Shown: positions 1 through 64,000 of the stretch, piece by piece
Layout: the number at the start of each line of letters is the position of its first letter
Numbering within the stretch: the first letter of the stretch is position 1
Source of the DNA: Anaerolineaceae bacterium 4572_78
Lineage (GTDB): Bacteria > Chloroflexota > Anaerolineae > 4572-78
Length of the DNA: 64,000 bases
Assembly: GCA_002084875.1 (NCBI GenBank)
Contig: NBMH01000005.1
Span: 27,284 to 91,283, forward strand
Direction: 5' to 3'
Position numbers and translations under genes: made by a program
Notes under the pieces: model-generated
What the model was told of the DNA's origin: nothing
Seen by the model: the letters and a program-made list of their open reading frames with translations, nothing else
Databases searched by the model: none

Positions 1-2195
1 ACGAATGGTTGCAGATAGGCAACAGATTTTTTCATTACTCTAGCACTTTTGACCACTTGCGGTAAAAACATTTTGCCCGCACCGAACAAATCACCTACCG
101 TACTCAGCCCATCCATCAAAGTACCTTCAATCACGCTTAAAGGGTCATCCACATTTCGACGTGCTTCTTCGGTATCTTCTTCGATGTAATCTAAAATCCC
201 TTTGACGAGGGCATACTCCAGACGCTTTTCGACGGATTGATTTCGCCAACTAATATCTTCCACTAGTTTTTTCTCGGTTCCCTTGACCGTTTCAGCAAAG
301 GCTATCAAATGTTCTGTGGCATCGGGACGACGATTAAAAATGACATCCTCGACTACATTTCGTAAATCCGAAGGAATATCTTCATAAATGGTCAATTGCC
401 CTGCGTTGACGATACCCATGTCCATTCCTGCTTTGATGGCATGGTAAAGAAACACAGAATGCATTGCCTCGCGGATAGCGTTATTGCCTCGAAATGAGAA
501 AGATAAATTGCTGACTCCACCACTAACTTTGCAATGTGGCAAATCGTGTTTGATAAGTCGTGTTGCCTCGATGAAGTTGTAGGCGTAATCATCATGCTCT
601 TTTATGCCAGTTGCTACGGCTAAAATGTTGGGGTCAAAAATAATATCTTGAGGAGGAAAACCAACCTGTTCAGTTAGGATTTTATAAGAACGGCTACAAA
701 TTTCGACTTTATGTTCGATGCTGGCGGCTTGTCCTGTTTCGTCAAATGCCATGACGATAACCGCTGCCCCATATCGCTTGATGAGTTTTGCTCGCTCGAT
801 AAATGTCGGTTCGCCATCTTTGAGACTAATCGAATTGACGATTGCCTTACCTTGCACGCATTTCAAACCCGCCTCAATAACTGACCATTTCGAGGAGTCA
901 ATCACAATCGGCACGCGGGCAATGTCGGGTTCGGTGGCGATAAGGTTGAGAAAATGAGTCATTGTTGCTTCACCATCAATCATCGCCTCATCGAAATTAA
1001 CATCAATCATTTGGGCACCATTCTCTATTTGCACATGGGCAACTTGCAATGCTTGCTCAAACTTACCTTTTTTAATCAGACGGCGAAATCGAGCTGAACC
1101 AGCTACATTGGTTCGCTCTCCGATATTCACGAAATTGGTAAACGGCGTAATGACCAACGGTTCTAAGCCACTAAACGTCGAATATGGTTTACGAATTGGA
1201 ACATGTCGCGGCGGAATATCTTTCACAGCCATGACAAGTTGACGGATGTATTCGGGAGTAGTACCACAACAACCTCCTGCAATATTCAGAAATCCACTCG
1301 TGGCAAATTCCTTCAGATGACGGCTAAAGTCTTCGGGAATCTGGTCATACTCTCCAAATTCATTCGGTAAACCTGCATTTGGATGACAACTGATGAACGT
1401 GTCAGCGACATTGGAGAGAATTTGAATGTACGGGCGCATTTGTTCTGCCCCTAAAGCACAATTCAAACCGATGGCAAAGGGACGAGCATGTGCGACGGAA
1501 TGCCAAAATGCTTCGGTGGTTTGTCCCGACAAAGTTCGTCCACTGTTATCGGTGATAGTACCCGAAAGAATGATAGGGCGTTGTTGATTCATCTCTTCAA
1601 AAAGACATTCCACAGCAAACAATGCCGCTTTGCTATTAAGCGTATCAAAAATGGTCTCGATTAAAATAATGTCCGCACCACCATCAATTAGGCCGCGGGC
1701 TTGTTCTTTGTAAGCAACGACGAGTTCGTTATATGTCACGTTGCGATAAGCGGGGTTATTGACATCGGGCGACATGGAAGCCGCTTGATTTGTGGGACCA
1801 AGTGTCCCAGCTACAAAGCGAGGATTGCTCGAATCTTTTGTCGTAAATACATCGGCTATTTCACGAGCGATAACAGCCGAATCCAAGTTTTGCCTATACG
1901 TCCATTCCGTCAATCCATAATCAGCTTGGGAAATGGCGTTGGCATTAAATGTATTGGTGGTGATGATATCCGCACCCGCTTCAAGATAAGCGGCATGTAT
2001 TTCTTTGATGATATGCGGTTTAGTTAATGACAAAACATCGTTGTTTCCTTTTAAGTTATACGGGTGGTCAGCAAATTGCTCACCGCGATAATCTTTTTCT
2101 GTTAAATTATAAGTTTGTATCATCGTTCCCATCGCTCCATCGAGGATGAGTATCCGTTTTTTAAGCAGTTCAGTTAATATATTTTGAGTTGTCAT
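1..2195 (-). CDS. metH: Cobalamin-dependent methionine synthase MetH, N-terminal ~730 codons; the 3' end lies beyond the window start
   Basis: Absent from the ORF track because it is open to the window edge. My translation of the minus strand starts at ATG 2193-2195, with GGAGG at 2202-2206. It reads [27 protein letters not shown].., then ..[16 protein letters not shown].. (homocysteine-domain Cys pair). It continues with ..[14 protein letters not shown].. and ..[15 protein letters not shown].. (pterin-binding barrel), then the start of the B12 cap region. There are no stops down to position 1. Confidence 0.9.
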
Positions 2196-2223
2196 AGTAT
2201 ACCTCCTAGTAAACCTCACACGC

Positions 2224-2337
2224 ACCCACCCCTAGGGTTGTTCAATGCTATTTTTTGACAAGATAAATTGGAGGGTCAAAGCTTGCTTTGACATGAAAAA
2301 GCAAGCGATTTGATACTCCATTGCGACCACATGGGGG
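2224..2337. repeat. Composite palindromic element (TIR-like module, TTTTTTGACAAGATAAATTGGAG arm, R1 core, GCGACCACATG tail)
   Basis: GGGTTGTTCAATGCTA at 2235-2250, followed by GGTCAAAGCTTGCTTTGACATGAAAAAGCAAGC. It lies between the metH start and the GT87-like stop. Confidence 0.85.
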
Positions 2338-2440
2338 AATGGGGGCGTAAACTTTCCTGTCAAGAAAAAAATAAATAATCAATACCGATGGCAAAAAGCC
2401 ATGCATAAATATAGCCTCAAAATTACTCCCCCGTGAGGTG

Positions 2441-3397
2441 TCAATGGTTGTTAGGAAAAGTGTCCATAAAGCGATTGAGCTGAATATCTGAATACTGACA
2501 ATGAGCCATTGATGATGTGCCCAGCGTTTGAATATCAAAAATAAGCTCAAGTAAAGAATGACATGATTGGTTTAAGAATACATCAATCGTAGGGAAAAAG
2601 TAAGCTGTCATGTTTTCGAGGGGGGAGCCAAATCCGACATATCCTGAATAGGCAGATAAATTGCCAAGAAAACTAAATAGCCAGTCGGGTAGCCATATCA
2701 AACTTGCTATCATTAAAACTGCTGTACTGACTGTAAAACTGATGAGGAAATTCCATCGTTTTTGACGGAATGTCCATAAAATAAAAAATGGGATGAGCAA
2801 GAATACCATTTGTGGTTTGATGGTGGCAAGTGGTAGAATCGCTCCCGCCAAGTAGTCTTTGCCATGCATTATTCCCCAAATGGAAATGAATACGCATAAA
2901 GCCACAATCACAGAAAACTGTCCTAGCATGATAGCTCTGGTGCCAGAATAAAAAACAATCGTCCACAATAATGTTGAAATGCGTAGCCATATCGGCGGAT
3001 GCCAGCGAATGACATCAAATAAAACAAGGGCACTTCCTAGCATGGCAAATTGTAATACGGTCATCCATATCGCTTGAGCCCATGCGTAGGAAAGTAATGT
3101 GAGCGGCAAAAATATGAAGATGGTGTAAAGTGGATAGGCAAAATTAACTTGGTCTTCGTCAGAGCGAGTATGTCGTCCAAAAAGTATTTCTTGAGCTTCT
3201 AACTCAATGTCATGGTGGTATGGATTACGCCCATGCAGAACTAATTCTTTTGCCCCGTACCATCTAGCAAAAAAGTCGGCGGTTCCAGGATTTTCGAGGG
3301 CATAGCCATAATGAATAGCTAGCGACTCAATCGACATTAGTCCCAAAAGGAGCATGGCAATAATTAACCATTGTTTGCTAGAAGTTTTTGAAATCAT
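2441..3397 (-). CDS. Polytopic membrane protein, DUF2029 / glycosyltransferase family 87-like
   Basis: 318-aa ORF, mostly hydrophobic helices. The N-terminal loop DFFARWYGAKELVLHGRNPY..VNFAYPLYTIFIFLPL resembles the GT87/DUF2029 signature. Its ATG overlaps the stop of the upstream gene (ATGA at 3394-3397). Confidence 0.5.
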   Translation of the reverse strand: MISKTSSKQWLIIAMLLLGLMSIESLAIHYGYALENPGTADFFARWYGAKELVLHGRNPYHHDIELEAQEILFGRHTRSDEDQVNFAYPLYTIFIFLPLTLLSYAWAQAIWMTVLQFAMLGSALVLFDVIRWHPPIWLRISTLLWTIVFYSGTRAIMLGQFSVIVALCVFISIWGIMHGKDYLAGAILPLATIKPQMVFLLIPFFILWTFRQKRWNFLISFTVSTAVLMIASLIWLPDWLFSFLGNLSAYSGYVGFGSPLENMTAYFFPTIDVFLNQSCHSLLELIFDIQTLGTSSMAHCQYSDIQLNRFMDTFPNNH

Positions 3398-4224
3398 GTT
3401 AAACTAGGTAAAATATGTTTTTCTATCCATGTATTTATTTTACCCTTGAAAAGATATGCCAATCCAATGACAGCAAAAATAATTGCTGTCATAGCAAAAA
3501 GTATCCATGTGGGAAATGAGAGGGATGTCGCACCTATCCAAGCTATGGCAAAACTGGCGGGACCTCGACTTAATAATATGGCAATGGCTAGGGATGAAAG
3601 TTTTATGCGGCTGAGTCCCGCGATAAAATATGGGATGTCGCCGATTGGAATGTTAAAAATAATAAACCACATCCATACTGTCTCTAATTTTGCTAGTCCT
3701 TCATATTTTGCTAGGGTTTCGGGAGCAATATTTTTTTGGATGAATGGTCGACCTAATGTGCGAGCTAACCATGCGGCAGTCATGCCGCCCGCTAATAGAC
3801 CTACGACGTTATAAATCCCTCCCCACACGGTCCCAAAAAGTATGCCCCCCAAAATTTGGACTGGATAGCCAGGAATTGGAGCACCGACAATTTGTAATAT
3901 GCTTAAAGCTATAAAGGCAAACGGGGCCAATGCACCTAAGCGGTCGACTTCGGCTCGCAATGTGATGGGGTCAGGGTTGGTTATCAATGTTAAAAGTGGT
4001 TGCCATAAAATTATTGCCACCATGATAAGAATCAGGATAACCAGCCAAGGCAATAATTTTGAAAATATATCGGTAGCCCTCAGCCCCGACTCCACCCCCA
4101 TAAGGAAAGGGGAATCTTGTTCGGTAGACTCCTCTACCACTGGGAGAGGAGAATCGTTGCCGAAGTAGGGGCAATGTCTGCGAGCAATATGATGAATGGC
4201 TTTTTGTTTTAAATCTTTGGTCAT
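3394..4224 (-). CDS. TVP38/TMEM64 (SNARE-associated, DedA-related) family membrane protein
   Basis: 276-aa ORF. The core LGALAPFAFIALSILQIVGAPIPGYPVQILGGILFG..AAWLARTLGRPF fits the family motif. Several hydrophobic helices. Confidence 0.7.
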   Translation of the reverse strand: MTKDLKQKAIHHIARRHCPYFGNDSPLPVVEESTEQDSPFLMGVESGLRATDIFSKLLPWLVILILIMVAIILWQPLLTLITNPDPITLRAEVDRLGALAPFAFIALSILQIVGAPIPGYPVQILGGILFGTVWGGIYNVVGLLAGGMTAAWLARTLGRPFIQKNIAPETLAKYEGLAKLETVWMWFIIFNIPIGDIPYFIAGLSRIKLSSLAIAILLSRGPASFAIAWIGATSLSFPTWILFAMTAIIFAVIGLAYLFKGKINTWIEKHILPSLT

Positions 4225-4240
4225 AAAAATTAGCCGTTGA

Positions 4241-4336
4241 TAGACCCCACCCTATGGCTGTTCAATGCTAGTTGTAGGGGCGTATGGCCATACGCCCCTA
4301 CTTGCTTTGACATGAAGAAGCAAGCTTTCGCTCCAG
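4241..4336. repeat. Composite element: GTAGACCCCACCC module, TIR-like module, R4 perfect 28-nt palindrome and half an R1 core
   Basis: R4 GTAGGGGCGTATGGCCATACGCCCCTAC at 4274-4301, then CTTGCTTTGACATGAAGAAGCAAGCTTTCGCTCCAG. It lies between the clpX stop and the TVP38 start. Confidence 0.85.
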
Positions 4337-4354
4337 TGAGATGTTTCTATGTTT

Positions 4355-5641
4355 TTAAGCAGCTTTTGTCACATCCCAGCTTAATAAACGACCGTACTCA
4401 TCATACAGTTCGGGACCAGCTAGATGTGAAATGGTCGATTCTGTAATGACACATTTTTTGATTTCTTGGCGTGAAGGAATTTCATACATCACATCGAGCA
4501 GTGTATCTTCGATAATCGCTCGCAAACCTCGTGCTCCTATGCTTTGTCTATAAGCGATTTCGGCTGCCACATCAAGTGATTCTGAGGTGAAAACTAATTC
4601 AACTCCATCCAACTTGAATAAACGATGATATTGTTTCACTAAGGCATTCTTTGGCTCAGTTAATATTCGTTTCAAAGCAGATTTATCAAGGGCATCAACG
4701 GTGACAATTACGGGCAAGCGTCCTACAAATTCAGGGATGAGTCCATATTCAATCAAGTCATCTGGTGTTAACTGACGTAATAACTCTGCTTTGGAAAGGT
4801 CACTTCGCCGCAATGCCAATGGTACAGGTTTCTTTTGAAAACCAAACTGACCCTTAACCTCAATTCTGTTTGAAATAATTTTATCAACGTCATCAAATGA
4901 ACCCCCGCATATAAACAAAATGTTTGAGGTATTGATTTGCATGAACTCTTGATGAGGATGTTTACGTCCTCCCTGTGGCGGCACATTGGCAACAGTTCCT
5001 TCTATGATTTTCAACAGTGCCTGTTGTACTCCTTCCCCTGAAACGTCGCGGGTGATGGAGGGATTATCTCCTGATTTGCGATTACTTTTATCAATCTCAT
5101 CGAGGTAGATAATCCCTTTTTCTGCCAAAGGAATATTGTTGTCCGCAGCTTGGATTAGTCGTAATAAAATTGTTTCGACATCCTCACCAACATAGCCCGC
5201 TTCAGTAAGCGATGTAGCGTCAGCTATACAAAAGGGAACATCTAAAATGCGTGCCAATGTCTGGGCAAGCAGTGTTTTGCCACAGCCTGTTGGACCGACA
5301 AGAAGGATGTTACTTTTTTGTAACTCAATATCACCTGTTCTAATACCAATACGTTTGTAATGATTATAAACAGCAACGGCTAACACTTTTTTAGCACGCT
5401 CTTGTCCTACGACCCACTCATTCAAACGAGTGTAAATATCATGCGGAGCAGGAAAACGACTTGTACTGCGTCTTTGCTTTTGTTCTTCCTCTTGCTCTTT
5501 TTCTAGTATCTCTTTACAAAGATAAACACAATCATCACAAATGAAAACACGGTCGGGTCCTGCGATAAGACGCTCCACCTCGTCCTGCGAACGTTTGCAA
5601 AAAGAACAGTATGGTATGCTAGAACGAAATCGTTTAACCAT
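4355..5641 (-). CDS. clpX: ATP-dependent Clp protease ATP-binding subunit ClpX
   Basis: 428 aa. N-terminal C4 zinc module CSFC..CDDC, Walker A GPTGCGKT, Walker [10 protein letters not shown], and the conserved [11 protein letters not shown] segment. Overlaps clpP by 8 nt. Confidence 0.97.
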
Positions 5642-6269
5642 CTTCCTCTGATTTTTTAGTTAATGAAAAAACAGACTCACCCATTATCTCATCTACTAAG
5701 CCATAATCTTTTGCCATTTGAGCATCCATCCAATGGTCACGTTCAAAATCATCGGCAATTTGTTGAACACTTTGTCCTGTATGTTTGGACACAATGTGAT
5801 GAAGCGTATCTTGTAATCGTTTCATTTCCTTGTATTGGATTTCAATATCAGGAATATATCCTTGCGTTCCGCCACCAGCAGGATGCATGTGGATAGTAGC
5901 ATGAGGCAAAGAATATCGCTCACCGGGTGTACCTGCAGCTAATAGCACTGTGCCAAAACTTGCAGTTACACCAATTGCAAATGTACGAATTGGATTAGGA
6001 ATAGCTTGCATGGTGTCATAAATTGCCAGACCTGAATAGATAACACCTCCTGGACAGTTGATGTAAAGAGAAATATCACGTTCAGGGTCTTGTTGGCTAA
6101 GATAAAGTAACTGAGCCACTATCAAACTAGCTACTTGGTCGTTGATTGGGGTACCCAAAAATACAATACGTTCCTTTAGTAGTAATGAAAAAATATCATA
6201 GGCTCGTTCTACTCGACCTGTTGTTTCAATTACCATCGGAATAATTGATTGTGGGAATGGTAAAGACAT
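5634..6269 (-). CDS. clpP: ATP-dependent Clp protease proteolytic subunit ClpP
   Basis: 211 aa. [30 protein letters not shown], catalytic Ser context [14 protein letters not shown], His context [11 protein letters not shown]. Confidence 0.97.
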
Positions 6270-6281
6270 TTTTAAACCTCC

Positions 6282-7559
6282 TTAATTAGTTTGGTCAAAT
6301 TGACCTTTTATAATATCAATCAATCGTTTACGGATTTTATCATTGTGCAAATTATCTGCTAAATGTTGTATATAATCAGGTGAATTGAGTTGCTCAACCA
6401 TTGATTTATTGTCACTATATAAATAAGTCATGTATTGAGCTTGCAAACTGACTTCTTGCAAATCAACTTGCAAATCCTCTTTTTTAGCAATTTCCTTTAA
6501 AACCAGAGTGGTCTTAATATGCTCTATGACATTTTCACGTACTTCTTCGCGAAACTCCTCAATACGCTTTTTATTTTCTCTGAGATAATCATTTAATGTA
6601 GTTTTTGCTTTTCGAAGTTCATCTTCGTAGTAACGTATTGATTTCTTGACTTCTTCGTCTTCTAGGAGAGATGGCCATTTAAGTGTTATCATTTCACTAA
6701 TGATAATCTCAAGACCTTGTGAAAACAAAAAATTGTCTATTTGAGTTTGCTTTTTCTCAGATATGGCTTTTCTAATTTGTTCCTTTAATTCGCTAAGGCT
6801 TTTAAACTGACCTATATTTTGTACGAAACTGTCATCGTCAAGATTTACAACTCTACGTTTCACTTTTTTTACGGTAAGTGTACATTCAATCTCATGACCA
6901 TCCAATAAGGTCTGGGTAAAATCATACATCTCACCTACCGATAAGCCCATTACATGCGGTATAAAGTCAGCAAAGTTATCTTTTGACTCTTGACCAGCCT
7001 TAGGCAAATCAAGATTTATGATTGCTTCTCTTTTATCACCACTTTGTGAATCAACTTCATTTATTGTCATCGTTACAATATCGCCTGATTGAGCGGGTTG
7101 ATTGACCTCTTTAAATGGAGAATATTCCTCACGAAATTTGGTAACTTCCGCTTCAATTTCTTCATCACTCACAATTGGTGTTTCATAGTCCAAACGGATA
7201 GCATGATAATCTCCTAATTCAACTTGGGGCATACTGAAAAATTTGACCGTCATTGTGATAGGGTTCCAGTCAATATTTTCAATTTCTGGGGTGCTATAAG
7301 GGACATAATTTGTCTCTTTGAGTGCTTTTTTGAAAATCTCATCTCCCAGGTCGTTTATAGATTCTTGCTGAATGGCTTCCTCGCCAAATCGCTTGAAAAC
7401 ATGAATATAAGGAGCTTTACCTGGTCTGAAACCTGGTATTTTGACATTTTTGGCAATACGCTGACCTGCTTTACGATATAATTTTCTTTTTTGCTGGTCA
7501 TCTAATTCAATTGTCATTGCTATTTCGCAATCGTTGATTTCTTCTATTGTTACTTTCAA
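6282..7559 (-). CDS. tig: Trigger factor
   Basis: 425 aa, TTG start preceded by AAGAGG. The ribosome-binding motif GFRPGKAP is near the N-terminus. It sits in the canonical tig-clpP-clpX arrangement. Confidence 0.92.
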   Translation of the reverse strand: MKVTIEEINDCEIAMTIELDDQQKRKLYRKAGQRIAKNVKIPGFRPGKAPYIHVFKRFGEEAIQQESINDLGDEIFKKALKETNYVPYSTPEIENIDWNPITMTVKFFSMPQVELGDYHAIRLDYETPIVSDEEIEAEVTKFREEYSPFKEVNQPAQSGDIVTMTINEVDSQSGDKREAIINLDLPKAGQESKDNFADFIPHVMGLSVGEMYDFTQTLLDGHEIECTLTVKKVKRRVVNLDDDSFVQNIGQFKSLSELKEQIRKAISEKKQTQIDNFLFSQGLEIIISEMITLKWPSLLEDEEVKKSIRYYEDELRKAKTTLNDYLRENKKRIEEFREEVRENVIEHIKTTLVLKEIAKKEDLQVDLQEVSLQAQYMTYLYSDNKSMVEQLNSPDYIQHLADNLHNDKIRKRLIDIIKGQFDQTN

Positions 7560-7674
7560 TTTTCATACCTCTTGTTTAAAATGAAGTCTTAAAAGACACT
7601 ATACATAATATCATAAAATTGGTTTAATTGCCAATTCATGAGAATACATTTTAATTTTAGTCAATTTTCTTCAG

Positions 7675-8506
7675 GTGAGGGCGACTATCATGACTGTATT
7701 TTCCTTAAAATCAATTTTACAGTGGCATAAACATGTTCGTCTTTTTGTCAAAAATCCTTTCCTTGCTATAATCAAAGTTGTGAATATTTATGCGATTAAA
7801 ACTCATAAAATTACTATACAAGACCAGAACTTATATGACATTCTGGACAAGTATGTGAAAGTTCTTGAAGAAAAAACGATTTTGGCAATTACATCAAAAA
7901 TTATCTCAATCAGTCAAAAACGGGTGGTAAAAATAACGGATGCCGACAGAGAAAAACTAATTGAACAGGAATCGGATTATTTTCTTCATGCCAACTCTCA
8001 TAAATATAATGTAACTCTAACAATTAAAAATAATTGGCTGATACCAACAGCAGGCATTGACACTTCAAATGGAAATGGATATTATGTGTTATGGCCCCGT
8101 GAGCCACAACAAACCGCCAATGGGATTCGGTCTTATTTGAAAAAACGACATTGGTGTTATTATCACGGATAGCCATATTACACCACTTCGTTGGGGTGTA
8201 ACAGGTGTAGCCATTGCTCATAGCGGATTTTCAGCACTCAATGATTATATTGGTTCACCTGATATATTTGGTCGGAAAATGAGCATGACAAAAGTTAATG
8301 TTGCTGATAGTCTGGCTACCACAGCCACGCTGGTCATGGGTGAGGGAAATGAGCAACAGCCATTAGCCGTTATATCTGAAGTGCCATTTATTACATTTCA
8401 AGATAGCAACCCCTCCCCCACAGAAGTACAAGAACGTTTAATAAATATTGAAGATGATATATTTGTGCCGTTGCTTAAAGGGATTCAATGGCATGAGAAC
8501 ATGTAG
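7675..8506 (+). pseudogene. F420-0:gamma-glutamyl ligase family (CofE / F420_ligase) homologue whose frame is broken by a +1 shift at an A6 run
   Basis: ORF 7675-8172 carries ..ILAITSKIISISQKRVV.. and ..IPTAGIDTSNGNGYYVLWPREPQQTANGIRSYLKK. Reading one frame over from the A6 run at 8140-8145 gives DIGVIITDSHITPLRWGVTGVAIAHSGFSALNDYIGSPDIFGRKMSMTKVNVADSLATTATLVMGEGNEQQPLAVI. That frame joins ORF 8279-8506. The conserved part begins near 7770, so the real start is probably internal. Confidence 0.75.
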
Positions 8507-8531
8507 TACGGACATCATGCCTGTGGTAATT

Positions 8532-8675
8532 CTTCATTTCCCATTTTGTCAGTAGACCCCACCCCGTGAACGGGAGGGGAGCAGTCACTTCCCCTGCAGG
8601 CGAGGGGATTGAGGGGGTATTTTGTTCCCTATCCCTGTGGGGAGGGCTAGGGTGGGGCAAGACTGTTCAATGCTA
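8532..8675. repeat. Composite element: TTTGTCAGTAGACCCCACCCC module, several R3 G-rich hairpins and a TIR-like end
   Basis: Homologous, with indels, to 32514-32654. It ends in CTGTTCAATGCTA at 8663-8675. Confidence 0.85.
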
Positions 8676-8811
8676 AAGATGATATTGGATTTCGTACCTC
8701 AATCTCATCCATGGGGATTGTTTTTAACAGAATATGCAGGGATTTATGGCATAAATCCTACACGATGATAAGACATGTGTCCCATATTCCTACATGTTCT
8801 ACCTGAAAAAA

Positions 8812-8840
8812 TAGCATTGAACAGCCCTGAAGGTGGGGTG
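8812..8840. repeat. TIR-like module TAGCATTGAACAGCCC plus a G-rich stub, inverted relative to 8661-8675
   Basis: Read directly. It is 136 nt from its inverted partner. Confidence 0.8.
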
Positions 8841-8891
8841 AACGATTATAAATAATTACTATATCTCTGTACTACACGAAGGAAAAAAATA

Positions 8892-9539
8892 ATGACTAAC
8901 AACTGGAAAGTAAACATGTTACTTGGAATTTTTGTAGCACTACTTATCGGGATGAATTTACTTGGTGTCAAGGTCGTTGAAATTTTTGGCATAGCTGTAT
9001 CTGTAGGAATTTTCATGGCACCAATTACTTTTTTAATCACTGATATAATCGAAGAAGTATACGGCAAAAAAGTTGTCGGTAATTTTTTAGCAACAGGATT
9101 AACCTCCCTGATAATCGTTTTTGTATATACCGCAATTTTTGTGGTGCTTGAACCAGCTGGACGGTATGATTATAATGAGGAATACCGCATAATTTTTGGT
9201 TCATCATTACGGATAATGGCAGCTAGTTTTGTTGCCTTTTCACTTGCCCAATTAAATGATATGTTTGTCTTTGAGTTTTTAAAAAACAAGACTGAAGGAC
9301 GTAGTCTGTGGCTAAGAAATAATATTTCCACGATGCTGTCACAAGCAATTGATACTTTTGTTTTTATGTTTATTGCCTTTTGGCAAATCACCCCAAAGTT
9401 TGATTTAGCATTTATTATTAGTTTAGCAATTCCATATTATCTTTTTAAGATAGCATTTGCCGCCCTAGATACACCCCTCGTATATTTAGGGGTGTGGTGG
9501 CTTCGAGAGGAAAACACTACAACAATACATGAAGAATAG
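8892..9539 (+). CDS. yhhQ: Queuosine-precursor transporter, YhhQ / DUF165 (Vut) family
   Basis: 215 aa, six hydrophobic helices. Motifs PITFLITDIIEEVYGKK, FSLAQLNDMFVFEFLK and LWLRNNISTMLSQAIDTFVF. Confidence 0.85.
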   Translation: MTNNWKVNMLLGIFVALLIGMNLLGVKVVEIFGIAVSVGIFMAPITFLITDIIEEVYGKKVVGNFLATGLTSLIIVFVYTAIFVVLEPAGRYDYNEEYRIIFGSSLRIMAASFVAFSLAQLNDMFVFEFLKNKTEGRSLWLRNNISTMLSQAIDTFVFMFIAFWQITPKFDLAFIISLAIPYYLFKIAFAALDTPLVYLGVWWLREENTTTIHEE

Positions 9540-9665
9540 GGCTGTTCAAAGCTTGCTTTGACATGAAAAAGCAAGCTTTTTCGCTCCATTGTGCGACCAT
9601 GTGAAGGAGGGGAATCGTAGTACTCCCATCTCCTTGTAGGGGAGGGGTCGGGGGTGGGGTCTACT
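9539..9665. repeat. Composite element: truncated TIR fused to an R1 core, then TTGTGCGACCATGTG, R3 and GGGGTGGGGTCTAC
   Basis: It starts at the yhhQ stop codon. GGGCTGTTCAAAGCTTGCTTTGACATGAAAAAGCAAGCTTTTTCGCTCCA. The terminal module is the reverse complement of the 8551-8565 module. Confidence 0.85.
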
Positions 9666-9686
9666 AACGAGGAGTGAATAATTACA

Positions 9687-11139
9687 TCATTTCTGCTTTT
9701 CTTTTTTAGAACGCAACATCCTTTGACGTACCCCAAACCATCCCTTAGCAATTATGCCTGCCAACCATTCAGGTTTGGGATGTTCTAAAATTTCCCATTC
9801 ATCCAATCCCATGCTCGCTAAAATACCATTGGCAGCGGCAATGCCAGTTGTAACAGAGCGTTCCAAGTAAAGTGGCGGGGCGGGATGATAAATCCAATCG
9901 CCGCAAGCAAACATGTTTTTCCATGGAGTATTAACAGCTAAATGCTTACCTGGCTCACCTACGCTGAATATGGTTTGAGTGGGGTCATTTCGTTGAATTG
10001 TGCTGTGGACGAGATGTCCTCGCAATTCGGGAAAAGCTCGATGTATGTCGGTTATCACTCTTGCCAATAAAACAGCATCGGGTAGCTCGACCTCTTTAAG
10101 AGGACGGTAGATGTGCATTTCGACGATACTCCCTCCAATATCTTCCCATTTCTTATAATCGTCGAATATCCGCTCTAGCCAAAAAAAGTTATCCATCAAA
10201 AAATCACCCGTAAAAATGCCTGCTTCTGCGATGGGAGCAGGTTTTTTATCGAACCACAAGCGAAATATGACCGTTGAGACTGCATCGGGAAATTGCATGT
10301 TCTCGGTTATTTCTGCTGTGGTATCACTGTTGCTTAATAGCTTTTCGGTGGCAGGTGAATCTAAGGCTAACACAACATGACTAGCTTGCACTTTGTACTG
10401 TTGTTCTTGAAGTTGATAAGTAACTTGCCATGTATCATCATTTTTTCCTTTTGCCATGTCAATAGCAGTGGCTGCCATGCGGATTTTACATCCACCTAAA
10501 CGAGCAACTTTTGCCAATGGTTCTGCAAGATACGTACCACCACTTGTCGGCATGTAATCATAAGCCCAAGCATCACGCCGTAATAGAGTATAAAATCGAA
10601 GGAAGGCGATAAAACTTGAGGCTGGAATTTCATCGGCACTACCAGCTAAAGCATTACGAGCTAAACCACGAAAGAAACTTTGCATTGTCGGCGACCATCC
10701 ATTCATGAAATCTGCTAAGGTCATGGGATAAAGTGATTTATGCTCAGCAATAGGGTCAATTGCCATAGCTGAAAAGAGACTGCCCATCACACGAAATAGC
10801 GAGGCAAAATCGCGAAGGGTCAGGATATTCATGAATCGAGGGCGAGCAAACAATTGCAAATAATGAAACGGAGCAGGAATAATGCTGTTACGAATAGCAC
10901 TGCCCATTTCTACTTTGCGGATTTTCTTGCCCCGCCCATAAATCCATGTCTCTTCTTTAGCAGGAATAAGTGCGGGGTGGATATTAAATTTTGTCAGCAC
11001 GTGGCTCGGCTTCTAGCATAAGAGGTTTTATCCCTCTTTCAACTAAATGCACCGCACAAATAAGACCAGCAATACCGCCTCCTATAATGATAACAGGGGT
11101 AGTTTGTTTTTTAGAATTAGAATGTTTTTGTATTAGCAT
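9687..11139 (-). pseudogene. FAD-dependent oxidoreductase (amine oxidase / phytoene desaturase-like) with its Rossmann N-terminus in a different frame from the body
   Basis: A 51-codon ORF at 10984-11139 starts 5 nt after the kinase stop. It encodes MLIQKHSNSKKQTTPVIIIGGGIAGLICAVHLVERGIKPLMLEAEPRADKI*, which carries GxGxxG followed by the acidic end of beta-2. The 437-aa body (9687-11000, GTG start) is in another frame and ends with the typical ..FACGDW.. C-terminal FAD motif. Confidence 0.6.
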
Positions 11140-11144
11140 GTTTT

Positions 11145-13190
11145 TTACCTTGATGTGAGTAGGTATTGTTCAAGCAATGTTATAATTTCTTCATCTTTGA
11201 ACTGTTTAGCTAACTCAATTAATGTATTAGCAAAAGGAACGTACTGTTCATCTATTTGGGCAATACGAGCAGATTCTGTGTTAATAGATTCCATATCACC
11301 AATTACGGCTAACTCATGCAATATTACTATTTCGTTATAAGTAGGGAGCACTAGTCGTTTTTCTTCTATTGATAAAGCATGATGATTCGCCACAACATTA
11401 CCAAATACTGATTTGGGTGTATCATCAGTTTTAATAATACTATCCAATTGCATGGTAAATTTCACTGTCGTACCTTTACCAAACTCACTCTCCACCCAAA
11501 TCTTACCACCATTTTTTTCTATCATCTCCTTGCACATAATCAAGCCTAGACCTGTGCCTGCTTCTTTATTTGTGCCTGTTGTGGAGTGATGCACATCAAT
11601 ATGAAACAATTTGTCAATGTCTTTAGGTTTAATACCAACTCCTGTATCATTAACATGCACTTCAACAAAATGCTCGTCCCATGTTTCCATCTCCTTCAAA
11701 GGTAAGGGGCTAGTGATGGGGTTGATACCAATTTTCACTTGTCCGCCACTTGGAGTAAATTTCACAGCATTATTGATTAGGTTGCGAATAACAGTATCAA
11801 TCATATCCCTATCAGCATACACAAAAATAGTATCACTTAAGGTCGCAGATAGGCTAATATTCTTTGACCTTGCATTTTCACCCAAGAGTGAAACATTGTC
11901 TTGCACAATATCATTCAGGTTAAACCGTTTTGGTTCAAAGGTAATTCGTCCCATTTGTATCCTTGCCCAAGCTAGTAAATTTTCGAGAAGGTTATACACA
12001 TTTTTGGCAGAGCAATGAATGGCATACCCTACCTTTTCAATATCTTCATGAGAACTGGTACGTACTATTCCCGGTAACATTTCTGATAAACCCATTAACG
12101 GTAAAAACGGACCACGTAAATCATGAGCAACGATTGAAAAAAATTTATCTTTACTAGCATTGAGTTCAGCTAAATCATGGGCTCGGATTTCTTCCATCTG
12201 GCGTAGTTTTTTTTCAAATTCATATAAGCGGGCATTACGAATGGCAATGGCAATTTGATTAGCTAAAGTTTGTAATACCATCTGTTCCTCGTCATCAAAT
12301 GCCGCTATTTGGTCTCCTTGTATATCCAACACGCCAATCATTTCTTGCCCTACTTGCAACGGCAGGGTTAATTCTGAAGCGGTTTCAGGCAAGGTATCCA
12401 TTGCTAAATATTTGTCATCAGTTATGACATTATCCGACAGGTAAGGTTGTTTACTATAACATACCAAAGTAATAATGCTGTGAGGTACATCTGTTGAAAT
12501 TTGCATTCCATGTGGCGGTAATTGTCCTTTTGTACGTCCCTTACGGGCATGCAGTACCACTGCATCATGCTGTTCGGTTAATAGCCAAACCCCGACAAAG
12601 TAATAACCAAATTTGGATTGAATCAATATCACTATCTCTAACAATAATGTATCCAAATCTAGAATCGATGTTACCTGTTGTCCTACTTCGCTACTTGCTT
12701 CTAGTCGCAATGCTCTTTTGGTAAGAAGTGCATTTGCTTGTTGCAACCGCGTATTTTGTTCTTGGAGTTGCCTAGCCTGTTTTTGAATTTGTAGATGGGT
12801 AGTGATTCGAGCTAAGACCTCCTCATGCTGAATTGGTTTGGTGATGTAATCTACCCCCCCGACTAGAAACCCTTTGACTTTATCCTCAATATCTGTCAAG
12901 GCGGTCATGAAAATTACTGGAATGGAATTCGTTGATTCATGTGATTTTAAGCGGCGACAAACTTCAAAACCATCAATACCTGGCATCATTACATCTAGCA
13001 GAATCAGGTCGGGTTGGGCTTGAGCAATTCGGAGTCCATGCTCACCATCACGAGCAGCCATCACATCAAAGCCGCAATCCTCCAGATATTCTGCTATTAC
13101 ACCCAAGTTAGCGGGGTTATCATCGACGATTAAAATGGTAAATTCTTTGAAATTAAGTTTTGATGTTGTGTTCATATTTCGATTATCCAT
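11145..13190 (-). CDS. Hybrid sensor: receiver (REC), GAF, HisKA and HATPase_c histidine kinase
   Basis: 681 aa. REC motifs ILIVDDNPANL..DLILLDVMMPGIDG..ITKP. A GAF-like middle region. H-box FFSIVAHDLRGPF. N/G boxes NLINNAVKFTP, DTGVGI and GTGLGLIMCKEMIEKNGGKIWVES. Confidence 0.85.
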   Translation of the reverse strand: MDNRNMNTTSKLNFKEFTILIVDDNPANLGVIAEYLEDCGFDVMAARDGEHGLRIAQAQPDLILLDVMMPGIDGFEVCRRLKSHESTNSIPVIFMTALTDIEDKVKGFLVGGVDYITKPIQHEEVLARITTHLQIQKQARQLQEQNTRLQQANALLTKRALRLEASSEVGQQVTSILDLDTLLLEIVILIQSKFGYYFVGVWLLTEQHDAVVLHARKGRTKGQLPPHGMQISTDVPHSIITLVCYSKQPYLSDNVITDDKYLAMDTLPETASELTLPLQVGQEMIGVLDIQGDQIAAFDDEEQMVLQTLANQIAIAIRNARLYEFEKKLRQMEEIRAHDLAELNASKDKFFSIVAHDLRGPFLPLMGLSEMLPGIVRTSSHEDIEKVGYAIHCSAKNVYNLLENLLAWARIQMGRITFEPKRFNLNDIVQDNVSLLGENARSKNISLSATLSDTIFVYADRDMIDTVIRNLINNAVKFTPSGGQVKIGINPITSPLPLKEMETWDEHFVEVHVNDTGVGIKPKDIDKLFHIDVHHSTTGTNKEAGTGLGLIMCKEMIEKNGGKIWVESEFGKGTTVKFTMQLDSIIKTDDTPKSVFGNVVANHHALSIEEKRLVLPTYNEIVILHELAVIGDMESINTESARIAQIDEQYVPFANTLIELAKQFKDEEIITLLEQYLLTSR

Positions 13191-13307
13191 TATACAACAT
13201 TGTATTCATTTCTAATAATTGTTCTAACTTTCTAGTTTACCACACGGTGTCTGCTTTTGAAAAATTTTCTAGTACTGAACAGCCATGGTCATTTACCACC
13301 TCTATTT

Positions 13308-15704
13308 TTAAGGAAGAGGGGTAGGTATTGAAGTCGAAAGGGTGAGATTACTGATTCCGACCCGAACAACTGAAATCTTTTCATTCCCCGATTTATCACG
13401 AACAACAAGACGAATCGTGTAGGTTCTATTGCTAAGTGTGTTGGTATTCCAAATATAAAGTGTTTCCCCTTCAACTCTTGTGGTTTGAGGTTCGTTTGTC
13501 AGCGGCACAAAACCTTGAGGGTCCACACCTTGTCCTATTTCAACAACATAATGAGCAAAATCATCTCCCGAGGCAGTCCCATATAATTTGACTGTCTCTT
13601 GTAACGTTTGACCATCGCTGGGTGAAATGATATTTGCTACAAGGTTAGTATCGGTGCTTGTTGTTTCTCCTTCGGGATTAGGTAATTGATTAGAGACAAA
13701 TGGGTCAAGACGGCGATTGTTGGGACAATCATTTTCTGATGCGGGAAGCATGCGTGTGTAGGCACACACTTCCATCTCGACAATACCAGACGGGCGAGCA
13801 AATTCCTTAACAGGTTTGCCTTCATGAAACCGCTCCATAAACTCATGCCAAATTGGTGCTGCCCCACTTAAACCTGTTGTTCCCTGCATGGGAGAGTAAT
13901 TAGCATTGCCAACCCACACCCCAATCACCACATCGGGTGTATAACCAAATGTGAGATTATCACGAAAATCATTTGTTGTTCCAGTTTTAGCAGCCGATGG
14001 GCGTGATAACTTAAGAGGACTATTAGGTCCAAATTCGATAGTTCGAGCATCATTGTCCGATAAAATACTGGTCATCAAATAAACATGTTGAGAATGCAAA
14101 ACCTGTTCAGGTTTAGGCGGCGGCGGGGTAATGTCGTTATCAGCACTATCGAAAACTTTACCGATAGCATGAGGCTTGATTTTCAGTCCTTCATTAGCTA
14201 ACACTTGATAAGCTCCCGTCATTTCTACTAATGGGATTTCACCTGAACCTAGTGCCAATGACAAGCCATAATACTGTCTGGTCAATGTTGTTACTCCTAA
14301 ACGAGTTGCCATTTCCTTAAGAGCCTCGATTCCAACAAAATCAAGTGTTTTCACTGCGGGAATGTTATACGAATTTGCCAATGCAATCCGAAGTGAAACA
14401 GGCCCATGAAATTCAAGGTCATAATTGATAGGCTCATAAAATCCACCCATGCCATCAGGATAAGTGGTGCGAACATCCATAATCATTGTTGCAGGTGTCC
14501 ATCCTCGTTCAAAGGCGGCTAGATAAACAAGGGGCTTAATTGCCGAACCAGGTTGACGAGGACTAACAGCCATGTTGACTTGCCCAGCAATAACATTATT
14601 CCAAAAGTCTTTGCTACCGACCATAGCCAAAATCTGACCACTTTGTGGGCTAATCGCAACTAAGGCACCATTGGTCACGTTTTTACTAGCAAGCTCATTA
14701 ACCTTTTCTGCTACCACTTCTTCAGCCATTGCTTGTATTTGAGCATCAAGAGTGGTTTGAATTTTCAAGCCTGCTTCGTATACACTGCTATAGCCTTCAG
14801 GTGGATTTGCCTCCAATTCGGCTAAGACATAGCTAACAAAGTGAGGAGCATCAAGTTTATAAGATGGATAAATTAACTGTTCAAAAACAGGCTCTTGCAT
14901 AGCCATTTGTGCTTCTTGTTCGTTAATATATCCAGCTTCGACCATCAAGCTAAGCACAATTTCTTGGCGACGACTGGCTCGTTCTTTGAACGAATACGGG
15001 TCATAAAAAGCTGGGCTTTGTGGTAAACCAGCTAAAAGTGATGCTTCTGCTAAGGTCAAGGCTCTGGCAGATTTGGCGATACCCACCGCATCATCAGGCA
15101 ATGGTGGAGCCGCTAATGGCTCTTTTCCAAAGTATGTTTGACTAGCAGCTTCAATGCCATAAGCTAGATTGCCATAATAAGTTTGGTTGAGGTACACCTC
15201 TAAAATTTGGTCTTTGCTGTATTCGTTGTTAAGTTTAATAGCTAAAAATCCCTCTCGAATTTTTCGGGTCAAGTTTCGTTCTGTACGTTCTTCTTGAGAT
15301 AAAAGAACATTACGGGCGACTTGCTGGGTGATGGTGCTTGCCCCTGATACAATTTCTCCTTCAGTAGTGTTGTAATAAAATGCTCGTAAAATAGCTATGA
15401 AATCAATTCCAACATTGTGAAATTCATAAAAGTTACGGTCTTCGGTGGCGATAGTAGCATGTTTCAAATCTTCGGAAATCTTGTCCAAAGGAACATAAGT
15501 TCGCCGCCCAAAATTAGGGTCATTAACCTCCCACAATAATTCACCATTACGACCATAAATACTGGTGGTTTGGAATTGAAATTGTTGCTCTATCAATTGG
15601 TCATGGGGTGGAAGGTCAACAGTAAAGGTGTCATAAGCCTGATAAGCCGCACATGACGCTCCACAAACAACAACGAGTATTATAATCAAAATTATAGTTA
15701 GCAT
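13308..15704 (-). CDS. Class A penicillin-binding protein (GT51 transglycosylase plus transpeptidase) with a C-terminal beta-rich extension
   Basis: 798 aa with an N-terminal anchor. GT51 motifs ATEDRNFYEFHNVG and GASTITQQVARN. Transpeptidase motifs GSAIKP (SxxK), SYN (SxN) and KTGTT. Confidence 0.9.
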   Translation of the reverse strand: MLTIILIIILVVVCGASCAAYQAYDTFTVDLPPHDQLIEQQFQFQTTSIYGRNGELLWEVNDPNFGRRTYVPLDKISEDLKHATIATEDRNFYEFHNVGIDFIAILRAFYYNTTEGEIVSGASTITQQVARNVLLSQEERTERNLTRKIREGFLAIKLNNEYSKDQILEVYLNQTYYGNLAYGIEAASQTYFGKEPLAAPPLPDDAVGIAKSARALTLAEASLLAGLPQSPAFYDPYSFKERASRRQEIVLSLMVEAGYINEQEAQMAMQEPVFEQLIYPSYKLDAPHFVSYVLAELEANPPEGYSSVYEAGLKIQTTLDAQIQAMAEEVVAEKVNELASKNVTNGALVAISPQSGQILAMVGSKDFWNNVIAGQVNMAVSPRQPGSAIKPLVYLAAFERGWTPATMIMDVRTTYPDGMGGFYEPINYDLEFHGPVSLRIALANSYNIPAVKTLDFVGIEALKEMATRLGVTTLTRQYYGLSLALGSGEIPLVEMTGAYQVLANEGLKIKPHAIGKVFDSADNDITPPPPKPEQVLHSQHVYLMTSILSDNDARTIEFGPNSPLKLSRPSAAKTGTTNDFRDNLTFGYTPDVVIGVWVGNANYSPMQGTTGLSGAAPIWHEFMERFHEGKPVKEFARPSGIVEMEVCAYTRMLPASENDCPNNRRLDPFVSNQLPNPEGETTSTDTNLVANIISPSDGQTLQETVKLYGTASGDDFAHYVVEIGQGVDPQGFVPLTNEPQTTRVEGETLYIWNTNTLSNRTYTIRLVVRDKSGNEKISVVRVGISNLTLSTSIPTPLP

Positions 15705-15847
15705 TTTTAATATTCTCCTACATGCTAAAAAATTAAATTGTGAGTCTCTTTTATTGTACTAGTAATTAAATAGTAAGGCAAACGATTTAGAATAGGATTA
15801 AGAATTTAAGCGGATAAGAAACTCATGGCTCTTTGTGAATTGAAATC

Positions 15848-16002
15848 CACTCTCCCTCTGGGAGAGGGCTAGGTGTAGGGCTAGGGCTGTTAAACGCTGT
15901 TTTTTGACAAGATAAACTGGAGGGTCAAAGCTTGCTTTGACATGAAAAAAAGCAAGCTTTTTCGCTCCACTGTATGACCACATGTAAGGGCGTATGGCCA
16001 TA
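15848..16002. repeat. Composite element: R3 hairpin, degenerate TIR, a full R1 core with both arms and a partial R4
   Basis: CTCTCCCTCTGGGAGAGGG, then GGGCTGTTAAACGCTG, then TTTTTTGACAAGATAAACTGGAGGGTCAAAGCTTGCTTTGACATGAAAAAAAGCAAGCTTTTTCGCTCCA, then GTAAGGGCGTATGGCCATAG. Confidence 0.85.
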
Positions 16003-16144
16003 GCTTTATCTTTTGCACTCCTTATTTGACGATTGAGGTGGCTAAGGGTAAAATGCAAGGAAAATTGACATCATGGTAAATTATTATGTTCACACAAAAC
16101 AATCGCATGGCAAAAGCAAAATCCCTATAATTTGGAGTTAATCA

Positions 16145-17974
16145 GTGTCACAACAATCACTAACGGAAAGTAAATTTCATCTGTTCGTCAAGCAGCATCA
16201 ACTCATTTTCAGAAAACAGAAGCCATTTTGGTTTGCTACCATTCCCATAGTTATCGCAAACATTGCGACTTTGTTTTTTTTAGTTTTGGAATATGAACAA
16301 GACTGGCAGTGGCAATATTTGGTATTGAACGGAACAATTGCTACTATGCTGATAATTTGTATTGGTGGTTGGTGGCTTGTCTATGCTCATGACAATATAA
16401 GATATGCAGTTACAATGATTGTTACTGCTCAATTTGTTACTCAAATAGTGGTATCATTTCTCATAGCCGATTATTGGTTAATTGGGCTGATGACTTTACT
16501 TATTGTCCCTTTTGAAATCGGAGTTGCATACCGCTCACGTCGCACGTTACTTTACACTATTTTGACCTTATTGGGCATAGCTGTAATAATAACCGCTGAT
16601 ATATTTGAACCTGTCAAAGCATTGACCTTTTTTCATGATTTTCCGCAAGTTACTACTACCATCATTATTTTTTTTGTCATTGACCTATTATTCCTAATTT
16701 TTCTTTTATGGTATTTTCGTTTACGAAAAACCTCTCCCTACCACATCCCGCTTGAACTTGTAACACAGCTTTCATTTCTTTTAATTGTAACCTCGACCAT
16801 GTCGGTGATAATAGTTACATCAGTTTTGCTTATACATATCCGAAGTTCTCAAATTCAACAAATCGGAATCGAATGTTACACAAATGTTTCCATCAAAAAA
16901 GTGACAAACTCTACTAAAATTGCGGTACTCGTTGGGGTATCAGTCATGGGGATAGTCTTAATGATAGCCATGATAACTGCCAGGATGATTGTTCAACCAA
17001 TTAAAAATTTAACAAGAGTAGCCTGTCTAACTGAGCAAGAATACTTTGATGAACAAGTTATCCCCGCAGGGTCTGCTGAAATGATTACACTGGCAGAAAC
17101 ATTCAACACTTTAACTAATCGCATTAACGGTCTAGTTGAAGGTTTAGAGAACAAAGTGGTTGAACGAACAGTGGAACTTCAAGAATTGAATAATCAACTA
17201 AAATCCGAATTGCATCTAGCACATGAAATACAGCAAGGATTGCTTCCGCCTCCTAATCCGAAATTTCCACATGTGGAAGTGATATGTTATTCTGTTCCTG
17301 CCCGTGAAGTAGGCGGCGATTTTTACGATTACCATATTTTTGACCTACCCCGAAATTCTAATCTTATTGGGAAGTATGCTTTTGCTGTGGGCGATGTTCT
17401 GGGAAAAGGTGTTTCGGCGGCATTGCTCATGGCTGCCAGCCTGGCTCAATTGGATGCCTGTCTAACTCAGGATTTATCTCCTTCAAAACGCCTAGTATTT
17501 TTAGATAAAGTGATTGAACCTTATTCATTATCGCACCGCCAAAATTGTGCTTTGTGTTATATGGAGGTGGAGATTAGGAGTCAGGAGTCAGAGGGTGTGG
17601 GTCATGATTCTTATCTTCGCGTTGCTAATGCAGGTTGTATCCCACCGTACATTAAAAGAGTAAATGGTTCAGTTGAGTGGTGTAAAGTGGGAGGATTTGC
17701 ATTAGGGCAAGGATTAGGCTCTAAATTTGGCTATCCTGAATTGCAGGTTTCTCTTGCCAAAGGAGACATGATTATTTTAATCAGCGATGGTGTGGTGGAA
17801 GCTACCGCAGATGAAAATACTATTTTTGGTTATGACCGTTTGCAATCTGCAATTGAAGCCGCTCCCAGCACCAACCCTAAATCCATGCTCAAATACATCT
17901 TAACTGAAGTAGATGCTTTTGTAGGTGAAGCGGAACCAAGTGATGACTCAACTATTGTTATTGTGCAGTTATAG
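16145..17974 (+). CDS. Membrane sensor with HAMP and PP2C-type (SpoIIE/RsbU-like) phosphatase domains
   Basis: 609 aa. About 8 N-terminal helices, then a HAMP-like PIKNLTRVA..TFNTLTNRINGLV segment and a coiled coil. PP2C motifs AHEIQQGLLPP, REVGGDFYDY, GDVLGKGVSAALLMA and SDGVVEA. Confidence 0.8.
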   Translation: MSQQSLTESKFHLFVKQHQLIFRKQKPFWFATIPIVIANIATLFFLVLEYEQDWQWQYLVLNGTIATMLIICIGGWWLVYAHDNIRYAVTMIVTAQFVTQIVVSFLIADYWLIGLMTLLIVPFEIGVAYRSRRTLLYTILTLLGIAVIITADIFEPVKALTFFHDFPQVTTTIIIFFVIDLLFLIFLLWYFRLRKTSPYHIPLELVTQLSFLLIVTSTMSVIIVTSVLLIHIRSSQIQQIGIECYTNVSIKKVTNSTKIAVLVGVSVMGIVLMIAMITARMIVQPIKNLTRVACLTEQEYFDEQVIPAGSAEMITLAETFNTLTNRINGLVEGLENKVVERTVELQELNNQLKSELHLAHEIQQGLLPPPNPKFPHVEVICYSVPAREVGGDFYDYHIFDLPRNSNLIGKYAFAVGDVLGKGVSAALLMAASLAQLDACLTQDLSPSKRLVFLDKVIEPYSLSHRQNCALCYMEVEIRSQESEGVGHDSYLRVANAGCIPPYIKRVNGSVEWCKVGGFALGQGLGSKFGYPELQVSLAKGDMIILISDGVVEATADENTIFGYDRLQSAIEAAPSTNPKSMLKYILTEVDAFVGEAEPSDDSTIVIVQL

Positions 17975-17995
17975 TTTTCCTAAGAATCATCAAAA

Positions 17996-18029
17996 CCTGG
18001 AGCGTCAAAGCTTGCTTTGACGCTCCAGG
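17996..18029. repeat. Short-form R1: 34-nt palindrome CCTGGAGCGTCAAAGCTTGCTTTGACGCTCCAGG
   Basis: 16-nt arms around a TT centre (effectively a 15-bp stem with a 4-nt loop). It lies 22 nt after the phosphatase stop, with no U-tract. Confidence 0.9.
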
Positions 18030-18074
18030 TAACTTTGACCTTCCAAAACATTCATACAAAAAAATAATCCGAAT

Positions 18075-18103
18075 TTGACAAAAAAGTAAAAAAATCGTAC
18101 AAT
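18075..18103 (+). promoter_or_regulatory. Consensus sigma-70-type promoter TTGACA-17 nt-TACAAT
   Basis: TTGACA at 18075-18080 and TACAAT at 18098-18103, with an exact 17-nt A-rich spacer. It lies 105 nt upstream of the ATG at 18208. Confidence 0.5.
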
Positions 18104-18132
18104 GGCTGTGATTTAAAATTCAATAGAGAATT

Positions 18133-18190
18133 AAAGCTTGTTTTGACAGTCACGGCAAGCATTGACACTCCAAATTTTTATGACCATGTA
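18133..18190. repeat. Degenerate R1 copy in the thiB leader
   Basis: AAAGCTTGTTTTGACAGTCACGGCAAGCATTGACACTCCA, then TTTATGACCATGTA. Confidence 0.6.
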
Positions 18191-18207
18191 AATAAGGAGT
18201 ATTTTCT

Positions 18208-19290
18208 ATGAAAAAATTTTTGGTTTTAGTTTTTATTTTTGTGTTAGTAGGTTGTGGTGGAATGCAACCAGAAACAGGTACTCAGCCTGAAAAGGATCAA
18301 CCGCTCCCAACTTCTGCGGGACCTGTCACTATTCGCTTGATGACCCATGATAGCTTTAGCATCACCGAAGATGTGCTAAAACAATTCATTGATGAAACAG
18401 GCATTAAGGTTGAAATTTTCAAGGGAGGCGATGGTGGCTCAATTGTGAATCAGGCTATTTTAAGTAAAGATGATCCGCTTGCCGATGTTGCGTTTGGGAT
18501 AGATAGCACCTTTTTTAGCCGAGCCATTGAAGGTGATATTTTTATACCTTACGAGTCACCTGAATTAGCAAACCTAGATGACTCGCTCAAGTTAGACCCT
18601 GAAAATAGGCTTATCCCAGTTGATTTTGGGGATGTGTGCTTGAATTATGATAAGGGCTGGTTTGCTAATAGCGAGCTTGACCCCCCAAGTAGCCTTGATG
18701 ATTTAGTTGACCCTGCTTATGCAAATTTAACCGTCGTGGAAAATCCAGCCACATCAACACCAGGACTATCTTTTTTGTTCACCACAATTAGCGTTTATGG
18801 TGAAGATGGGCATTTAGATTATTGGAAAAAATTGGTAGATAACGGAGTGGTTATCACCGATGGTTGGAAAGATGCATATTGGGGATATTTCTCAGCCGCT
18901 TCTGATGGCGACCGCCCTATTGTGGTCAGTTATGCTAGTAGCCCACCCGCAGAAGTGTTTTATGCGGAAAACCCACCTGAAGAAGCACCTACTGCCGCCG
19001 TTGTCAGCGATGACACATGCTTCCGCCAAATTGAGTTTGTGGGTATCTTAAAGGGTGCCAAGCATGAAGCTGAAGCTCAAAAGCTAGTTGATTTCATGCT
19101 TAGCACAAAATTCCAAGAGGATATTCCCTTACAGATGTTTGTCTATCCCGCAAACCAAAAGGCTCAACTGCCCGATGTGTTTGTCAAGCATAGCCTCACC
19201 CCTGATAATCCTGTTACCCTTAAACCCGAAGTGATTACGGCTAATCGGGAAAACTGGATTACAAATTGGACGGAAACGGTCTTGCGTTAG
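18208..19290 (+). CDS. thiB: Thiamine-type ABC transporter substrate-binding lipoprotein (TbpA/ThiB family)
   Basis: 360 aa with lipobox LVGCGG. NPATSTPGLSFL, VSYASSPPAE and the C-terminal WITNWTETV align with what I recall of E. coli TbpA (DPRTSTPGLGLL, LSYTTSPA, WISEWQRAV). No permease or ATPase gene is adjacent. Confidence 0.75.
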   Translation: MKKFLVLVFIFVLVGCGGMQPETGTQPEKDQPLPTSAGPVTIRLMTHDSFSITEDVLKQFIDETGIKVEIFKGGDGGSIVNQAILSKDDPLADVAFGIDSTFFSRAIEGDIFIPYESPELANLDDSLKLDPENRLIPVDFGDVCLNYDKGWFANSELDPPSSLDDLVDPAYANLTVVENPATSTPGLSFLFTTISVYGEDGHLDYWKKLVDNGVVITDGWKDAYWGYFSAASDGDRPIVVSYASSPPAEVFYAENPPEEAPTAAVVSDDTCFRQIEFVGILKGAKHEAEAQKLVDFMLSTKFQEDIPLQMFVYPANQKAQLPDVFVKHSLTPDNPVTLKPEVITANRENWITNWTETVLR

Positions 19291-19307
19291 TTTTATATTT
19301 GAATTTT

Positions 19308-19357
19308 GTAGCCGCAATTTCCAATGACGATGCTATGTGGTTGGAAATCGCGGCTAC
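19308..19357 (+). terminator. Long hairpin between thiB and secG: 17-bp stem with one A.C mismatch and a 16-nt loop
   Basis: GTAGCCGCAATTTCCAA (19308-19324) pairs with TTGGAAATCGCGGCTAC (19341-19357). A T-rich stretch follows about 10 nt later. It overlaps the 5' end of track ORF 19337, which argues for a later secG start. Confidence 0.4.
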
Positions 19358-19402
19358 GTGTTCAAAATCTTTTTCTTTAAAGTTATAGGAGTATTAAAAG
19401 CT

Positions 19403-19630
19403 TTGAATTTTTCATTACAAATTATAGAAATAATTTTATCTGTTGTTATCACCGTCCTGGTACTATTACAAGGTAAAGGTGGTGGCTTAGGTGGTATTTT
19501 TGGAAGTGACTCAGGTGGTGCATTTCGTACCAAGCGTGGGGCAGAGAAAATCATTTTTCAATCCACAATTGGTTTAAGTGCCTTGTTTTTTTTGAATGTG
19601 TTTTTTATTATTGCCACAGCTCCACGTTAA
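19403..19630 (+). CDS. secG: Preprotein translocase subunit SecG
   Basis: The track ORF is 19337-19630. The SecG-like part (two helices flanking the Gly-rich QGKGGGLGGIFGSDSGGAF loop) begins near an in-frame TTG at 19403, preceded by AGGAG at 19387-19391. The start is uncertain. Confidence 0.8.
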   Translation: MNFSLQIIEIILSVVITVLVLLQGKGGGLGGIFGSDSGGAFRTKRGAEKIIFQSTIGLSALFFLNVFFIIATAPR

Positions 19631-19636
19631 GCTGTC

Positions 19637-19699
19637 GTAGGGGCAGTCCTTGTGGTTGCCCTCATTACTTGGAGCGTCAAAGCTTGCTTTGACGCTCCA
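19637..19699. repeat. Degenerate R4 plus a short-form R1 palindrome
   Basis: GTAGGGGCAGTCCTTGTGGTTGCCCTCATTAC, then TGGAGCGTCAAAGCTTGCTTTGACGCTCCA (19670-19699). It lies between the secG stop and the SBP start. Confidence 0.85.
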
Positions 19700-19714
19700 G
19701 TAATCTTGATTATC

Positions 19715-21373
19715 ATGCAACAATATCTAAATTGGCAAGTGTTTATTGCATTGGGAGGCATATTATGTTTAGTAATATATCTCAATGCCATCAATATCAT
19801 TACCAGTCAAGAGCATCCCATCGAAGTTACACCAATCGGGCGTAGCATATACCGTGAAGGCATCGTGGATTTGCCTGTTTCATTCAACCCACTGCTAGAC
19901 ACAAATAATCCTATTGACCAAGATGTTGTACACTTTGTTTTTGAAGGTCTACTTCGGGAAGATGGTTTTGGCAACCTTGAACCTGTTTTGGCAAAAGACT
20001 GGCACATGTCCGAAGATGGAACAATGTATGAATTTGAGTTACATCAAAATATTCACTGGTCAGATGGTAAGCCCTTCACTTCCGACGATGTCATTTTTAC
20101 ATTGAACCTGTTGAAAAATCCCGACTTTCCTAGCAATCCCACATTTAAACAAGCCTGGAAAAATGTTGGCATCAAACAAATAGGACATACAATACAATTC
20201 ACCCTAGAAAATCATTTGCCTGTATTTCCTTACTACACCACCTTTAAAATATTACCGAAGCATATTTTAGAGGATGTACCTATTGAGGATTTTCTAACGC
20301 ATGACTTTAACTTATCTCCCATTGGAACAGGTCCCTTCAAGTTAGTTGAGGCAACCGATAAACATATTTTGCTAAACGTCAATGAATATCATCTCCGTAC
20401 TCGTCCTCACATGTCCGAAATTGAATTTAATATATACCATGATACCAATGCTCTAATTCAGGCATTTGTTGAAGAAGAAATTGATGCATTTGGTCAATAT
20501 ACACCACAAGTGCAACATCAGGTGAAATCAAATTCTATCACACAGACATCTTATCTGTCTCATGCTAATTTGTACAATGCTTCGCTACCTCGTTATAGCA
20601 TTATTTATTTTAATCTCCTATCAAAAGACACACTTTCATTTTTCCAAGAAGCTGATATTCGCCATGCACTTTTCATGGCAATAGACCGTCAAGCTATCAT
20701 TGACGAATTGCTTACCTCGCAGGCTTACATGGCGAATGGACCAATACCACTGTGGAATTGGGCTTATAATCATAACCAGTTATATCCTACGCATGATACA
20801 GAACAAGCGTTCAAATTGTTAGACCAAATGGGTTGGGTAGATACCGATGGGGATAGTGTTCGTGACAAAGATGGGGTGCCTTTTACATTTACTATGTTAG
20901 TAGTTGATGATGATGAACAAATTGCAATTGCCAAACAAATTAGCCAATATTGGCATGAAATTGGTATCGATTCTACAGTTGAGCCTGCTTATGAAACTTT
21001 GACAAGTCGCTTGCAAAACCATGATTTTGAAGCGGCGTTAGTTGAAATAAAATTGTTGGGTGACCCTAATCTGTATCCATTTTGGCATCAAAGTCAAATT
21101 GAAGAAGGACAAAATTTTGCGGGTTGGGATAATTCTGAGGCTTCAACAATTCTTGTAGAGGCTCAACAGGCAATAGAGAAATCGGACAGAATCATGCACT
21201 ATCTTGAGTTTCAACGTATCTTTGCCACAGAATTGCCTGCGATTGTACTGCACTATCCTGTTTATAATTATCTTGTACATGACAAGGTAAAAAATGTCCA
21301 ACTAACTCCATTGAACACACCCGCAGACCGATTTCGTACTTTTAGTGAATGGTATATTAAACTTGAAGAATGA
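19715..21373 (+). CDS. ABC transporter substrate-binding protein, family 5 (peptide/nickel type)
   Basis: The track ORF starts at 19652, inside an R1 palindrome. The in-frame ATG at 19715 gives MQQYLNWQVFIALGGILCLVIYL (signal/anchor). This is followed by LEPVLAKDWHMSEDGTMYEFELHQNIHWSDGKPFTSDDVIFTLN, which is typical of SBP_bac_5. Confidence 0.8.
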   Translation: MQQYLNWQVFIALGGILCLVIYLNAINIITSQEHPIEVTPIGRSIYREGIVDLPVSFNPLLDTNNPIDQDVVHFVFEGLLREDGFGNLEPVLAKDWHMSEDGTMYEFELHQNIHWSDGKPFTSDDVIFTLNLLKNPDFPSNPTFKQAWKNVGIKQIGHTIQFTLENHLPVFPYYTTFKILPKHILEDVPIEDFLTHDFNLSPIGTGPFKLVEATDKHILLNVNEYHLRTRPHMSEIEFNIYHDTNALIQAFVEEEIDAFGQYTPQVQHQVKSNSITQTSYLSHANLYNASLPRYSIIYFNLLSKDTLSFFQEADIRHALFMAIDRQAIIDELLTSQAYMANGPIPLWNWAYNHNQLYPTHDTEQAFKLLDQMGWVDTDGDSVRDKDGVPFTFTMLVVDDDEQIAIAKQISQYWHEIGIDSTVEPAYETLTSRLQNHDFEAALVEIKLLGDPNLYPFWHQSQIEEGQNFAGWDNSEASTILVEAQQAIEKSDRIMHYLEFQRIFATELPAIVLHYPVYNYLVHDKVKNVQLTPLNTPADRFRTFSEWYIKLEE

Positions 21374-21383
21374 CAAACAGCAC

Positions 21384-21433
21384 TGGAGTGAAAAAGCTTG
21401 CTTTTTCATGTCAAAGCAAGCTTTGACACTCCA
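21384..21433. repeat. Long-form R1 core
   Basis: TGGAGTGAAAAAGCTTGCTTTTTCATGTCAAAGCAAGCTTTGACACTCCA. It lies 11 nt after the SBP stop and 25 nt before the next ATG. Confidence 0.9.
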
Positions 21434-21457
21434 CATCAACTACTAAAGAAGTCCATC

Positions 21458-21964
21458 ATGACACACATAAAAATCATGAGCCTGGCTCAGGCAATTGCCC
21501 ATCGTCAAACGATAAAAACTTTAGTCTTTACTAATGGCATTTTTGATTTATTCCATGTGGGACATCTTACTTATTTAGAACAAGCTCGTGAATTGGGTAC
21601 AGCTCTTTTTGTGGGACTGAACAGCGACCAAAGCACCACTACTTTGAAGGGTCCAAAACGTCCCTTGATTTCAGAATCAGACCGAGCAAAACTCCTCGCC
21701 AGTCTTGAATGTGTGGCTGGGGTGATTATCTTTGGTGAACTGACTGTTCATCAGCTTATTGATAAATTACGTCCTGAGATTTATGTCAAAGGTGGCGATT
21801 ATGCTTTGCCTTCAGCCGATGACGACCAGTCCTCATCTAAACCCGTTTTACATGAAGCATCCCTTGTTTACAATTACGGCGGTCAAGTAATACTGATTCC
21901 ATATCAAGCAGGGTATTCTACTACGGAACTCATTGACCGTATTGTTGAGCGATATTGTGAGTAG
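21458..21964 (+). CDS. D-glycero-beta-D-manno-heptose-1-phosphate adenylyltransferase-like cytidylyltransferase (RfaE domain II type)
   Basis: The track ORF starts at 21398, inside an R1 copy (MLFHVKASFD..). The in-frame ATG at 21458 precedes VFTNGIFDLFHVGHLTYLEQARELG..VGLNSDQS..LKGPKRPL..YVKGGDY. Confidence 0.75.
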   Translation: MTHIKIMSLAQAIAHRQTIKTLVFTNGIFDLFHVGHLTYLEQARELGTALFVGLNSDQSTTTLKGPKRPLISESDRAKLLASLECVAGVIIFGELTVHQLIDKLRPEIYVKGGDYALPSADDDQSSSKPVLHEASLVYNYGGQVILIPYQAGYSTTELIDRIVERYCE

Positions 21965-23390
21965 CGAACGACATGGTTTTGTCAAAGTTGTCCCACGCCA
22001 ATTTTATGATTTACTGGTCGGAGGCATGATTAGCAGTGCTTTAGTTCCTGTTTTTTCAGAATATGCCGAACATGATAAAACTATCTTATGGCATATCGCC
22101 AGTTTAATCCTTTCCCTTACCACAATTGTCTTAATTATTTTCGTTATCTTGGCTCAACTTTTTGCTCCGCAGATTGCATGGCTACTCGGCGGCGATGAGT
22201 TAGATTTGGTGTTGCTTACACATCTTTTACGAATTACCATGCCCGCCATGCTTTTCCTAAGTTTATCAGGAATTGTAACAGGATTACTGTATGCCCTCAA
22301 GCGATTTGTCCTACCCGCATTTACAGCAGCCACCTTTAACGCTTCCATTGTTACTGTAACCTTAATCGGTGTGCTTATTTTTAAACAAGGGATTGAAGTC
22401 ATAGCTATTGGACTTGTTATAGGTTCGATATTACAACTTGTGATTCAACTCCCAGGTTTACGCCAAGCGACTTTGCGATTTCGGGTTGACATGCATCATG
22501 CTATCCTAAGACAAATTGGGCGTTTGTATCAACCAGTTATTTTAGGTCTAGTTGTCACTCTTTTTCAAACATCACTCGACAGGCGACTAGCTAATAGCAT
22601 TGCCGAATCAACCTTAGCTTGGATGCAAAACGCTACTACATTAATTCAATTTCCTATTGGCTTAGTATCGGTGGCTATCTCCTTAGCAATTTTACCAACC
22701 CTTTCTCGCCAAGCATCCCAAAAAAATATCGCCTTCATGTGTACTCTTACCAGTGGTTTAAAACTTGTTCTCATCTTGATTATTCCATCAACCGTTGCAT
22801 TATTTATTTTAGCAGAGCCGATTATTGCCTTGCTATTTGAACATGGTGCATTTACCACATATGACACCATGCAAACTGCATTAGCGTTACGATTTTATCT
22901 GGTTGGATTGATATTTGCCGCCGTTGACCAACCACTCATTTTTGCCTTTTATGCTCGTCAAGACACCTTCACTCCAGCAATGGTAGGCATTATTTCCGTT
23001 GGCATTTATCTATTATTTGCCCTCAGTCCCATGTTAATACGCCCTCTACAGATGACCGATTTGATTTTCGCCGACAGCATGAAACATGTGGGACATGTTA
23101 TCATGATGCTATGGCTGACGAACTGTTTTGGCAAAATAAGAGGACATGGCTTGACACTAACAATGTTCAAATCATTTACGGCAGCTATAGTGATGGGGAC
23201 AACCTTGTGGGTATTGCAACACGGTTTGCATGTCATTTTCCCAACCACTCATTTTTTTAATGAAGTGTTGATTGTCGGTATTTTGTTTGTTGTGGGTGGG
23301 GTGGTGTATTTGGGAATCATTTTATTATTGAAAGTAGATGAGATGACTTTATTAATGAATATCATCAAAGATAAAATGATTAATCACTAA
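21933..23390 (+). CDS. murJ: Lipid II flippase MurJ/MviN family; the N-terminus appears short
   Basis: 485 aa, polytopic. ..LLVGGMISSALVPVFSEY.. corresponds to the end of TM2 in MurJ proteins. Only about 15 codons precede the conserved region, and the ORF (TTG start) overlaps the upstream gene by 32 nt. Confidence 0.75.
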   Translation: MTVLLSDIVSSERHGFVKVVPRQFYDLLVGGMISSALVPVFSEYAEHDKTILWHIASLILSLTTIVLIIFVILAQLFAPQIAWLLGGDELDLVLLTHLLRITMPAMLFLSLSGIVTGLLYALKRFVLPAFTAATFNASIVTVTLIGVLIFKQGIEVIAIGLVIGSILQLVIQLPGLRQATLRFRVDMHHAILRQIGRLYQPVILGLVVTLFQTSLDRRLANSIAESTLAWMQNATTLIQFPIGLVSVAISLAILPTLSRQASQKNIAFMCTLTSGLKLVLILIIPSTVALFILAEPIIALLFEHGAFTTYDTMQTALALRFYLVGLIFAAVDQPLIFAFYARQDTFTPAMVGIISVGIYLLFALSPMLIRPLQMTDLIFADSMKHVGHVIMMLWLTNCFGKIRGHGLTLTMFKSFTAAIVMGTTLWVLQHGLHVIFPTTHFFNEVLIVGILFVVGGVVYLGIILLLKVDEMTLLMNIIKDKMINH

Positions 23391-23455
23391 TTACCGTCCA
23401 TCATAACATCAAACAATAAAGGTTTTTTGGGAATCGATAAGAAAAAACCGCATCC

Positions 23456-23494
23456 GCACCTTGAGGGAGCAGTAGCTCCTTCAAGGAACGGTGC
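23456..23494. terminator. Hairpin between the convergent genes murJ and the 1513-aa gene
   Basis: CCTTGAGGGAGC (23459-23470), loop AGTA, then GCTCCTTCAAGG (23475-23486), with one G.U pair. The stem is extended by GCACC/GGTGC. On the minus strand a T6 run follows about 13 nt later. Confidence 0.4.
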
Positions 23495-23509
23495 TAAACG
23501 TTGGTTGCC

Positions 23510-26500
23510 TTATTTCAAAATAATCGGCAAATAAATATACTCACTGTTAACAGGTAATGTTACTTCTTCCATTTCCTGAGAGCTCATCATTGTCCAACAA
23601 GAAAAATGATTAATTTGAGCCGTGATGCGGTTTGCTTCTTTATCTATACTAACACTATCTACACCCGCCCAAGCACTAATATCGGCAGAAAGGAAAGCAA
23701 TGGATAAATCATCTTCATTAATACCGAGTGATTCCAATTCATTCTTTGTGTAGTACCAAGTCATAATGATATTAGTATTAAAATCACTGACAATTTGTTT
23801 ACCACTACTATTCTCATAAACAGAAAAATAATAACTGTATCGCAAGGGACGAGACAGACGAGTATTTAACAAATTATCAACGGAGGGAGTAATTGAAATG
23901 CGAACAGTATCAGTAGTGGGCATTGCTCCACCAGGAATTTCAATGTGAGTACCATCATCAAGGGTGTACGACCACCCAACAGCAGGATCAAAGGTATCTA
24001 CCACACCTTCGGGAAAACTGTTTGGAGCTTGTTGCATGACAATATCAGCTGTCTGATTGGTGGTAGACATGACAACCGTAGTTGGGGTTATTGTTTCGTA
24101 GTAAATGGCACTATTTTCAGGATTATAGTTTGCTCCGATGTACCATGTTGTACCTGTTACTACATTTAAGGTAAAATCGCCAGTTGAGTCGGTGCGGGTG
24201 CTGGTATGGTGTCCATCTTTTGACCATGCCCAGACTAATGATTCAGGGGCAAGTGTTTTTGTGCCTTGTTCAAGGTAATATGCAGTACCTAGAATTGTTC
24301 CCCCTTTTTCCTTAAATTGCAAAGTCAAGCTAATAACAGAATTTGCTGTAGGTGTTATCACTTGCATGGTTGGTTGCATCATGTCCCAATGGATGGGCCC
24401 ATAAGCACCCACTTGATACGGAATACCTGAGGGGACATGCATTTCAAAATAACCGTTCCCTTCGCTATCATCCTCAATAAAGATTTCAGGATATGTTTCA
24501 GAACCAGCATAATAAGCCCAGACTTGGGCAAAGTTTTGATTATCTCCGTCGGGGTTTTTGATAATGCCTCTAATGGTGCTATCAGCTAACAGGACTGTAA
24601 AATTTTGGGTAGCAGTACTGCTATGGGTAATAACAACCGATTCATTTGGAATGGCATACTTGAGATATTGGGTGGAAACTAGCGAATAACCTAAATGCCA
24701 TGTGCCTGCTGAAACAGGCAATTCGTATTGACCTGTATTGGCATCAATTCTAGTTACTTGCCATGCTCCTTCGTCACTTAGGGCAAAGACTTCGCCTTTT
24801 AGATTACTGACAGCTTCTTCTTCACCTGTAGCATTACGGGTGTAAAATTCACCCTGAATAATACTATCATTTGATAATAGGGTAAAGGTAACGGTATAGG
24901 TTTCTTGTTGTGTTGATGGTTTGTGCGGTAAGGAAACCTCATCTGGAGCGTCAAACTCTGGTTTGACAGTCAAGGCAAGAAAGGTTTTCGAAAACCTTTC
25001 TTGTCTGACCATTATCCCATGCCCTCGTTGAACAGGGGTCTCCTGATGCTCCTCTCCTTCAAAGGGGAGGGGTTGGGGTGGAATCTTTGCTACATCAATC
25101 GCTTGCTCTTGACTGATTGAATAGCCACTATTAGGAGCTAACCATATCCCAATTTGATATGTCCCTTGTGGTACATTCATGCTAAACTGACCGTTTTCAA
25201 TTGGACTGGCGGCAAGTGGTCTTAGTTTATCAGACTCACGAGCATAAGCCCAACCATCCACATCAATTAATGGCACTCCATTGGCATCATGCACATGTCC
25301 TTGAATGACATTAGAGGTTGGTGTCAATTCAAAATCAACTGTTGCAGTCATGTCTTTTGTAACTTTAATACGTTGAGGTGGTTGGCTAACGTAAGTCGAG
25401 GTGTAAGGAGGTGTTACTTGCACTAGCCATTCTTTAGCTTGGGCATATATTGAAGATTGTTGATTATCATCTGCGGCTACTACAGCAATGTGATATTTGC
25501 CATCTGCATCAGTTAAGGTAGAAATGGAATCGCCATGATGTTGCCAGACATGCACCATAACATTGCTAACAGGTATATCATCATCACTACGTATCACCTG
25601 TCCCATGATAACCGATGTTTTATTTTGCAATTGAATCACCCCAATATCATTTGTGCGTCCCACATCCACATCAAGTGGCGAGACAAAAGGAGCATGCCAA
25701 TTGGGATACTTGGTCTCATCAATTTCAATGTCAACATTATACACCCCAGCCACCACAGGAACAGTAAAGTTGCCACTGAAATCTACAGGGGCAATATTAA
25801 ACATGCCTCCATCTGTGTCATAGACAGTGATAGAGATTGCTTTGCGAGGAATGATTGGCGGACCTTGTATCTGACCAATAATAGTGGCATCAGTGTCTTG
25901 TACAATAAAATCGGCTTGTTTTTCTTCAGGGGAATTATCATCAGCAAACTGAACTATCTGCGTTTCATCGGCAAACATCCATTCAACTGCTCCATGATTA
26001 AAGATAGGGTATACGCTTACTTCCCAAGTACCGGGCGAAGCAGTCAGTTCAAATTCACCATTTTTATTGGTGAGGACATGTATCCAATTCCAATCTTCTT
26101 GCTGAACGGCAACTACTGCCACATGCTCAACAGCGTTTTGACTTGGTATTGCCACCACACTACCGACAATGCGTTTGAGGGATTGCTCAAAGCTAATACC
26201 ACCTAAATCTACCATGTAATTGGTATCCGTAATTACAAAAAGTTTAGCGGGTGGAGGAAGTAATCCCATGCCACCTGCTCCCCAAGGTGATGACACTTCT
26301 ACGGTGTAACTTCCAGTTGGCAGTCCACCAAATTGAAAATTTCCGTCTTGCCGACTTATGGTATGTTCCAAAACCGAATAATCATGGTTGTAAACATGAA
26401 TTATAGCTTTATGAACTGAATTACTATCAAAATCAACCACATGTCCCCGTACACTAACTTTGGTTAGGGTTAGAGGGTTTGTAAGTTCAATCGTTTTTGT

Positions 26501-28051
26501 TTCGGTGATGACCTGAAAGACCACCTCCGATTGGGCATAATTTTGATATGTTTCATTTTGCGGAGGGTATGCTTGAATAAACCATTCGCCAGGCATAAGA
26601 TTGGTTATTTGAAAATTACCTGTTTGGTCAGTAATGCTAGTTTTGGGGTGCATATCATTTTCTGATAAGGCTCCAACTACCCCTCCTACAACAGGTGAAC
26701 CATCGGGTAAAACCACCCGTCCTAAAATTGAGGTAGATAATTGTTCTTCTAAATAGAAGTCAATATTTTTGGTTATGGTATAAACCGTAACGATATCGGC
26801 TGACCATTCATTAAATTGATGGTCATAAAACTGCATGCCATATCCTAGAACATCTATCCATACTTTGTAATCCCCTGCTAAGAGATTGCTAATGGTATAC
26901 GTTCCTGTGGCATCAAATTCTGTGGTCTCACTTTGCCATACACCATCGCCAGGTAATAATGTTGTATTGCTAATTGATACTGCTCTGACAGTTCCATGTG
27001 TAATGGGCATAGTGCCATCCACATTTGTGGCTCTACCTGATATTTTCGCCTCAATTGGCAGATAAAAATTAGTACCTCTTACAATTCCATCTGAAACAAT
27101 AACAATGCTAGGATTACTCAAATCAAAGATATTGTTGTATGCCATTGGGATATAGCCTGATGCTTGTACTAAGACATGGTATTCCCCAGCAGTTAAATTT
27201 GTGAAGGTATAATGCCCACTGGCATTAACTTGAATAAAATCAATGACACCATCTGTAACGCGTTCTATAAAAACAGTGGCATTGGTAATGGGGTTATGGT
27301 TAATATCATGCACTCGCCCAGCAATACCGCGTTGAGGCTCTAAGGTAAAGTTTTTATTGGTAGCGGTCATGCCGACCGTAATTGTTACCTCATCAGCCGT
27401 AGCCCAACTAGGCTTGTTATTATAAAATTGAGGTACAAAACTAGGTGCAGTAGCAAGCAATTTATATTGTCCAACAGCTAAACCTTTAATGGCATAAGTG
27501 CCATCACTGTTAACAAATTCACCCATCCATGGGGTGGTGTTAGGATCTTCAGTAATATTTTTAGCAGAGACGATAACATTTGTTATAGGAATAGATGAAT
27601 CTACAGTCCCTACAACAGAACCACCAGCCCCAAGAATAAAATTAATATCATTGGCAACCGACTGGTTTGTGGTTACGGTTATAAGCGTTGCCTGCTGAGG
27701 ATAGTAGGCATCAGGAAAATCGCTTGAGTAAAACTCGGAGGCGTACCCAAATTTTCCGACGCGGACATAGTAGTTCCCTTCTTCTGAAATCATGAGGGCA
27801 TAATCCCCTTCATTGTCGGTGGTGGTGGTAACTACTGGAGTTTGAGCATTGGGTAATAAAGCTATTACGGTAACACCAGGAATAACCATATCGGAATTAT
27901 CAAAAATTTGTCCGTTTATACTTCCAATATTTTCAGTGATATTTTCTTCTCCTTTGACGGTAAGAGTATTGCTAGAGAATAATATCAAAAGTAAAAGTAT
28001 AAAGCTTGTGCCTAAAGAGAGTGAAAAAATAAATGATTTAAGTGTTTTCAT
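23510..28051 (-). CDS. Large secreted protein built from many carboxypeptidase-regulatory-like / Ig-like beta-sandwich repeats
   Basis: 1513 aa. N-terminal signal-like MKTLKSFIFSLSLGTSFILLLLILF. It has many (roughly 15-20) repeats of the type G.V.D..G.P+.GA.V......T.TD.NG.Y.+..L..G.Y. It ends in ..SEYIYLPIILK*. It contains an in-frame repeat-element insert at 24943-25082. Confidence 0.7.
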   Translation of the reverse strand: MKTLKSFIFSLSLGTSFILLLLILFSSNTLTVKGEENITENIGSINGQIFDNSDMVIPGVTVIALLPNAQTPVVTTTTDNEGDYALMISEEGNYYVRVGKFGYASEFYSSDFPDAYYPQQATLITVTTNQSVANDINFILGAGGSVVGTVDSSIPITNVIVSAKNITEDPNTTPWMGEFVNSDGTYAIKGLAVGQYKLLATAPSFVPQFYNNKPSWATADEVTITVGMTATNKNFTLEPQRGIAGRVHDINHNPITNATVFIERVTDGVIDFIQVNASGHYTFTNLTAGEYHVLVQASGYIPMAYNNIFDLSNPSIVIVSDGIVRGTNFYLPIEAKISGRATNVDGTMPITHGTVRAVSISNTTLLPGDGVWQSETTEFDATGTYTISNLLAGDYKVWIDVLGYGMQFYDHQFNEWSADIVTVYTITKNIDFYLEEQLSTSILGRVVLPDGSPVVGGVVGALSENDMHPKTSITDQTGNFQITNLMPGEWFIQAYPPQNETYQNYAQSEVVFQVITETKTIELTNPLTLTKVSVRGHVVDFDSNSVHKAIIHVYNHDYSVLEHTISRQDGNFQFGGLPTGSYTVEVSSPWGAGGMGLLPPPAKLFVITDTNYMVDLGGISFEQSLKRIVGSVVAIPSQNAVEHVAVVAVQQEDWNWIHVLTNKNGEFELTASPGTWEVSVYPIFNHGAVEWMFADETQIVQFADDNSPEEKQADFIVQDTDATIIGQIQGPPIIPRKAISITVYDTDGGMFNIAPVDFSGNFTVPVVAGVYNVDIEIDETKYPNWHAPFVSPLDVDVGRTNDIGVIQLQNKTSVIMGQVIRSDDDIPVSNVMVHVWQHHGDSISTLTDADGKYHIAVVAADDNQQSSIYAQAKEWLVQVTPPYTSTYVSQPPQRIKVTKDMTATVDFELTPTSNVIQGHVHDANGVPLIDVDGWAYARESDKLRPLAASPIENGQFSMNVPQGTYQIGIWLAPNSGYSISQEQAIDVAKIPPQPLPFEGEEHQETPVQRGHGIMVRQERFSKTFLALTVKPEFDAPDEVSLPHKPSTQQETYTVTFTLLSNDSIIQGEFYTRNATGEEEAVSNLKGEVFALSDEGAWQVTRIDANTGQYELPVSAGTWHLGYSLVSTQYLKYAIPNESVVITHSSTATQNFTVLLADSTIRGIIKNPDGDNQNFAQVWAYYAGSETYPEIFIEDDSEGNGYFEMHVPSGIPYQVGAYGPIHWDMMQPTMQVITPTANSVISLTLQFKEKGGTILGTAYYLEQGTKTLAPESLVWAWSKDGHHTSTRTDSTGDFTLNVVTGTTWYIGANYNPENSAIYYETITPTTVVMSTTNQTADIVMQQAPNSFPEGVVDTFDPAVGWSYTLDDGTHIEIPGGAMPTTDTVRISITPSVDNLLNTRLSRPLRYSYYFSVYENSSGKQIVSDFNTNIIMTWYYTKNELESLGINEDDLSIAFLSADISAWAGVDSVSIDKEANRITAQINHFSCWTMMSSQEMEEVTLPVNSEYIYLPIILK
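24943..25082. repeat. Composite R1 variant, R2a, TIR-like and R3 insert inside the 1513-aa CDS, read through in frame
   Basis: CTGGAGCGTCAAACTCTGGTTTGACAG, then CAAGAAAGGTTTTCGAAAACCTTTCTTG, then CGTTGAACAGGGG, then CTCCTCTCCTTCAAAGGGGAGGGGTTGGGGTGG. The minus-strand translation is IPPQPLPFEGEEHQETPVQRGHGIMVRQERFSKTFLALTVKPEFDAPD. Confidence 0.85.
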
Positions 28052-28221
28052 TATTTGTTTTCCTTTCGTTAATTAATAATAAGAGCTATGATTTATAAAA
28101 TAAAAAGCTAAACCTTTCTCTAAATATATTGGGATATACCTCCTTTCAAGTTTGATATACAAAAAACGTGTAACTGTTTACCTCGCCCCAATATGGAGCG
28201 GGGAATTAGGAGAAAGGAATC

Positions 28222-28515
28222 TTACTCCTTTTTTCCTCGTAGGGGAAGGGACTGGGGGTTGAGGTCTGTTTGCTCCCATGCCTGCAAAATTTCCCGATTG
28301 ACAGACACATTACCTAAAAACGACTCCCGCCAAGCATCATTCCCAACCCTATCCGCTTTTTCCATCAACAAAGCATGAGCCTCTTTCAAGGTAACTTGAG
28401 CCTGCTCATCAAGACCTGCTTTTTGAAATACCCGATACACAGTCAGATAAACATGCAAGGAGTCTTCAATACCTTTAATGCCATGCTCTGCCAGCCAGTA
28501 TTGAATTTGCCTCAT
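28222..28515 (-). CDS. C-terminal fragment of the cyclase-STAND-TPR protein, in a shifted frame
   Basis: The 97-aa ORF MRQIQYWLAEHG..AHALLMEKADRVGNDAWRESFLGNVSVNREILQAWE looks like the usual tail of TPR-type STAND regulators. It overlaps the end of ORF 28475-32377 by 41 nt in another frame. Its last 12 codons lie in an R3 G-rich module. Confidence 0.6.
   Translation of the reverse strand: MRQIQYWLAEHGIKGIEDSLHVYLTVYRVFQKAGLDEQAQVTLKEAHALLMEKADRVGNDAWRESFLGNVSVNREILQAWEQTDLNPQSLPLRGKKE
28235..28266. repeat. R3 G-rich module forming the last codons of ORF 28222-28515
   Basis: CCTCGTAGGGGAAGGGACTGGGGGTTGAGGTC. It encodes ..DLNPQSLPLRG.., and the last two codons (KE) and the stop follow just outside the module. 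Confidence 0.7.
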
Positions 28516-31500
28516 GGGCTGATCCCCACTTACCTAAACTTTCTAATGGCAAACCAAGATAGGTTAGACTAAAACCTTTTCCTCGTTTGTCACCTATATC
28601 CTGCTGGATATTTATAGCTTGTTCACAATAATTCTGAGCATTTTCATATTCGCCCAAAGCATGACAAACAAGACCTATATTATGTAACCCAATTGCTTTT
28701 GCAAAGCTATTATTAATGGTATGGAAAATACTTATTGCTTGAGAAAGTTGTTTTTTCGCTAAAAGATAATTGCCAATATTTTGGTAAACTTGCCCTAAAC
28801 CACCTGATGCATAAGCTATTCCTTGTCGAAAACCGATTTTGCGAAATATATCTAAGGCACGTTTACGATATTGATGTGCGTCGTAAGCATAACCTTGTGT
28901 ACAAAGTGGATTACTCGAATTAAATAAAACCATTCCCTCGCCAAAAAGATCCCCTATAGCCTGTCTAATAGTAAAGTCTTGACGATAATAGTCTTGAGCT
29001 ATCTGGTTTTCCCCTAATTCAAAATGAATATTACCTAACACTGTAAGAATATATGCCTTACTTTGTTTTTCAGAAGTAGATTCAAATATAGTTAATGCTT
29101 GCTTACCATAGGTAATTCCTTCTTCATATCTACTTTGCCGTTGAACTATAACTGATAAACGACTGAGACTTTTCCCTTCGATACTTCTATTTTTAACTTG
29201 CCTGGCTATATCAAGAGCTGTATTGGTTACTGAAATAGCTTTGTTATACCTACCAACCTGTTCATAATAAGCCGACTGGCGATTATAAACTTTAGCCTGC
29301 TCCTCCTTATCATCCCATGCCTTAGCAATCATCAACAATGCTTCTAAATCAGGCAGTTGTAAATCCCGTTTTCCCATGCGGTTGTAAACTATCTCACGGG
29401 TTGAAATGAGGTCGAATAGCTCTTCCTCTAAAGATTTATTTTGCATGGTTGAGAAGATGGTTTTAATGTTAGCTAGGTCTTGTTCTATATCTAACAATCC
29501 TAAAGCACGATTGAGATAATCAACAGCCATTTCATTAGCAAATTGAGCGGCGGCTTGCTTGCCTGCTAACGTACAGTAATTGCGTTCTTGCTCACGATTT
29601 TCGGCATGATAGTAGTGGTGTACCAAAAGAGAGTAATATGGAGCTAGGCTTTCTTCGGTTTGGTTGTAGGTATTTTCGTACCATTGAGCAACAACGGTAT
29701 GAAATTGGCGGCGTTGGGAATAAAGAAGGGTGCTGTAGGCAACTTCTTGGGTGATAATATGTTTGAAAATATACTGCATATTTAGCATATCATCTGAAAT
29801 CATGCTTTCAGGTGACTCATAAGGAGTCAGGTCTAAGTAAACCAATGAGTCTAGATAGGTACGCAAACGTCTGTAGCTAACAGATTTAGGGTAGATAGCA
29901 TTAAGGGTATTAAATGCAAATGTTCTGCCGATGACCGAAGCTACTCGAACCGTTAGATATGTTTCAGGGGGTAAGCGGTCAATCCGAGCCATGACAACTC
30001 CTTGTATATTATCGGGCAGAGTCAGCTGTTCTAAAGAACCTGAAAGCAGACAACGGTTATGACCATTTACACTCTGAATGGAAATGACATTTTCATCACG
30101 TAATGTGTGAATTAACTCCTCTGCAAAGAAAGGATTTCCCTGTGAACGTTCCTTGATTAATGTGGTCACTTCTTCAGGAAATTCAGATACATCCAAGCGG
30201 TATTTAATCAAATCAATAATTTCTGCATCACTGAATATGTCCAATGTCATTACTTTTGTATTGGGCAAACTGGTTAAAGCAACATACTCCAGCCTCATTT
30301 CTTCGCCTTGCAGTGGACGAAGTGGAACAAGCAAAAGCACAGGATAATCTTCTAAACTTCGTGCCACTTCTAAAGCAAGTTCCCATGAAGAAGGGTCAAG
30401 CCAATGAGCATCTTCAATGGTGATAATGAGCGGTGTATTTTGCAATTCAGCCCGTAGCAAGTCAATCAACAAAGAGGTTAAACTCTCACGCCGTAGTTTA
30501 GGGTCAAGGCTTTGAGTTAGTTCATTCTCAGGCAAACCTACATTTAGAATATCATTGAGAAGCGGACTTCGTTGTATCAAACTAGGATTTAGGTCATGTA
30601 TCCGATTTTCAATGTATGCATGGCGTTCAGATTGGTTTTTACCCTCCAATTGCTCAATATTGAAGAATCGAAAAAAGATGTCACGCCAAACGCGGTACGG
30701 GGTGTTTTGTTCAATGCTGAGACCTGCTCCCATTAAAACTCTTATGTTTAACTCTTGAGCCAAACGATGAATTTCAGCCACGAAACGTGATTTGCCAATT
30801 CCTGCTTCACCTTCAATAAATAACACATGGCTATGAACATTTGGAGTGTCAAATTTTGCTTTGACGGTCAAACTAAGGTTTGACGCACCAGGTGCAAGGT
30901 TTGACGTGCCAGATGCAATATTATCTAGGATTGATTTAATTTTGCTTAATTCTTGTTCACGCCCAACGAATTTAGTTTCAGTTGATATTATTGCTAAGGA
31001 TTGAAAAGCTATCTTACCAATAGGAAAATATAGGGGAACAGGATGAGTTTTACCTTTCACTTTGACAGGCGGCAATGTCTTAAATCTAATCCGATTTTTA
31101 GCAGATTTGTATGTATCTTCGTCGCATCTAATAGGAACATCAGTTGGGTCTTTAAGATATGCTTTGGCTGCCACACCCATTAAACGAGCTGCCATGTTTG
31201 CCTTATCACCCATGACAGTGTATTCACGCCGTGTTTCGCCGCCAACTGGACCTGTAAAAAGTTGCCCTGTTGTCATGCCGATAGCAACTGTAATCCCATG
31301 TTGTTTGATATTTTTCTGCAAGTCTAGGGCAAAACGAACACATCGTTCGGGGTCATTTTCATGCGAAAATGGTGGAGCTCCAAATAAGGCTAATATCATG
31401 GTGCCTTTATCATCAACTGAAACACGTACAATACGTCCATCATATTTATGAATAATGGTCTCAGTGGTTGTAAACAAAACCTGCAATTGGTCAAGGATAT

Positions 31501-32377
31501 TTTCTTTTTTATAGTCAATCCCTGTCATAGCCTTGATAAATACAACCGTTAAACGGCGGAGTTCAGCTAACCATTCCGCTTGGTCGGCTTCAATGCGATG
31601 GGTGATAGTATCGGGAACGTAGGCTTGTAAGGCTTCAATAACAGCCTCTTGTTGGATTTCTGATAATGTATGCCAATCAGTATGCGAGACCTGACAGGTT
31701 TTTGAAAACCTGTCAGGTCTTAATAAATCTTTCGCTTCGGGACTAAGTACAACATCACCCTTTTCAGCAATTGCTTCCGCTTCGGAGATTTGACGGAGTG
31801 GGTCGCCAGTAATGACATAATCCCAACTGACAAATTCTCCTTGCTCAAACGTTCCGCCGATGTTCATGGCGATAATTTCGCCCGCTCCAATGCTGACTGT
31901 CATATCGAGTTCAATGGAACCGATAATTGTCTCGACGTGACGGTATTCAGCACGCATGACTGCTTGCATTGCTTGAGCGGTCTGTTCGGCTTGTGAAACT
32001 GTATACCCTAGTTTGTCATCGGTTGAAGGAAAAACAACAATCATGGCATCCCCACCAAATTTGACCACCTGTCCTCCCTCTTTTTCAGTCAATTCAATCA
32101 TTCTGCTAAAATAAAGATTGAGGACACGGGTTAATTCCTCTGCTCCTTCAGGACCCTTCCGTGATAATTTCTCTGCCAATGGTGTAAAACCTGATACATC
32201 TGCAAAGAGAATAACCGCTTGATATCGGGTCAAATTGTATCTTTGTGGTAGCCCCTGATTATGATAAATTGTTTGGGCTACGACTGGTGGAACATAACTA
32301 GCTAATTTTATAATATCGTTTATTGCCACAGAAACTCCTTTCAGGATTAGGTGTTTTAACTCACGTAGCATGGACAT
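28475..32377 (-). CDS. Signal-transduction protein: two class III nucleotidyl cyclase domains, a STAND-type P-loop ATPase (AAA_16-like) and TPR repeats
   Basis: 1300 aa. CHD1 has ILFADVSGFTPLAE..KFGGDAMIVVF. CHD2 has ..GAPPFSHENDPERCVRFAL..EYTVMGDKANMAARLM. Walker A is GEAGIGKSRF and Walker B is LIITIEDAHWLD. The C-terminal half is TPR-rich. Two repeat-element segments lie in frame, at 30842-30916 and 31687-31720. Confidence 0.85.
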   Translation of the reverse strand: MSMLRELKHLILKGVSVAINDIIKLASYVPPVVAQTIYHNQGLPQRYNLTRYQAVILFADVSGFTPLAEKLSRKGPEGAEELTRVLNLYFSRMIELTEKEGGQVVKFGGDAMIVVFPSTDDKLGYTVSQAEQTAQAMQAVMRAEYRHVETIIGSIELDMTVSIGAGEIIAMNIGGTFEQGEFVSWDYVITGDPLRQISEAEAIAEKGDVVLSPEAKDLLRPDRFSKTCQVSHTDWHTLSEIQQEAVIEALQAYVPDTITHRIEADQAEWLAELRRLTVVFIKAMTGIDYKKENILDQLQVLFTTTETIIHKYDGRIVRVSVDDKGTMILALFGAPPFSHENDPERCVRFALDLQKNIKQHGITVAIGMTTGQLFTGPVGGETRREYTVMGDKANMAARLMGVAAKAYLKDPTDVPIRCDEDTYKSAKNRIRFKTLPPVKVKGKTHPVPLYFPIGKIAFQSLAIISTETKFVGREQELSKIKSILDNIASGTSNLAPGASNLSLTVKAKFDTPNVHSHVLFIEGEAGIGKSRFVAEIHRLAQELNIRVLMGAGLSIEQNTPYRVWRDIFFRFFNIEQLEGKNQSERHAYIENRIHDLNPSLIQRSPLLNDILNVGLPENELTQSLDPKLRRESLTSLLIDLLRAELQNTPLIITIEDAHWLDPSSWELALEVARSLEDYPVLLLVPLRPLQGEEMRLEYVALTSLPNTKVMTLDIFSDAEIIDLIKYRLDVSEFPEEVTTLIKERSQGNPFFAEELIHTLRDENVISIQSVNGHNRCLLSGSLEQLTLPDNIQGVVMARIDRLPPETYLTVRVASVIGRTFAFNTLNAIYPKSVSYRRLRTYLDSLVYLDLTPYESPESMISDDMLNMQYIFKHIITQEVAYSTLLYSQRRQFHTVVAQWYENTYNQTEESLAPYYSLLVHHYYHAENREQERNYCTLAGKQAAAQFANEMAVDYLNRALGLLDIEQDLANIKTIFSTMQNKSLEEELFDLISTREIVYNRMGKRDLQLPDLEALLMIAKAWDDKEEQAKVYNRQSAYYEQVGRYNKAISVTNTALDIARQVKNRSIEGKSLSRLSVIVQRQSRYEEGITYGKQALTIFESTSEKQSKAYILTVLGNIHFELGENQIAQDYYRQDFTIRQAIGDLFGEGMVLFNSSNPLCTQGYAYDAHQYRKRALDIFRKIGFRQGIAYASGGLGQVYQNIGNYLLAKKQLSQAISIFHTINNSFAKAIGLHNIGLVCHALGEYENAQNYCEQAINIQQDIGDKRGKGFSLTYLGLPLESLGKWGSAHEANSILAGRAWH
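30842..30916. repeat. R1-derived segment with a triplicated TTTGACG..CCA arm inside the cyclase-STAND CDS
   Basis: TGGAGTGTCAAATTTTGCTTTGACGGTCAAACT, then a 21-nt tandem duplication: AAGGTTTGACGCACCAGGTGC (30875-30895) and AAGGTTTGACGTGCCAGATGC (30896-30916). It encodes ASGTSNLAPGASNLSLTVKAKFDTP. Confidence 0.8.
31687..31720. repeat. R2b perfect palindrome (16+16 nt, 2-nt centre) inside the cyclase-STAND CDS
   Basis: AGACCTGACAGGTTTT TG AAAACCTGTCAGGTCT. It encodes RPDRFSKTCQVS in the segment between the two cyclase domains. Confidence 0.9.
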
Positions 32378-32513
32378 CTTGTCCGTAGCATTGGCAACAG
32401 GATGGCACCCTTTCTACATGATAAACTCAACTGAAATTTAGCCTAATCGTCTACATTTAACAAAACTAAATCTACTCTGTCTGGATTGATAACAAACGTA
32501 TCTAAAGTAATTA

Positions 32514-32654
32514 TTCATCCCCATTTTGTCAGTAGACCACACCCCCGCCTCTCCCAGTGAACAGGGAGGGGAGCAGTCACTTCATCACGCAGGCGGGTTG
32601 ATTGAGGTAGTGGCGTACGGCCGTACGCCACTACAACTAGCATTGAACAGACCT
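32514..32654. repeat. Composite element: TTTGTCAGTAGACC module, R3, R4 perfect palindrome and TIR-like end
   Basis: R4 GTAGTGGCGTACGGCCGTACGCCACTAC at 32607-32634 and TAGCATTGAACAGACC at 32637-32652. It lies between the cyclase start and the zinc-ribbon stop. Confidence 0.85.
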
Positions 32655-32659
32655 GGTTT

Positions 32660-33748
32660 TTACCCTAATTGGTCAGAGTACAAAACAAGAAAAATGATTA
32701 TTGTAATAATAAACAATATTACTGTAAATGCAATTTTTAGCCAACTCCATGGGCGTTCGCCCTGCACTTCGCCTGTGCGGGCATTGACCAGAAAATGATA
32801 GGTATGATTGTTAAAACGATAGCCACTTGACCAAATTGGCAAAAGCACATGCTTAAATGTAATATCATAATAATCGGTGTGTTTACTGCGAACAATTTGT
32901 TCGTCACCACCAATATCTGTTTTGATGGTATACACAATTGTGTCTGCCATAATCCCTTTAGAAATCTCAAATCCTTCTTTTAAGTTAATGGTATAACTTT
33001 CCGTCCGAAACCCGCTTAAGTAGTCATCTTTGTACGGCACTAAGTTCGCTAAATCCCATGGTTCTAACGCCCTGATGTATGACATGGGCAAGGAACGACT
33101 CGCTACAACCAGTATATCATCAAATGTATTGCGGACTGTGCCGTTGGTGGCATGCCAACGAGTTTTTCGTACCCGCCGAGTCCGTACTTCTTGTTTGCCT
33201 GGTGCATGCCTTGTATAGCGTTCGGTAACATAATAATATTCACCTCGTCTGCCTGTATATTGAGTGATAGTATTAGTATCGTAAGTCCAGTATGGCATGT
33301 AAATTCCTTGTAGGCTGTATTCCATGCGGGCATACTGTTTTAATTTATTGGGGGCAAACCACAAGTTTTTCAACCAAGACTGAAAAACAAGGTTAGCCTT
33401 TTTTTCGGTGACTTTGAACGGCAACAACGCTTGCGGTTTGATTAGATGTTGCGTTTCAGTCGTTCTAACCAAACTGGTGCCGCAGTAAGGACATTCGTCG
33501 GCGGCTATGTTTGGGTCAAAGGTAATCTCGGCGGCACATCCTTCACATTTAACAAGCATCACTTCATGGATGTTATCCTGTCTTTCTACTTGAACGACAT
33601 ACTCATCGAAATCCAGTTCGATAATGTCATCCTCTAATTTTTCTATTTGATTTTCAGTTCCACAGTAGGGGCATTTCAAGCGTTCGCTACCAGGCTCAAA
33701 CTTAAGGTCAGCACCACACGTGATACATGGAAATTGGCGGCTTGTCAT
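32660..33748 (-). CDS. Double zinc-ribbon protein with a C-terminal membrane anchor; function unknown
   Basis: The track ORF starts with GTG at 33772. The ATG at 33746-33748 has GGAGGA 5 nt upstream. Ribbons: CITCG..CPYCG and CEGCA..CPYCG. A roughly 230-aa conserved-looking body is followed by the hydrophobic tail WSWLKIAFTVILFIITIIIFLVLY. Confidence 0.6.
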   Translation of the reverse strand: MTSRQFPCITCGADLKFEPGSERLKCPYCGTENQIEKLEDDIIELDFDEYVVQVERQDNIHEVMLVKCEGCAAEITFDPNIAADECPYCGTSLVRTTETQHLIKPQALLPFKVTEKKANLVFQSWLKNLWFAPNKLKQYARMEYSLQGIYMPYWTYDTNTITQYTGRRGEYYYVTERYTRHAPGKQEVRTRRVRKTRWHATNGTVRNTFDDILVVASRSLPMSYIRALEPWDLANLVPYKDDYLSGFRTESYTINLKEGFEISKGIMADTIVYTIKTDIGGDEQIVRSKHTDYYDITFKHVLLPIWSSGYRFNNHTYHFLVNARTGEVQGERPWSWLKIAFTVILFIITIIIFLVLYSDQLG

Positions 33749-33762
33749 AAATTTCCTCCAAA

Positions 33763-33784
33763 GGGCAATCACAAAGGATTGCCC
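33763..33784 (-). terminator. 8-bp perfect hairpin between the hydrolase stop and the zinc-ribbon gene RBS
   Basis: GGGCAATC (33763-33770), loop ACAAAG, then GATTGCCC (33777-33784). On the minus strand only TTT follows before GGAGGA, so this is at best a weak terminator or attenuator. Confidence 0.3.
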
Positions 33785-33803
33785 TTATATTAACGGTAAT
33801 TAT

Positions 33804-35891
33804 TCACTCTCTCTCATTAGTCGACTTCAAGCCCAGCCCTTCCCCTGCCGACACATAATAATTTTCATGTGACAGCCATGATTCCATTTCTATGGCAGGA
33901 ACACGGCATAAATTATGTGGGTCAAATTCAGGCGAATACGGCGAAAGTGTCAATTGATTGATATCAGAAAAAGCATATTCTAATCGTAATTTGTTTGGGT
34001 CAAAACTTCCCACAGTAGTTTGCCACAATTTTTGGAATTTAGGGGATACGGTTTGATTGGTTCGCTTGGTAGGATAAGAACGAACTTCCATGCCAAGTTG
34101 GCGAATCATTTCAGTTGTTTCATGAGCATTATCAAATTTATTTTCTACAAGCCAATCGGGTAAACTGTTGTTGTGCCACATCAGAAAAGTGGCTCGCATG
34201 GGCCAATTAGCGGGATGTTCGGCATGAAATGATTTTAACATATCAATGACGGAATCTAAAGTGAGTGTTCCATGTGCTGAAGGCATAACACTTCCCATTG
34301 AGTTTACATCAAAGGTTAATACGATAGGTTTTTTACCAGCAGGCACCATGCTCAAATCCTTACTCGCCAAATCCGCCAAATTGACGGGATAAAACCCATC
34401 TGCTCGTAGGCGGCTTAAATCATGCCAAAAGTTATCAGAAGTGTATTGTCGGGAATTAAAAAGCGGGTATCTTAAAACCAAAACGTTCCCCGTCAAATTG
34501 ACGGGATACGATGGCGAGGCAGAAACAAATGATTCATAAGGCTGATATTGCATGTCCATGTCCCATACCATCCAGCCATATCCTTCACCATCTCTAGCTC
34601 CATTCATCTGCAAGCGAATTTCGTCGGCTGAAAAACTACGTTTGTCAAAGTTATAATCGGGAAATTGTTGTATCCATGGACGAATTTCTAATTTGGGATT
34701 GACCGCCTTCATTTGCTTGACCACCCTACGCATGCTGTAGTACAAAATTTCGTAGGGGAAATTAATGGCTTCTTGGTATTGGGGCATGTTCGGTAGCCCA
34801 TGCTCAAAAGTTGAGGGATAAAGCATGGGCGATAAAACATCGAGATAAGGAGCCATCATTTCAAGGCGTTGCCCAATGCCGCTATCACTTTGTTGCCAAA
34901 TTGTGTAGCCAAATACATCCGCTGCAATTTTAATATCGTAAGGTTGAAGAGCAGCATGGGCTTTTTTAATAAAACCTGTAATTGCCGACATGCGATTTTC
35001 TGGGGTGGATGATACAGAAAAAACAGTTCGGGTGATAAATCCATCGGTTGGAAAACGGATATAATCAAACTGAATTTCGTCAAATCCACGTTGAGCTGCT
35101 TCCACTGCTAAATCAATGCTATAATCCCAAGCGGCTTCTTCGGTTGGGTCTATCCAGCTTTGCCCTGTTTGGTCTCGCCATATATATCCCGTATAGGCAT
35201 CAATAACTGCCCATTCAGGATGGGCGACGGCTAGACGCTCATCCTTAAAAACAACAATGCGAGCAATCATGTATATGTTTCGTTCCTTAAACCATTTGCT
35301 GAAATCCGACCAATGCCCTACGATATCCCCACGATATGCTCCTACATCAAAAACAGTCTTAATGCTGGTGGTATAAGGCACTAATCCGTTATCACTTTTG
35401 ACATCAATAATAATCGCATTGAGTTCAGTCGTAGCTAGTAAATTCTGCACATGAGTACGAATTTCTTGATATTGAAGCCCGTAATAACCCAAATACACGC
35501 CTTTGATATAACCTGTATCACGGATTTTTGGAGTGATAGTTATGGGTAAATAGTTGCCACTAATGGTCAAATCGGCGGAGATGTGAGAAAGTATGAGTGG
35601 TTTGGGATAGTAACACTGTTTTCGATATTTGCATGACTTGGTATAGAGAATAACTGGGTCTTGATGGGGGTTTTCGATTTGGATAAGACTTGCTTGCCCA
35701 TGCAAAGGTTTTTTGGCAAGTGCAGGAAATGGAATAATGAACATAAAAGACCATACAGCAATGGCTAATATCAGCCATTTTTTGCCGTGATGTGTTGATA
35801 TATTAGAATTTAGAGGTTTAAGGTAGTCATGTATCATAAAGTTCATATTAACTGCTGGAGCGTCAAACCTTGGTTTGACATGAAAAAGCAA
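33804..35891 (-). CDS. Putative glycoside hydrolase (DUF4015/GHL-type TIM barrel) with a NodB-like C-terminal region
   Basis: 695 aa. ..LNAIIIDVKSDNGLVPY.., ..IARIVVFKDERLA.., ..SWIDPTEEAAWDYSIDLAVEAAQRGFDEIQFDYIRFP.. fit the DUF4015 pattern. The C-terminal ..KKPIVLTFDVNS.. resembles a degenerate polysaccharide deacetylase. The first ~15 codons (MLFHVKPRFDAPAVN) are an R1 copy, so the true start is probably the ATG at 35846 or 35837. Confidence 0.7.
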   Translation of the reverse strand: MLFHVKPRFDAPAVNMNFMIHDYLKPLNSNISTHHGKKWLILAIAVWSFMFIIPFPALAKKPLHGQASLIQIENPHQDPVILYTKSCKYRKQCYYPKPLILSHISADLTISGNYLPITITPKIRDTGYIKGVYLGYYGLQYQEIRTHVQNLLATTELNAIIIDVKSDNGLVPYTTSIKTVFDVGAYRGDIVGHWSDFSKWFKERNIYMIARIVVFKDERLAVAHPEWAVIDAYTGYIWRDQTGQSWIDPTEEAAWDYSIDLAVEAAQRGFDEIQFDYIRFPTDGFITRTVFSVSSTPENRMSAITGFIKKAHAALQPYDIKIAADVFGYTIWQQSDSGIGQRLEMMAPYLDVLSPMLYPSTFEHGLPNMPQYQEAINFPYEILYYSMRRVVKQMKAVNPKLEIRPWIQQFPDYNFDKRSFSADEIRLQMNGARDGEGYGWMVWDMDMQYQPYESFVSASPSYPVNLTGNVLVLRYPLFNSRQYTSDNFWHDLSRLRADGFYPVNLADLASKDLSMVPAGKKPIVLTFDVNSMGSVMPSAHGTLTLDSVIDMLKSFHAEHPANWPMRATFLMWHNNSLPDWLVENKFDNAHETTEMIRQLGMEVRSYPTKRTNQTVSPKFQKLWQTTVGSFDPNKLRLEYAFSDINQLTLSPYSPEFDPHNLCRVPAIEMESWLSHENYYVSAGEGLGLKSTNERE

Positions 35892-35892
35892 G
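35855..35892. repeat. R1 variant (CTGGAGCGTCAAACCTTGGTTTGACATGAAAAAGCAAG)
   Basis: It has the same arm variant as 24943-24970 and 63962-63988. It overlaps the annotated 5' end of the hydrolase ORF. Confidence 0.8.
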
Positions 35893-36026
35893 TTCCACCA
35901 CTAGGGCTTATTCTCATTCCATCATACATCATGATTCATTTTTTGTCAATTCTAATTTTTAATTTTTATTTTGAATACTACAAAACAGTTGTTTTAAGCC
36001 AACTTATTCAAACATAACTCCTAAAT

Positions 36027-36054
36027 TTGCATACTGCTAAAGATACTGTAATAT
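36027..36054 (+). promoter_or_regulatory. Candidate promoter TTGCAT-16 nt-TAATAT upstream of hypF
   Basis: TTGCAT at 36027-36032 and TAATAT at 36049-36054. It overlaps the in-frame stop (36038-36040) that bounds the hypF reading frame. Confidence 0.3.
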
Positions 36055-36142
36055 AGTAACTGTTCATCCTGGTATTGTTCAAGGGGTCGGGTTTCGTCCC
36101 TTTGTATATCGCCTTGCTCTGGCATATCATCTAAAGGGCTGG

Positions 36143-38344
36143 GTGCTGAATGATTCCAGTGGTGTTACCATTGAGATTGAAGGTACACAAGATGCTATTG
36201 ATAATCTCATTGACCATTTAGTAACAAAACCACCTCCATTAGCGACTATTGATGAAATCACTTTAATACGTGCTAATGAGTCAAAAGGAGAATACACCGA
36301 ATTTAAGATTAAACATAGCGATGCTAATGCAGAACGTGAGGCATTAATCTCACCTGATACTAATGTTTGTCCTGCTTGTTTAGAAGAATTATTCGACTCT
36401 ACTAATCGTCGTTATCGATATCCGTTTATTAATTGTACTGATTGTGGTCCCCGTTACACCATAATTAAAGACATTCCCTACGACCGCCCATTAACAACAA
36501 TGAATGTTTTTCCCATGTGTGAGGAATGTTACATGGAATATGACGACCCATCTAATCGGCGTTTTCATGCTCAGCCTAATGCTTGCTGGACATGTGGTCC
36601 GATGGTGCAGTTGTTGAATAATGACGGAAAATTAATAGAGGTTGAAGACCCAATTGAAGAAACAGTCAACCTATTAAAACAGGGAAAAATTATCGCAGTC
36701 AAAGGCTTAGGGGGCTATCATTTGATGGTTGACCCCATGAACGATACCGCTATTGCCAACTTACGCCAACGAAAAAAACGTGAATGTAAGCCATTTGCTT
36801 TAATGTCTGAAACCATTGAACAGATTAAGAAATATGCCCATGTAAATGAGGCAGAAGAAAAATTACTACTAGGGGTCGAGCGTCCTATTGTTTTGTTACA
36901 AAAGCGACCGTTTAAAAATATTTCGTCCTTAATCGCTCCTAAAAACCAAGATTATGGGGTCATGTTAGCCTACACACCCTTACATTATTTATTGTTGCGT
37001 GATAATTTCATGGCACTTATTGCTACCAGTGCCAATATCACCGATGAGCCGATTGCTTACAAAGATACAGATGCTACAAAACGATTACAGAAAATCACCG
37101 ATTATTTTTTGATTCATAATCGTGAAATTCATATCCGAGCAGATGACTCAATCGTTCGCCATGTGCCGAACTTAAAACCATCGCATCAGACAAGTATCAT
37201 TCGTAGAGCAAGGGGGTATGTACCTCGTGCTGTGATGGGCAAAGAGGCATTTCCGAGCGTGTTGGCACTTGGAGCAGAACTGAAAAATACGATATGCCTT
37301 AATAAAGGAAACAAATTTTTTCTTAGTCAGCATATTGGTGATTTGAAGAACCTGCCTGTTTTTAATTCGATGAAGGAGATGATAATTCACCTATCGAACA
37401 TTTTGACAATTGAGCCTGAATATCTAGTTTGTGACCTGCACCCTGATTTTTTAAGTACTCGTTATGCCTTTGAACAGAAAAAATTACCCGCCATGCAGGT
37501 TCAACATCACCATGCCCACATGGCATCATGCATGTACGAAAATGGTCTAAGCACGATTGCCATTGGGGTTGTTTTTGATGGCGTGGGCTACGGTTCTGAT
37601 GGCAAGGCTTGGGGAGGTGAGTTTCTTGTTGGTGATTATCATGATTTTGAACGTGTGGCACATTTTCAGTATTTCAAGTTGTTAGGGGGAGATAAAGCGG
37701 TTAAAGAACCTTATCGAATAGCATTAGCATTTTTATACGATATTTATGGTTATGACCTAACGGAATTACCAATAAGCGTTGTAACCAATCGAGCCGACCC
37801 CGCTTTGTATATCCTATTGAAGATGGCTGAAAAAAATATCAACGCTCCCTTAACTTCAAGTGTGGGACGCATTTTCGATGCTGTTTCAGCTTTAATTGAT
37901 GTTCGTGGGCTTGTCGAATATGAAGCTCAAGCCGCCATTGAATTGGAGCATGCCATTCCGCATGGAGTAGCCATAGCTCAAACTCTGCCCTATCACATTC
38001 ATGATGATAATGGTGTTTGGCAGATTGATATTCATCCCATGATTCAACGTATTGTTGAGTCTATCCAAGTTAGAAAAGGCATGCAAAATATTCTTAGTTT
38101 GCAATTTCATCAAACGATTGTAAAAATTGTAGCTGATATTTGCCAACGGATTCGGGATGCAAGAGGAATAAATGATGTTGTTTTAAGTGGGGGCGTTTTT
38201 CTAAATCAATTTATCTTAATTAATTGCTATGAAAACTTGACTAAATTGGGTTTTAAGGTATATACTCATACGAAAGTACCCGCTACAGATGGTGGTCTTT
38301 CATTGGGACAGGCTGTCATTGCGGGATATAAGATTAGAAATTAG
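36143..38344 (+). CDS. hypF: [NiFe]-hydrogenase maturation carbamoyltransferase HypF
   Basis: 733 aa from GTG 36143. Two zinc-finger pairs, CPACLEEL..CTDCGPRYT and CEECYMEY..CWTCGP, a YrdC-like GLGGYHLMVD segment and a Kae1-like C-terminal half. The acylphosphatase motif GIVQGVGFRPFVYRLA is encoded in frame upstream (36071-36142), where there is no canonical start. Confidence 0.93.
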   Translation: MLNDSSGVTIEIEGTQDAIDNLIDHLVTKPPPLATIDEITLIRANESKGEYTEFKIKHSDANAEREALISPDTNVCPACLEELFDSTNRRYRYPFINCTDCGPRYTIIKDIPYDRPLTTMNVFPMCEECYMEYDDPSNRRFHAQPNACWTCGPMVQLLNNDGKLIEVEDPIEETVNLLKQGKIIAVKGLGGYHLMVDPMNDTAIANLRQRKKRECKPFALMSETIEQIKKYAHVNEAEEKLLLGVERPIVLLQKRPFKNISSLIAPKNQDYGVMLAYTPLHYLLLRDNFMALIATSANITDEPIAYKDTDATKRLQKITDYFLIHNREIHIRADDSIVRHVPNLKPSHQTSIIRRARGYVPRAVMGKEAFPSVLALGAELKNTICLNKGNKFFLSQHIGDLKNLPVFNSMKEMIIHLSNILTIEPEYLVCDLHPDFLSTRYAFEQKKLPAMQVQHHHAHMASCMYENGLSTIAIGVVFDGVGYGSDGKAWGGEFLVGDYHDFERVAHFQYFKLLGGDKAVKEPYRIALAFLYDIYGYDLTELPISVVTNRADPALYILLKMAEKNINAPLTSSVGRIFDAVSALIDVRGLVEYEAQAAIELEHAIPHGVAIAQTLPYHIHDDNGVWQIDIHPMIQRIVESIQVRKGMQNILSLQFHQTIVKIVADICQRIRDARGINDVVLSGGVFLNQFILINCYENLTKLGFKVYTHTKVPATDGGLSLGQAVIAGYKIRN

Positions 38345-38361
38345 GAGTTGGTAAGTATGTT

Positions 38362-38394
38362 AGAAATTCAATTTTTCCAAAAGATTGAATTTCT
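38362..38394. repeat. R5 hairpin (11-bp perfect stem AGAAATTCAAT/ATTGAATTTCT, 11-nt loop), the 'empty' form
   Basis: It lies 18 nt after the hypF stop. A second copy at 52625-52716 carries an R1 core in its loop. Confidence 0.85.
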
Positions 38395-38435
38395 ACAGCA
38401 TAGATTGGTCGCGGTAAAGAAATCTGTCATGGTTA

Positions 38436-38469
38436 AAACAAGAAAGGTTTTTAAAAACCTTTCTTGTTT
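38436..38469. repeat. R2a perfect 34-nt palindrome AAACAAGAAAGGTTTTTAAAAACCTTTCTTGTTT
   Basis: 17+17 nt with no spacer. It lies in the hypF-hydrolase intergenic region. Confidence 0.9.
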
Positions 38470-38506
38470 GACGGTTATATCGTATAAATTCAAAGGAGAA
38501 AATATT

Positions 38507-39085
38507 ATGAAACGTTGTGCAATTGTTACTGCTGATTTACAGAATGCAGCCGCAAATAAACATGCGGCTCGCATAAAAGCTGTAGAAGCCTTTTTACCTG
38601 AACATACAGAATTTTTGAATAAGATGCGTGCAAAAGGAATCCCGGTTGTTCACTTACAGCAAATTTACGATCCTAATGACCCACGTAAGTATAAACATAC
38701 GGACTATGACAAGAAATTTATTGAGGGCAGTCATGAGGCTGCAATTCTGGATGAGGTCTGTCAAGAATCAGATATTATCGTTCAGAAACATCGAGATAGT
38801 GGTTTTTATGATAACAACCTCCATGATGTATTGCAAGCAATGAATGTAGAGGTCGTTATCTTAACGGGCATGCAATCTCAAATATGTGTCCAAACGACGG
38901 CGGCAGATGCCACATTTCGAGGATATGAGGTACTTGTTCCTTCTGATGGTGTGTCAGCTACTAAACCAGAAGACACAGAACGTGCCTTAGACTGGATGCA
39001 AAAATATGTAGGTACAGTCAAAACACAAAAAGAAATTTATGATGATGTACTCGCAGGTGAATTGATAGGCGGAAAACATACATGA
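38507..39085 (+). CDS. Isochorismatase-family cysteine hydrolase
   Basis: The track ORF starts at 38348, inside repeat hairpins. ATG 38507 has AAGGAG at 38493-38498. The candidate catalytic triad is present: D in AIVTADLQN, K in VQKHRDSGFY and C in LTGMQSQICVQTTAADA. Its stop overlaps the hypE start (ATGA at 39082-39085). Confidence 0.8.
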   Translation: MKRCAIVTADLQNAAANKHAARIKAVEAFLPEHTEFLNKMRAKGIPVVHLQQIYDPNDPRKYKHTDYDKKFIEGSHEAAILDEVCQESDIIVQKHRDSGFYDNNLHDVLQAMNVEVVILTGMQSQICVQTTAADATFRGYEVLVPSDGVSATKPEDTERALDWMQKYVGTVKTQKEIYDDVLAGELIGGKHT

Positions 39086-40110
39086 AAATGACAAAAGATA
39101 TTGGTCGTATCGTTCTTGACCATGGTACAGGGGGCTTGTTAAGTGAAGATTTGATTTCCTCTATTATCATTCCTCGTCTTGGAAGCGTATCAACAGGGGA
39201 ATTGGCCGATAGTGCAGTTCTTGATATGCATGGCAAAAAGATTGCGGTTACGACTGACTCATTTTCAATTGACCCCATATTTTTTGGTAACGGTAATATT
39301 GGTAAAGTGTCCGTGTGTGGCACCATTAATGATTTGGCGGTTAGTGGTGCCACGCCATTGTATTTGACTTTAGCATTTATTATTGAGGAAGATTTCCCGC
39401 TTGCTGACTTTGAACAAATTTTAGATTCTGTTCGTGAAGCGGCACAGGAAGCACAAGTACATATTGTTGCTGGGGATACGAAGGTTGTTGGGTTAGGGGA
39501 GGCAGATAAAATTTTTGTCAATACGACAGGGATTGGTTATTTTAAGCATGGGCGAACACATATCTCGCCACGCAATATTCGCAAAAATGATAATATCATC
39601 GTTACTGGTTTGTTGGGCAATCATAGTATTCATATTCTTTCTATTCGAGAAGGGCTTGGGTTTGAATCGCGAGTTTTAAGTGATTGTGCTCCCTTAAATG
39701 GCATGATTGCTCAAGTGCTTGAAGACCATGCTCCTGATATTCATTTTATGCGGGATTTGACACGAGGTGGATTGGGGAGTGTCTTAAGTGAAGTTGTTGC
39801 TTTATCGGGATTAGGTGTTGAAATTACAATGGATAAACTTCCAATGCAATATGAGATGAAAATGGCAGCCGACATGTTAGGTATTAACCCTATTTATCTA
39901 GCAAATGAAGGGAATATCAGCATGTTTGTTTCACCTAAAGCCACTAATGATATTCTTAACAAAATTAGACAGCATCCTTATGGTAAACATGCTTCTGTTG
40001 TGGGGCATGTAACAGATGACTTAATTAAAAGAGTTATTGGATTGGGTGATGATGGACAAATCACCATTATTGAACCGTTGTATGGTCGAGAACTGCCACG
40101 CTTATGCTGA
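39082..40110 (+). CDS. hypE: Hydrogenase maturation protein HypE (PurM-like, C-terminal Cys carrier)
   Basis: 342 aa with a PurM/AIR-synthase-like fold signature (..DSAVLD.., ..VCGTINDLAVSGATPLYL.., ..IVAGDTKVV..). It ends ..GRELPRLC*, which is the HypE PR[IL]C terminal cysteine. Confidence 0.9.
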   Translation: MKMTKDIGRIVLDHGTGGLLSEDLISSIIIPRLGSVSTGELADSAVLDMHGKKIAVTTDSFSIDPIFFGNGNIGKVSVCGTINDLAVSGATPLYLTLAFIIEEDFPLADFEQILDSVREAAQEAQVHIVAGDTKVVGLGEADKIFVNTTGIGYFKHGRTHISPRNIRKNDNIIVTGLLGNHSIHILSIREGLGFESRVLSDCAPLNGMIAQVLEDHAPDIHFMRDLTRGGLGSVLSEVVALSGLGVEITMDKLPMQYEMKMAADMLGINPIYLANEGNISMFVSPKATNDILNKIRQHPYGKHASVVGHVTDDLIKRVIGLGDDGQITIIEPLYGRELPRLC

Positions 40111-40185
40111 CTCTTTTTAGGCTTTTTGGGAATTAAAATAGAATTAGGAATGTAATGGCTTTGTAACCATTCACACACCACCCGA

Positions 40186-40334
40186 GGGCTGTTTAATGCA
40201 CATGGCTTGGGAGATTTTTCGATATGATTTTCAATCACATGGTCGCACAATGGAGCGAAAAGGCTTGCTTTTTCATGTCAAAACAAGCTTTGACGCTCCA
40301 ATTTATCTTGTCAAAAAATAGCATTGAACAGCCC
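40186..40334. mobile_element. Most complete MITE-like unit: TIR-like ends flanking a full R1 core with both arms
   Basis: GGGCTGTTTAATGCA (40186-40200) and TAGCATTGAACAGCCC (40319-40334) are inverted. Inside are CACATGGTCGCACAATGGAGCGAAAAGGCTTGCTTTTTCATGTCAAAACAAGCTTTGACGCTCCAATTTATCTTGTCAAAAAA. It has no coding capacity. Confidence 0.5.
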
Positions 40335-40493
40335 TATCATGTGACTGACCTAGAACTGACTCCTTGGGAAAGTCCCTTGTGGAAAATTGAGGATTGGCGA
40401 CCGAAGTAGAATCGCGGAGCACAATAGCTTTAGCTAGTGCATGCAAAGAATATAACCGTTCGCCCTTCCCAAAAATGAAATACACTCTAGTAT

Positions 40494-40532
40494 TTGCTTC
40501 AAATCGCAATTTATGTTAAAGTAAATCGCAAT
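40494..40532 (+). promoter_or_regulatory. Candidate promoter TTGCTT-17 nt-TAAAGT with two direct AAATCGCAAT repeats
   Basis: TTGCTT at 40494-40499 and TAAAGT at 40517-40522. AAATCGCAAT occurs at 40501-40510 (inside the spacer) and again at 40523-40532 (just after the -10 element), 22 nt apart. Confidence 0.3.
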
Positions 40533-40587
40533 CTGTCAACCACCAAACCCTAAAGGGATTGGGTTTTACGGACTTTTTTCATAATCA

Positions 40588-40603
40588 ATTACCAATTGGT
40601 AAT
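40588..40603. promoter_or_regulatory. Perfect 16-nt palindrome ATTACCAATTGGTAAT, 12 nt upstream of the GTPase ATG
   Basis: Read directly from the sequence. It occupies the position where an SD would be expected, and no SD is visible. Confidence 0.35.
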
Positions 40604-40614
40604 TTAAACGCCTT

Positions 40615-41127
40615 ATGTTAATTCAAAAAAAGATATGCTTACTTGGTGACTTTTCTGTTGGCAAAACCAGTCTGGTTCGCCGCTTTGTGGAAGGTGAATT
40701 TGACGACAAATACCTAAGCACACTAGGGGCAAAAGTCAATCGCAAAACCCTAAATTATCAGCATGAGCAACCCACCGAATTAAAATTATTAATTTGGGAC
40801 ATTGCTGGGGGGGAAAAATTTGATATGATGATGCGTAGTTATTATAATGGCTCCAGTGGTGCTATTTTGATTTGTGATTTGACACGTCCAGAAACATTAG
40901 ATTCTTTAGATAAATACATTCATAATTTCTGGAATATCAACCCAGATACCCCTTTTGTCATAGCAGGCAACAAAGCTGATCTAATTGAAGATAATGCCGC
41001 TACCATGAAGGAGTTAGATAAAATAGCTACCCAAAATCAGATGGCTTATTTTATTACCAGTGCTAAAACAGGTCAAAATGTTGAATCACTATTTCATCGT
41101 TTGGGGGAATTACTCTTATCGAATTAA
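40615..41127 (+). CDS. Ras/Rab-like small GTPase
   Basis: 170 aa with all five G motifs: G1 GDFSVGKT, G2 STLG, G3 WDIAGGE, G4 NKADL, G5 SAK. Gly replaces the Ras Gln61-equivalent residue in G3. Confidence 0.85.
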   Translation: MLIQKKICLLGDFSVGKTSLVRRFVEGEFDDKYLSTLGAKVNRKTLNYQHEQPTELKLLIWDIAGGEKFDMMMRSYYNGSSGAILICDLTRPETLDSLDKYIHNFWNINPDTPFVIAGNKADLIEDNAATMKELDKIATQNQMAYFITSAKTGQNVESLFHRLGELLLSN

Positions 41128-41143
41128 GACCTATATTCAATAG

Positions 41144-41181
41144 TTGTTCATGCCTGACAGGGTTTGAACAACCTGTCTGGC
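41144..41181. repeat. Degenerate R2b-like palindrome with alternative stems after the GTPase stop
   Basis: GTTGTTCA/TGAACAAC and GCCTGACAGG/CCTGTCTGGC pairings. It lies 17 nt after the stop codon at 41125-41127. Confidence 0.6.
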
Positions 41182-41222
41182 TGCTACAAAAATTACTTTA
41201 CCTGTAACATTAGGAGGTACTC

Positions 41223-41972
41223 ATGACTAATTCAAAAAATCTCTCTATCAATGATTATTCATCTTCTCCTGTAGAGAATACAGAAAATCAATCTGGTGCA
41301 GATGATACTGAATTGGAACGCGTTCGCGAAATTATTTTTGGACCCGATACACTCAAGCAACGTTTTCTTAAACCAGAAACTGACCGCTTGAGGGACATCC
41401 TTTTTGGCACTCACATGGAGGAATACGAGCGTCAATTTAGTGATAATCAACGAGACATAGAACGTCTAACAGCCGATTTACGTCATGTCCAAGATGGTAT
41501 TGCTGATTTTGAAAAATCTCAGATGCGACGTTTAGAATCTTTAGAACGTGAGATTCGTAAATTTAGTACGGAGTTGCGTCGCCAAACAAAGCAAATTCGT
41601 GCTCAGCAATCAACATCACAACAACTTATGAATCGGACTCATCAGCAAGAGTTACTTGCTCAACGAATAGAAGAACAGCAAAAAGAACATGACTCAATGC
41701 TGGTTCAACAAGAACAAAGTTTGCGAGAAGCTCAAGAAAAAATTGAATCATATCGTGACCAACACGAACGCAAACTGAATACTGTCAAGGGTGAGCTACG
41801 CCAAACCGAAGATAAATTATATAAGGAATTACGTCGCTTTACAGACCGTATTAACACCCAAAAACCCGACCGTAAAACATTAGCGGCAATGTTTATGGAA
41901 ATTGCCACTCGCCTGGAAACAGGTAGCAGTGTGATGAATTTATTAGAAGGTTTGGAAGCACCATCAGAGTAA
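41223..41972 (+). CDS. Coiled-coil protein of unknown function
   Basis: 249 aa with a strong RBS (AGGAGG, 41213-41218). The N-terminus has a duplicated motif, LERVREIIFGP and RLRDILFGT. This is followed by about 170 aa of R/E/Q-rich heptad-like sequence. Confidence 0.6.
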   Translation: MTNSKNLSINDYSSSPVENTENQSGADDTELERVREIIFGPDTLKQRFLKPETDRLRDILFGTHMEEYERQFSDNQRDIERLTADLRHVQDGIADFEKSQMRRLESLEREIRKFSTELRRQTKQIRAQQSTSQQLMNRTHQQELLAQRIEEQQKEHDSMLVQQEQSLREAQEKIESYRDQHERKLNTVKGELRQTEDKLYKELRRFTDRINTQKPDRKTLAAMFMEIATRLETGSSVMNLLEGLEAPSE

Positions 41973-42001
41973 GAGGAGTTTTGAGTTGTATTCACTGTTA
42001 G

Positions 42002-42082
42002 CCCCCCCCCCCACCCCAGCCCTCTCCCAGAGGGAGAGGGAGTCCCCAGTTACTCCCCCACCCCCAGTGGGGAGAGGGAGTA
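42002..42082. terminator. C11 homopolymer followed by two GC-rich R3 hairpins between convergent genes
   Basis: The C-run is at 42002-42012. Hairpin 1 is CCCTCTCCC aga GGGAGAGGG (42020-42040, perfect 9-bp stem). Hairpin 2 is TACTCCCCCACCCC agt GGGGAGAGGGAGTA (42051-42082, imperfect). Confidence 0.45.
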
Positions 42083-42112
42083 AAATGAGGAGGGGGTCGC
42101 AAAGCTCAAGAC

Positions 42113-43747
42113 TCACCCAACTAACAAAGCTGCCTTTGCCAACCACTGCAATTGAATATCTAATTCCATGCTTAAGATTTTTTGTTGTGTGTCACAATCG
42201 CTGATGTGTTCCCCATGACTGCTAATTTTCAAACCACCTTTAGTTGTCCACTCAATCAGTTTATCTAATAATTGAACCTTAGTTTGAGTGCCATCGAGAT
42301 GCGATAGCACCGAACGTGTAATTTCATCTAGGCTAACCCGTTCATGATACAAATTTGTCACTTCATTGCTGTGGGTAACTTGGAAACGAGCTAGGCGGCT
42401 TGCTAGCGGACGCTGACTAATTTTTGTGGTCGGTTTGGGCGGAGCCATGAACAAATTAACCAAATTGCCGCCGTAAGTATACCCCTGTAAAAGAGTTTGC
42501 CCTAAAACCATAGCTTCCAAATTTGGGTCTTCCATCCAAACTGAACGCGGCACCATGCTACGAGCAATGTTAAACAGTTCGCGAAAATGAGCAGTTTGGG
42601 GGCAAATCTGATGCAGATATGACATAGCCGCTTTGCTCACGGGATGGTCAGTAGAAAGGGTAGCTCCTTCGACACTTTGAAACCGCTCCACAGAGACAAT
42701 TTCAATGTTAGGTTTATCGGAAACAGGTTTTGCTCGTGAGGCAAAATGAAGATTGACAAGGCGGGCAGGATTTAAGACTCGTGTAATTTGAGATTTGGCA
42801 TGGCATAACAATGTCTGCCGAAACATGCGATTAAGCAGGTAGTCCATGTACTGCTCCATTTCAATCAAATCCGTTGCCATGTGCCGTAGATTTTCTTGGA
42901 CATGCGGAGGAAATTTATTAGGCATGATGGTTGAAAAGTTTGCTTCTGCCAAATATTGCAAACCATGTTGAGCGGCATGTTCTACGAATTGATGAAAATG
43001 AACAGGGTTATTAAATTCGGCGATTTCGTCATGGAGGAGAAGCGTATCTTTTTTGTCACCTACTCGTTCCAATTGATGTTGTAAAAAGTTAAGGTATGGC
43101 TTGAGAAAATCAGCATAGCCCTTGTGGTCGGTAGGCAATGATTGAATTAAAAAATCAAGGGCAGCACGAGCTTTTTTGGCACGGACAAGCGGCTCCGTAT
43201 CATTACGACTGTGATATAACATCAAATCACGACTAATGTTGAGCATGTGCCAGCCAGGGTAGGTGTTATAACTGATGTATGCCACACCGTTTTGGGCAAG
43301 ATTTGCTTTACAAATAGCCATGACTTTATCACGCACCTGAGACGGTGTCCATGAATAAATCCCGTGGGCAATGATATAATCAAACTCGCCAAAATCTGAT
43401 GTAATATCCAAAATATCCATCGTTTTTAAGGTGATATTCTCAAGCCCAAGAGCCTCGATTGTTGTGCGTCCTATTTCGATTTGATTCGAGGCAAAATCAA
43501 TGCCAATGATTTGACTGTCGGGAATGGTGCATGCCATTGGTATAATATTGCCGCCAATGGCACAACCGAGTTCTAAAAGACGACAATTATCTACATGAGG
43601 AGGCTCTAATCCTAATAAAATTGCAATTGTTGCAAGCTGATTAGGATGGGTTTGGGCAAAGGCTAAACTTGGATAAGGTATATCCTGATATAGTTTTAAG
43701 AGGGCATGTTTTGTCATTGTTTGTTTATATTTTGTTTGGAGTGCCAA
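42113..43747 (-). CDS. Class I SAM-dependent methyltransferase with a C-terminal methyltransferase-regulatory-type domain
   Basis: 544 aa. ..PYPSLAFAQTHPNQLATIAILLGLEPPHVDNCRLLELGCAIGGNIIPMA..IIGIDFASNQI.. (SAM motif I). The long C-terminal domain is typical of the MethyTransf_Reg architecture. It has a TTG start, with an alternative ATG at 43717. Confidence 0.7.
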   Translation of the reverse strand: MALQTKYKQTMTKHALLKLYQDIPYPSLAFAQTHPNQLATIAILLGLEPPHVDNCRLLELGCAIGGNIIPMACTIPDSQIIGIDFASNQIEIGRTTIEALGLENITLKTMDILDITSDFGEFDYIIAHGIYSWTPSQVRDKVMAICKANLAQNGVAYISYNTYPGWHMLNISRDLMLYHSRNDTEPLVRAKKARAALDFLIQSLPTDHKGYADFLKPYLNFLQHQLERVGDKKDTLLLHDEIAEFNNPVHFHQFVEHAAQHGLQYLAEANFSTIMPNKFPPHVQENLRHMATDLIEMEQYMDYLLNRMFRQTLLCHAKSQITRVLNPARLVNLHFASRAKPVSDKPNIEIVSVERFQSVEGATLSTDHPVSKAAMSYLHQICPQTAHFRELFNIARSMVPRSVWMEDPNLEAMVLGQTLLQGYTYGGNLVNLFMAPPKPTTKISQRPLASRLARFQVTHSNEVTNLYHERVSLDEITRSVLSHLDGTQTKVQLLDKLIEWTTKGGLKISSHGEHISDCDTQQKILSMELDIQLQWLAKAALLVG

Positions 43748-43785
43748 AGGCGAACTTTGTCATGGCAGTCCTTGATTTGACGTTC

Positions 43786-44232
43786 CTAAACGTAAACCCA
43801 AATTTGGTCTAATATCTCCTTGCTAAGTGTTAGTTCAGTTTGGTCAATGCGGATGATGGGCGAAGGGCGATGTTGAAGCACTTCAACTTGACTGCCTGGC
43901 ACAAAGCCGAAAACACTTAACTTGGTCAAACGGTGTGACGTTAGTTCGTCCATATCACTTACCTCTACCATTTTACCTACGGCAACATGTGTAAGAGGTA
44001 TTAACAATTCTCCCTTAGAATCTCGTTTTTGTTTTCGTTGAGGGGGCTTTGTCTTTTTGAGGAAAGGGAACATGTCATGTAAGAAATTTGAAAACCAACT
44101 TTTGGACTCATCTACTACTTGATAGCCACAGTTCGGACAACATATCAAATTACAACGACTTCCCATAGGACACCCATCATGGCAAGCCATTGTTTCTACT
44201 TTAAACTCGTAACCACATAATGGACAGTTCAT
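43786..44232 (-). CDS. FeoA-domain protein with an N-terminal Cys-rich zinc-ribbon segment
   Basis: 148 aa with RBS GGAGAA. The N-terminus is CPLCG..C..GCP..C..CCPNCG. The C-terminal part, VGKMVEVSDMD..LTKLSVFGFVPGSQVEVLQ..PIIRIDQTELTL, is FeoA/SH3-like. No feoB is present in the window. Confidence 0.7.
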   Translation of the reverse strand: MNCPLCGYEFKVETMACHDGCPMGSRCNLICCPNCGYQVVDESKSWFSNFLHDMFPFLKKTKPPQRKQKRDSKGELLIPLTHVAVGKMVEVSDMDELTSHRLTKLSVFGFVPGSQVEVLQHRPSPIIRIDQTELTLSKEILDQIWVYV

Positions 44233-44308
44233 ATTTTCTCCTTAGATAATGTTATGGACTTCTAGTCCATCCTTGTGACGGGCAACATGCTCGTCCTAGG
44301 TATTGGTG

Positions 44309-46711
44309 TTACTTCAATACAATTGGCAAATAGATAAAGTACTCGCTGACCGTCTCACCAATTGAGAGAATGGCACTCTCTTTAATGAGGGAATTATCAG
44401 CAAAGGAAGTGATAAAATCACGTCCATTAAGGTCATTGAGTTTTGTATCTGCTAGACGTAAGGTGACATTTGTTCCCACTGTGACATCTTCTGCCAAAGT
44501 CATGGAAATCGTTGCTATGTTACCATCGCCGCTCAGTTGTTTTGTATCAGCTAGAGCAATGCGTAGTTGACCCAGCCCATCATCATAAAATTCTAGATTG
44601 AAAGTTGTTGTCTTATCTCCTTTAGTGACATTACTGATACCACTAATAACATCTTTATCATAAATAACAACAAATTGACCACCTGCAAAGTTGTGTAAGT
44701 TTGTTGCTTGGAGAGTCATTTGAATTGTTGAGCCTGCCGCACCAATGACATCCACTAATGCAATGGTGGTTGTTTCACCAGACCTGACAGGTTTTTGATT
44801 GGTGGTCGGAATGGGGGGCCATTGACCATGAACAGCATAATACAAAATCATACTGGCATCAGCAGCTTCAATTATACCATTACCATTTGGGTCTCCCGCA
44901 AATATTTGTTCTTGGCTTGGAGGGCTAGGTGGTGTTTGCCCCACTGCAAATTGCAAACTTAATAAGGCATCGGCTGCCTGCACTACACCATTTCCATTCA
45001 AGTCACCCAAAACATATTGAGCCGTCTCTTCAACATAAAAAGTACCATCCTCTAATATTAGTGGCACAGGATTGAATAGGTCATCAGGGGTGTAAATCGT
45101 GGAACCACCGACATTACTAATAAAATCTTTCAGGTCAAGAGAACTTGTAACTGTCGCTGTATCATTTGCTGTCATAGCTTCCACTAGATAACAGTAAGTT
45201 GCTTTTGGAACTAGATTGCTATCTTCATCAAAATAAACCGTTTCTAAGACATTATCAGCGATTATATCAAAATTTAAGAAACTGCCTGTGCCATCATTTC
45301 TAAGCATGCGATAGATGCGATAATGGGTAACTTCAGCATTATTGGTAACATTCCAATCTAGTTCGATGTTTCGATGCCCTGCTTCGACTTGGAGCATGAT
45401 AGGGACGATACCTGGTGGAACAGGTATCGGTGTTGCTGTTGGTGCAGGGGTCATGGTTTGTGAAGGGGTAGTGGTTGGGGTATTAGGTGTCTGACTTTCA
45501 GTTGCACATTTGTAAATTTTTGAATCGACGTTTTTAGTAGAATCATTTTGATTATTAGCCACAGCTAAATATGACTCATTATCAATTGTGAAAAACTCCC
45601 AATCTTCTGCACCATTAGTCAAAATAAGTTGACTTTCAGTAAAACTACTACCATTCCATTGATAAATCACAGAATTGATAACTTTAGTTGAGCCATCGGA
45701 AACATTAGCTACAACCAAATAGTGATTATTGTCAATACTAAAGAATTTCCAATCACGAGCACCTTGCGTAAGTATACTTTGAAATTCAATAAAACTGTTA
45801 CCATCCCACCGATAAATCACGGAATTGATATTCGAGGCGGAGTCATTATTGGTATTAGCTACAGCAAGATAGTGATTGCTATCAATGGTGAAAAACTCCC
45901 AATCATGTCCTCCACTAGTGAGAATGGATTGAAATTCAATAAAATTGGCACCATTCCATCTATAAATCTTGGAATTGATGTTACGAGTAGAACCATTAAA
46001 ATAATTACCCACCACTAAATATTGAGTATTATCAATGACAAAATATTCCACATCTTGAGCTCCTGTGGTGAGTATGGATTGGTATTCCACAAAGTTTGTG
46101 CCATTCCATTTGTAGATTTTGGAATAAACATCGCGGTCGGTATTTGTGCCGTCACAGTAGTTAGCCATAGCTAAATAATCGTCACTATCAATGGTGAAAA
46201 ATTCCCAGTCATTGCCGCCAATGGTGGGAATGGATTGAAATTCCTCAAAACTATTACCATTCCATTTGTAAATCTTTGAGTCGATATTCCAGTTAGAATT
46301 ATCATTATTGTTAGCCACAGCTAAATAATCGTCACTACCAATGGTGAAAAATTCCCAATCCCAAGCATTGTAAGTAAGTATGGATTGATATTCCACGAAG
46401 CTACTACCATTCCATTGATAAATCTTTGAATCAACACTGGTTGTATAAAGCTCTCCACGATTAGCAACGGCTAAATACGAAACATTATCTATCGTGAAAA
46501 ATTCCCAGTCTTTAGCTCCACTAGTTGGGATAGACTGAAATTCCTCAAGTTGCAATTCTTGAGACAAAGCCGACGATGTACTATCACTTATTATCATGCT
46601 CAGAGTGGCAATAATAATGGTGATGATTAGAAAAATTAAATCTTTTATTATTATACCTGTTGTGTTTGATTGGGGCAAATTTGGGTAATAGAAATATAAG
46701 AAAATTGGCAT
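44309..46711 (-). CDS. Secreted or anchored multidomain protein: seven EAR/EPTP-like propeller repeats, P/T linker, FN3, dockerin, cohesin-like domain and a conserved C-terminal tail
   Basis: 800 aa. There are seven repeats of ..SKIY+WNG.SF.E+QSI.T.GA.DWEFFTID...YLAVAN.. (aa 56-402). FN3-like region at aa ~436-525. Two EF-hand-like dockerin loops, GDLNGNGVVQAADALLSLQF and GDPNGNGIIEAADASMILYY. A cohesin-like beta domain at aa ~648-785. It ends SEYFIYLPIVLK*. Confidence 0.7.
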   Translation of the reverse strand: MPIFLYFYYPNLPQSNTTGIIIKDLIFLIITIIIATLSMIISDSTSSALSQELQLEEFQSIPTSGAKDWEFFTIDNVSYLAVANRGELYTTSVDSKIYQWNGSSFVEYQSILTYNAWDWEFFTIGSDDYLAVANNNDNSNWNIDSKIYKWNGNSFEEFQSIPTIGGNDWEFFTIDSDDYLAMANYCDGTNTDRDVYSKIYKWNGTNFVEYQSILTTGAQDVEYFVIDNTQYLVVGNYFNGSTRNINSKIYRWNGANFIEFQSILTSGGHDWEFFTIDSNHYLAVANTNNDSASNINSVIYRWDGNSFIEFQSILTQGARDWKFFSIDNNHYLVVANVSDGSTKVINSVIYQWNGSSFTESQLILTNGAEDWEFFTIDNESYLAVANNQNDSTKNVDSKIYKCATESQTPNTPTTTPSQTMTPAPTATPIPVPPGIVPIMLQVEAGHRNIELDWNVTNNAEVTHYRIYRMLRNDGTGSFLNFDIIADNVLETVYFDEDSNLVPKATYCYLVEAMTANDTATVTSSLDLKDFISNVGGSTIYTPDDLFNPVPLILEDGTFYVEETAQYVLGDLNGNGVVQAADALLSLQFAVGQTPPSPPSQEQIFAGDPNGNGIIEAADASMILYYAVHGQWPPIPTTNQKPVRSGETTTIALVDVIGAAGSTIQMTLQATNLHNFAGGQFVVIYDKDVISGISNVTKGDKTTTFNLEFYDDGLGQLRIALADTKQLSGDGNIATISMTLAEDVTVGTNVTLRLADTKLNDLNGRDFITSFADNSLIKESAILSIGETVSEYFIYLPIVLK
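44779..44795. repeat. Half R2b arm (AGACCTGACAGGTTTTT) inside the propeller-cohesin CDS
   Basis: It encodes KPVRS in the dockerin-cohesin linker. The same peptide and DNA occur at 54194-54209. Confidence 0.7.
45506..46546 (-). repeat. Seven tandem ~47-50-codon EAR/EPTP-like blades (coding repeat)
   Basis: The core DWEFFTI / DVEYFVI / DWKFFSI recurs seven times, each followed by YL(A/V)VAN and SKIY.WNG. Confidence 0.8.
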
Positions 46712-46845
46712 AATTGCTTTCTTAGCTATTGTGATGGAACTTATTGCATTTTAATGAGAAGGGATTAAAATACATGTTTTGTTTATGTTGTATTATTATG
46801 TTGTGGTAACATAACAAACTGACTAAATTTTGGAGGATTAAAGAA

Positions 46846-48564
46846 TTGAAAACCACAAATTTAATTACCCCATACGGGGGCAAACTTGTTAATTTACTTG
46901 TTTCAGCAGAGGAGCGGCAGACCTTAAAAGACCATGCTACTCATCTATCATCATTACAAATATCGGAACGAGCTGTATGTGACTTGCAATTATTGGCTAC
47001 AGGAGCTTTTTCACCGTTAGACCGTTTCATGGGAAAAGACGATTATCAACATGTCCTTGATGAAATGCGACTAACTGATGGGCATATCTTTCCTATACCT
47101 GTTACGTTACCTGTAAAACCGAATACAGAAGGCATTGAACTTGATAAAGAGATTGCTATACGCAACTCTCGAAATGAATTGTTAGCTGTGATGCGGATTG
47201 AAGAAATTTATGAATGGGATTTAAAAGAAACGGCTGAAAAAGTGTTCCGCACACAGGATTTACGCCATCCACTTGTTGCTGAAATGCATCGCTGGGGTAA
47301 ATTAAATATCTCTGGCTCAATCAAAATTCTACAGATACCTACTTATTTTGACTTTAAGGATTTGCGGCACACCCCAGCACAAGTGCGAGCAAAATTAGCC
47401 GAGTTTGGACGTAAGAATGTAGTCGCTTTCCAAACGCGCAATCCATTACACCGAGTGCATGAAGAATTGACCAAGCGAGCCGCAGATAGTGTTGATGGAG
47501 TATTATTGCTTCATCCGGTGGTTGGCATGACCAAGCCAGGCGATGTTGACCATTTTACCCGCGTTCGGACTTATAAGGCATTGACTGAAAATTATTATGA
47601 GCCTGACCGTGTATTATTATCACTGTTACCATTAGCCATGCGTTTGGCTGGTCCACGTGAGGCTGTATGGCATGCTATCATTCGCCGTAATCATGGTGCC
47701 AATCATCTAATTGTAGGACGTGACCATGCTGGACCCGGTAACGATTCAAAAGGTAATCCCATCTATGGACCTTATGATGCTCAAGAGTTGGTCTCGGAAC
47801 ACAGTGAGGAGTTAGAGGTCAACATGGTGCCGTTTAAGATGCTTGTCTATTTACCAGATGAAGAGCGTTATGAAGAGATTGACAAGGTTTCTAAGGATGT
47901 AAAGATTGCCTCAATTTCGGGAACGCAAGTACGCGAAGAATATCTGTACAAAGGGAAACTATTACCTAAATGGTTTACACGTTCTAAAGTAGCAGAAATT
48001 TTATCAGAAGTGCATCCTCCACGCCATCGTCAAGGTTTTTGCATTTGGTTTACTGGATTAAGTGGAGCAGGTAAATCAACTACTGCTAATGTGTTAGTAC
48101 CATTATTATTGGAGCATGGTCGTCAAGCTACTGTACTTGATGGAGATGTGGTGCGAACGAATTTATCGAAGGGACTTGGCTTTAGCAAAGAAGACCGCGA
48201 TACAAACATTCGGCGGATAGGCTTTGTAGCGGGTGAGATTGTGCGACATGGTGGGGCGGTTGTATGTGCAGCCGTTAGTCCCTATCGTGCTACTCGTAAT
48301 GGTGTTCGTAATTTTGTTGGTAAACAACATTATATCGAGGTATTTGTGGATACGCCGCTTGAGGTATGCGAGGAACGAGATACAAAAGGCATGTATGCCA
48401 AAGCACGTCGCGGCGAAATTAAAAACTTTACTGGTATTGATGACCCTTATGAATCTCCACGCAATGCTGAAATTTGCTTGGATACAGTCAATAAAACTCC
48501 TGAAGAGAATGCTCGTATAATTCTTAATCATCTTATTGAGAATGGATTTGTTAGGTCTAAATAG
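46846..48564 (+). CDS. sat: Bifunctional sulfate adenylyltransferase (ATP sulfurylase) / adenylylsulfate kinase
   Basis: 572 aa, TTG start after GGAGGA. Sulfurylase motifs QTRNPLHRVHEEL and GRDHAGPG. The C-terminal APS kinase has P-loop GLSGAGKSTTA and ..FVDTPLEVCEERDTKGMY... Confidence 0.92.
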   Translation: MKTTNLITPYGGKLVNLLVSAEERQTLKDHATHLSSLQISERAVCDLQLLATGAFSPLDRFMGKDDYQHVLDEMRLTDGHIFPIPVTLPVKPNTEGIELDKEIAIRNSRNELLAVMRIEEIYEWDLKETAEKVFRTQDLRHPLVAEMHRWGKLNISGSIKILQIPTYFDFKDLRHTPAQVRAKLAEFGRKNVVAFQTRNPLHRVHEELTKRAADSVDGVLLLHPVVGMTKPGDVDHFTRVRTYKALTENYYEPDRVLLSLLPLAMRLAGPREAVWHAIIRRNHGANHLIVGRDHAGPGNDSKGNPIYGPYDAQELVSEHSEELEVNMVPFKMLVYLPDEERYEEIDKVSKDVKIASISGTQVREEYLYKGKLLPKWFTRSKVAEILSEVHPPRHRQGFCIWFTGLSGAGKSTTANVLVPLLLEHGRQATVLDGDVVRTNLSKGLGFSKEDRDTNIRRIGFVAGEIVRHGGAVVCAAVSPYRATRNGVRNFVGKQHYIEVFVDTPLEVCEERDTKGMYAKARRGEIKNFTGIDDPYESPRNAEICLDTVNKTPEENARIILNHLIENGFVRSK

Positions 48565-48579
48565 AGACCTTTTATGGTT

Positions 48580-48643
48580 AAGACAAGAAAGGTTTTTAAA
48601 AACCTTTCTTGTCTTGATTGTCAAAGCAAGCTTTGACGCTCCA
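48580..48643. repeat. R2a perfect 36-nt palindrome plus a half R1 core between convergent genes
   Basis: AAGACAAGAAAGGTTTTT|AAAAACCTTTCTTGTCTT (48580-48615), then GATTGTCAAAGCAAGCTTTGACGCTCCA. It lies 16 nt after the sat-cysC stop and 12 nt from the PIG-L stop. Confidence 0.9.
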
Positions 48644-48654
48644 AATGACCGTTT

Positions 48655-49392
48655 TTAGTCTATATTCACAAATTCCTCATCATTAATAATGGTTATTGAT
48701 TGGAAGGACTCGGCATAAACCATTTCTTTACCTTTACCAAGTTTAGAAGCCCATTTTCTTAACATCGGTTCGGGGTCCCAATGACTTACTTGGCTGACAT
48801 GTTTTTTCAGGGAAGCTATTTTAAGGTCAATGGTATCAGTAATATTGACAAAAGTATTTCCACCTTCAAAACTAATGACATACACTTTGCGTACTTTGTG
48901 GGCAGTTAATCCTTCTTGAGCCAGGTCAGGAAAGACTAAAGGTTGACCAGCCGCAGGAAAAACAGCATCAACCGTAGCGTACCCAACTGCTCTATGGTCA
49001 GGATGGTTGATGTAGATATCTCTAACCCATAATGTGGTTGGGTCAGTGGTTATGACCACTTCAGGCTTAAATCGCCGAATTTCACGGACTAATTTCTTAC
49101 GAAGCCTAAGTGTATTTTTTACCATGCCGTCAGGTTCACGTAGAAAAATGACTTTGTGAACGCCGACCACTTCGGCAGCAGCTTGTTGTTCAGCTTCACG
49201 GATTTTTCCCGCTTTTGCACGAGTCATGTCTGGCACATCAATACCGACATCCCCACTGGTACATATCGTGTAAACGACCTCTGCCCCAGCTTGTACCCAA
49301 CGGGCTATTGTTCCCGCACAGCCAAATTCAATGTCATCAGGATGTGCAACGATGACCATTGCTTTTTTTGGAACATAAAAATTATTACTCAT
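48655..49392 (-). CDS. PIG-L / LmbE family N-acetylglucosaminyl deacetylase
   Basis: 245 aa. [16 protein letters not shown] and ..HPDHRAVG.. are the zinc-binding motifs of the family. Confidence 0.85.
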
Positions 49393-49491
49393 TACAAAAC
49401 TCCTGTTAATTAAATTTCTAGTAGCCGTAATTTCAAATTACGAAACATCTCAATTATGCTCGTGAAGGTCATAAAGCGATATTTTGGATTC

Positions 49492-49581
49492 AGACCTGTC
49501 AGGTCTAACCAAAGAACATGGTCACACAATGGAGCATCAAATCGCTTGCTTTTTCATGTCAAAGCAAGCTTTGAACAGCCC
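49492..49581. repeat. Collapsed R2b (AGACCTGTCAGGTCT) plus an R1 core fused to a truncated TIR
   Basis: CATGGTCACACAATGGAGCATCAAATCGCTTGCTTTTTCATGTCAAAGCAAGCTTTGAACAGCCC. Confidence 0.85.
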
Positions 49582-49747
49582 TATTATATCGTCAGTTTAT
49601 TATTGTGGCTTTTGATTAATTTGGCAAATTTAGCATAAGAATCGTGTGGTTAATGATTAAATCACACTGATTTTGGTAGGTGTTGTCTTTAACTTACAAT
49701 CATGGTATAATATTAAGAGGAAACAAAAAATTTGTGAGAAAATAAAT

Positions 49748-50176
49748 ATGACAAAACAAACACTAACTAGACCTGACTGGATGTATATTCAATCGGCTGT
49801 GATTCCATATCGTATTACCGATGATACTTTAGAAATATTACTTATTACATCACGTAAGCGTACCCGTTGGGTCATTCCCAAAGGAATTATTGAAGAAGAT
49901 TTGGAAGCACCAGCTTCGGCAATTAAAGAAGCTTGGGAAGAAGCTGGTATTACAGGACGAGTTGCCTTTGATGAGCCTATCGGTACTTATACCTATCAGA
50001 AATGGGGGGGAACATGTCACGTTAAAGTTTTTTTATTTGAAGTGCGCAGTGTATTTGCTAATTGGCCAGAATCTTCAATGCGCGACCGAGAATGGGTTAC
50101 ACTTTCAGAAGCAACTGATAGAGTTCAAGAAAAGGAATTAAAGAAAATGTTGAATATTGTACCTGAATGGTTATAA
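49748..50176 (+). CDS. NUDIX hydrolase
   Basis: The track ORF starts at 49673. The in-frame ATG at 49748 gives MTKQTLTRPDW... Nudix box: PKGIIEEDLEAPASAIKEAWEEAGITG. Confidence 0.8.
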   Translation: MTKQTLTRPDWMYIQSAVIPYRITDDTLEILLITSRKRTRWVIPKGIIEEDLEAPASAIKEAWEEAGITGRVAFDEPIGTYTYQKWGGTCHVKVFLFEVRSVFANWPESSMRDREWVTLSEATDRVQEKELKKMLNIVPEWL

Positions 50177-50179
50177 TAA

Positions 50180-51157
50180 CTAAATTTCCCATTGGTAATG
50201 AACTAGGAAAACTAAGTAAGGTACTCTATCCCAAAATTCTATACCTACAACCCATGTACCCCAATCAAAATCTTCTTCACCTGCTCGATAGAGACTGATA
50301 AAATTGAAACTGTCATATTCTGAAGGTAGTCTTAATATTCCTGCTGTACCTCCGCCGATAATTTCATTACATTTTGTTTCCACGTCAGCCAATAAATCTT
50401 TTTCTAAGAATGGAATGATGGTTTCGGTAATTGAACCATTTATAGACAAACCACTTCCAGAAGCTTCTCCCCAATAATGACGTGTTTCGCTACTAAAAAA
50501 CTGTTCCACCGCGTCTTGTTCTAAATGAACTTCTTCGTTCCACCAATCATGACGGATAAGCAATCCTCTTTCATAGTAAATCAAATTAGCAAGCCCGCCG
50601 CCATCATGATGTTCAATGACAATACGTAAATCTTCGATTAAAGTTTGAATGTTGGGGTCACTGCAAAAGGCATCACTTGTAACCGATTCTGTAAGATAAT
50701 AACGGCTTGCCCAGCCTGAACCTCCTGGATAATTAATCGGTACCCAAAATATATCCTGAACGCGTTTACCACTCCCGATGACATGAATATTATCAACATT
50801 GTGAGCCAAACTGGTTAATATTTCATAATTGGTACCGCTATCAGCACGAACATTTAACTCATTATCATCAGCCACAAAAGCAACCTGATAAGTAACGATA
50901 GAAGTCGTTTCTTTGGTTACAATTTTTGTTGTTGTAGGAATAGATGTAGATTCTGTGGATTTTGGTGCCGTATTTGTTGCATCAGGAGAAGATTCTGTAG
51001 AAGGATTTTCAGATAGTGATGCACCAGAAATGGATGTAGAAGAAATCAGGGTTGAGTCGGTTGCGGCACCACTACATCCAATTAACACTAACAGAATCAC
51101 GATACAAGTGAGAACAAATGAGAAAAACAATTTGTGTTTCATAGAAATACTCTCCAA
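50180..51157 (-). CDS. Lipoprotein with an SH3b-like domain; function unknown
   Basis: 325 aa. Lipobox LIGCSG after MKHKLFFSFVLTCIVILLVL, so the start is probably the ATG at 51142. An S/T-rich linker is followed by LNVRADSGTNYEILTSL..WASRYYL, which is SH3_3-like. Confidence 0.55.
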   Translation of the reverse strand: MESISMKHKLFFSFVLTCIVILLVLIGCSGAATDSTLISSTSISGASLSENPSTESSPDATNTAPKSTESTSIPTTTKIVTKETTSIVTYQVAFVADDNELNVRADSGTNYEILTSLAHNVDNIHVIGSGKRVQDIFWVPINYPGGSGWASRYYLTESVTSDAFCSDPNIQTLIEDLRIVIEHHDGGGLANLIYYERGLLIRHDWWNEEVHLEQDAVEQFFSSETRHYWGEASGSGLSINGSITETIIPFLEKDLLADVETKCNEIIGGGTAGILRLPSEYDSFNFISLYRAGEEDFDWGTWVVGIEFWDRVPYLVFLVHYQWEI

Positions 51158-51242
51158 AACAATTTGAACTTAAATACTTAACCACAATCAATATTTTTAC
51201 TACAAAATGCACAAAATAGCAAATTAGCTACATAACCAATTT

Positions 51243-52508
51243 CTACTGAGAATCAATAAGTTCTTTAACAACTATATTCAAATCCATTCTGCTCCCCTTT
51301 GATATGGCAGCTTCTAATTCATTTTTTGGTAACACATCTTGTATACTCATAAGTGTTTTATTTGCAATACTTATAACATTTTTATTTGAAGCAGGATGAT
51401 TAAGAATTAAACCAATTAACATACCTGCCTTCTTATAATTTTTATTATGAACCTGCAATGTTGCAACCATAGCTATGTTATTTAACAACAAAGGCTCTGC
51501 TCCGATTGCCATTGATTCTTGAAGTGCGGGGAATAGGTAAGTCCATGCTTTTTCAAATTGACATAAATGTATGCAAACACGCACCAAATTTTGTAAGGCA
51601 AGAGCCACACTTTGCCGCAAACCAATTTCTTGTGAGATGTCTAACACTTCCTTAAAATAGCGATCAGCAACCGTAAATCTTTTTTGGTCAAGTGCCAACC
51701 TTCCCAAATTTCCTAAGAAACTACATATCCCCCGACGGTCTCCTAATTTTCTAAAAATAGCTAAACCTTCTTGGTAATATTCCTCTGATTTGGAAAATGT
51801 CAAACGCCAAGTGGTAACCGCTCCTAGCAAATTAAGAGCTGTGGCAGTTTGATATAGATTATTTATCTCTCGACTAATTGCTAAACTTTCTATAGCATAT
51901 TGTTCACTCTGTTCAAAATTTCCTTGAAAATAAACCACCCATCCTAAATGACGCAAAACAGCAACTGAACCGAATTTGTCATTATTTTGTCGAGCTGTTG
52001 TCAAACCTAATTCTAAATATTCTGTTGCCTTGTCATAGTCACCCTGTAAGTATACTATCCGCCCCAACTCACTAAGAGCCATGACAATGGTATGAGGGTC
52101 ATCGGTTTGACGAGCTAAGATTAAGCCTTCTTCAAGATAGCTTTGGGCTGAAGGATAATCACTCATCCAAACATAAACTGTTCCCAACTTTACCAATACC
52201 GTCGCCTTCAGTTTGTCATCCTTCTGCTCTATTAGTTCAACAGAACGTTTATAGTAATGAATAGCATGTTTATTATCGGATTTGGCAAATGCCTCATCAC
52301 CCGCTAAAATCGCGTAGTGACGCTCTCTTTCTTCATCTCGGGCACCACCATAATGATAAGCTAAGTCACTATAATGCCCACTTAAATCATGTGCATAAAG
52401 ATTTTCAATGGCATTTGCAGCTTGTTTATGCAGTTCACGTAGATATTTGAATAATTGCATGTTGTAGGCTGATTCCATCATCAAAACTTGATTGAATACA
52501 TATTTCAC
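51243..52508 (-). CDS. Stand-alone TPR-repeat protein resembling the C-terminal half of STAND/TPR regulators
   Basis: 421 aa. The N-terminus, ..LHKQAANAIENLYAHDLSGHYSDLAYHYGGARDEERERHYAILAGDEAF.., is the helical segment that follows the ATPase in proteins like 28475-32377. It is followed by at least 6 TPR units. Confidence 0.65.
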   Translation of the reverse strand: MKYVFNQVLMMESAYNMQLFKYLRELHKQAANAIENLYAHDLSGHYSDLAYHYGGARDEERERHYAILAGDEAFAKSDNKHAIHYYKRSVELIEQKDDKLKATVLVKLGTVYVWMSDYPSAQSYLEEGLILARQTDDPHTIVMALSELGRIVYLQGDYDKATEYLELGLTTARQNNDKFGSVAVLRHLGWVVYFQGNFEQSEQYAIESLAISREINNLYQTATALNLLGAVTTWRLTFSKSEEYYQEGLAIFRKLGDRRGICSFLGNLGRLALDQKRFTVADRYFKEVLDISQEIGLRQSVALALQNLVRVCIHLCQFEKAWTYLFPALQESMAIGAEPLLLNNIAMVATLQVHNKNYKKAGMLIGLILNHPASNKNVISIANKTLMSIQDVLPKNELEAAISKGSRMDLNIVVKELIDSQ

Positions 52509-52621
52509 TTTATACTACCTTTTATTTGCTAATATTATTGTATTTTTTTCAATAACCGTATTATACCAAATTTCTATTATTTTGTTAATTTTTACTTATT
52601 TGATTGGTTATACTACAAAAG

Positions 52622-52721
52622 GTTAGAAATCCAATTTTTCCAAAACAGGTTCTTTGGAGCGAAAAAGCTTGCTTTTTCAGGTCAAAGCAAGCTTGGACCC
52701 TCCAAAATTGAATTTCCAAAA
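52622..52721. repeat. R5 hairpin with an R1 core inserted in its loop, the 'filled' form
   Basis: GTTAGAAATCCAATTTTTCCAAAA, then [CAGGTTCTT TGGAGCGAAAAAGCTTGCTTTTTCAGGTCAAAGCAAGCTTGGACCCTCCA], then AAATTGAATTTCC. Compare 38359-38394. Confidence 0.85.
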
Positions 52722-52727
52722 GTAATC

Positions 52728-53942
52728 ATGTCTTATTTTCCATCACCTAACGCTGTTCAATTTCTTAGCACACCCCAAGCTAAAGAATGGCTCAAGCGGG
52801 CAGAAGAACTTTCTCTAACTTCACAAACTTATTTAAATGATATTACAACTTTGCGTCGTTCCCTATCTACCGAACAAACTTCTGCGATTGTTGAACAAGT
52901 GTTATTACGCCGACATGGGCGTGAAAAATTTGAGCGAGCTGATGAAATGTTATTCCTACGACAATCCCTTGAACAAGCTACTCACCATGTTCTTGCCACT
53001 TATCGAGCCAAACGTTTTGCTAAGTTATGCCCCACCCCTTCAAATGGGATGGGTATTGCCGACTTAGGATGCGGCATTGGTGGCGACATGCTTGCTTTAG
53101 CACAAGTAGCTGATACCGTCATAGCCGTTGACAATAATCATACTTGCCTTACCTTTGCAAAACATAACGCTAATGTCTACCATCTTGCCAATAAAATTGA
53201 TTTTGTGCATGGAGATATTTTAACCGTTCCAATTGTTCCCCTTGAAGCTATGGCTATTTTTTCTGACCCATCTCGACGCACAGAAACAGGTAGACGTGTC
53301 ATAAATCCTAGTGATTATCAACCATCTCTACATGCCATTATCAATCGTTATGGACATTTACCCATGGGAATTAAAGTCGCCCCAAGTCTTGATTTCAAGC
53401 ATGTAGAATGTGCTTCCGAAATAGAAGTAATTTCCTTGCATGGTGAAGTGAAGGAATCCGTTTTGTGGTTCAATGACCTTGCTACCCCGAATATCAGGCA
53501 TAGGGCAACTTTGCTACCACACAATATTACCATAACAAATGATTTTCCATTGACAGATGATGTGGCAAATTTTGGGGATTATTTGTATGAACCTGATGGG
53601 GCTGTCATTCGGGCAGGTTTAGTGAGACAGCTGGCAAAGTTATTTGATTTGTGGTTAATTGATGAGCATATCGCTTATTTAAGCGGCGACCTTTTGATAC
53701 AATCTGCTTGGCTGAAAGGATATCATATTGAAGCCATCATGCCATTAAATACTAAGAAAATTAATCGCCATGTGAAGGAACACAATATCAGTTACCTCAA
53801 CATCAAACAACGCGGAACTGGCATATCACCTCAAACTTATGCTAAAAAACTAAAGTTGACAAAAAAGGGAATTGAACGTAGTCTTGTTTTGATGCGTCTT
53901 CAGGAAAAACATGTCGCTCTGATTTGTGAACGAGTATGCTAA
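52728..53942 (+). CDS. Class I SAM-dependent methyltransferase (THUMP-like-domain family)
   Basis: 404 aa with SAM motif I GIADLGCGIGGDMLALA. The overall architecture (helical N-terminus, Rossmann core, C-terminal beta-rich domain) fits this family. Confidence 0.6.
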   Translation: MSYFPSPNAVQFLSTPQAKEWLKRAEELSLTSQTYLNDITTLRRSLSTEQTSAIVEQVLLRRHGREKFERADEMLFLRQSLEQATHHVLATYRAKRFAKLCPTPSNGMGIADLGCGIGGDMLALAQVADTVIAVDNNHTCLTFAKHNANVYHLANKIDFVHGDILTVPIVPLEAMAIFSDPSRRTETGRRVINPSDYQPSLHAIINRYGHLPMGIKVAPSLDFKHVECASEIEVISLHGEVKESVLWFNDLATPNIRHRATLLPHNITITNDFPLTDDVANFGDYLYEPDGAVIRAGLVRQLAKLFDLWLIDEHIAYLSGDLLIQSAWLKGYHIEAIMPLNTKKINRHVKEHNISYLNIKQRGTGISPQTYAKKLKLTKKGIERSLVLMRLQEKHVALICERVC

Positions 53943-53999
53943 ATTTTTGTTATGCACTCAATCGCATACTTACCCTTAATTTTTTTCTTAATATCTTTG

Positions 54000-54008
54000 T
54001 GGTATAAT
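54000..54008 (+). promoter_or_regulatory. Extended -10 element TGgTATAAT upstream of the giant gene
   Basis: TG at 54000-54001 and TATAAT at 54003-54008. There is no good -35 element. An R1 copy (54026-54076) would lie in the 5' leader. Confidence 0.35.
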
Positions 54009-54025
54009 CCAGTTAGCAATTTTCT

Positions 54026-54076
54026 CGGGAGCGAAAAAACTTGCTTTTTCATGTCAAGGCAAACCTTGAAGCTCCA
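54026..54076. repeat. Long-form R1 core (diverged) in the leader of the giant gene
   Basis: GGGAGCGAAAAAACTTGCTTTTTCATGTCAAGGCAAACCTTGAAGCTCCAG. Confidence 0.8.
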
Positions 54077-54098
54077 GCATTAACATCAAGAGGTCATC

Positions 54099-57000
54099 GT
54101 GAAACATTTTTTAATTAATCTTATCAGGATAATTGTCATCGTCGCAAACGTATTTCCTGTAAGTGCAGTATTCGCTTACGGAAATTCTCGCTCAAAACCT
54201 GTCAGGTCTGAAGTCAATTCGCCAAGACAAGAAAGGTTTTCAAAACCTTTCTTGTCTGTCCCCTTAGCTGATATTGTCTCTCGCCATGAAAATCAAAATT
54301 ACACTCCTATTTTTGTCAATATTCCTAGCTCGTTGACAATTTCTAAACCCGATTTACATGTCAAAGCAAGCTTTGACCCTCCTATCGAACCCCTCTCCAT
54401 GTGGGAGAGGGGCAGGGGTGAGGACTCAAGTTTTGCTATTCCTGCTTGGTTTATTGGTGACCAATCTGAACCTGATGTTTCGGATTCGGATTCCGATATA
54501 TTGCCTGATTGGTTTACCACTTCATCGTTCCAAATTTACATGCCTATTATTTTTGGAAATTATACATCCCAACCATTACCTCTCACTACCAATAGGTCTA
54601 TCCCTGAATCCGTGCTTGAAGTTACCCTTGAGGGACCTGATGGCAGTAGAAGTGGCATGGTGGCGAGTTTAGGTTCACCTGTCGGTAGCGGGGAAATTTA
54701 TACTGCAACTGTGTTTAATGATTCTGATGAGACCGCTTACGGTGCGTATTTCACTGTGACATGGCCGTCGTTTTTTACATGGGACGGTTATTTGGATGAA
54801 GGCTATTCGGCGGATGCATCATTAACCCTCTCACCAACTGTCGGAGCAAATAGTGCAAAATTTAATCCGAGTGCAACTCTCGATTTAGCCCCTAACGAAA
54901 CTGTTACATTTACATTTAAACTACGAGCAACATGCGTGGCAGAATCGGCACAACAAGCACGAGCAGGAATCCGTTATAACGCCGATGACGGAAGTTCCCC
55001 AGATGATTTAAACACTGGTGGTTTGAATATTACCACAGGTCAAGCAAACTTAGTCATCCGCAAAGACCCTGATTTAAGCAATGTTTCCACATCAGACATG
55101 GGCAAATCGATTACATGGATTGTCACGGTGCAGAATACTGGCTTGGGCATTGCCTACGATGCTTATGTAACTGACACGGGTGGGATTGGGCTTTCGCAGC
55201 CGAGTGGTGATTTGACTCCATCGGCTCATATCGCCTCATTGGGCATCAACAAAAAATTTACCTATACCGTCGTCGGTACAATTGAGGCATGTAACTTCAC
55301 CAATGTTGCACAAGCCGCTTGGACATGTGGCAATGCTGTCGGCGATGCTACACAATCCAATCCCGTCAGTAGCACAGCTTCCGCCATGTTTGATTTGATC
55401 CTTTCCAATCCACAAGTTGATGTCAGCGGGCCGGAAACGTTTGATTATTGTTCTGACATGACCAAAACAATTTATGTGACATTGACTAATAATGGCGGGC
55501 CTGTCGATAATTTTTATTACGATAGCAATCTCGAAGATAACAGTTTTCTAAATGTAATCACCAACACTGTTCCCACCACATGGGATTATAACCCTGCTAC
55601 TGGCATCTTCAGTTATACCGATGGTCCCTCGTCAAACTTGACAGGATTTCTACCTGACCAAAGCGAAAATCCTGAAATTGTCCTTTCGTTTGATGTCAGC
55701 AATGCTGATAGCGTTTGTACCGCAGGTAGCGGTTCGATTTCGCTTACGCCATTTTACAGCGATATTTGTAACAACTTACAAACCAAAATAACTGACATTT
55801 CATGGAATTATAATTATGGCGGGATAACTTTACCCACCTTAGACATAACCAAAACTGCACCCGCCGAAGTAGCCACAGGACAAACTTATGATTATGAAAT
55901 TATAGTTAGAGGCGATAATCCTATCCAAATTGACGGGCGAGTTATCATAACCGATATTCTACCAAATGGTGTTTTATATCAAAGTCATGTCAAATCAACA
56001 GGCAATATTACACAAACAGGTAATACGGTTTATTGGGATTTTGAGCCTGGCATTCTTCCTACATTTGATGAAGCATTGACTATAACAGTTAAGGTTAATG
56101 ATACCAAAGGAGTATGTCCTGCGGGCGATATTTTGAACAATAGAATTACCGCTTCAGCAGATACCTTATGTTCTAGCTGTTCCACATTAACGGCAACCAC
56201 AAATACAGAAACGATAATCATCAATATGCCCACAGGCATTTCTGCTAGTGGCGGCTACAACGGCTCAACACAAACTTGCGATACAGGTATTACTATCTTT
56301 AATCATTTTGATGTCAGCGGCTCAGCCGTTATCACATGGAACGGAGCAACCTATACTGACACACTTGGTTTGAGTGGGGCAAGTTCGTTAACTGAAACTG
56401 CCAACTTTATTTATCAAAGTAATTCATTCGAAGTGTTTGTCAACAACACAGATTATAGCAGTCATGTTACACCCATAATGAAAAATGACAGATTTGTCGT
56501 TGACTTATCTCCATTACATGGGCAGGGAGCATTAACACAAAACATGACCGTCTATTTCACATACACCCTCAACTTTACCGATGCTTCACTAGACAATTCT
56601 TCTGAAACTTTTTTAGATTGGTGGGAATTTTACATGCCAAATGCTGATAGTTGTGCAGGCAATCAATCTTATAACGGTAATATTTCTGTTGACATTGAAC
56701 GCGGTGATCTACAAGCTAGTATTTCACCAAGTATCTTACGTAGCTGTCAAACTAATGTTGCCGAAATTACTGTTTCAGGAGCAGTCACCACATATGAAAC
56801 ATCAGAAATTGTCGTTCAATTTAAGAGTTCCACCGAACAAATTCAATCAGTCGTTGCTCATAACGTTTTCAGTTATACGGGCGGATTAAATGGCATTCCA
56901 GTTACCGTTACCAATGATACCGATATTGGTGGTGGACAGGGCGTTATCACCTTTACATTTGAAAAACCTGTTGACATTAGCAGTACGGGAACTATTCAGT

Positions 57001-58409
57001 TTAATGTCGATGTCGAATGTAGCGATACCGCTTCATGGGCGACTGATGTTTTCTTTGCTTCGCATTGCAACATTGATTACAGCGATAATTTCAGTCAAAC
57101 ACAAAGTTATCTCGAACCTAATCTGACACTTTTCGTCACTCCCATCGAATATAGCGTCTTAACCCGTGATGCCACATGGAAATTTTATATCGCTAATTCA
57201 GGTTGGACAACAGCTACTGATGTAGTCATTACCAATGTCTTTCAAGGCTTATCTGTTATCGGCTATGATGTGGATGATGCTACTGGTTTGAGCGTTACAC
57301 CTCTGCCCGTTACATCGACCAATTATGAAGGTGATGTGACTACTGGCACGGTTGCCTTCACCTTTGCCACTCTTGCTCCTGGAGAAATGCGGGTCATCAC
57401 CGTTAATCAAACTATCGGGCAGTGTTCGCCCTTGAACGTGTGGGTTGATACTGCCTTTGATTGTTTTGGCGAACTATGCGGTCAGCCAAGTGATACTGTC
57501 AAGTACAATATACCACGCCCTTATCTTCTGACCAATAATGAACAAACCGCCGACCTGCCTATGTGCGATATTGGGCATCTTGGATTCACCGTCAAGAACG
57601 CTTCGCCGAATACCTCGCTTTATGAGATGGTCGTTACTGAAACGCTGGAAGCTTTATCCATAGTTGGTGGTCTTCCCATTACTTTGACCATGTATGATGA
57701 AAATCTCAACATCGTTACCCAAACTATCGAATTTACTCCCACTGAAATTATAAGTGGCAATACCACCTATTTGGTTTGGCATTACAACGATGCTCCGACA
57801 AGTACCACTTATCCTGACGGCATTTTTAACGATTTCGCCGCTTTGAATACACTTCATTTTGATTTGCCCATTCAGACCACCTGTTTACCAAATTCTACTC
57901 CTAAATCTTATGGGCAAGCATTCGCACAAGGTCCTTGCGGACAAGATTTAAGTTATGCCGAACAAGCTAAAACTCTTAAGACTTTGCAACCCGACCTAGA
58001 AGTAGAAAAAGTCGGCAAGGGACCAGGCGGCACATTTGGTGAAACCATCTATGCCTCGCCCAACGAACAAGTCGTATGGAAAGTTACCGTTGAAAATAAA
58101 CCAACTGACCATTCTTATGTCGCTCGTCAGGTAAATTTAAAGGACATTTGGCCCAGCAACTTTGAGCTAGCCGTAGGTGGCATCGGCAGTCCTACAGGCA
58201 TTACCCATACCGTCGTCACAGCCAGCAGAGTCATCACATGGCATATCGGCGACATGGAAAAAGCTGATATCTTCGATTTTTATCTAACTGGAACAGTCAG
58301 AGCTGCCGCTGATGCATGCTCCGAACCGACCACCAATGATACCCAACTCGGGAGCTCATGCCTATTCATCTTCATTAACCATCACCATGCCATCGGGTTA
58401 TGTCTATAG
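54099..58409 (+). CDS. Giant surface/adhesin-like protein, part 1 (signal peptide, repeat-element-derived N-terminal region, DUF11/CARDB-like beta-sandwich repeats)
   Basis: 1436-aa ORF, GTG start after AGAGGT. The signal-like N-terminus is MKHFLINLIRIIVIVANVFPVSAVFAYG. It has repeated ..L.I.K......V..G..ITW.VTV.NTG.G.AY.A.VTD.. units. The frame ends at 58409, but the coding signal continues in frame +1. Confidence 0.75.
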   Translation: MKHFLINLIRIIVIVANVFPVSAVFAYGNSRSKPVRSEVNSPRQERFSKPFLSVPLADIVSRHENQNYTPIFVNIPSSLTISKPDLHVKASFDPPIEPLSMWERGRGEDSSFAIPAWFIGDQSEPDVSDSDSDILPDWFTTSSFQIYMPIIFGNYTSQPLPLTTNRSIPESVLEVTLEGPDGSRSGMVASLGSPVGSGEIYTATVFNDSDETAYGAYFTVTWPSFFTWDGYLDEGYSADASLTLSPTVGANSAKFNPSATLDLAPNETVTFTFKLRATCVAESAQQARAGIRYNADDGSSPDDLNTGGLNITTGQANLVIRKDPDLSNVSTSDMGKSITWIVTVQNTGLGIAYDAYVTDTGGIGLSQPSGDLTPSAHIASLGINKKFTYTVVGTIEACNFTNVAQAAWTCGNAVGDATQSNPVSSTASAMFDLILSNPQVDVSGPETFDYCSDMTKTIYVTLTNNGGPVDNFYYDSNLEDNSFLNVITNTVPTTWDYNPATGIFSYTDGPSSNLTGFLPDQSENPEIVLSFDVSNADSVCTAGSGSISLTPFYSDICNNLQTKITDISWNYNYGGITLPTLDITKTAPAEVATGQTYDYEIIVRGDNPIQIDGRVIITDILPNGVLYQSHVKSTGNITQTGNTVYWDFEPGILPTFDEALTITVKVNDTKGVCPAGDILNNRITASADTLCSSCSTLTATTNTETIIINMPTGISASGGYNGSTQTCDTGITIFNHFDVSGSAVITWNGATYTDTLGLSGASSLTETANFIYQSNSFEVFVNNTDYSSHVTPIMKNDRFVVDLSPLHGQGALTQNMTVYFTYTLNFTDASLDNSSETFLDWWEFYMPNADSCAGNQSYNGNISVDIERGDLQASISPSILRSCQTNVAEITVSGAVTTYETSEIVVQFKSSTEQIQSVVAHNVFSYTGGLNGIPVTVTNDTDIGGGQGVITFTFEKPVDISSTGTIQFNVDVECSDTASWATDVFFASHCNIDYSDNFSQTQSYLEPNLTLFVTPIEYSVLTRDATWKFYIANSGWTTATDVVITNVFQGLSVIGYDVDDATGLSVTPLPVTSTNYEGDVTTGTVAFTFATLAPGEMRVITVNQTIGQCSPLNVWVDTAFDCFGELCGQPSDTVKYNIPRPYLLTNNEQTADLPMCDIGHLGFTVKNASPNTSLYEMVVTETLEALSIVGGLPITLTMYDENLNIVTQTIEFTPTEIISGNTTYLVWHYNDAPTSTTYPDGIFNDFAALNTLHFDLPIQTTCLPNSTPKSYGQAFAQGPCGQDLSYAEQAKTLKTLQPDLEVEKVGKGPGGTFGETIYASPNEQVVWKVTVENKPTDHSYVARQVNLKDIWPSNFELAVGGIGSPTGITHTVVTASRVITWHIGDMEKADIFDFYLTGTVRAAADACSEPTTNDTQLGSSCLFIFINHHHAIGLCL
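54194..54257. repeat. Half R2b plus a full R2a inside the giant-gene N-terminal coding region
   Basis: AAAACCTGTCAGGTCT (54194-54209) and AAGACAAGAAAGGTTTTCAAAACCTTTCTTGTCT (54224-54257). They encode KPVRSEVNSPRQERFSKPFLS. Confidence 0.85.
54357..54423. repeat. Half R1 core plus an R3 hairpin inside the giant-gene N-terminal coding region
   Basis: CATGTCAAAGCAAGCTTTGACCCTCC, then CCCCTCTCCATGTGGGAGAGGGGCAGGGGTGAGG. They encode HVKASFDPPIEPLSMWERGRGED. Confidence 0.85.
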
Positions 58410-61400
58410 CAACACCGTTTCACATGACCTCATTCCCAACATCACCAACAGTACAACTTCAAGTGTAACATGGGCTTGGAATCCACAAATTATTACTGGC
58501 TCAACCAACGGCATTCCATTTCAATTTGACCTAGTATTTGCCATGAAAAACGAGCAAGGTATGGGAGCATGTACCATTGGGCTTGATGTGCCGATAACAA
58601 CTACCATGTCCTACCATGACCATCCTACATGTTTTTCCACTGGCTTATCACAAACCACTCGTCATGATGATTTGACCATCTTAAGCACGCAGTTAAATGT
58701 CAACAAAACTCCTGACCAAATTGACCGTGATACTGGTCAGCTCATCGCATGGACAATCAACATATCGAATACAGGAACGGGCGATATTTATGAAGGTTTA
58801 GTCATTACCGACATCGTCGGCAGCAACTTTATCACCGTCACCGCTTATCCTGGTTCTGATGGAATTGTGCCGAGCATTACCGATGGACCTAACAACACCA
58901 CCCTCATTACATGGACAATTCCTGCCACTTACATCTTGCAAGCAAACGGGGCAAACACATGGTCAGCCATTGTAACTGGCATAGTGCGTTCATTAGTGAC
59001 AGGTACGAACCGTAACCGTGTTTATGTCAAAGCAAATTGTTTAGTCGGCTGTACTTATGCCAACATAGTCAGCGACACCTCATTCGTGACCATCTTGCGA
59101 GAATTTAGCAAATCTCCTGACCGCACTGGTCGAGTCGGTGATTTATTGGCTTTTAATCTCGGTACTGGCATGCCCGACAGAGGAGCTTTTTATCAGGACA
59201 TTGCGATTATTGATGCCTTACCCCCAGGCTTGGGTTATGTCGATTCTCACATCGAATACATCTATCAAGGTGGACGTAGCAGTCCTGATATTTCAACCTT
59301 AGCCATTTCCAATACGCCGACCATTACGCCTGGCTTGTATCAAACGGGTAATGTCGAATGGCATTTAGGTTCATATAGTGGTACGATTGACATAAGCGGG
59401 GTCATCACCACTGTCGTTTTAGACGTTTTCACCAATCAGCATGAGATTACCTACACCAACATCGCATTTTTGAACTATAACGATGACACCCAAAGTTATG
59501 CCTTCACCTCGACGGCTGAAACCGAAGTCATCGAGCCTATCCTTCATATCGGCGAATGGTATCACACACCTTATAACGAAAGTTCCAAACTATATTTGGA
59601 GAATTTTAACGATAACACCGCTACATCATTTAGCACAAATGGCACATGGTCAATCATATCGGGAACATATCGTTCAGGCGACACCAACGAAAATTTTGCT
59701 TTCTTCGGCGATAACACATGGACAGATTATAGCTATTCCTTCATGGCTCGTTCTAATGATATTACTGGCTCGATTGGAGCGTATTTCCGTCAAGACGATT
59801 CTGGTACAGCCGATACAGGCTATCGTTTAGAAGTGAACAATTTTCAGTTAAATGTTTATAACGCTGATGATGATTCAGCTATTTTCACCAATGCCTTTAA
59901 ATATAACGTCAATCAATGGCATCATTTTGAAATTCGAACAATCGACGATTTAATCGAGATTTTCGTAGATGGTGAACTATATGGCTCATTTACCGATTCG
60001 ACCCATGCACAAGGGCGAGTCGGTTTATACACCACTGATGACAGCAACGTCGAATTTGACGATATTCTCGTCACCCGCATCGGCGACATGAGCCGTTACA
60101 TCGGAGCGAATGATTTGGTAACATATACCATTACCATTTCAAATCAAGGTGAATTACCAGGCTACAGCCTCATCATCAGCAACGCCATTCCACATGGCAC
60201 CATGCTATACAGCTATACCATGCAATCGGATGATATTGCCCATGCTGTGCAATTTGGACCCGACACGATTTTTACTGATGGAACTGGGCTAGGAGCAACA
60301 GGCGTGTTTACATGGGGAGTCAACCATCTTGTCAATACCACACCTTACACTCCATACAGCCATACTCAACTGGTCATTACAATGGTCTTACAAGTACAGG
60401 ATTGGGTCACAGCAAATACTATTTTAATGAACCAAGTCGAATTAGAATACGGGGCATTTTCACCTGGCACTGCTCCCACGCCGATTGAACGGATTTATTC
60501 AGGTGGACAACATAGCAATGCTATTCAAACGACTGATGGCTATCCCACTAAAACGGGGACTCCGTCTGATGTGACCATTGGTAATTTGGTAACATATACG
60601 ATTATCATGCCGACCGATATAATCACAGCAAATTTGTATGACGTGACCATCAACGACACCCTCGATAACGAATCATGGATTATCAGCATGCAGACTAGCG
60701 GCGGACTCATGCCGACCACATTATTCGACCAAGCCTCGAAAATGGTCACTGCTACCTTCGGCAAAATCACTCATGCCACTCGTGCTTACGTGACCATCAC
60801 AACTCGCATTTCCGATGTGGCGACGTTATTTCATGGCGATATTCTAACCAATAATGCTACCATGTCACATTCTGCCAGTAATGCCGAAACGATTACTACC
60901 ACAAATATTGTTACGGTCAACATCATTGAGCCGATAGTCCACATCGCCGAAAAATATGTCTTAGCCGATGGGCGAGCTTCGCAGTTATGGCTTGAGAATT
61001 TCAATGATAGTACTGCTGACAGTTTTATCGATAATGTCACATGGGCAGTCATATCGAGTACATACATCAACACTGACAGCACAAACACACAAGTTGCTCG
61101 CTTTGGCAATTCGTCATGGACAGATAGCAGTTACTCCTTCATGGTACAGACTCCTGATGGAACGGGAACTATCGGCGGATTCATTCGAGGCAATGGTACA
61201 AATGACGGCTACAGATTCGAGTGGGATGATACTACTGGCATGACGATTGTTGATGCCAATACTGGAATCGCACTTGGAACGCTTAGCACATATCCTCATT
61301 CCATGCTTGACATCAACGACGGCTATAATGCTGACGAATGGTATCATGTCGAAATGACCGCCGTAGGTGAGACCATTTCGGTTTATATCAATGATGAGCT

Positions 61401-64000
61401 GGTCATGCAAGCGACCGATTCGACCTACACAAATGGTCAAGCTGGCATGTACAGCGAAAATAATCAAAACACAACTTTTGATGATGTGTATGTTACCAGA
61501 CTCGGCGATATGGCACATTATGTCGGAGCCAACGACCTGATAACTTATACCATTTTCATCAGCAATCAAGGGCAGATACCTGCTTACGATTTGGTCATAA
61601 CCGACATTATTCCGTCAGGTTTGAACTATGTCAGCTATACCATTGATAGTAATTATCCTGACATCAGTGTGGATAATTTCACACAACCGAATGGCATGCT
61701 TGTTTGGGAATTTAACGCCCTGACAGCAACCCATCCCTTTACCACCAACGAGCATAGCTACATCAACATTCAGCTGACTTTGCATGCAGACAACGCAATT
61801 ACGGCAAACGGCTATTTCCAAAATCAAAGCATGCTTGCCTACCAAGCACAGCCAACGGGAAGCATGGATGACAGTTTTATTCGTGATTACATGGGCGGTT
61901 CGCATAGCAATGCCGTGCAGACGATAGATGGTATGCCAATCAAATCAGTGACTCCGTTGACTACAACATTAGGTGGTTATATCACCTTTACGATTAGCAT
62001 TCCAAGCCCAACGATTAGTGCCACAATGAAAAATGTGGTCGTAACTGATACGATTGATAATAATTTTGCGATTGATAATGCTTTTGTCAATGGCGGTTAT
62101 GGTGGAGTAGCGACATACACTGGTCAGCTAGTCACGGCTACCATCAGCAGCATCACCCATGCCACTCAAGCCGATGTAATTATCGTGGCTTATGTGGCAA
62201 ATACCAGCACCGTTGAGCATGGTAGCGTTCTGACTAATATTGCTACCATGCGACATGACAATTTGGATGAAAATTCAATCACGACTACCAATATCGTTAC
62301 CGTTAATATAGTCAAGCCGATAGTCCACATCGCCGAAAAATATGTCTTAGCCGATGGGCGAGCTTCGCAGTTATGGCTTGAGAATTTCAATGATGGCACA
62401 GCCGATGGGGTTTCTGATATTGGCACATGGGCAGTCAATGCCAATGTCTACCAAAGCATGGGCAATGCCACTTTAGAGCGTGCCTTTTTCGGCGACCAAG
62501 CATGGACGGATTATAGCTATTCATTCATGGTACGAGCAAGCGATGAAACGGGAACAATCGGCGGCTATGTTCGACAAGATAGTGCCACCAATGCTAATTT
62601 GGGTTATCGCCTCGATTGGACAACGAATACTCTTTCGATTAATGATGTCAATGGGATGGCGGTTACAGTCTTGGACACTGTAGCACTTGGTTATACGCAG
62701 AACACTTGGCACCATGTCGAAATCCAAACTATCGGCGACCAAATTGATGTTTATATTGATGACCAATTACAACTTAGTGCCACAGATACACACTGGACAA
62801 CAGGGAAAGTCGGCTTATTTTCTGATAGCAATGCGAACACTGAATTTGACGATTTGTATGTGACTCGTTTAGGTGATACATCTCATACCGTTGGAGCCAA
62901 TGACCTGATAACTTATACCTTGTTCATCAGCAATCAAGGACAGATACCTGCTTACGATTTGGTCATAACCGATGTGTTGCCACATGGCTTGATAGTTAAA
63001 TCGGCGACATTTAATAGCGATGATGGCTCGACAACGGCGTTGATTGCTCCCACAATGGGCGATAGCGGAGTGATTGCATGGCACTTTAATCAACTGGATA
63101 ATATTAGTCCATTCGTTACCGATGAGCATGCAGGAATCGAAATCACCCTAGTTTTGACGGTTGCCGATTGGATTACGGCAAACACTTACTTACAAAATCA
63201 ATCCATGCTCGAATACTATGCCATACCGACAAATGTAGGTGTTAGTCAGCGATATATGGGCGGCTCACATAGCAATGCCATGCAGACGATAGACGGCATG
63301 TCCATCAAATCAGTGACTCCATTTGAGGCGATGATTGGTGAGTATGTTACCTATACGATTGTTATGCCGAGTTCGCCGATAAGTGCTACATTGTATGATG
63401 TAATAATTACAGATACAGTGAATAGTCGGCTTATCATCGAAAGCATTGCTACAAGTGGTGGTGTTGGTATTAGTACAAATTTCGTCCAAGCAACGAAATT
63501 AATTACGGCATATTTCGACGCTATTCCACACAGCACACAGGCTTATATCACGATTACAAGCCGAATATCGGATGCGGCTGATATTGATTCGAGTACGATA
63601 TTTACCAATATGGCTACGGTTGAGCATGCCACTTCTGATGCTGACAGTATCACCACAACGAATCAGGTTACGACAACTATTGACATGCCAATTCTGCATA
63701 TTGGGCAGAGTTACACTACTGCTGGTATGGGCAGTGCAACCCTCATGCTTGAAAATTTCAACTTTGGTAGCCACAGCGGCATTGATGATAGCTCGGGAAC
63801 ATGGGTATTAACCAATGGAACATATCTCGCAACTGATGCCGTTGGTGTGCAGACTACAACACTTGGCTCAACAGCATGGACAGATTATAGCTATAGCTTC
63901 ATGGTGCAAACGCCTGATGAAAACGGCATAATCGGTGGCATTGTGCGTGGCGAGCCGAACTCTGGAGCGTCAAGTCTTGGTTTGACAGGCTATCTCTTTG
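58351..64000 (+). CDS. Giant surface/adhesin-like protein, part 2 (continuation in the +1 frame; open to the window end)
   Basis: Not in the ORF track because it has no stop. I translated frame 1 from 58288 to 64000 and found no stop codon. It contains DUF11-like units (..LIAWTINISNTGTGDIYEGLVITD..). It also has at least 4 tandem modules that pair a DUF11-like unit with a concanavalin/LamG/DUF1080-like unit (WTDYSYSFM..GYR..WHH.EI..GD.I..Y+D..L......G.VGL....N.EFDD+.VTR+G). Confidence 0.8.
59533..64000 (+). repeat. At least 4 tandem coding modules of 1368-1395 bp inside the giant gene
   Basis: The module-start motif EP(I/M)(L/V)HI(G/A) occurs at 59533, 60928, 62314 (KPIVHIA) and 63682 (DMPILHIG). 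A 79-nt stretch is identical between 60930-61008 and 62316-62394. Confidence 0.85.
63962..63988. repeat. R1 variant (CTGGAGCGTCAAGTCTTGGTTTGACAG) inside tandem module 4 of the giant gene
   Basis: It encodes SGASSLGLT in a loop where modules 1-3 have shorter, unrelated sequence. Confidence 0.75.

Follow-up and report, generated by a model that had tools for sequence, protein, structure and literature searches.

Two exported proteins of an Anaerolineaceae bacterium end in Ile-rich copies of the YLP-box, a putative sorting motif of filamentous Chloroflexota

The C-terminal ending shared by two proteins, P0001 and P0002, encoded in a 64,000-nucleotide window (the whole stretch of DNA analysed, from Anaerolineaceae bacterium 4572_78) is real, and it marks about 40 exported proteins of this genome. 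Judged by their sequence, both tails are Ile-rich copies of the YLP-box, a motif that is already curated and is not new as a kind. The tail is most reasonably read as a putative tag for sorting or processing, and NCBI reads it in a similar way, naming it a 'putative sorting motif'. The explanation we favour, to which we give a probability of roughly 60%, is that the box is an ultrashort signal of the form h-[YF]-L-P-h-h-h-[KR] followed by 0–5 residues, which is carried by exported proteins of filamentous Chloroflexota and would be read in trans for their retention or placement.

Translation confirmed both tails at the positions given in the original prediction, which was made from the DNA sequence of the window. 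P0001 ends in SEYIYLPIILK (codons 23513–23545, stop 23510–23512, minus strand), and P0002 ends in SEYFIYLPIVLK (codons 44312–44347, stop 44309–44311, minus strand). Their eight box codons show three synonymous differences and one non-synonymous difference. The domains ahead of the tails are indeed unrelated, as Pfam assigns CarboxypepD_reg repeats to P0001 and seven EPTP repeats, a dockerin and a cohesin to P0002 (Table 1). P0001 begins with a signal peptide and P0002 with a hydrophobic N-terminal segment. After the Pro, each tail holds only three hydrophobic residues and one Lys, which agrees with the earlier remark that it is too short for a membrane helix. The cohesin is the last folded domain ahead of the P0002 tail and is confidently folded in the AlphaFold model, which predicts the 15 residues ETVSEYFIYLPIVLK beyond it as coil (pLDDT dropping from 57 to 49); the box tail is free coil past the last domain in two AlphaFold models. 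Among the cassette homologues of P0002, a YLP-type box stands at the end in 17/17, while their N-terminal parts differ.

Table 1. Features of the two tail-bearing genes and a further near-match in the window
Feature	Position	Strand	Description and evidence
P0001 gene	23510..28051	-	Signal peptide, at least eight CarboxypepD_reg / SdrD_B-type beta-sandwich repeats, C-terminal region without assignment, YLP box; ORF list, translation, Pfam
P0001 Sec-type signal peptide (MKTLKSFIFSLSLGTSFILLLLILFSSNTLTVK..)	27953..28051	-	Basic N-region, then hydrophobic core, mean hydropathy 2.72; heuristic call, no trained predictor
P0001 YLP box IYLPIILK	23513..23536	-	Final eight codons of P0001 (1513 aa); translation
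P0002 gene	44309..46711	-	Hydrophobic N-terminal segment, seven EPTP repeats, dockerin + cohesin + YLP-box cassette; Pfam
P0002 Dockerin type I module	44846..45010	-	Residues 568–622; PF00404, E = 3.8e-7
P0002 cohesin module	44462..44761	-	Residues 651–750; PF00963, E = 1.3e-7; AlphaFold pLDDT >90
P0002 YLP box IYLPIVLK	44312..44335	-	Final eight codons of P0002 (800 aa), stop 44309–44311; translation
IYMPIIF	54534..54554	+	Doubtful or decayed box without basic residue, residues 146–152 of the giant protein; translation

Across the whole 4.1-Mb genome, the pattern [YF][LIM]P[ILVF][ILV][ILVM][KRQ] gave 57 matches in ORFs of at least 60 aa, and 37 of these end 0–2 residues before the stop, where composition predicts 0.097. 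About 12 further copies are internal, at domain junctions and often ahead of Pro/Thr linkers. The genome logo has Pro in 35/35 boxes, Leu and Tyr in 32/35 each and K/R in 34/35, and 26 of 35 copies in this genome end exactly at Lys. With homologues included, K and R interchange freely at the end of the box, with an occasional Q, a beta-branched V/I or in some cases T (FLPLTTR) occupies the fourth position, and the residues trailing the K/R number from 0 to about 5. Both window endings, IYLPIILK and IYLPIVLK, each directly before the stop, agree with the consensus h-[YF]-L-P-h-h-h-[KR] at or near the C-terminus. When 48 boxes are compared in pairs, codon positions 1+2 have an identity of 0.80, third positions 0.41 and the flanks 0.29. 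Because the synonymous sites are scrambled, selection on the box acts on the peptide. The codon-position identities thus bear out the proposal that conservation lies at the peptide level, and the proteome-wide search suggested alongside it extends the tail to about 40 proteins here and to many in relatives.

The box is a portable, unstructured linear peptide, selected as a peptide, which follows the final folded domain in Sec-exported peptidases, hydrolases and adhesins and also occurs between exoprotein modules. Its cargo by Pfam includes M14, M23, C25 and S8 peptidases, Amidohydro_3, Exo_endo_phos, PKD, DUF11, Big_9/cadherin, cohesin–dockerin proteins and propellers, and more than 12 unrelated Pfam families stand ahead of it. 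Signal-peptide-like N-termini were called in 14/34 box proteins against 17% (p = 0.001), by a crude heuristic under which positives reach only 41%, partly from MAG fragmentation. The expected enrichment among signal-peptide proteins is thus found and, with the extracytoplasmic domain types, sustains the original claim that unrelated exported proteins share the tail. The box is kept on C25 orthologues across families, with a spacer that varies, and one internal copy sits just ahead of an S8 peptidase domain. In a family of mini-proteins, the only one from which the alternation comes, about 100 of 120 homologues carry the box and about 10 others have a dockerin-like module in its position.

The original prediction held that the tail matches no sorting signal that could be named; it is in fact the YLP-box of NCBIfam, entered as NF050076.1 ('sort_motif_YLP', 11 positions) and NF053834.1 ('ultrashort_CTERM', 10 positions, 'YLP-box putative sorting motif'). 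The window tails resemble it in consensus, extreme C-terminal position, phylum and type of cargo, and differ in having Ile rather than Leu after the Pro. Against NF050076 (cut-off 15), Leu-type tails of this genome reach 16.1, 15.4 and 17.0 bits, and against NF053834 (cut-off 10) they reach 14–16 bits, so that the sister tails AVYLPLVLK, QIYLPLVLK and HVYLPLILR exceed the curated cut-offs, as do the cassette homologues of P0002 (16.4 and 15.5 bits). In hmmscan against the two models, the full-length proteins P0001 and P0002 gave no match at E <= 1 and their last 20–30 residues none at E <= 10; across five Ile-type tails tested against the curated models, none was detected. We take the missed window tails as a detection limit, because HMMER filters out short matches with low scores and the models prefer a Leu behind the Pro. 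A profile derived solely from 74 canonical tails of other organisms, and run with the filters off, gives P0002 16.3 bits and P0001 15.3 bits, within the range of boxes in this genome (19.0–10.4) and above the background (<=8). AT-rich lineages use an Ile-rich form, YLPI[IV]LK, that the curated models miss, and most of the roughly 40 box proteins here, including both in the window, may go unlabelled for this reason. A literature search on the YLP-box motif or on Chloroflexi sorting signals found nothing relevant, and the NCBI curation says only 'putative'.

In a scan of 185,579 species, every match in a long ORF came from a Chloroflexota MAG; the only exceptions were two short ORFs of doubtful status. 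The box is limited to two classes of the phylum, Anaerolineae and Chloroflexia, with copies per genome ranging from about 0 to more than 100. Box-rich and box-free genera occur side by side within the families f73 and f89. One family, f3, counted as box-free under patterns that require Tyr, but this was rejected, as its C25 orthologues end in FLPVVRR-type boxes and its genomes have 2–5 boxes each by a broader pattern; conclusions resting on a box-free f3 were discarded. Cryo-ET work on L. aerophila, a cultured member of the class, describes an outer layer that is shared and a protein layer whose composition is unknown (PMC13319060). The box and this outer layer are linked only in that their taxonomic ranges coincide.

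Two other near-matches in the window were considered. The related IYMPIIF that had been pointed out near the N-terminus of the giant protein is present, but it is indistinguishable from chance and is not established as a box, because such heptads lacking the basic residue number 5 in the proteome against about 2 expected. Homologues do include basic-less variants, for example IYLPIIFASSM. An out-of-frame third box at the end of the PBP gene (13307–13327) was rejected: it is absent from orthologues, the frame is upheld by independent assemblies, and the match reads as chance or a relic.

Several known systems resemble the box in part. LPXTG signals for sortase likewise place a Leu-Pro tag and a basic end at the C-terminus of surface proteins with signal peptides, and the genome has sortases; the box reads LPIIL-K or LPIVL-K, however, without Thr-Gly and without a helix of 15–20 residues, and it also occurs internally. 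The PEP-CTERM/exosortase and PGF-CTERM/archaeosortase systems share the order of Pro signature, hydrophobic residues and basic end, but the hydrophobic part of the box is three residues long and exosortase is absent from the genome of the window. Dockerins are also portable C-terminal appendages on diverse exoproteins, and in the mini-proteins a dockerin-like module takes the exact position of the box; they differ in being folded Ca-binding domains of 60–70 residues with a known partner, whereas the box is eight unstructured residues. The P0002 tail lacks the duplicated Ca-binding loop-helix of about 60 residues that defines a dockerin, and the protein holds dockerin, cohesin and box together. 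The T9SS CTD of Bacteroidota, a system with the C25-family sortase PorU, likewise tags secreted hydrolases and adhesins at the C-terminus without a helix, and C25 peptidases, which cut after Arg/Lys, are common in box genomes; the CTD, in contrast, folds into a domain about 80 residues long.

No partner was found near the box genes, either by all-against-all BLAST of the genes within four positions in this genome or by BLAST of ORFs from 39 Chloroflexota loci. Sensor kinases, SARP-like regulators, other surface proteins and one fibre-like protein with its own helix anchor are all that these comparisons turned up. Co-occurrence of the box with sortase (PF04203), exosortase (PF09721) and Peptidase_C25 (PF01364) likewise brought out no partner. 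Exosortase was rejected because it is absent from the box-rich genomes G000 (that of the window), G013, G029, G039, G075, G125, G234 and G258. The C25 peptidase was rejected as it is missing in box-rich G139 and present in control-level genomes; moreover, C25 proteins here belong to the cargo of the box.

Sortase deserves closer weighing, since the box could be a miniature sortase signal, cut by a dedicated sortase within L-P-h-h-h-[KR] and linked covalently to the wall, with the three hydrophobic residues and Lys/Arg taking the place of the usual membrane helix with its basic tail. All genomes tested, box-rich and box-poor alike, have sortase genes (20/20 box-rich genomes, all of f3 and 19/19 genomes of the second class), the box has L-P in common with LPXTG, and its fourth position, V/I or sometimes T, would fit as well. 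One sortase clade (support 96/95) has a member in 19/19 box-bearing genomes sampled and is absent from 7/10 control-level genomes, a comparison confounded by phylogeny. A quick tree had this clade confined to box-bearing genomes, which was rejected when a careful tree added three control-level genomes, and none of its members in this genome, which include those at C165:5983–6885 and C220:8620–9480, adjoins any substrate. Sortases are equally common in box-free genera, and because they are near-universal in box-rich and box-free genomes alike, their presence does not separate the two and speaks neither specifically for sortase nor against it. The box lacks Thr-Gly and a membrane helix, and the four sortases of this genome are accounted for by coexisting classical substrates, all complete with helix and basic tail (LPSTG, MPETG, MPVTG and VPATG). 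G034, moreover, has a box-like tail yet no detectable sortase. We regard a miniature sortase signal as unlikely.

A function without any protein partner seems to us no more probable than that. The hydrophobic heptad and its cation would then adhere directly to lipid or polymer and anchor the protein weakly, by physical contact; the outer leaflet of the cytoplasmic membrane, the inner layer and the outer layer are candidate surfaces. Seven hydrophobic residues with an exchangeable K/R (occasionally Q), a tail modelled as coil, and the empty neighbourhood and co-occurrence searches are consistent with this; an anchor of this kind would not need the invariant Pro, the Leu of 32/35 copies or the fixed aromatic, a pattern typical of specific recognition, and a length of eight residues is very small for a stable hold on a membrane. 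It is distinctly improbable that the box serves proteolytic maturation or turnover, whether by cleavage between modules, C-terminal trimming or as a tag for an extracytoplasmic protease, and has no role in localisation. Internal copies lie exactly at module junctions, including the one ahead of the S8 domain, up to about 5 residues may follow the K/R, and many cargo proteins are peptidases, but in the 26/35 copies that end at Lys nothing remains to be trimmed after the basic residue. The tail-specific Prc/Ctp proteases favour C-termini that are small and apolar rather than Lys/Arg, and the exchange of box for dockerin points to docking rather than degradation. That the tail has no function at all, as a structural last strand, a chance match or a translated short DNA repeat, can be practically set aside given 37 terminal copies against 0.1 expected and the variety of unrelated families upstream. 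The DNA-repeat reading was rejected on the scrambled third codon positions and on flanks at background identity, and the last-strand reading on the two models, in which the tail is predicted as coil, in P0002 outside the cohesin fold.

If the box is a signal read in trans, the reader would be a putative receptor or processing enzyme of the envelope that keeps box proteins on, or places them at, the multilayered filament envelope. Recognition would need no membrane helix and probably no free C-terminus, because internal copies and those with trailing residues are equally conserved. A more far-reaching form of this proposal, which we put forward only tentatively, is that the box is the address label of an undiscovered sorting pathway that dispenses with helices and classical sorting enzymes. 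Filamentous Chloroflexota would have a dedicated receptor or ligase that recognises the box as an internal linear motif, both at the C-terminus and between modules, and that docks or attaches dozens to more than 100 exoproteins per genome to a shared outer layer or protein lattice around the multicellular filament.

Anaerolineae and Chloroflexia are filamentous bacteria, abundant in sediments, hot springs and wastewater sludge, with a multilayered envelope that is chemically undefined. A large share of their exported enzymes and adhesins bear the box, and explaining how an eight-residue, helix-free tail might sort or retain them would add a new mechanism of bacterial surface display.

The original prediction singled out the C-terminal tails of two proteins, the 1513-aa Ig-repeat protein P0001 and the 800-aa propeller–cohesin protein P0002, and the ORFs and their translations show that the coordinates and sequences of both tails were exact. 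The domains upstream are indeed unrelated: P0001 has a clear signal peptide, and Pfam assigns it eight or more CarboxypepD_reg/SdrD_B-type repeats; in P0002, whose N-terminus contains a hydrophobic segment, it assigns seven EPTP repeats together with a dockerin and a cohesin. The view that the tail matches no nameable sorting signal did not hold up. NCBIfam release 20 contains two models that share the description 'YLP-box putative sorting motif-containing protein' and match canonical tails alike. NF050076.1, named 'sort_motif_YLP', spans 11 positions and has a cut-off of 15 bits; NF053834.1, named 'ultrashort_CTERM', spans 10 positions and has a cut-off of 10 bits. Tails of this genome with Leu after the proline (Leu-type) score 16.1, 15.4, and 17.0 bits against NF050076 and 14–16 bits against NF053834, and homologues of the P0002 C-terminal cassette reach 16.4 and 15.5 bits with the curated models; Ile-type tails, including those of P0001 and P0002, are not reported by these models, either at full length or as 20–30-mers at E ≤ 10. 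In a filter-free test, all C-termini of the genome were scored with a profile built from 74 canonical tails of other organisms, giving 16.3 bits for P0002 and 15.3 bits for P0001. Since the genome's boxes form a continuous range from 19.0 to 10.4 bits (~41 proteins) that includes both, with all other C-termini at or below 8 bits, the two tails are ordinary, though under-detected, members of the curated YLP box, itself a putative sorting motif. What is new is the Ile-rich pair; the motif was already known, curated as a putative sorting motif, and our literature search found no paper on it.

Box-related features and the genes that carry them in the window
Feature	Position	Strand	Remark
YLPLFLK(N)RGGK-stop	13307-13327	−	−1 frame, at the exact 3′ end of the class-A PBP gene
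Class-A penicillin-binding protein (PBP) gene, 798 aa	13308-15704	−	in-frame end ..SIPTPLP-stop
P0001 gene, 1513 aa	23510-28051	−	ORF and translation; C-terminal end ..LPVNSEYIYLPIILK-stop
P0002 gene, 800 aa	44309-46711	−	ORF and translation; C-terminal end ..GETVSEYFIYLPIVLK-stop
Dockerin and cohesin of the P0002 cassette	44462-45010	−	
IYMPIIF	54534-54554		without basic residue

The whole genome (4.10-Mb assembly, 252 contigs, 39.7% G+C) was searched in six-frame ORFs of at least 60 aa for the core pattern [YF][LIM]P[ILVF][ILV][ILVM][KRQ], and 37 of the 57 occurrences terminate 0–2 residues before a stop codon, against 0.097 expected from composition. The box is thus a real, strongly non-random feature, and it is barely credible that it is an artefact. 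Its logo reads [YF]-x-[IV]-Y-L-P-[IL]-[VI]-[LI]-K, with Pro in 35/35 copies and Lys as the exact last residue in 26/35. About 12 further, equally conserved boxes lie at inter-module junctions within large ORFs, often directly N-terminal to Pro/Thr linkers; for example, some precede an S8 peptidase or CARDB-like or Fn3-like segments, and others follow IPT or DUF11 repeats. One such protein (contig C6:3202-5421, locus L094) combines LVIVD repeats, an internal YLP box, a Pro/Thr linker, and an S8 subtilase, whose fervidolysin-type prodomain (PF22148, residues 659–732) lies C-terminal rather than N-terminal of the subtilase. Pairwise comparison of 48 boxes gives an identity of 0.80 for codon positions 1 and 2, compared to 0.41 for position 3 and 0.29 for the 30-nt flanks, with every one of the four Pro and six Leu codons in use; therefore, selection acts on the box peptide, as the original prediction had proposed from two tails, and a short DNA repeat translated in frame was rejected.

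Two other sites in the window resemble the box. The IYMPIIF heptad, put forward as a related third site, is present, but such heptads without a basic residue number five in the proteome against about two expected, which does not establish that it is more than chance; it may be a chance match or a decayed box. The YLPLFLK(N) site either matches by chance or is what remains of a lost box. Three independent metagenome assemblies agree on the PBP reading frame, and the orthologues of ten relatives have no box at their Pro/Thr-rich C-termini. Metagenomes of marine sediments and hydrothermal vents, published in several studies (2017–2025), contain near-identical sequence to 13200-13700, which indicates the habitat of the organism; strains can be told apart by the loss of 6 nt at 13269 and by an A>T change at 13264.

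A species scan for the stringent back-translation IYLP[ILMF]VLK followed by TAA or TAG, covering 185,579 species with a single genome each, gave 76 matches. Those ending ORFs of at least 100 aa are all in Chloroflexota MAGs (Anaerolineae, Caldilineales, Thermoflexales, 'Chloroflexia') but for two doubtful ones; matches outside the phylum end very short ORFs and are about as many as expected by chance. Genomes of the window's class carry anything from control-level counts to over 100 boxes. In the rest of the phylum, boxes are limited to f73 and a single genus of f89, both families with large, complete genomes, and to one further genome with three matches, and ~190 other Chloroflexota genomes outside the class have zero by pattern count; one P0002 homologue carries the label Roseiflexaceae. 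Family f3, in the window's order, seems box-free by Tyr-requiring patterns, but its C25 orthologues end in RVFLPVVRR, RLFLPVIRR, or HIFLPVVRR, and a broader pattern finds 2–5 boxes per genome, so pattern counts are too low for divergent boxes. The box is confined to two classes of filamentous Chloroflexota. In one relative (G002, contig C1, e.g. 2166500-2169500; loci L192-L199), ~25 paralogues of 490–530 aa with an Ig-like C-terminal domain all end in ..GPNQVYLPLVL[QRK] with near-identical DNA, a recently expanded family; a partial tandem duplication has given one paralogue both an internal and a terminal box.

Pfam searches of 20 box proteins found peptidases (Peptidase_M14, M23, C25 with propeptide, S8 with PKD), other enzymes (Amidohydro_3, Exo_endo_phos), adhesin-type or repeat domains (DUF11/DUF7507, Big_9/cadherin-like, He_PIG), FG-GAP, SBBP, and EPTP propellers, and two dockerin–cohesin proteins, a cargo set usual for surface-sorting systems. 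The enrichment among signal-peptide proteins that the original prediction set as a check was borne out by a crude heuristic: signal-peptide-like N-termini are found in 14/34 box proteins versus 249/1458 of the remaining large proteins (odds ratio 3.4, p = 0.001), the 14/34 figure being lowered by contig fragmentation and uncertain start codons. C25 orthologues across families keep the box while the spacer varies (VYLPLITR, VYLPIILK, LFLPLVARGA, TFLPVILR, VYLPAVLRN). All 17 homologues of the P0002 dockerin–cohesin region end in a box despite differing N-terminal parts (PKD, trypsin, fibrinogen-like, PF19190), so dockerin, cohesin, and box form a portable cassette, found in this genome on P0002 and at contig C124:669-1991; a dockerin and a cohesin in one chain suggest self-association into chains or networks. 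Mini-proteins of ~93 aa (loci L017, L026, L029, L031, L032, and L053 in Chloroflexota MAGs) have no Pfam domain and hardly any sequence beyond a signal peptide, three GGxYxL repeats (GGxYxL..GGFW), and the tail. They have 194 homologues; among the best 120, ~100 end in a box or a relaxed form (YLPLVRR, FLPLTTR, YLPLVLRNYEP) and ~10 have a dockerin-like module at its position. Within this family, the box takes the place of a docking module. At these loci, the mini-protein gene often adjoins genes for a beta-helix box protein and a fibre-like protein, the latter with YadA-like head repeats, an endosialidase-chaperone-like domain (by sequence inspection), and its own terminal helix-plus-Arg anchor. 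In the AlphaFold model of P0002 residues 540–800 (17 aligned homologues; mean pLDDT 84.7, cohesin >90), the last strand stops at ..AILSIG and the 15-residue stretch ETVSEYFIYLPIVLK is modelled as coil, its pLDDT dropping from 57 to 49. The model of the mini-protein, poor overall at a mean pLDDT of 57.7, likewise has a coil tail (pLDDT <50). The tail as a strand of the preceding fold was rejected, and it is predicted to be a free linear peptide.

No gene recurs next to box genes in this genome or at 39 loci of other genomes. The co-occurring protease or transpeptidase that the original prediction envisaged did not emerge, as neither exosortase nor C25 peptidases are tied to boxes and sortase does not discriminate. 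Exosortase was found neither in this genome nor in four box-rich relatives (G013, G029, G039, G234) and is therefore excluded as an obligate partner; C25 peptidases are missing from G139 with its ~40 boxes and do occur in control-level genomes. The 198-aa product of g00464 (contig C43) ends in ..KPQDIPTLSEWAMILLTLLLMGMTFFERRKRPNLIGG, resembling an IPTL-CTERM-type tripartite sorting signal, and no exosortase-family gene to go with it was detected in this 82%-complete assembly. Sortases occur in 20/20 box-rich genomes, all f3 genomes, and 19/19 genomes of the second box-bearing class, including box-free genera, and are thus neither excluded nor specifically supported. That box sorting depends on a sortase is unlikely. 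A careful tree of 74 sortase domains does contain a clade (support 96/95) with a member in all 19 box-bearing genomes sampled, but also in 3/10 control-level genomes, a contrast confounded by phylogeny, and in a single counter-example, G034, a box-like tail (PFFLPAYIR) occurs where no sortase is detectable. Both members of the clade in this genome stand alone, and neither adjoins a substrate. Classical substrates (LPSTG, MPETG, MPVTG, VPATG, each with helix and basic tail) are also present, so the box system coexists with LPXTG sorting.

The box is a tag of exported proteins that is portable, unstructured, and under selection as a peptide, and it tolerates trailing residues and internal positions. 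We favour, with a probability of about 0.6, a sorting or retention tag recognised in trans by a putative, non-classical partner. A partner-free anchor is just as doubtful as sortase dependence, because the invariant Pro, near-invariant Leu, and fixed aromatic position argue for specific recognition rather than mere stickiness. A maturation or turnover signal is more improbable still: most copies end exactly at Lys, which argues against simple trimming after the basic position. The internal copies speak against a free carboxylate as the feature that is recognised. In the favoured reading of trans recognition, an envelope component would read the box, leading to retention or processing. The shared outer layer and protein layer seen by cryo-ET in L. 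aerophila, a cultured member of the class (PMC13319060), are a plausible destination for box proteins, although linked to the box only by a coincidence of taxonomic ranges.

Follow-up and report, generated by a model that had tools for sequence, protein, structure and literature searches.

How does a gene for a secreted protein come to carry, in frame, a segment that resembles the short repeats of the surrounding non-coding DNA? The question arises in a window of 64,000 nucleotides (the whole stretch of DNA analysed here), in a gene encoded on the minus strand at 23510–28051. Its ORF is uninterrupted over 1513 aa, in agreement with the original prediction that the insert is translated without a stop and that the gene is not split. 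Translation across 24943–25082 reads ..IPPQPLPFEGEEHQETPVQRGHGIMVRQERFSKTFLALTVKPEFDAPDEVSLPHK.., and downstream of the insert the frame continues unbroken for another 464 codons. The protein has an N-terminal signal-peptide-like segment, followed by 13 CarboxypepD_reg-type beta-sandwich repeats (delineated with a self-HMM) and a C-terminal domain; Pfam PF13620 matches it in eight stretches (E = 3e-70), and its fold is similar to that of pilins and adhesins of Gram-positives. As to the organism, the best named relatives of the ClpX encoded by the host DNA are all Chloroflexota/Anaerolineae, at no more than 69% identity, with the closest unnamed match at 77%. We consider it likely that palindromic repeat modules, clustered as a mosaic, were inserted into a coding gene and are read through in frame, in the manner of the Rickettsia palindromic elements (RPEs) or of intragenic REPs.

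The original prediction described a ~140-nt insert (24943–25082) lying between two Ig-like repeats. However, 140 is not a multiple of three, and comparison with the paralogous repeats yields instead an extra segment of ~60 codons (aa 990–1049; ~24905–25084, minus strand; borders to within a few codons), situated within repeat 10, in the loop that precedes its final beta-strand. With aa 990–1049 taken out, repeat 10 becomes collinear with all 12 paralogous repeats, none of which contains the segment. Twelve gaps from one repeat to the next measure 9–25 aa (ten of them 9–16 aa), as opposed to 81 aa at the insert. The segment has a GC content of 0.49–0.51, compared with 0.405 in the host gene, and only one of its three frames is open. 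The AlphaFold2 (AF2) model (mean pLDDT 81) predicts a mostly disordered insert flanked by confidently predicted domains, with values below 50 for aa 987–1018 and of 59–74 for aa 1022–1051, but above 90 for both neighbouring domains. The short sequence LALTV is predicted as a strand at moderate confidence (pLDDT ~74), so that the insert is possibly not purely disordered.

On the coding strand, the insert consists of a copy of the repeat R3, a short non-repeated spacer, an R2a+R1 composite, and ~38 nt outside any family. R3 (25046–25084, minus strand) presents the C-rich strand of a G-rich hairpin family and is translated as IPPQPLPFEGEEH. R2a (24969–25013, minus strand) comprises the palindrome AGACAAGAAAGGTTTTCGAAAACCTTTCTTG plus an ATGGTC extension and is translated as MVRQERFSKTFLAL, while R1 (24943–24968, minus strand) forms the hairpin GTCAAAC-CAGA-GTTTGAC, a compensated C..G variant of the stem, with a GCTCCAG tail and encodes TVKPEFDAP. 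Four repeat modules had been proposed; R1, R2a, and R3 hold up as real families, but the fourth, a 'TIR-like' piece corresponding to the spacer (25014–25045, minus strand), has no significant copy, either elsewhere in the window or across 0.5 Mb of loci. With its supposed copy at 40319–40334 it shares just about CTGTTCAAYG, and we rejected it as a module. In a single metagenome copy (L088; 19-nt match), R2a is extended by part of the spacer, GGGATAATGG. Together, the spacer and the 3' 38 nt leave ~70 of 180 nt of the insert unmatched to any repeat family.

These modules are far from unique to the gene. R1 (GTCAAAGCAAGCTTTGACGCTCCA, allowing up to three mismatches) occurs in 14 copies in the window, with 0.00 expected, and roughly a quarter of these copies are intragenic. 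It starts with CGTC, TGTC, or GGTC, followed by AAAG; the AAAG/CTTT stem of 4 bp (7 bp if the pairing of GTC with a downstream GAC is counted) encloses a 4-nt loop (CAAG or CTTG) and has a compensated G-C to C-G variant. A GCTCCA tail characterises most of the window copies and, among the 338 units that matched loosely in the loci, 110. R1 further exists in a long form joined to a ~50-nt tail module (2232–2333, 15881–15984, and 40235–40336). The R2a palindrome has three exact-pattern copies (none expected) and a further copy with a 1-nt deletion at 54225; one R2a copy lies at 38418–38478 (plus strand), between hypF and an isochorismatase gene. R3 is found about seven times, namely in the insert and at 8575–8614, 9615–9660, 28225–28265, 32541 (minus strand), 42014 (minus strand), and 54390–54423. 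R2a and R1 combine into a ~70-nt composite, of which five copies share one junction, including those at 48581–48648 and in three metagenome loci (L088, L105, and L115). The first of these (plus strand; intergenic, between the convergent sat-cysC and PIG-L genes) resembles the composite in the gene most closely: positions 24939–25006 align with 48648–48581 over 68 nt at 87% identity (E = 8e-13), bearing out the intergenic counterpart that the original prediction had placed at 48580–48643. As a side observation, the R1 24-mer appears to be identical in this Guaymas Chloroflexota and in lake Methylococcaceae MAGs; if confirmed, an R1 common to Methylococcaceae bears on the spread of REP-like families.

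Could the segment nevertheless be native linker or loop sequence, resembling intergenic repeats by chance or having itself given rise to the intergenic copies? The unmatched ~70 nt are compatible with such an origin, as is the lack of a close orthologue displaying a recent empty site: in the databases searched, the protein retrieved identical copies and then relatives at 24–29% identity, and every cluster member of the host protein carries the insert. We therefore relied for comparison on the paralogous repeats and on a distant orthologue, P0003, which lacks the insert although its collinearity extends over 63% of the protein and takes in the C-terminal domain. With the next relative only 24–29% identical, the insertion cannot be dated nor its exact borders fixed. 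Set against the 68-nt match to the intergenic composite, the excess of R1, the absence of the segment from 12 paralogous repeats and from P0003, and the abundance of the modules in non-coding DNA of the window and of other contigs, native sequence is a very unlikely explanation, which we regard as largely refuted.

Since the sources are metagenome assemblies, a repeat collapsed into the gene, or a frameshift masked by a consensus error, also has to be weighed; moreover, five deletions of about 120–146 nt separate the window from public contigs. All five lie outside the insert, however, and the insert with 50 nt on each side is identical in two other public assemblies. Agreement among three assemblies, which represent two or more samples and a GenBank assembly made separately, together with a frame kept far downstream, makes an artefact highly improbable. 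The three assemblies do not differ in the presence or absence of any module, and a 25-nt difference between two assemblies (L079 and L080) does not involve a repeat module.

The ends of the insert raise a further possibility, namely that the mature protein lacks the segment because it is taken out beforehand, as an intron, an intein, or a stretch skipped by translational bypass. Strong terminal pairing (CAUCAGGAG/CUCCAGAUG) surrounds a 112-nt unit (24937–25048) bounded by CATCAGGAG and CTCCAGATG, which match at eight of nine nucleotides and represent the sole terminal-inverted-repeat-like match; the corresponding left end is missing from the other composite copies. Inspection of the sequence beside 24905–25084, whose borders are uncertain, disclosed no direct repeat that could be a target-site duplication. 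Rfam, group I and II introns included, yielded no family at the gathering threshold in the window and noise alone in the insert; neither an intein nor any other Pfam domain was detected within the insert, which is in any case far too short for an intein. Being in frame and devoid of stops, the insert needs no removal, and we hold such processing to be exceedingly unlikely. A search of the insert for a terminator-like site or intrinsic terminator was likewise negative.

Repeat modules are also read through in two further genes of the window. In the neighbouring gene for a cyclase/AAA_16/TPR protein, whose best homologues are from Anaerolineae, a 72-nt cluster of three R1-type units (30836–30907, minus strand) is translated as TSNLAPGASNLSLTVKAKFDTPNV directly before the Walker A motif GEAGIGKS; in the alignment (A1), the cluster constitutes a clean 24-column insertion that is absent from 20 homologues. 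The same gene ends in an R3 copy (28225–28265, minus strand), from which its stop and the ~14 codons before it are derived, reusing the R3 frame of the insert in a C-terminal tail that ends in ..NPQSLPLRGKKE. The second gene is a giant one that gene callers start at 54099 in three assemblies, with a product of more than 4073 aa. Just behind its signal-peptide-like N-terminus, at 54222–54425 (plus strand), R2a (PRQERFSKPFLS; 54222–54257), R1 (HVKASFDPP; 54357–54383), and R3 (EPLSMWERGRGED; 54387–54425) are all read through on the plus strand. The R3 copy at 54390–54423 had been predicted as intergenic; it is indeed an R3 copy, but, as R2a, R1, and R3 here follow the signal peptide of a protein exceeding 4000 aa, probably a coding one. 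A further R1 copy (63961–63990, plus strand) lies inside the giant gene in the other open frame (SGASSLGLTG). In the window itself, the giant protein appears as a 1436-aa version, shortened by a deletion. Repeats of such kind can lengthen ORFs and create spurious N-terminal extensions, and here SBP5 and CTP-transferase genes are touched.

That three proteins use the same R1 and R2a frames might be taken as a sign of co-option, with the insert acting as a flexible, protease-sensitive, or binding loop, or as an mRNA structure that pauses ribosomes between domains. The strong predicted mRNA fold (MFE –57.5 kcal/mol, z –3.9) and the short LALTV strand point in the same direction. Yet each module has only one or two stop-free frames, such that shared frames are expected from survivorship, and phmmer, run on the 62-aa insert with 1.84 billion representatives as targets, matched only the host protein and one junk-like 85-aa ORF. 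Co-option is consequently improbable, and on our analysis the insert would most likely be a tolerated, near-neutral passenger, like RPEs in Rickettsia and intragenic REPs, rather than a functional module.

The reading we favour remains an in-frame, RPE-like insertion, as first proposed; it is supported by the 12 paralogous repeats and P0003 lacking the segment, by the structure model, and by the two further genes. Small non-coding palindromic elements of the REP/MITE type would have gathered as a mosaic and inserted in repeat 10 of the secreted beta-sandwich protein. The insert has a whole number of codons (~60), is read in its only stop-free frame, and occupies a surface loop that connects the two final strands of the domain. 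Thus the ORF is preserved and folding of the domain remains possible, the insert presumably protruding from it as a largely disordered excursion. We infer that the host protein is made and that the modules are, or formerly were, mobile, as well as the order and number of the insertion events. Candidate movers would be hairpin-recognising single-strand transposases of the IS200/IS605 or RAYT type; alternatively, insertion may occur where hairpins are replicated or repaired. The window has no transposase among its Pfam-annotated genes, and in 76 R1-rich loci (0.5 Mb) a single ORF was flanked by R1 on both sides, which by eye was not RAYT-like. Neither R1 nor R2a was found in viral contigs. A Beggiatoaceae origin, which the G-rich hairpins and the Guaymas provenance had suggested, was rejected, since no TAACTGA arrays were detected and ClpX indicates Chloroflexota.

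A bolder view would have one modular hairpin-repeat family common to several phyla, with this Chloroflexota host unusually prone to intragenic copies in giant secreted proteins and signalling ATPases, where nested modules give rise to new loops. We consider this rather doubtful, but if true, the shared family would amount to horizontal spread of a REP-like system and would mean that novel protein sequence continues to arise in this way beyond the obligate intracellular bacteria. More generally, new surface loops may in the course of evolution originate from such repeats.

How do these modules relate to known systems? BIMEs of E. coli are extragenic and built from PU/REP motifs. The modules described here have no sequence relationship to them, but likewise combine distinct small motifs in a recurring fixed order, as in the R2a+R1 junction and in the R1 long form with its tail module. 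Bacterial MITEs whose open frames are fused to genes include ERIC, the 107-bp Correia element, and QMITE1 (PMC2229807, PMC5896051). MITEs carry terminal inverted repeats of ~15–30 bp; the insert shows no clear ones beyond the 8/9 match, and no detected target-site duplication.

REPs of the GTAG and CGTC superfamilies are short hairpins whose head is conserved and whose tail is of the CCA type; they are found singly, as dimers, or in clusters, and clusters lying inside genes encode 20–82 aa in several phyla (Di Nocera et al. 2013, PMC3733652). CGTC REPs possess a terminal unpaired CGTC (or TGTC/CCTC), an 8–9 bp stem starting from A-T pairs, and a 4–5 nt loop; they have no dedicated transposase, and Chloroflexi are not among their listed hosts (PMC3733652). 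R1 resembles them in its (C/T)GTC head, the A-T pairs first in the stem, the 4-nt loop, and an unpaired tail ending in CCA, in this case GCTCCA; it differs in that its stem has 4 bp (7 with GTC/GAC) instead of 8–9, that its head is paired and not free, and in the GCTCCA tail itself. R1 was not found in the supplementary text of PMC3733652. Unlike the GTAG REPs of the REPIN-RAYT system, the R1, R2a, and R3 consensus sequences contain no GTAG tag; that system also has a single-copy RAYT gene (an IS200/IS605-like tyrosine transposase) between its repeats.

That small palindromic repeats can settle in frame within genes is, then, already described in Rickettsia and other bacteria. No such case in Chloroflexota appeared in the literature we found, and the present locus extends the phenomenon to a free-living, uncultured member of the Chloroflexota from hydrothermal sediment. 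According to the passages on RPEs in PMC2229807 and PMC3733652, these are small palindromic repeats (Ogata et al. 2000) located between genes and in frame within ORFs that stay open; they insert at sites tolerated by the fold, and no transposase is known in those accounts. Their host is Rickettsia rather than a member of the Chloroflexota, and an RPE is one 105–146-bp element (families RPE-1 to RPE-10), whereas three or more families make up the mosaic insert, the two being likened by description. In both cases, however, the ORFs stay open and the sites are compatible with the fold (here, the loop of repeat 10 and the position before Walker A), and the present locus goes beyond single elements in that mosaic clusters of several repeat families are carried inside a folded domain and beside a P-loop.

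The minus-strand frame at 23510–28051 is uninterrupted and encodes a 1513-aa protein in which 24943–25082 is read in frame as ..IPPQPLPFEGEEHQETPVQRGHGIMVRQERFSKTFLALTVKPEFDAPDEVSLPHK.., identical to the translation given in the original prediction. Both GCA_029935775.1 and the ENA assembly from a second sample carry the same 280 nt around the insert, which argues against a consensus error. Pfam detected eight significant CarboxypepD_reg (PF13620) stretches in the protein (E 3e-70), and an HMM bootstrapped from its own sequence resolved 13 repeats. By inspection, the N-terminus (MKTLKSFIFSLSLGTSFILLLLILFSS..) is signal-peptide-like. A two-repeat model resembles Gram-positive pilins and adhesins; we therefore consider a surface or secreted location reasonable.

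Gaps between successive repeats measure 9–25 aa in twelve cases (9–16 aa in ten of these), as against 81 aa between repeats 10 and 11. All repeats close with two strands joined by a short turn (e.g. ..IKVTKD and, last, ATVDFEL), whereas in repeat 10 ..AIDVAK is followed by 60 residues and only then by ETYTVTFTLL; when aa 990–1049 (24905–25084) are removed, repeat 10 becomes collinear with all twelve paralogues. A close orthologue with an empty site, the comparison first proposed, was absent among 5.8 billion proteins, which held only identical copies and relatives of ≤29% identity (its cluster has two other members: one is a 1513-aa copy that includes the insert, the other a 370-aa N-terminal fragment ending before the site). 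The distant orthologue P0003 (999 aa), however, aligns collinearly over 63% of the protein; it shares the characteristic C-terminal domain as well as the repeat-10 motif GWAYAR, and carries only ..VSVPPGAAQRPAELQL.. at the insert position. An AlphaFold2 model of aa 912–1158, built on aligned repeat pairs from paralogues and homologues, had a mean pLDDT of 81, with both domains above 90, aa 987–1018 below 50 and aa 1022–1051 at 59–74, values that predict a largely disordered insert; the TYTVTFTLLS strand that follows was confidently modeled. Taken together, paralogues, P0003 and the predicted structure place the insert in the loop preceding the last strand of repeat 10, that is, inside a domain and not between two Ig-like repeats as originally described. 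Its GC content is 0.49–0.51 (gene, 0.405), and just one of its three coding-strand frames is stop-free, the pattern that would arise if insertions survived only when in frame and free of stops.

Three of the four modules originally claimed for the insert, namely the hairpin R1 with its GCTCCA tail, the palindrome R2a and the G-rich hairpin R3, proved to be real repeats. When the region was compared with the window by blastn-short, 24939–25006 matched 48648–48581 over 68 nt (87% identity, E 8e-13), with further R2a matches at 38439 and 54225. R1 (GTCAAAGCAAGCTTTGACGCTCCA) occurs in 14 window copies with ≤3 mismatches, compared with 0.00 in shuffled sequence, its tail TTTGACGCTCCA in 15 (0.3 expected), and R3 in about seven. 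R1 takes two forms, a 30-nt perfect palindrome (TGGAGCGTCAAAGCTTGCTTTGACGCTCCA) and a ~50-nt element of two hairpins with a TGGAGC/GCTCCA closing pair; in the gene copy and at 30866 and 35861, its stem carries the compensated variant GTCAAAC..GTTTGAC in place of GTCAAAG..CTTTGAC. The fourth, 'TIR-like' piece (25014–25045) was rejected as a module: neither the window nor 0.5 Mb of related loci yielded a significant copy, and it shares only ~10 nt with 40319–40334. A ~100-nt unit, made up of the R1 long form and then ATTTATCTTGTCAAAAAATAGCATTGAACAGCCCTATCATGTG, is present three times (2232–2333, 15881–15984, 40235–40336), and the third copy, with CATGTG at both ends, is probably the source of the 'TIR' label.

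Most R1 long forms lie 15–35 nt or 140–310 nt upstream of start codons and are oriented as the gene (2254–2305, 15918–15969, 18160–18172, 19670–19699, 21385–21433, 52655–52704, 54030–54076), a placement also seen in the metagenome loci L105 and L115. In their outer stem, a GGAG-containing arm pairs with a CTCC-containing arm, and these copies may function in leader RNAs or promoters. Copies seemingly within SBP_bac_5 and CTP_transf_like ORFs are such 5′ leader copies, spanned by the ORFs because R1 is open in the frame WSVKACFDAP. At 19652–19714 and 21398–21457, mechanical ORFs and public gene calls therefore begin upstream of R1, and the true starts are likely the ATGs at 19715 and 21458.

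The same modules are read through in other genes. In the minus-strand cyclase/AAA_16/TPR gene (28222–32377), three R1-type units clustered within 72 nt (30836–30907) are translated as TSNLAPGASNLSLTVKAKFDTPNV, a clean 24-column insertion relative to 20 aligned homologues (best from Anaerolineae/Chloroflexota, 45% identity), between a conserved Gly and the strand preceding the Walker A motif GEAGIGKS. For the family, this R1 insertion offers the best empty-site evidence available. At the 3′ end of that gene, an R3 copy supplies the last ~14 codons and the stop (..DLNPQSLPLRGKKE*), in the frame that yields PPQPLPFEGEEH in the 1513-aa protein. A giant gene (GTG start at 54099, called in three assemblies; ribosome-binding site AAGAGG) encodes a signal-peptide-like N-terminus and extends beyond 64000; in the public contig its product exceeds 4073 aa. 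R2a (PRQERFSKPFLS), R1 (HVKASFDPP) and R3 (EPLSMWERGRGED) are all read through in this gene, and an additional R1 copy lies at 63961–63990, so the R3 copy at 54390–54423, initially taken as intergenic, is probably coding.

One assembly's fragment of the giant gene matches Pfam CLIPPER, and the adjacent 800-aa protein (44309–46711) has EPTP, dockerin and cohesin matches and ~1 kb of internal repeats (45507–46548). The window lacks five segments of ~120–146 nt (at ~21985, 28508, 35890, 36070 and 58346) that every public assembly of the contig contains; otherwise it is 99.97–100% identical to those assemblies. Their absence removes part of murJ and the hypF start region, frameshifts the cyclase/AAA/TPR gene, truncates a tRNA-Leu(GAG) and ends the giant gene's reading frame early, with a stop at 58409; these gaps look like an artefact of the window's sequence copy rather than a biological feature.

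Screening metagenome contigs for the R2a core recovered the window-type palindrome in five contigs, all from the data set Ga0190283 (GC 37–43%). Three of them (L088, L105, L115) carry an R2a–R1 fusion whose junction (..CTTGTCTTGACTGTCAAAGC..) is that of the host gene and of 48581–48648. This shared junction marks R2a+R1 as a recurrent ~70-nt composite rather than a chance juxtaposition. A different perfect palindrome with the R2a core, AGACCTGAAAGGTTTTCGAAAACCTTTCAGGTCT, was found in many unrelated contigs of GC 42–60% (L082, L086, L087, L089, L091, L097, L098, L100–L103, L107, L110, L116, L118) and is apparently a hairpin repeat of wide distribution.

The window, which also encodes tig-clpP-clpX, an F420 ligase and a GT87 glycosyltransferase, has a ClpX whose named relatives all belong to the Chloroflexota (Anaerolineae, Anaerolineales, Limnocylindrales; ≤69% identity); the closest hit overall, which is unnamed, is 77% identical. 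The DOMB18-1 sample labels presumably denote Guaymas Basin sediment metagenomes. Among species-representative genomes, R1 was found at at least 76 loci, the listed matches all coming from four lake MAGs titled 'uncultured Methylococcaceae' (L003–L078, e.g. L016 2021–2140, L026, L009, L042). There the R1 24-mer is identical and, among the matches listed, very abundant, in part as tandem arrays (period 31–35 nt) or inverted pairs flanking a second hairpin; 2 of the 208 listed copies are intragenic. These MAGs are not close to the window (MurJ 30%, MetH 61–70% identical), and the identical 24-mer, among the matches listed, suggests spread across phyla. R2a was absent from the lake-MAG R1 loci (at least 76 listed), and neither R1 nor R2a was found in viral contigs.

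The modules resemble non-autonomous repeats of the REP/BIME or MITE type in their short hairpins, high copy number, mostly intergenic location, recurring mosaics and compensated stem changes. In the simplest view, the insert would be a tolerated passenger: it adds a whole number of codons, lies in its one stop-free frame within a surface loop, and is predicted to be largely disordered. Strong folding was computed for the insert mRNA (–57.5 kcal/mol, z –3.9), in which CAUCAGGAG/CUCCAGAUG pairing closes a 112-nt unit, and the insert contains no terminator-like site. We saw no transposase among the annotated genes of the window and, as judged by eye, no RAYT-like gene between R1 copies in the sampled loci; there was also no target-site duplication at the insert and no presence/absence polymorphism of the modules across three assemblies.

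In-frame palindromic elements were first described as Rickettsia RPEs (PMC2229807, PMC3733652), and a review covers ERIC and 107-bp Correia elements that are fused in frame (PMC2229807). Di Nocera et al. reported GTAG- and CGTC-tagged REPs within genes of several phyla; more than half of the intragenic inserts are dimers or clusters coding for 20–30 aa, some clusters reach 43–82 aa, RPE-4 and RPE-6 are CGTC REPs, and CGTC REPs have no dedicated transposase (PMC3733652). R1 resembles CGTC REPs in its (C/T)GTC head, leading A–T pairs, 4-nt loop and CCA-ending tail, but its stem is 4–7 bp rather than 8–9 bp and its head is paired, and we therefore did not file it under them; unlike GTAG REPs, it has no GTAG tag. 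The RPE-like in-frame insertion originally proposed is supported by the repeated modules, the paralogues and P0003 without the segment, the modeled loop and the sister cases, and the insert is an intragenic REP- or RPE-like insertion of a kind already documented. What sets it apart is a host phylum that is new as far as the literature found shows, a single insert that combines three or more families, and a site inside a beta-sandwich domain, with a sister case beside a P-loop.

Follow-up and report, generated by a model that had tools for sequence, protein, structure and literature searches.

Lineage-specific miniature hairpin repeats of the REP/BIME/MITE-like kind in an uncultured Chloroflexota genome

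The 64,000-nucleotide stretch of DNA analyzed here (the window) comes from a sparsely sampled, deep lineage of uncultured, Anaerolineae-like Chloroflexota. Its ClpX was 77% identical to the best match among 5.8 billion proteins and lay closest to MAGs of the Ardenticatenia/Anaerolineae, with 67% identity among GTDB representatives. Public ORFs derived from the repeats described below bear the name "Anaerolineaceae bacterium 4572_78." A cyanobacterial host, with repeats of the Nezha or SDR type, was considered first and rejected on these grounds. Together with about 107 kb from further module-bearing loci of the same MAG (L090, L093, L096, L098, and L100), the window makes up the 171 kb of DNA examined.

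At least five inter-related families of noncoding, hairpin-forming miniature repeats are found in the window (Table 1), in agreement with a sequence-only reading that had described a modular MITE/REP-like superfamily here. Several copies sit within long ORFs. The modules make up 33% of the intergenic sequence (3.6% of the whole window), and they occur in 15 of the 24 gaps of at least 40 nt, or in 17 when those at 19670 and 21384 are included; the claim that almost every intergenic gap is occupied was therefore overstated. The composites reported at 2224-2337, 4241-4336, 9539-9560, 15848-16002, 48580-48643, and 49561-49581 were all as described, and no transposase, integrase, or RAYT gene was detected by Pfam among the window ORFs of at least 100 amino acids, as the sequence-only reading had also stated.

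Table 1. Repeat modules and composite loci in the window
Coordinates	Strand	Feature	Details and context
2234..2330	+	One-ended M1	Terminus, TTTTTTGACAAGATAAA, R1-long, ...GCGACCACATG
4068..4198	.	M3	Predicted N-terminus (residues ~9-52) of VTT-domain ORF 3394-4224(-)
4241..4336	.	Composite	19 nt downstream of clpX stop; M3 fragment, terminus 4255-4270, R4 4274-4301, half R1 4301-4335
8526..8663	-	M3 copy	Abuts left terminus of M1b
8658..8829		M1b	Same termini (18 nt, 89% complementary); unrelated 136-nt core occurring once in the DNA examined
9538..9686	.	Terminus/R1 fusion AGGGCTGTTCAAAGCTTGC... and right half of M3 (9597-9685)	TAG of the element is the stop codon of gene 8892-9539
13270..13285	-	Solo degenerate terminus	3 mismatches
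15837..16002	.	Composite	Divergent gap; M3 fragment, terminus, R1-long 15918-15969, half R4 15984-16002
17997..18028	.	R1-short, perfect 14+14 palindrome	24 nt past stop codon
18126..18172	+	Degenerate R1, two units	
19670..19700	.	R1-short, perfect palindrome	40 nt past stop of secG-like ORF
21384..21433	+	Solo R1-long	11 nt past stop codon; compensated change GGAGTG/CACTCC in outer stem
24943..25081	.	R1, R2, and M3 fragment, in frame	~55 aa, ...RQERFSKTFLALTVKPEFDAP..., inside 1513-aa ORF 23510-28051(-)
28180..28267	.	M3 copy	
30836..30907	-	R1 cluster, 24-aa in-frame insert	Before Walker A loop of ORF 28475-32377(-)
31687..31720	.	Perfect R5 palindrome, in frame	Same ORF 28475-32377(-), ...RPDRFSKTCQVS...
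32507..32654	.	M3, R4, and terminus	R4 32607-32634, compensated GTAGTGG/CCACTAC; terminus 32638-32653
33796..33850	-	M3 right-end fragment	
35855..35893	-	R1, compensated core (GTCAAACC..GGTTTGAC)	At predicted start of ORF 33804-35891(-)
38437..38468	.	R2, perfect palindrome	Leader or predicted N-terminus of isochorismatase ORF
40185..40335		Type specimen, complete M1, long variant	Left terminus AGGGCTGTTTAATGC, spacer, R1-long 40251-40300, TTTATCTTGTCAAAAAA, right terminus TAGCATTGAACAGCCCT
41989..42098	.	M3-like G-rich double hairpin	Convergent gap
44780..44798	+	Half R5	Within ORF 44309-46711(-)
48581..48643	.	R2, perfect palindrome 48581-48614, and half R1 48608-48643	Convergent gap, 17 nt past stop codon
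49492..49582	.	Short R5 AGACCTGTCAGGTCT, inner M1 fragment, R1-long, terminus fusion variant	
52655..52704	+	Solo R1-long	24 nt upstream of start of gene 52728
54028..54076	+	Solo R1-long, divergent copy	
54194..54430	.	Half R5, R2 54225-54257, R1 54353-54382, M3 fragment 54389-54430	Leader/predicted N-terminus of giant ORF starting 54099
63962..63987	.	R1 unit	Within giant ORF

The palindromic module R1 consists of units of the 18-nt palindrome G-TCAAAGC-WW-GCTTTGA-C within an outer TGGAGC/GCTCCA stem and occurs as a 30-nt single unit (R1-short) or a 50-nt double unit (R1-long). Using nhmmer, we found 18 R1 loci in the window (2269, 4301, 9545, 15918, 17998, 18126, 19670, 21384, 24943, 30842 [double], 35856, 40251, 48608, 49530, 52655, 54028, 54353, and 63963), which matches the earlier count of about 18 cores. 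R1-long can be read as two adjacent 18-nt palindromes in one outer stem or, alternatively, as one long hairpin. Set beside a REPIN, it is not made of two inverted REPs, and no RAYT gene was present among the ORFs examined. Among the 51 core 18-mers, 22 were identical to the consensus, and this low divergence fits a recent amplification. R1 density was about 0.15 to 0.3 copies per kb, which extrapolates to hundreds to more than 1,000 copies per genome. The small "HVKASFD" ORFs proved to be translations of R1, as had been proposed, and the idea that the elements have a stop-free design was not borne out, since open frames were no more numerous than in composition-matched shuffles.

R2 and R5 share one 34-nt scaffold, AGAC-xxxxx-AGGTTTT..AAAACCT-yyyyy-GTCT. 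R2 is complete at four loci (24974, 38437, 48581, and 54225); R5 is complete at one (31687) and partial or short at three more (44780, 54194, and 49492). The roughly eight copies found fall short of the nine R2 and two R5 claimed earlier; the perfect arms that had been noted are real. R4 (GTAGGGGCGTAYGGCCRTACGCCCCTAC) is a 28-nt palindrome with perfect 14+14 arms (-21.8 kcal/mol, z = -5.8), present three times in the window and eight times in 171 kb. Four R4 copies had been claimed for the window, where there are two full copies (4274 and 32607) and one half copy (15984). The stem of R4 exists in the variants TATGGCCATA and TACGGCCGTA (3 versus 4 copies) and as GTAGTGG/CCACTAC. Its tag is GTAG, or GTAA in two copies, and is paired with CTAC at the opposite end. 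Judged by this GTAG...CTAC build, R4 is a GTAG-type REP.

All modules fold well below shuffled sequences (z = -4 to -10), and all three palindrome types (R1, R2/R5, and R4) retain their symmetry by compensatory change. In the R1 core, seven cells were changed on both sides, compared with 1.4 ± 1.0 in shuffles (0 of 500). For R2/R5, 20 such changes were counted against 7.1 in shuffles (0 of 500), with 95.7% of cells paired, and for R4 the count was 4 against 1.6 (2 of 500). Selection for a hairpin substrate could account for this symmetry, and so, alternatively, could arm-to-arm gene conversion.

Two longer elements incorporate or adjoin these palindromes. M1, about 135 to 151 nt long, has the ends AGGGCTGTT(T/C)AATGCTA and carries R1 inside. 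Its 16-nt terminus, GGGCTGTTCAATGCTA, gave 11 matches at up to three mismatches where 0.49 were expected, a number that none of 100 shuffles reached and that agrees with the approximately 11 TIR-like modules counted earlier. In the type specimen (40185-40335), 15-nt terminal inverted arms, 93% complementary, stand 121 nt apart, and the element folds well below shuffles as single-stranded DNA (z = -5.2). M3 is a G-rich double hairpin of about 125 nt with the ends GTAACCGTTCACCCC and GGAGTGAATAATTAC; its termini, GTAACCGTTCAC and GTAATTATTCAC, are complementary at 9 of 12 positions. The G-rich R3 hairpins, reported as at least nine, occupy 10 loci and are all copies of this one element.

Given their inverted termini, M1 and M3 might be classical MITEs, that is, internally deleted IS derivatives moved in cut-and-paste fashion by a DDE transposase that recognizes their 12- to 17-bp TIRs, with the palindromes as passenger or internal sequence whose later decay left the solo copies. 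The M1 TIRs (15 to 18 nt, 89 to 93% complementary) are far above chance, the size of 125 to 150 nt is typical of MITEs, and both elements are short, noncoding, and multicopy, each having more than 10 loci across the 171 kb. The copy at 8658-8829, with the same termini and an unrelated core, is what independent deletion derivatives of one parent would be expected to yield, and the genome contains an IS1 element that looks active. The presence of TIRs in M1 and M3 suits DDE-type MITEs no less well than it does HUH elements. However, no direct repeat flanked the complete M1 copies (W40185, W8658, L006, L007, and L098) or M3, and none flanked solo R1 copies. A TA target duplication of the IS630-like type was considered for M1 and rejected, since only at the R1-proximal end is the element followed by "TA." Across the 171 kb, no IS bounded by the termini of M1 or M3 was found. 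The only transposase found was the IS1-family gene in L093, which we rejected as the M1 parent because its termini, GGTAGTCCTG..., are unrelated. The assembly breaks at this IS1 element, and N-gaps lie beside other repeats. In addition, solo R1, R2, R4, and R5 copies are sharply delimited in themselves and more numerous than complete M1 copies, and for this reason they cannot be explained simply as MITEs that have decayed. We consider an origin as classical MITEs rather unlikely, and the standing of M1 and M3 as such is weak.

Modules nest within other modules at recurrent junctions. The fusions of a terminus to R1 had been taken for deletion junctions; because the junction recurs at six loci, these are not independent deletions, and the fusion is an inherited subfamily. 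It lies at a shared TCAA(T/A)GCT microhomology. Such junctions, the lack of target-site duplications and of a cognate enzyme in 171 kb, and the resemblance of R1-long to R1-short plus an inverted partial duplication are consistent with spread that needs no transposase of its own, whether through copying primed by hairpins or involving template switches, or through recombination or gene conversion among the copies. Transposase-free spread has reportedly been proposed for the small dispersed repeats (SDR) of Nostoc punctiforme by Elhai and colleagues in 2008. This reading seems quite improbable to us: the 171 kb examined leaves room for an enzyme elsewhere, and R4 falls in a class for which mobilization by RAYT is the accepted model.

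At least three ORFs carry copies in frame. For one of these, we compared the protein with its homologues. In the STAND-type ATPase encoded by ORF 28475-32377, an R1-derived insert of 24 residues separates an "ASG" motif from the GEAGIGKS P-loop. Of 17 aligned homologues, 15 do not have it, and for most of the 150 best homologues the alignment falls into two parts, with the break at the insert.

The positions of the copies also bear on whether the hairpins serve the host, as terminators, mRNA 3'-end stabilizers, or IHF or gyrase sites like BIMEs, with repetition reflecting function. About half of the intergenic copies start 11 to 40 nt past a stop codon (4336, 9538, 17997, 19670, 21384, and 48581), the stems are very stable, and compensatory changes keep them paired. 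R1-long was co-oriented with transcription in 7 of 7 cases in the window and in 12 of 16 tandem gaps once the extra loci were included, but this 12:4 bias is not significant. Copies also occur in divergent promoter gaps, in leaders, and in frame within ORFs, no U-tract follows the hairpins, and Rfam gives no match. Moreover, the closest relatives do without the repeats, and the near-identity of copies argues for recent spread. A host function as the reason for the repetition is thus unlikely; some copies may have been exapted secondarily.

The repeats are not confined to the window, as module copies were also found elsewhere in the same MAG, at unrelated loci, and on six JGI metagenome contigs. 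Three independent assemblies, 99.8 to 100% identical, carry identical copies at identical positions; they differ only by SNPs, a 5-nt indel, and an N-gap, and no presence/absence polymorphism of insertions was seen among them. That the repeats are an artifact of assembly or chimerism is extremely improbable. All of the sequence does come from metagenome assemblies, and some loci have N-gaps beside repeats, but the same copies recur in the same places in the three assemblies, others occur in the separate JGI metagenome, and copies carry individual substitutions in intact gene contexts.

R4 excepted, the repeats are mostly restricted to the host lineage. No module was found at 80 clpX loci of Chloroflexota and others or at loci of the nearest relatives, which are too distant for an empty-site comparison. 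An exact R1 23-mer had no match in 185,579 species genomes, the R1 palindrome had none in IMG/VR, and M1 had no blastn match among PLSDB plasmids, which include many cyanobacterial replicons. The 17-mer terminus matched IMG/VR once (L106), at a place without other modules, and we judge that this match is likely due to chance. Module strings did not occur in the searchable literature. The sequence-only reading had recognized no named family: for Rfam this holds, with no match at the gathering score across the whole window and none at an E value of ≤1 for 40100-40420, and it does not hold for R4, given its GTAG-tagged REP build.

R4, on the other hand, crosses phyla. Its exact 28-mer occurs in three unrelated IMG/VR contigs of 50 to 68% GC, and variants occur on a Kovacikia plasmid (93% identical) and a Nostoc plasmid (87% identical), the Nostoc variant GCGCAAGGCCTTGCGC showing further compensated pairs; no match was found among phage genomes. 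One could picture self-nesting hairpins that spread by an unrecognized single-strand DNA enzyme, or by hairpin-templated, transposase-independent copying that targets other hairpins, with at least one module, R4, passed across phyla, possibly by phages, given that the identical 28-mer is present in 67%-GC viral contigs and in this 40%-GC Chloroflexota genome. We regard this reading as very doubtful.

Our preferred explanation, to which we assign a probability of about 0.55, is that these repeats are selfish, nonautonomous elements of the REP/BIME/MITE kind that expanded recently in this Chloroflexota lineage and were spread by an HUH enzyme. The palindromes would be recognized and copied as single-stranded DNA hairpins by a Y1 HUH (RAYT/IS200-like) transposase encoded elsewhere. 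Integration would leave no target-site duplication and would often occur into or beside existing copies, which would produce nested mosaics and recurrent junctions. Copies would persist where they are tolerated, i.e., downstream of genes, within leader regions and divergent gaps, and in permissive in-frame protein loops. That the elements move, by which enzyme, and by a single-stranded route are what we infer, because neither a RAYT nor an IS200-like nor any other transposase with matching ends was present in the window or in the approximately 107 kb of extra DNA. The CGTC of R1 and the GTAG of R4 are base-paired, which counts against this explanation.

The practical value of these observations lies mostly in annotation. 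The repeats give rise to spurious small ORFs (27 clusters of "LLFHVKASFD"-type peptides are public), inflate predicted N-termini, provide one gene with its stop codon, and add 24 to 55 residues to real proteins. With respect to biology, they reveal a dense REP/BIME-like repertoire in a deep Chloroflexota lineage that has been little sampled; one member, R4, also occurs in cyanobacteria and in phage-like contigs of high GC content. Should the cognate enzyme come to light, the system would offer a compact case for studying the co-amplification and nesting of several hairpin families.

Several known systems resemble these repeats. In the described REP superfamilies, the CGTC or GTAG tetranucleotides are unpaired tags (PMC3733652). 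GTAG-tagged REPs and RAYT transposases form a known system (Nunvar 2010, PMC2817692; Bertels and Rainey 2011, PMC3116915; Di Nocera 2013, PMC3733652), in which GTAG REPs are the RAYT-associated class (PMC3733652). R4 shares with them a GC-rich palindrome, a terminal GTAG, compensated stem variants, occurrence as singles or small clusters (L090 10100-10163), adjoining stem-loops, and presence in distant taxa. It differs in that its GTAG is paired within a fully symmetrical palindrome, in its low copy number, and in that no RAYT gene was found in the window or the five extra loci. CGTC-type REPs have no known transposase (PMC3733652). R1 shares with the CGTC-tagged REPs (Di Nocera 2013), which include Rickettsia RPE-4/RPE-6, the CGTC, a stem that starts with A/T, and a ...CCA end; like them, it is found single, doubled, clustered, and also inside ORFs. 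After CGTC, R1 has an AAAGC/GCTTT stem, a WW center, and the end ...GCTCCA, compared with the 8- to 9-bp stem, 4- to 5-nt loop, and CCA tail of the CGTC-REP pattern. R1 differs in stem and loop dimensions, in its extra outer TGGAG/CTCCA stem, and in its two-palindrome 50-nt form. Its CGTC, moreover, is not an unpaired tag but pairs with GACG within the stem, contributing pairs 1 to 3 of the 8-bp core and also the outer stem.

With bacterial MITEs such as Nezha of Anabaena/Nostoc, Correia/NEMIS, ERIC, and RUP (PMC3184786), M1 and M3 have in common a length of 125 to 150 nt, a noncoding and structured nature, multiple copies, and inverted termini; they differ in that no target-site duplication and, in 171 kb, no IS sharing their termini was found, and M1 had no PLSDB match. 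The in-frame copies recall Rickettsia palindromic elements and other intragenic REPs, which likewise insert in frame into ORFs; the additions amount to about 20 to 55 residues in permissive places (24 residues ahead of the P-loop in ORF 28475-32377 and about 55 in ORF 23510-28051). The sequences are unrelated, and the decorated proteins here are predicted ones. The SDRs of Nostoc punctiforme, compared by description only, are likewise tiny repeats nested in hairpin repeats without an obvious transposase or target duplication, and they differ in phylum and apparently in sequence. Like E. coli BIMEs and S. pneumoniae BOX elements, the repeats form mostly extragenic mosaics of a few modules in varied order and orientation with recurrent junctions; there is no sequence similarity, and the module types here are more numerous and include TIR-bounded elements of 125 to 150 nt. 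These repeats open no new category: they are new and lineage-specific, but they belong to the well-known REP/BIME/MITE-like kind of miniature selfish DNA.

The repeat system is real, dense and well structured. Repeat finding and profile searches of the window gave module counts near those of the sequence-only reading: R1 at 18 loci by profile search, the G-rich element at 10 loci, 4 full R2 palindromes, 1 full and 3 partial or short R5 palindromes, and 2 full R4 palindromes plus 1 half. The 16-nt terminus GGGCTGTTCAATGCTA occurred 11 times at ≤3 mismatches, whereas 0.49 occurrences were expected and 0 of 100 shuffles reached 11. The composites listed by that reading all read as given. Its statement that almost every intergenic gap is occupied described a dense signal correctly but overstated occupancy, which is about two-thirds: 15 of 24 gaps of ≥40 nt contain modules, or 17 of 24 when two copies overlapping predicted start codons are added. 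Modules account for 33% of all intergenic bases and for 3.6% of the window as a whole. A rival explanation gives the hairpins a host function, as terminators or stabilizers. Tandem, convergent and divergent gaps all contain copies, and in tandem gaps the asymmetric R1-long was co-oriented with transcription 12 times and anti-oriented 4 times, a difference that is not significant.

What had been listed as R3 hairpins are copies of a single ~125-nt element, named M3, and the TIR-bearing element that holds R1, named M1, has short, long and one-ended forms. Folded as single-stranded DNA, the type specimen reached -29.6 kcal/mol, versus -16.3 ± 2.6 for shuffles (z = -5.2). The five variable positions of the R2/R5 scaffold read AAGAA/TTCTT, CTGAC/GTCAG or CTGTC/GACAG. 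Junctions between modules recur: the M3 end GTAACCGTTCACC adjoins the left M1 terminus in most copies, CAATGCTAGTT followed by R4 is found at six loci, and the terminus/R1 fusion AGGGCTGTTCAAAGCTTGC is also found at six loci, at a common TCAA(T/A)GCT microhomology. Because the same fusion recurs at six loci, the TIR/R1 junctions, originally read as deletions, are inherited subfamilies and not independent deletions. A further palindromic family, absent from the initial list, was seen at L100 12380-12659, as a tandem ~26-nt unit (GGACGCTCTGCGTAGCAACGTATATA) adjoining an assembly gap, and at locus L008 257-297, as GGACGCTCTGCGTCC...GGACGCAGAGCGTCC nested within an M3 copy.

Locations and structures of the repeat modules (bare coordinates refer to the window; L090, L098 and L100 are other loci of the same MAG)
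Feature	Location	Description
Type specimen	40185-40335	151 nt; inverted termini of 15 nt (93% complementary), separated by 121 nt
R1 unit		18-nt palindrome G-TCAAAGC-WW-GCTTTGA-C within outer TGGAGC/GCTCCA stem
R1, 30-nt form	17997, 19670	perfect palindrome
R1, 50-nt form		two adjacent palindromes, GAAAAAGCTTGCTTTTTC + GTCAAAGCAAGCTTTGAC; single long hairpin also possible
R2/R5		common scaffold AGAC-xxxxx-AGGTTTT..AAAACCT-yyyyy-GTCT
R4		GTAGGGGCGTAYGGCCRTACGCCCCTAC
R4 copies/variants in other DNA	L102-L105; L107 4003-4030	
M1, short form	L006, L007	~135 nt
M1, long form	type specimen; L098	
M1, one-ended forms		end at ...GCGACCACATG
M3		ends GTAACCGTTCACCCC... / ...GGAGTGAATAATTAC; two G-rich hairpins in between
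M3, complete copies	L090 4973-5097; L100 7123-7248	

Palindromic symmetry is kept through compensatory change. In the R1 core, both sides had changed in 4 of 8 pairs, with 7 such cells versus 1.4 ± 1.0 when shuffled (0/500). The corresponding figures for R2/R5, where 95.7% of cells are paired, were 6 of 16 pairs and 20 cells versus 7.1 (0/500), and R4 had 4 cells changed on both sides versus 1.6 (2/500). Sliding the partners abolished pairing in all three. The copies are very alike, 22 of 51 R1 core 18-mers being identical to the consensus, and no element differed in presence or absence among three assemblies that are 99.8 to 100% identical. No direct repeats flank solo R1, complete M1 or complete M3 copies, and 'TA' follows one M1 end only. 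An assembly artifact was ruled out by three concordant assemblies and an independent metagenome.

The exact R1 23-mer had no match in 185,579 species genomes; six contigs from a single JGI metagenome carry it, at positions that bear no relation to the window. Searching with a profile of the peptide encoded by R1 (...LLFHVKASFDPPIYLVKK) yielded 27 small ORFs, through which five more loci of the same genome (~96 kb in total) were found, and all modules are present in them. Copies thus also exist outside the window. R1 density is 0.28 per kb in the window, against ~0.15 per kb for the extra DNA when the copy used to fetch each locus is set aside. Searches of 1.3 Mb flanking clpX in 80 other bacteria, and at tig-clpP-clpX in the nearest relatives, found no modules; Rfam held no match to the modules, and the searchable literature none to the module strings.

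The host, with a G+C content of ~40%, is a sparsely sampled Chloroflexota lineage. Contigs of two ENA metagenome assemblies ('DOMB18-1') and of MAG GCA_029935775.1 carry genes identical to those of the window. Among GTDB species representatives, the nearest ClpX proteins are from Ardenticatenia/Anaerolineae MAGs (67%), and even among 5.8 billion proteins the top match reaches just 77% identity. NCBI names the repeat-derived mini-ORFs 'Anaerolineaceae bacterium 4572_78'. The ClpX affinities and these names thus indicate a Chloroflexota host and rule out a cyanobacterial one.

Several copies lie in frame within long ORFs. In ORF 28475-32377, which has adenylate cyclase, AAA_16 and TPR domains, an R1 cluster (30836-30907) accounts for 24 residues between an 'ASG' motif and the GEAGIGKS P-loop. 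Most of the best 150 homologues among 1.84 billion representatives align as two stretches that break exactly at this cluster, and the insert is lacking in 15 of 17 aligned homologues drawn from those 150. Judged from these alignments, the R1 cluster appears to have arrived via insertion, the sole direct evidence of this kind here. Open frames in M1, M3, R1, R2, R4 and R5 are no more than in composition-matched shuffles, at odds with the suggested stop-free design; loss of disruptive copies better explains in-frame survival.

The main value of the repeats lies in annotation hygiene. The predicted starts at 19652, 21398, 35891, 38348 and 54099 lie upstream of or within modules, with Pfam domains starting 40 to 110 residues later, and annotated N-termini are probably inflated by repeats. 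The Vut_1 transporter gene (8892-9539) takes its TAG stop codon (9537-9539) from the TA-G of element terminus ATAGGGCTG; a stop codon donated by the element has likewise been reported for GTAG REPs.

Directly downstream of the type specimen lies a eukaryote-like Ras/Roc-family small GTPase (40615-41127; Ras, 3e-38). An F420-0:gamma-glutamyl ligase-like gene (7675-8506) seems split into ORFs 7675-8172 and 8279-8506, with a Pfam match limited to profile positions 10-137 of 218, and may be a pseudogene or frameshift. Repeats with a 150-nt period (45555-46510; 60 to 79% identical) lie in an 800-aa protein with dockerin and cohesin domains and correspond to its EPTP domain repeats; as protein repeats, they lie outside the repeat-module finding. 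A giant surface-protein gene (DUF11/CLIPPER; 54099-64000), 4073 aa in the ENA scaffold, has internal tandem repeats of ~1.37-1.42 kb (59.7-64 kb) and is present in the window as two overlapping frames (54099-58409 and 58312 onwards), which suggests a frameshift or assembly difference near 58.3 kb.

The window contains no gene for a transposase, an integrase or a Y1 enzyme, confirming the earlier remark that transposase, integrase and RAYT genes are absent there. Hairpin-templated spread without a transposase is one rival explanation. Among the extra loci, only L093 has a transposase gene; it belongs to the IS1 family, and its termini (GGTAGTCCTG...) are unrelated to M1. The element (15389-16199) encodes an InsA zinc ribbon and DDE_Tnp_IS1 and has its own 25-nt termini; the contigs of the two other assemblies stop exactly at it, a typical IS assembly break. 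Another rival explanation derives M1 and M3 from DDE-type MITEs, which they resemble in size, copy number and TIRs, but they show no target duplication and, within the DNA examined, no parent IS.

The repeats are best read as a lineage-specific set of non-autonomous miniature elements, REP/BIME/MITE in kind, that was amplified recently. Mobility, the enzyme responsible and a single-stranded route are all inferred: a HUH tyrosine transposase (RAYT/IS200-like), encoded at another place, would copy the palindromes as single-stranded hairpins, and insertion would favor sites within or beside existing copies. A HUH enzyme is suggested because the hairpin rather than the sequence is conserved, because target duplication is not visible, because R4 is built as GTAG...CTAC, because the M3 end GGGGTGAACGGTTAC is like GGGGWSAS (a lead only), a motif of TIRs flanking tyrosine transposase genes (PMC3733652), and because dimers, clusters and intragenic inserts (the last of 20 to 80 residues) are all known for REPs. 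If the cognate enzyme is found, this would be a compact system for co-amplifying hairpin families.

The modules had not been recognized as a named family; for R4, this view requires revision, as R4 is also found outside this genome. The R4 28-mer GTAGGGGCGTATGGCCATACGCCCCTAC (4274-4301 and 32607-32634) recurs without change in three IMG/VR viral contigs (50 to 68% G+C), a 93% identical variant occurs in 5 places on a Kovacikia megaplasmid, and a Nostoc megaplasmid carries the compensated variant GTAGGGGCGCAAGGCCTTGCGCCCCTAC. R4 is one REP-like palindrome shared across phyla. It shares most features of GTAG-tagged REPs, but here the tag is paired and no RAYT was seen in the DNA examined. The likeness of R1 to CGTC REPs is superficial only, since R1 does not have their defining unpaired tag. 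The mosaic organization works as in Escherichia coli BIMEs and pneumococcal BOX elements, in-frame copies resemble Rickettsia palindromic elements in behavior, and the nesting may be likened to that of Nostoc small dispersed repeats. The system is new in its sequences and in the lineage that hosts it, but its kind is already well described.
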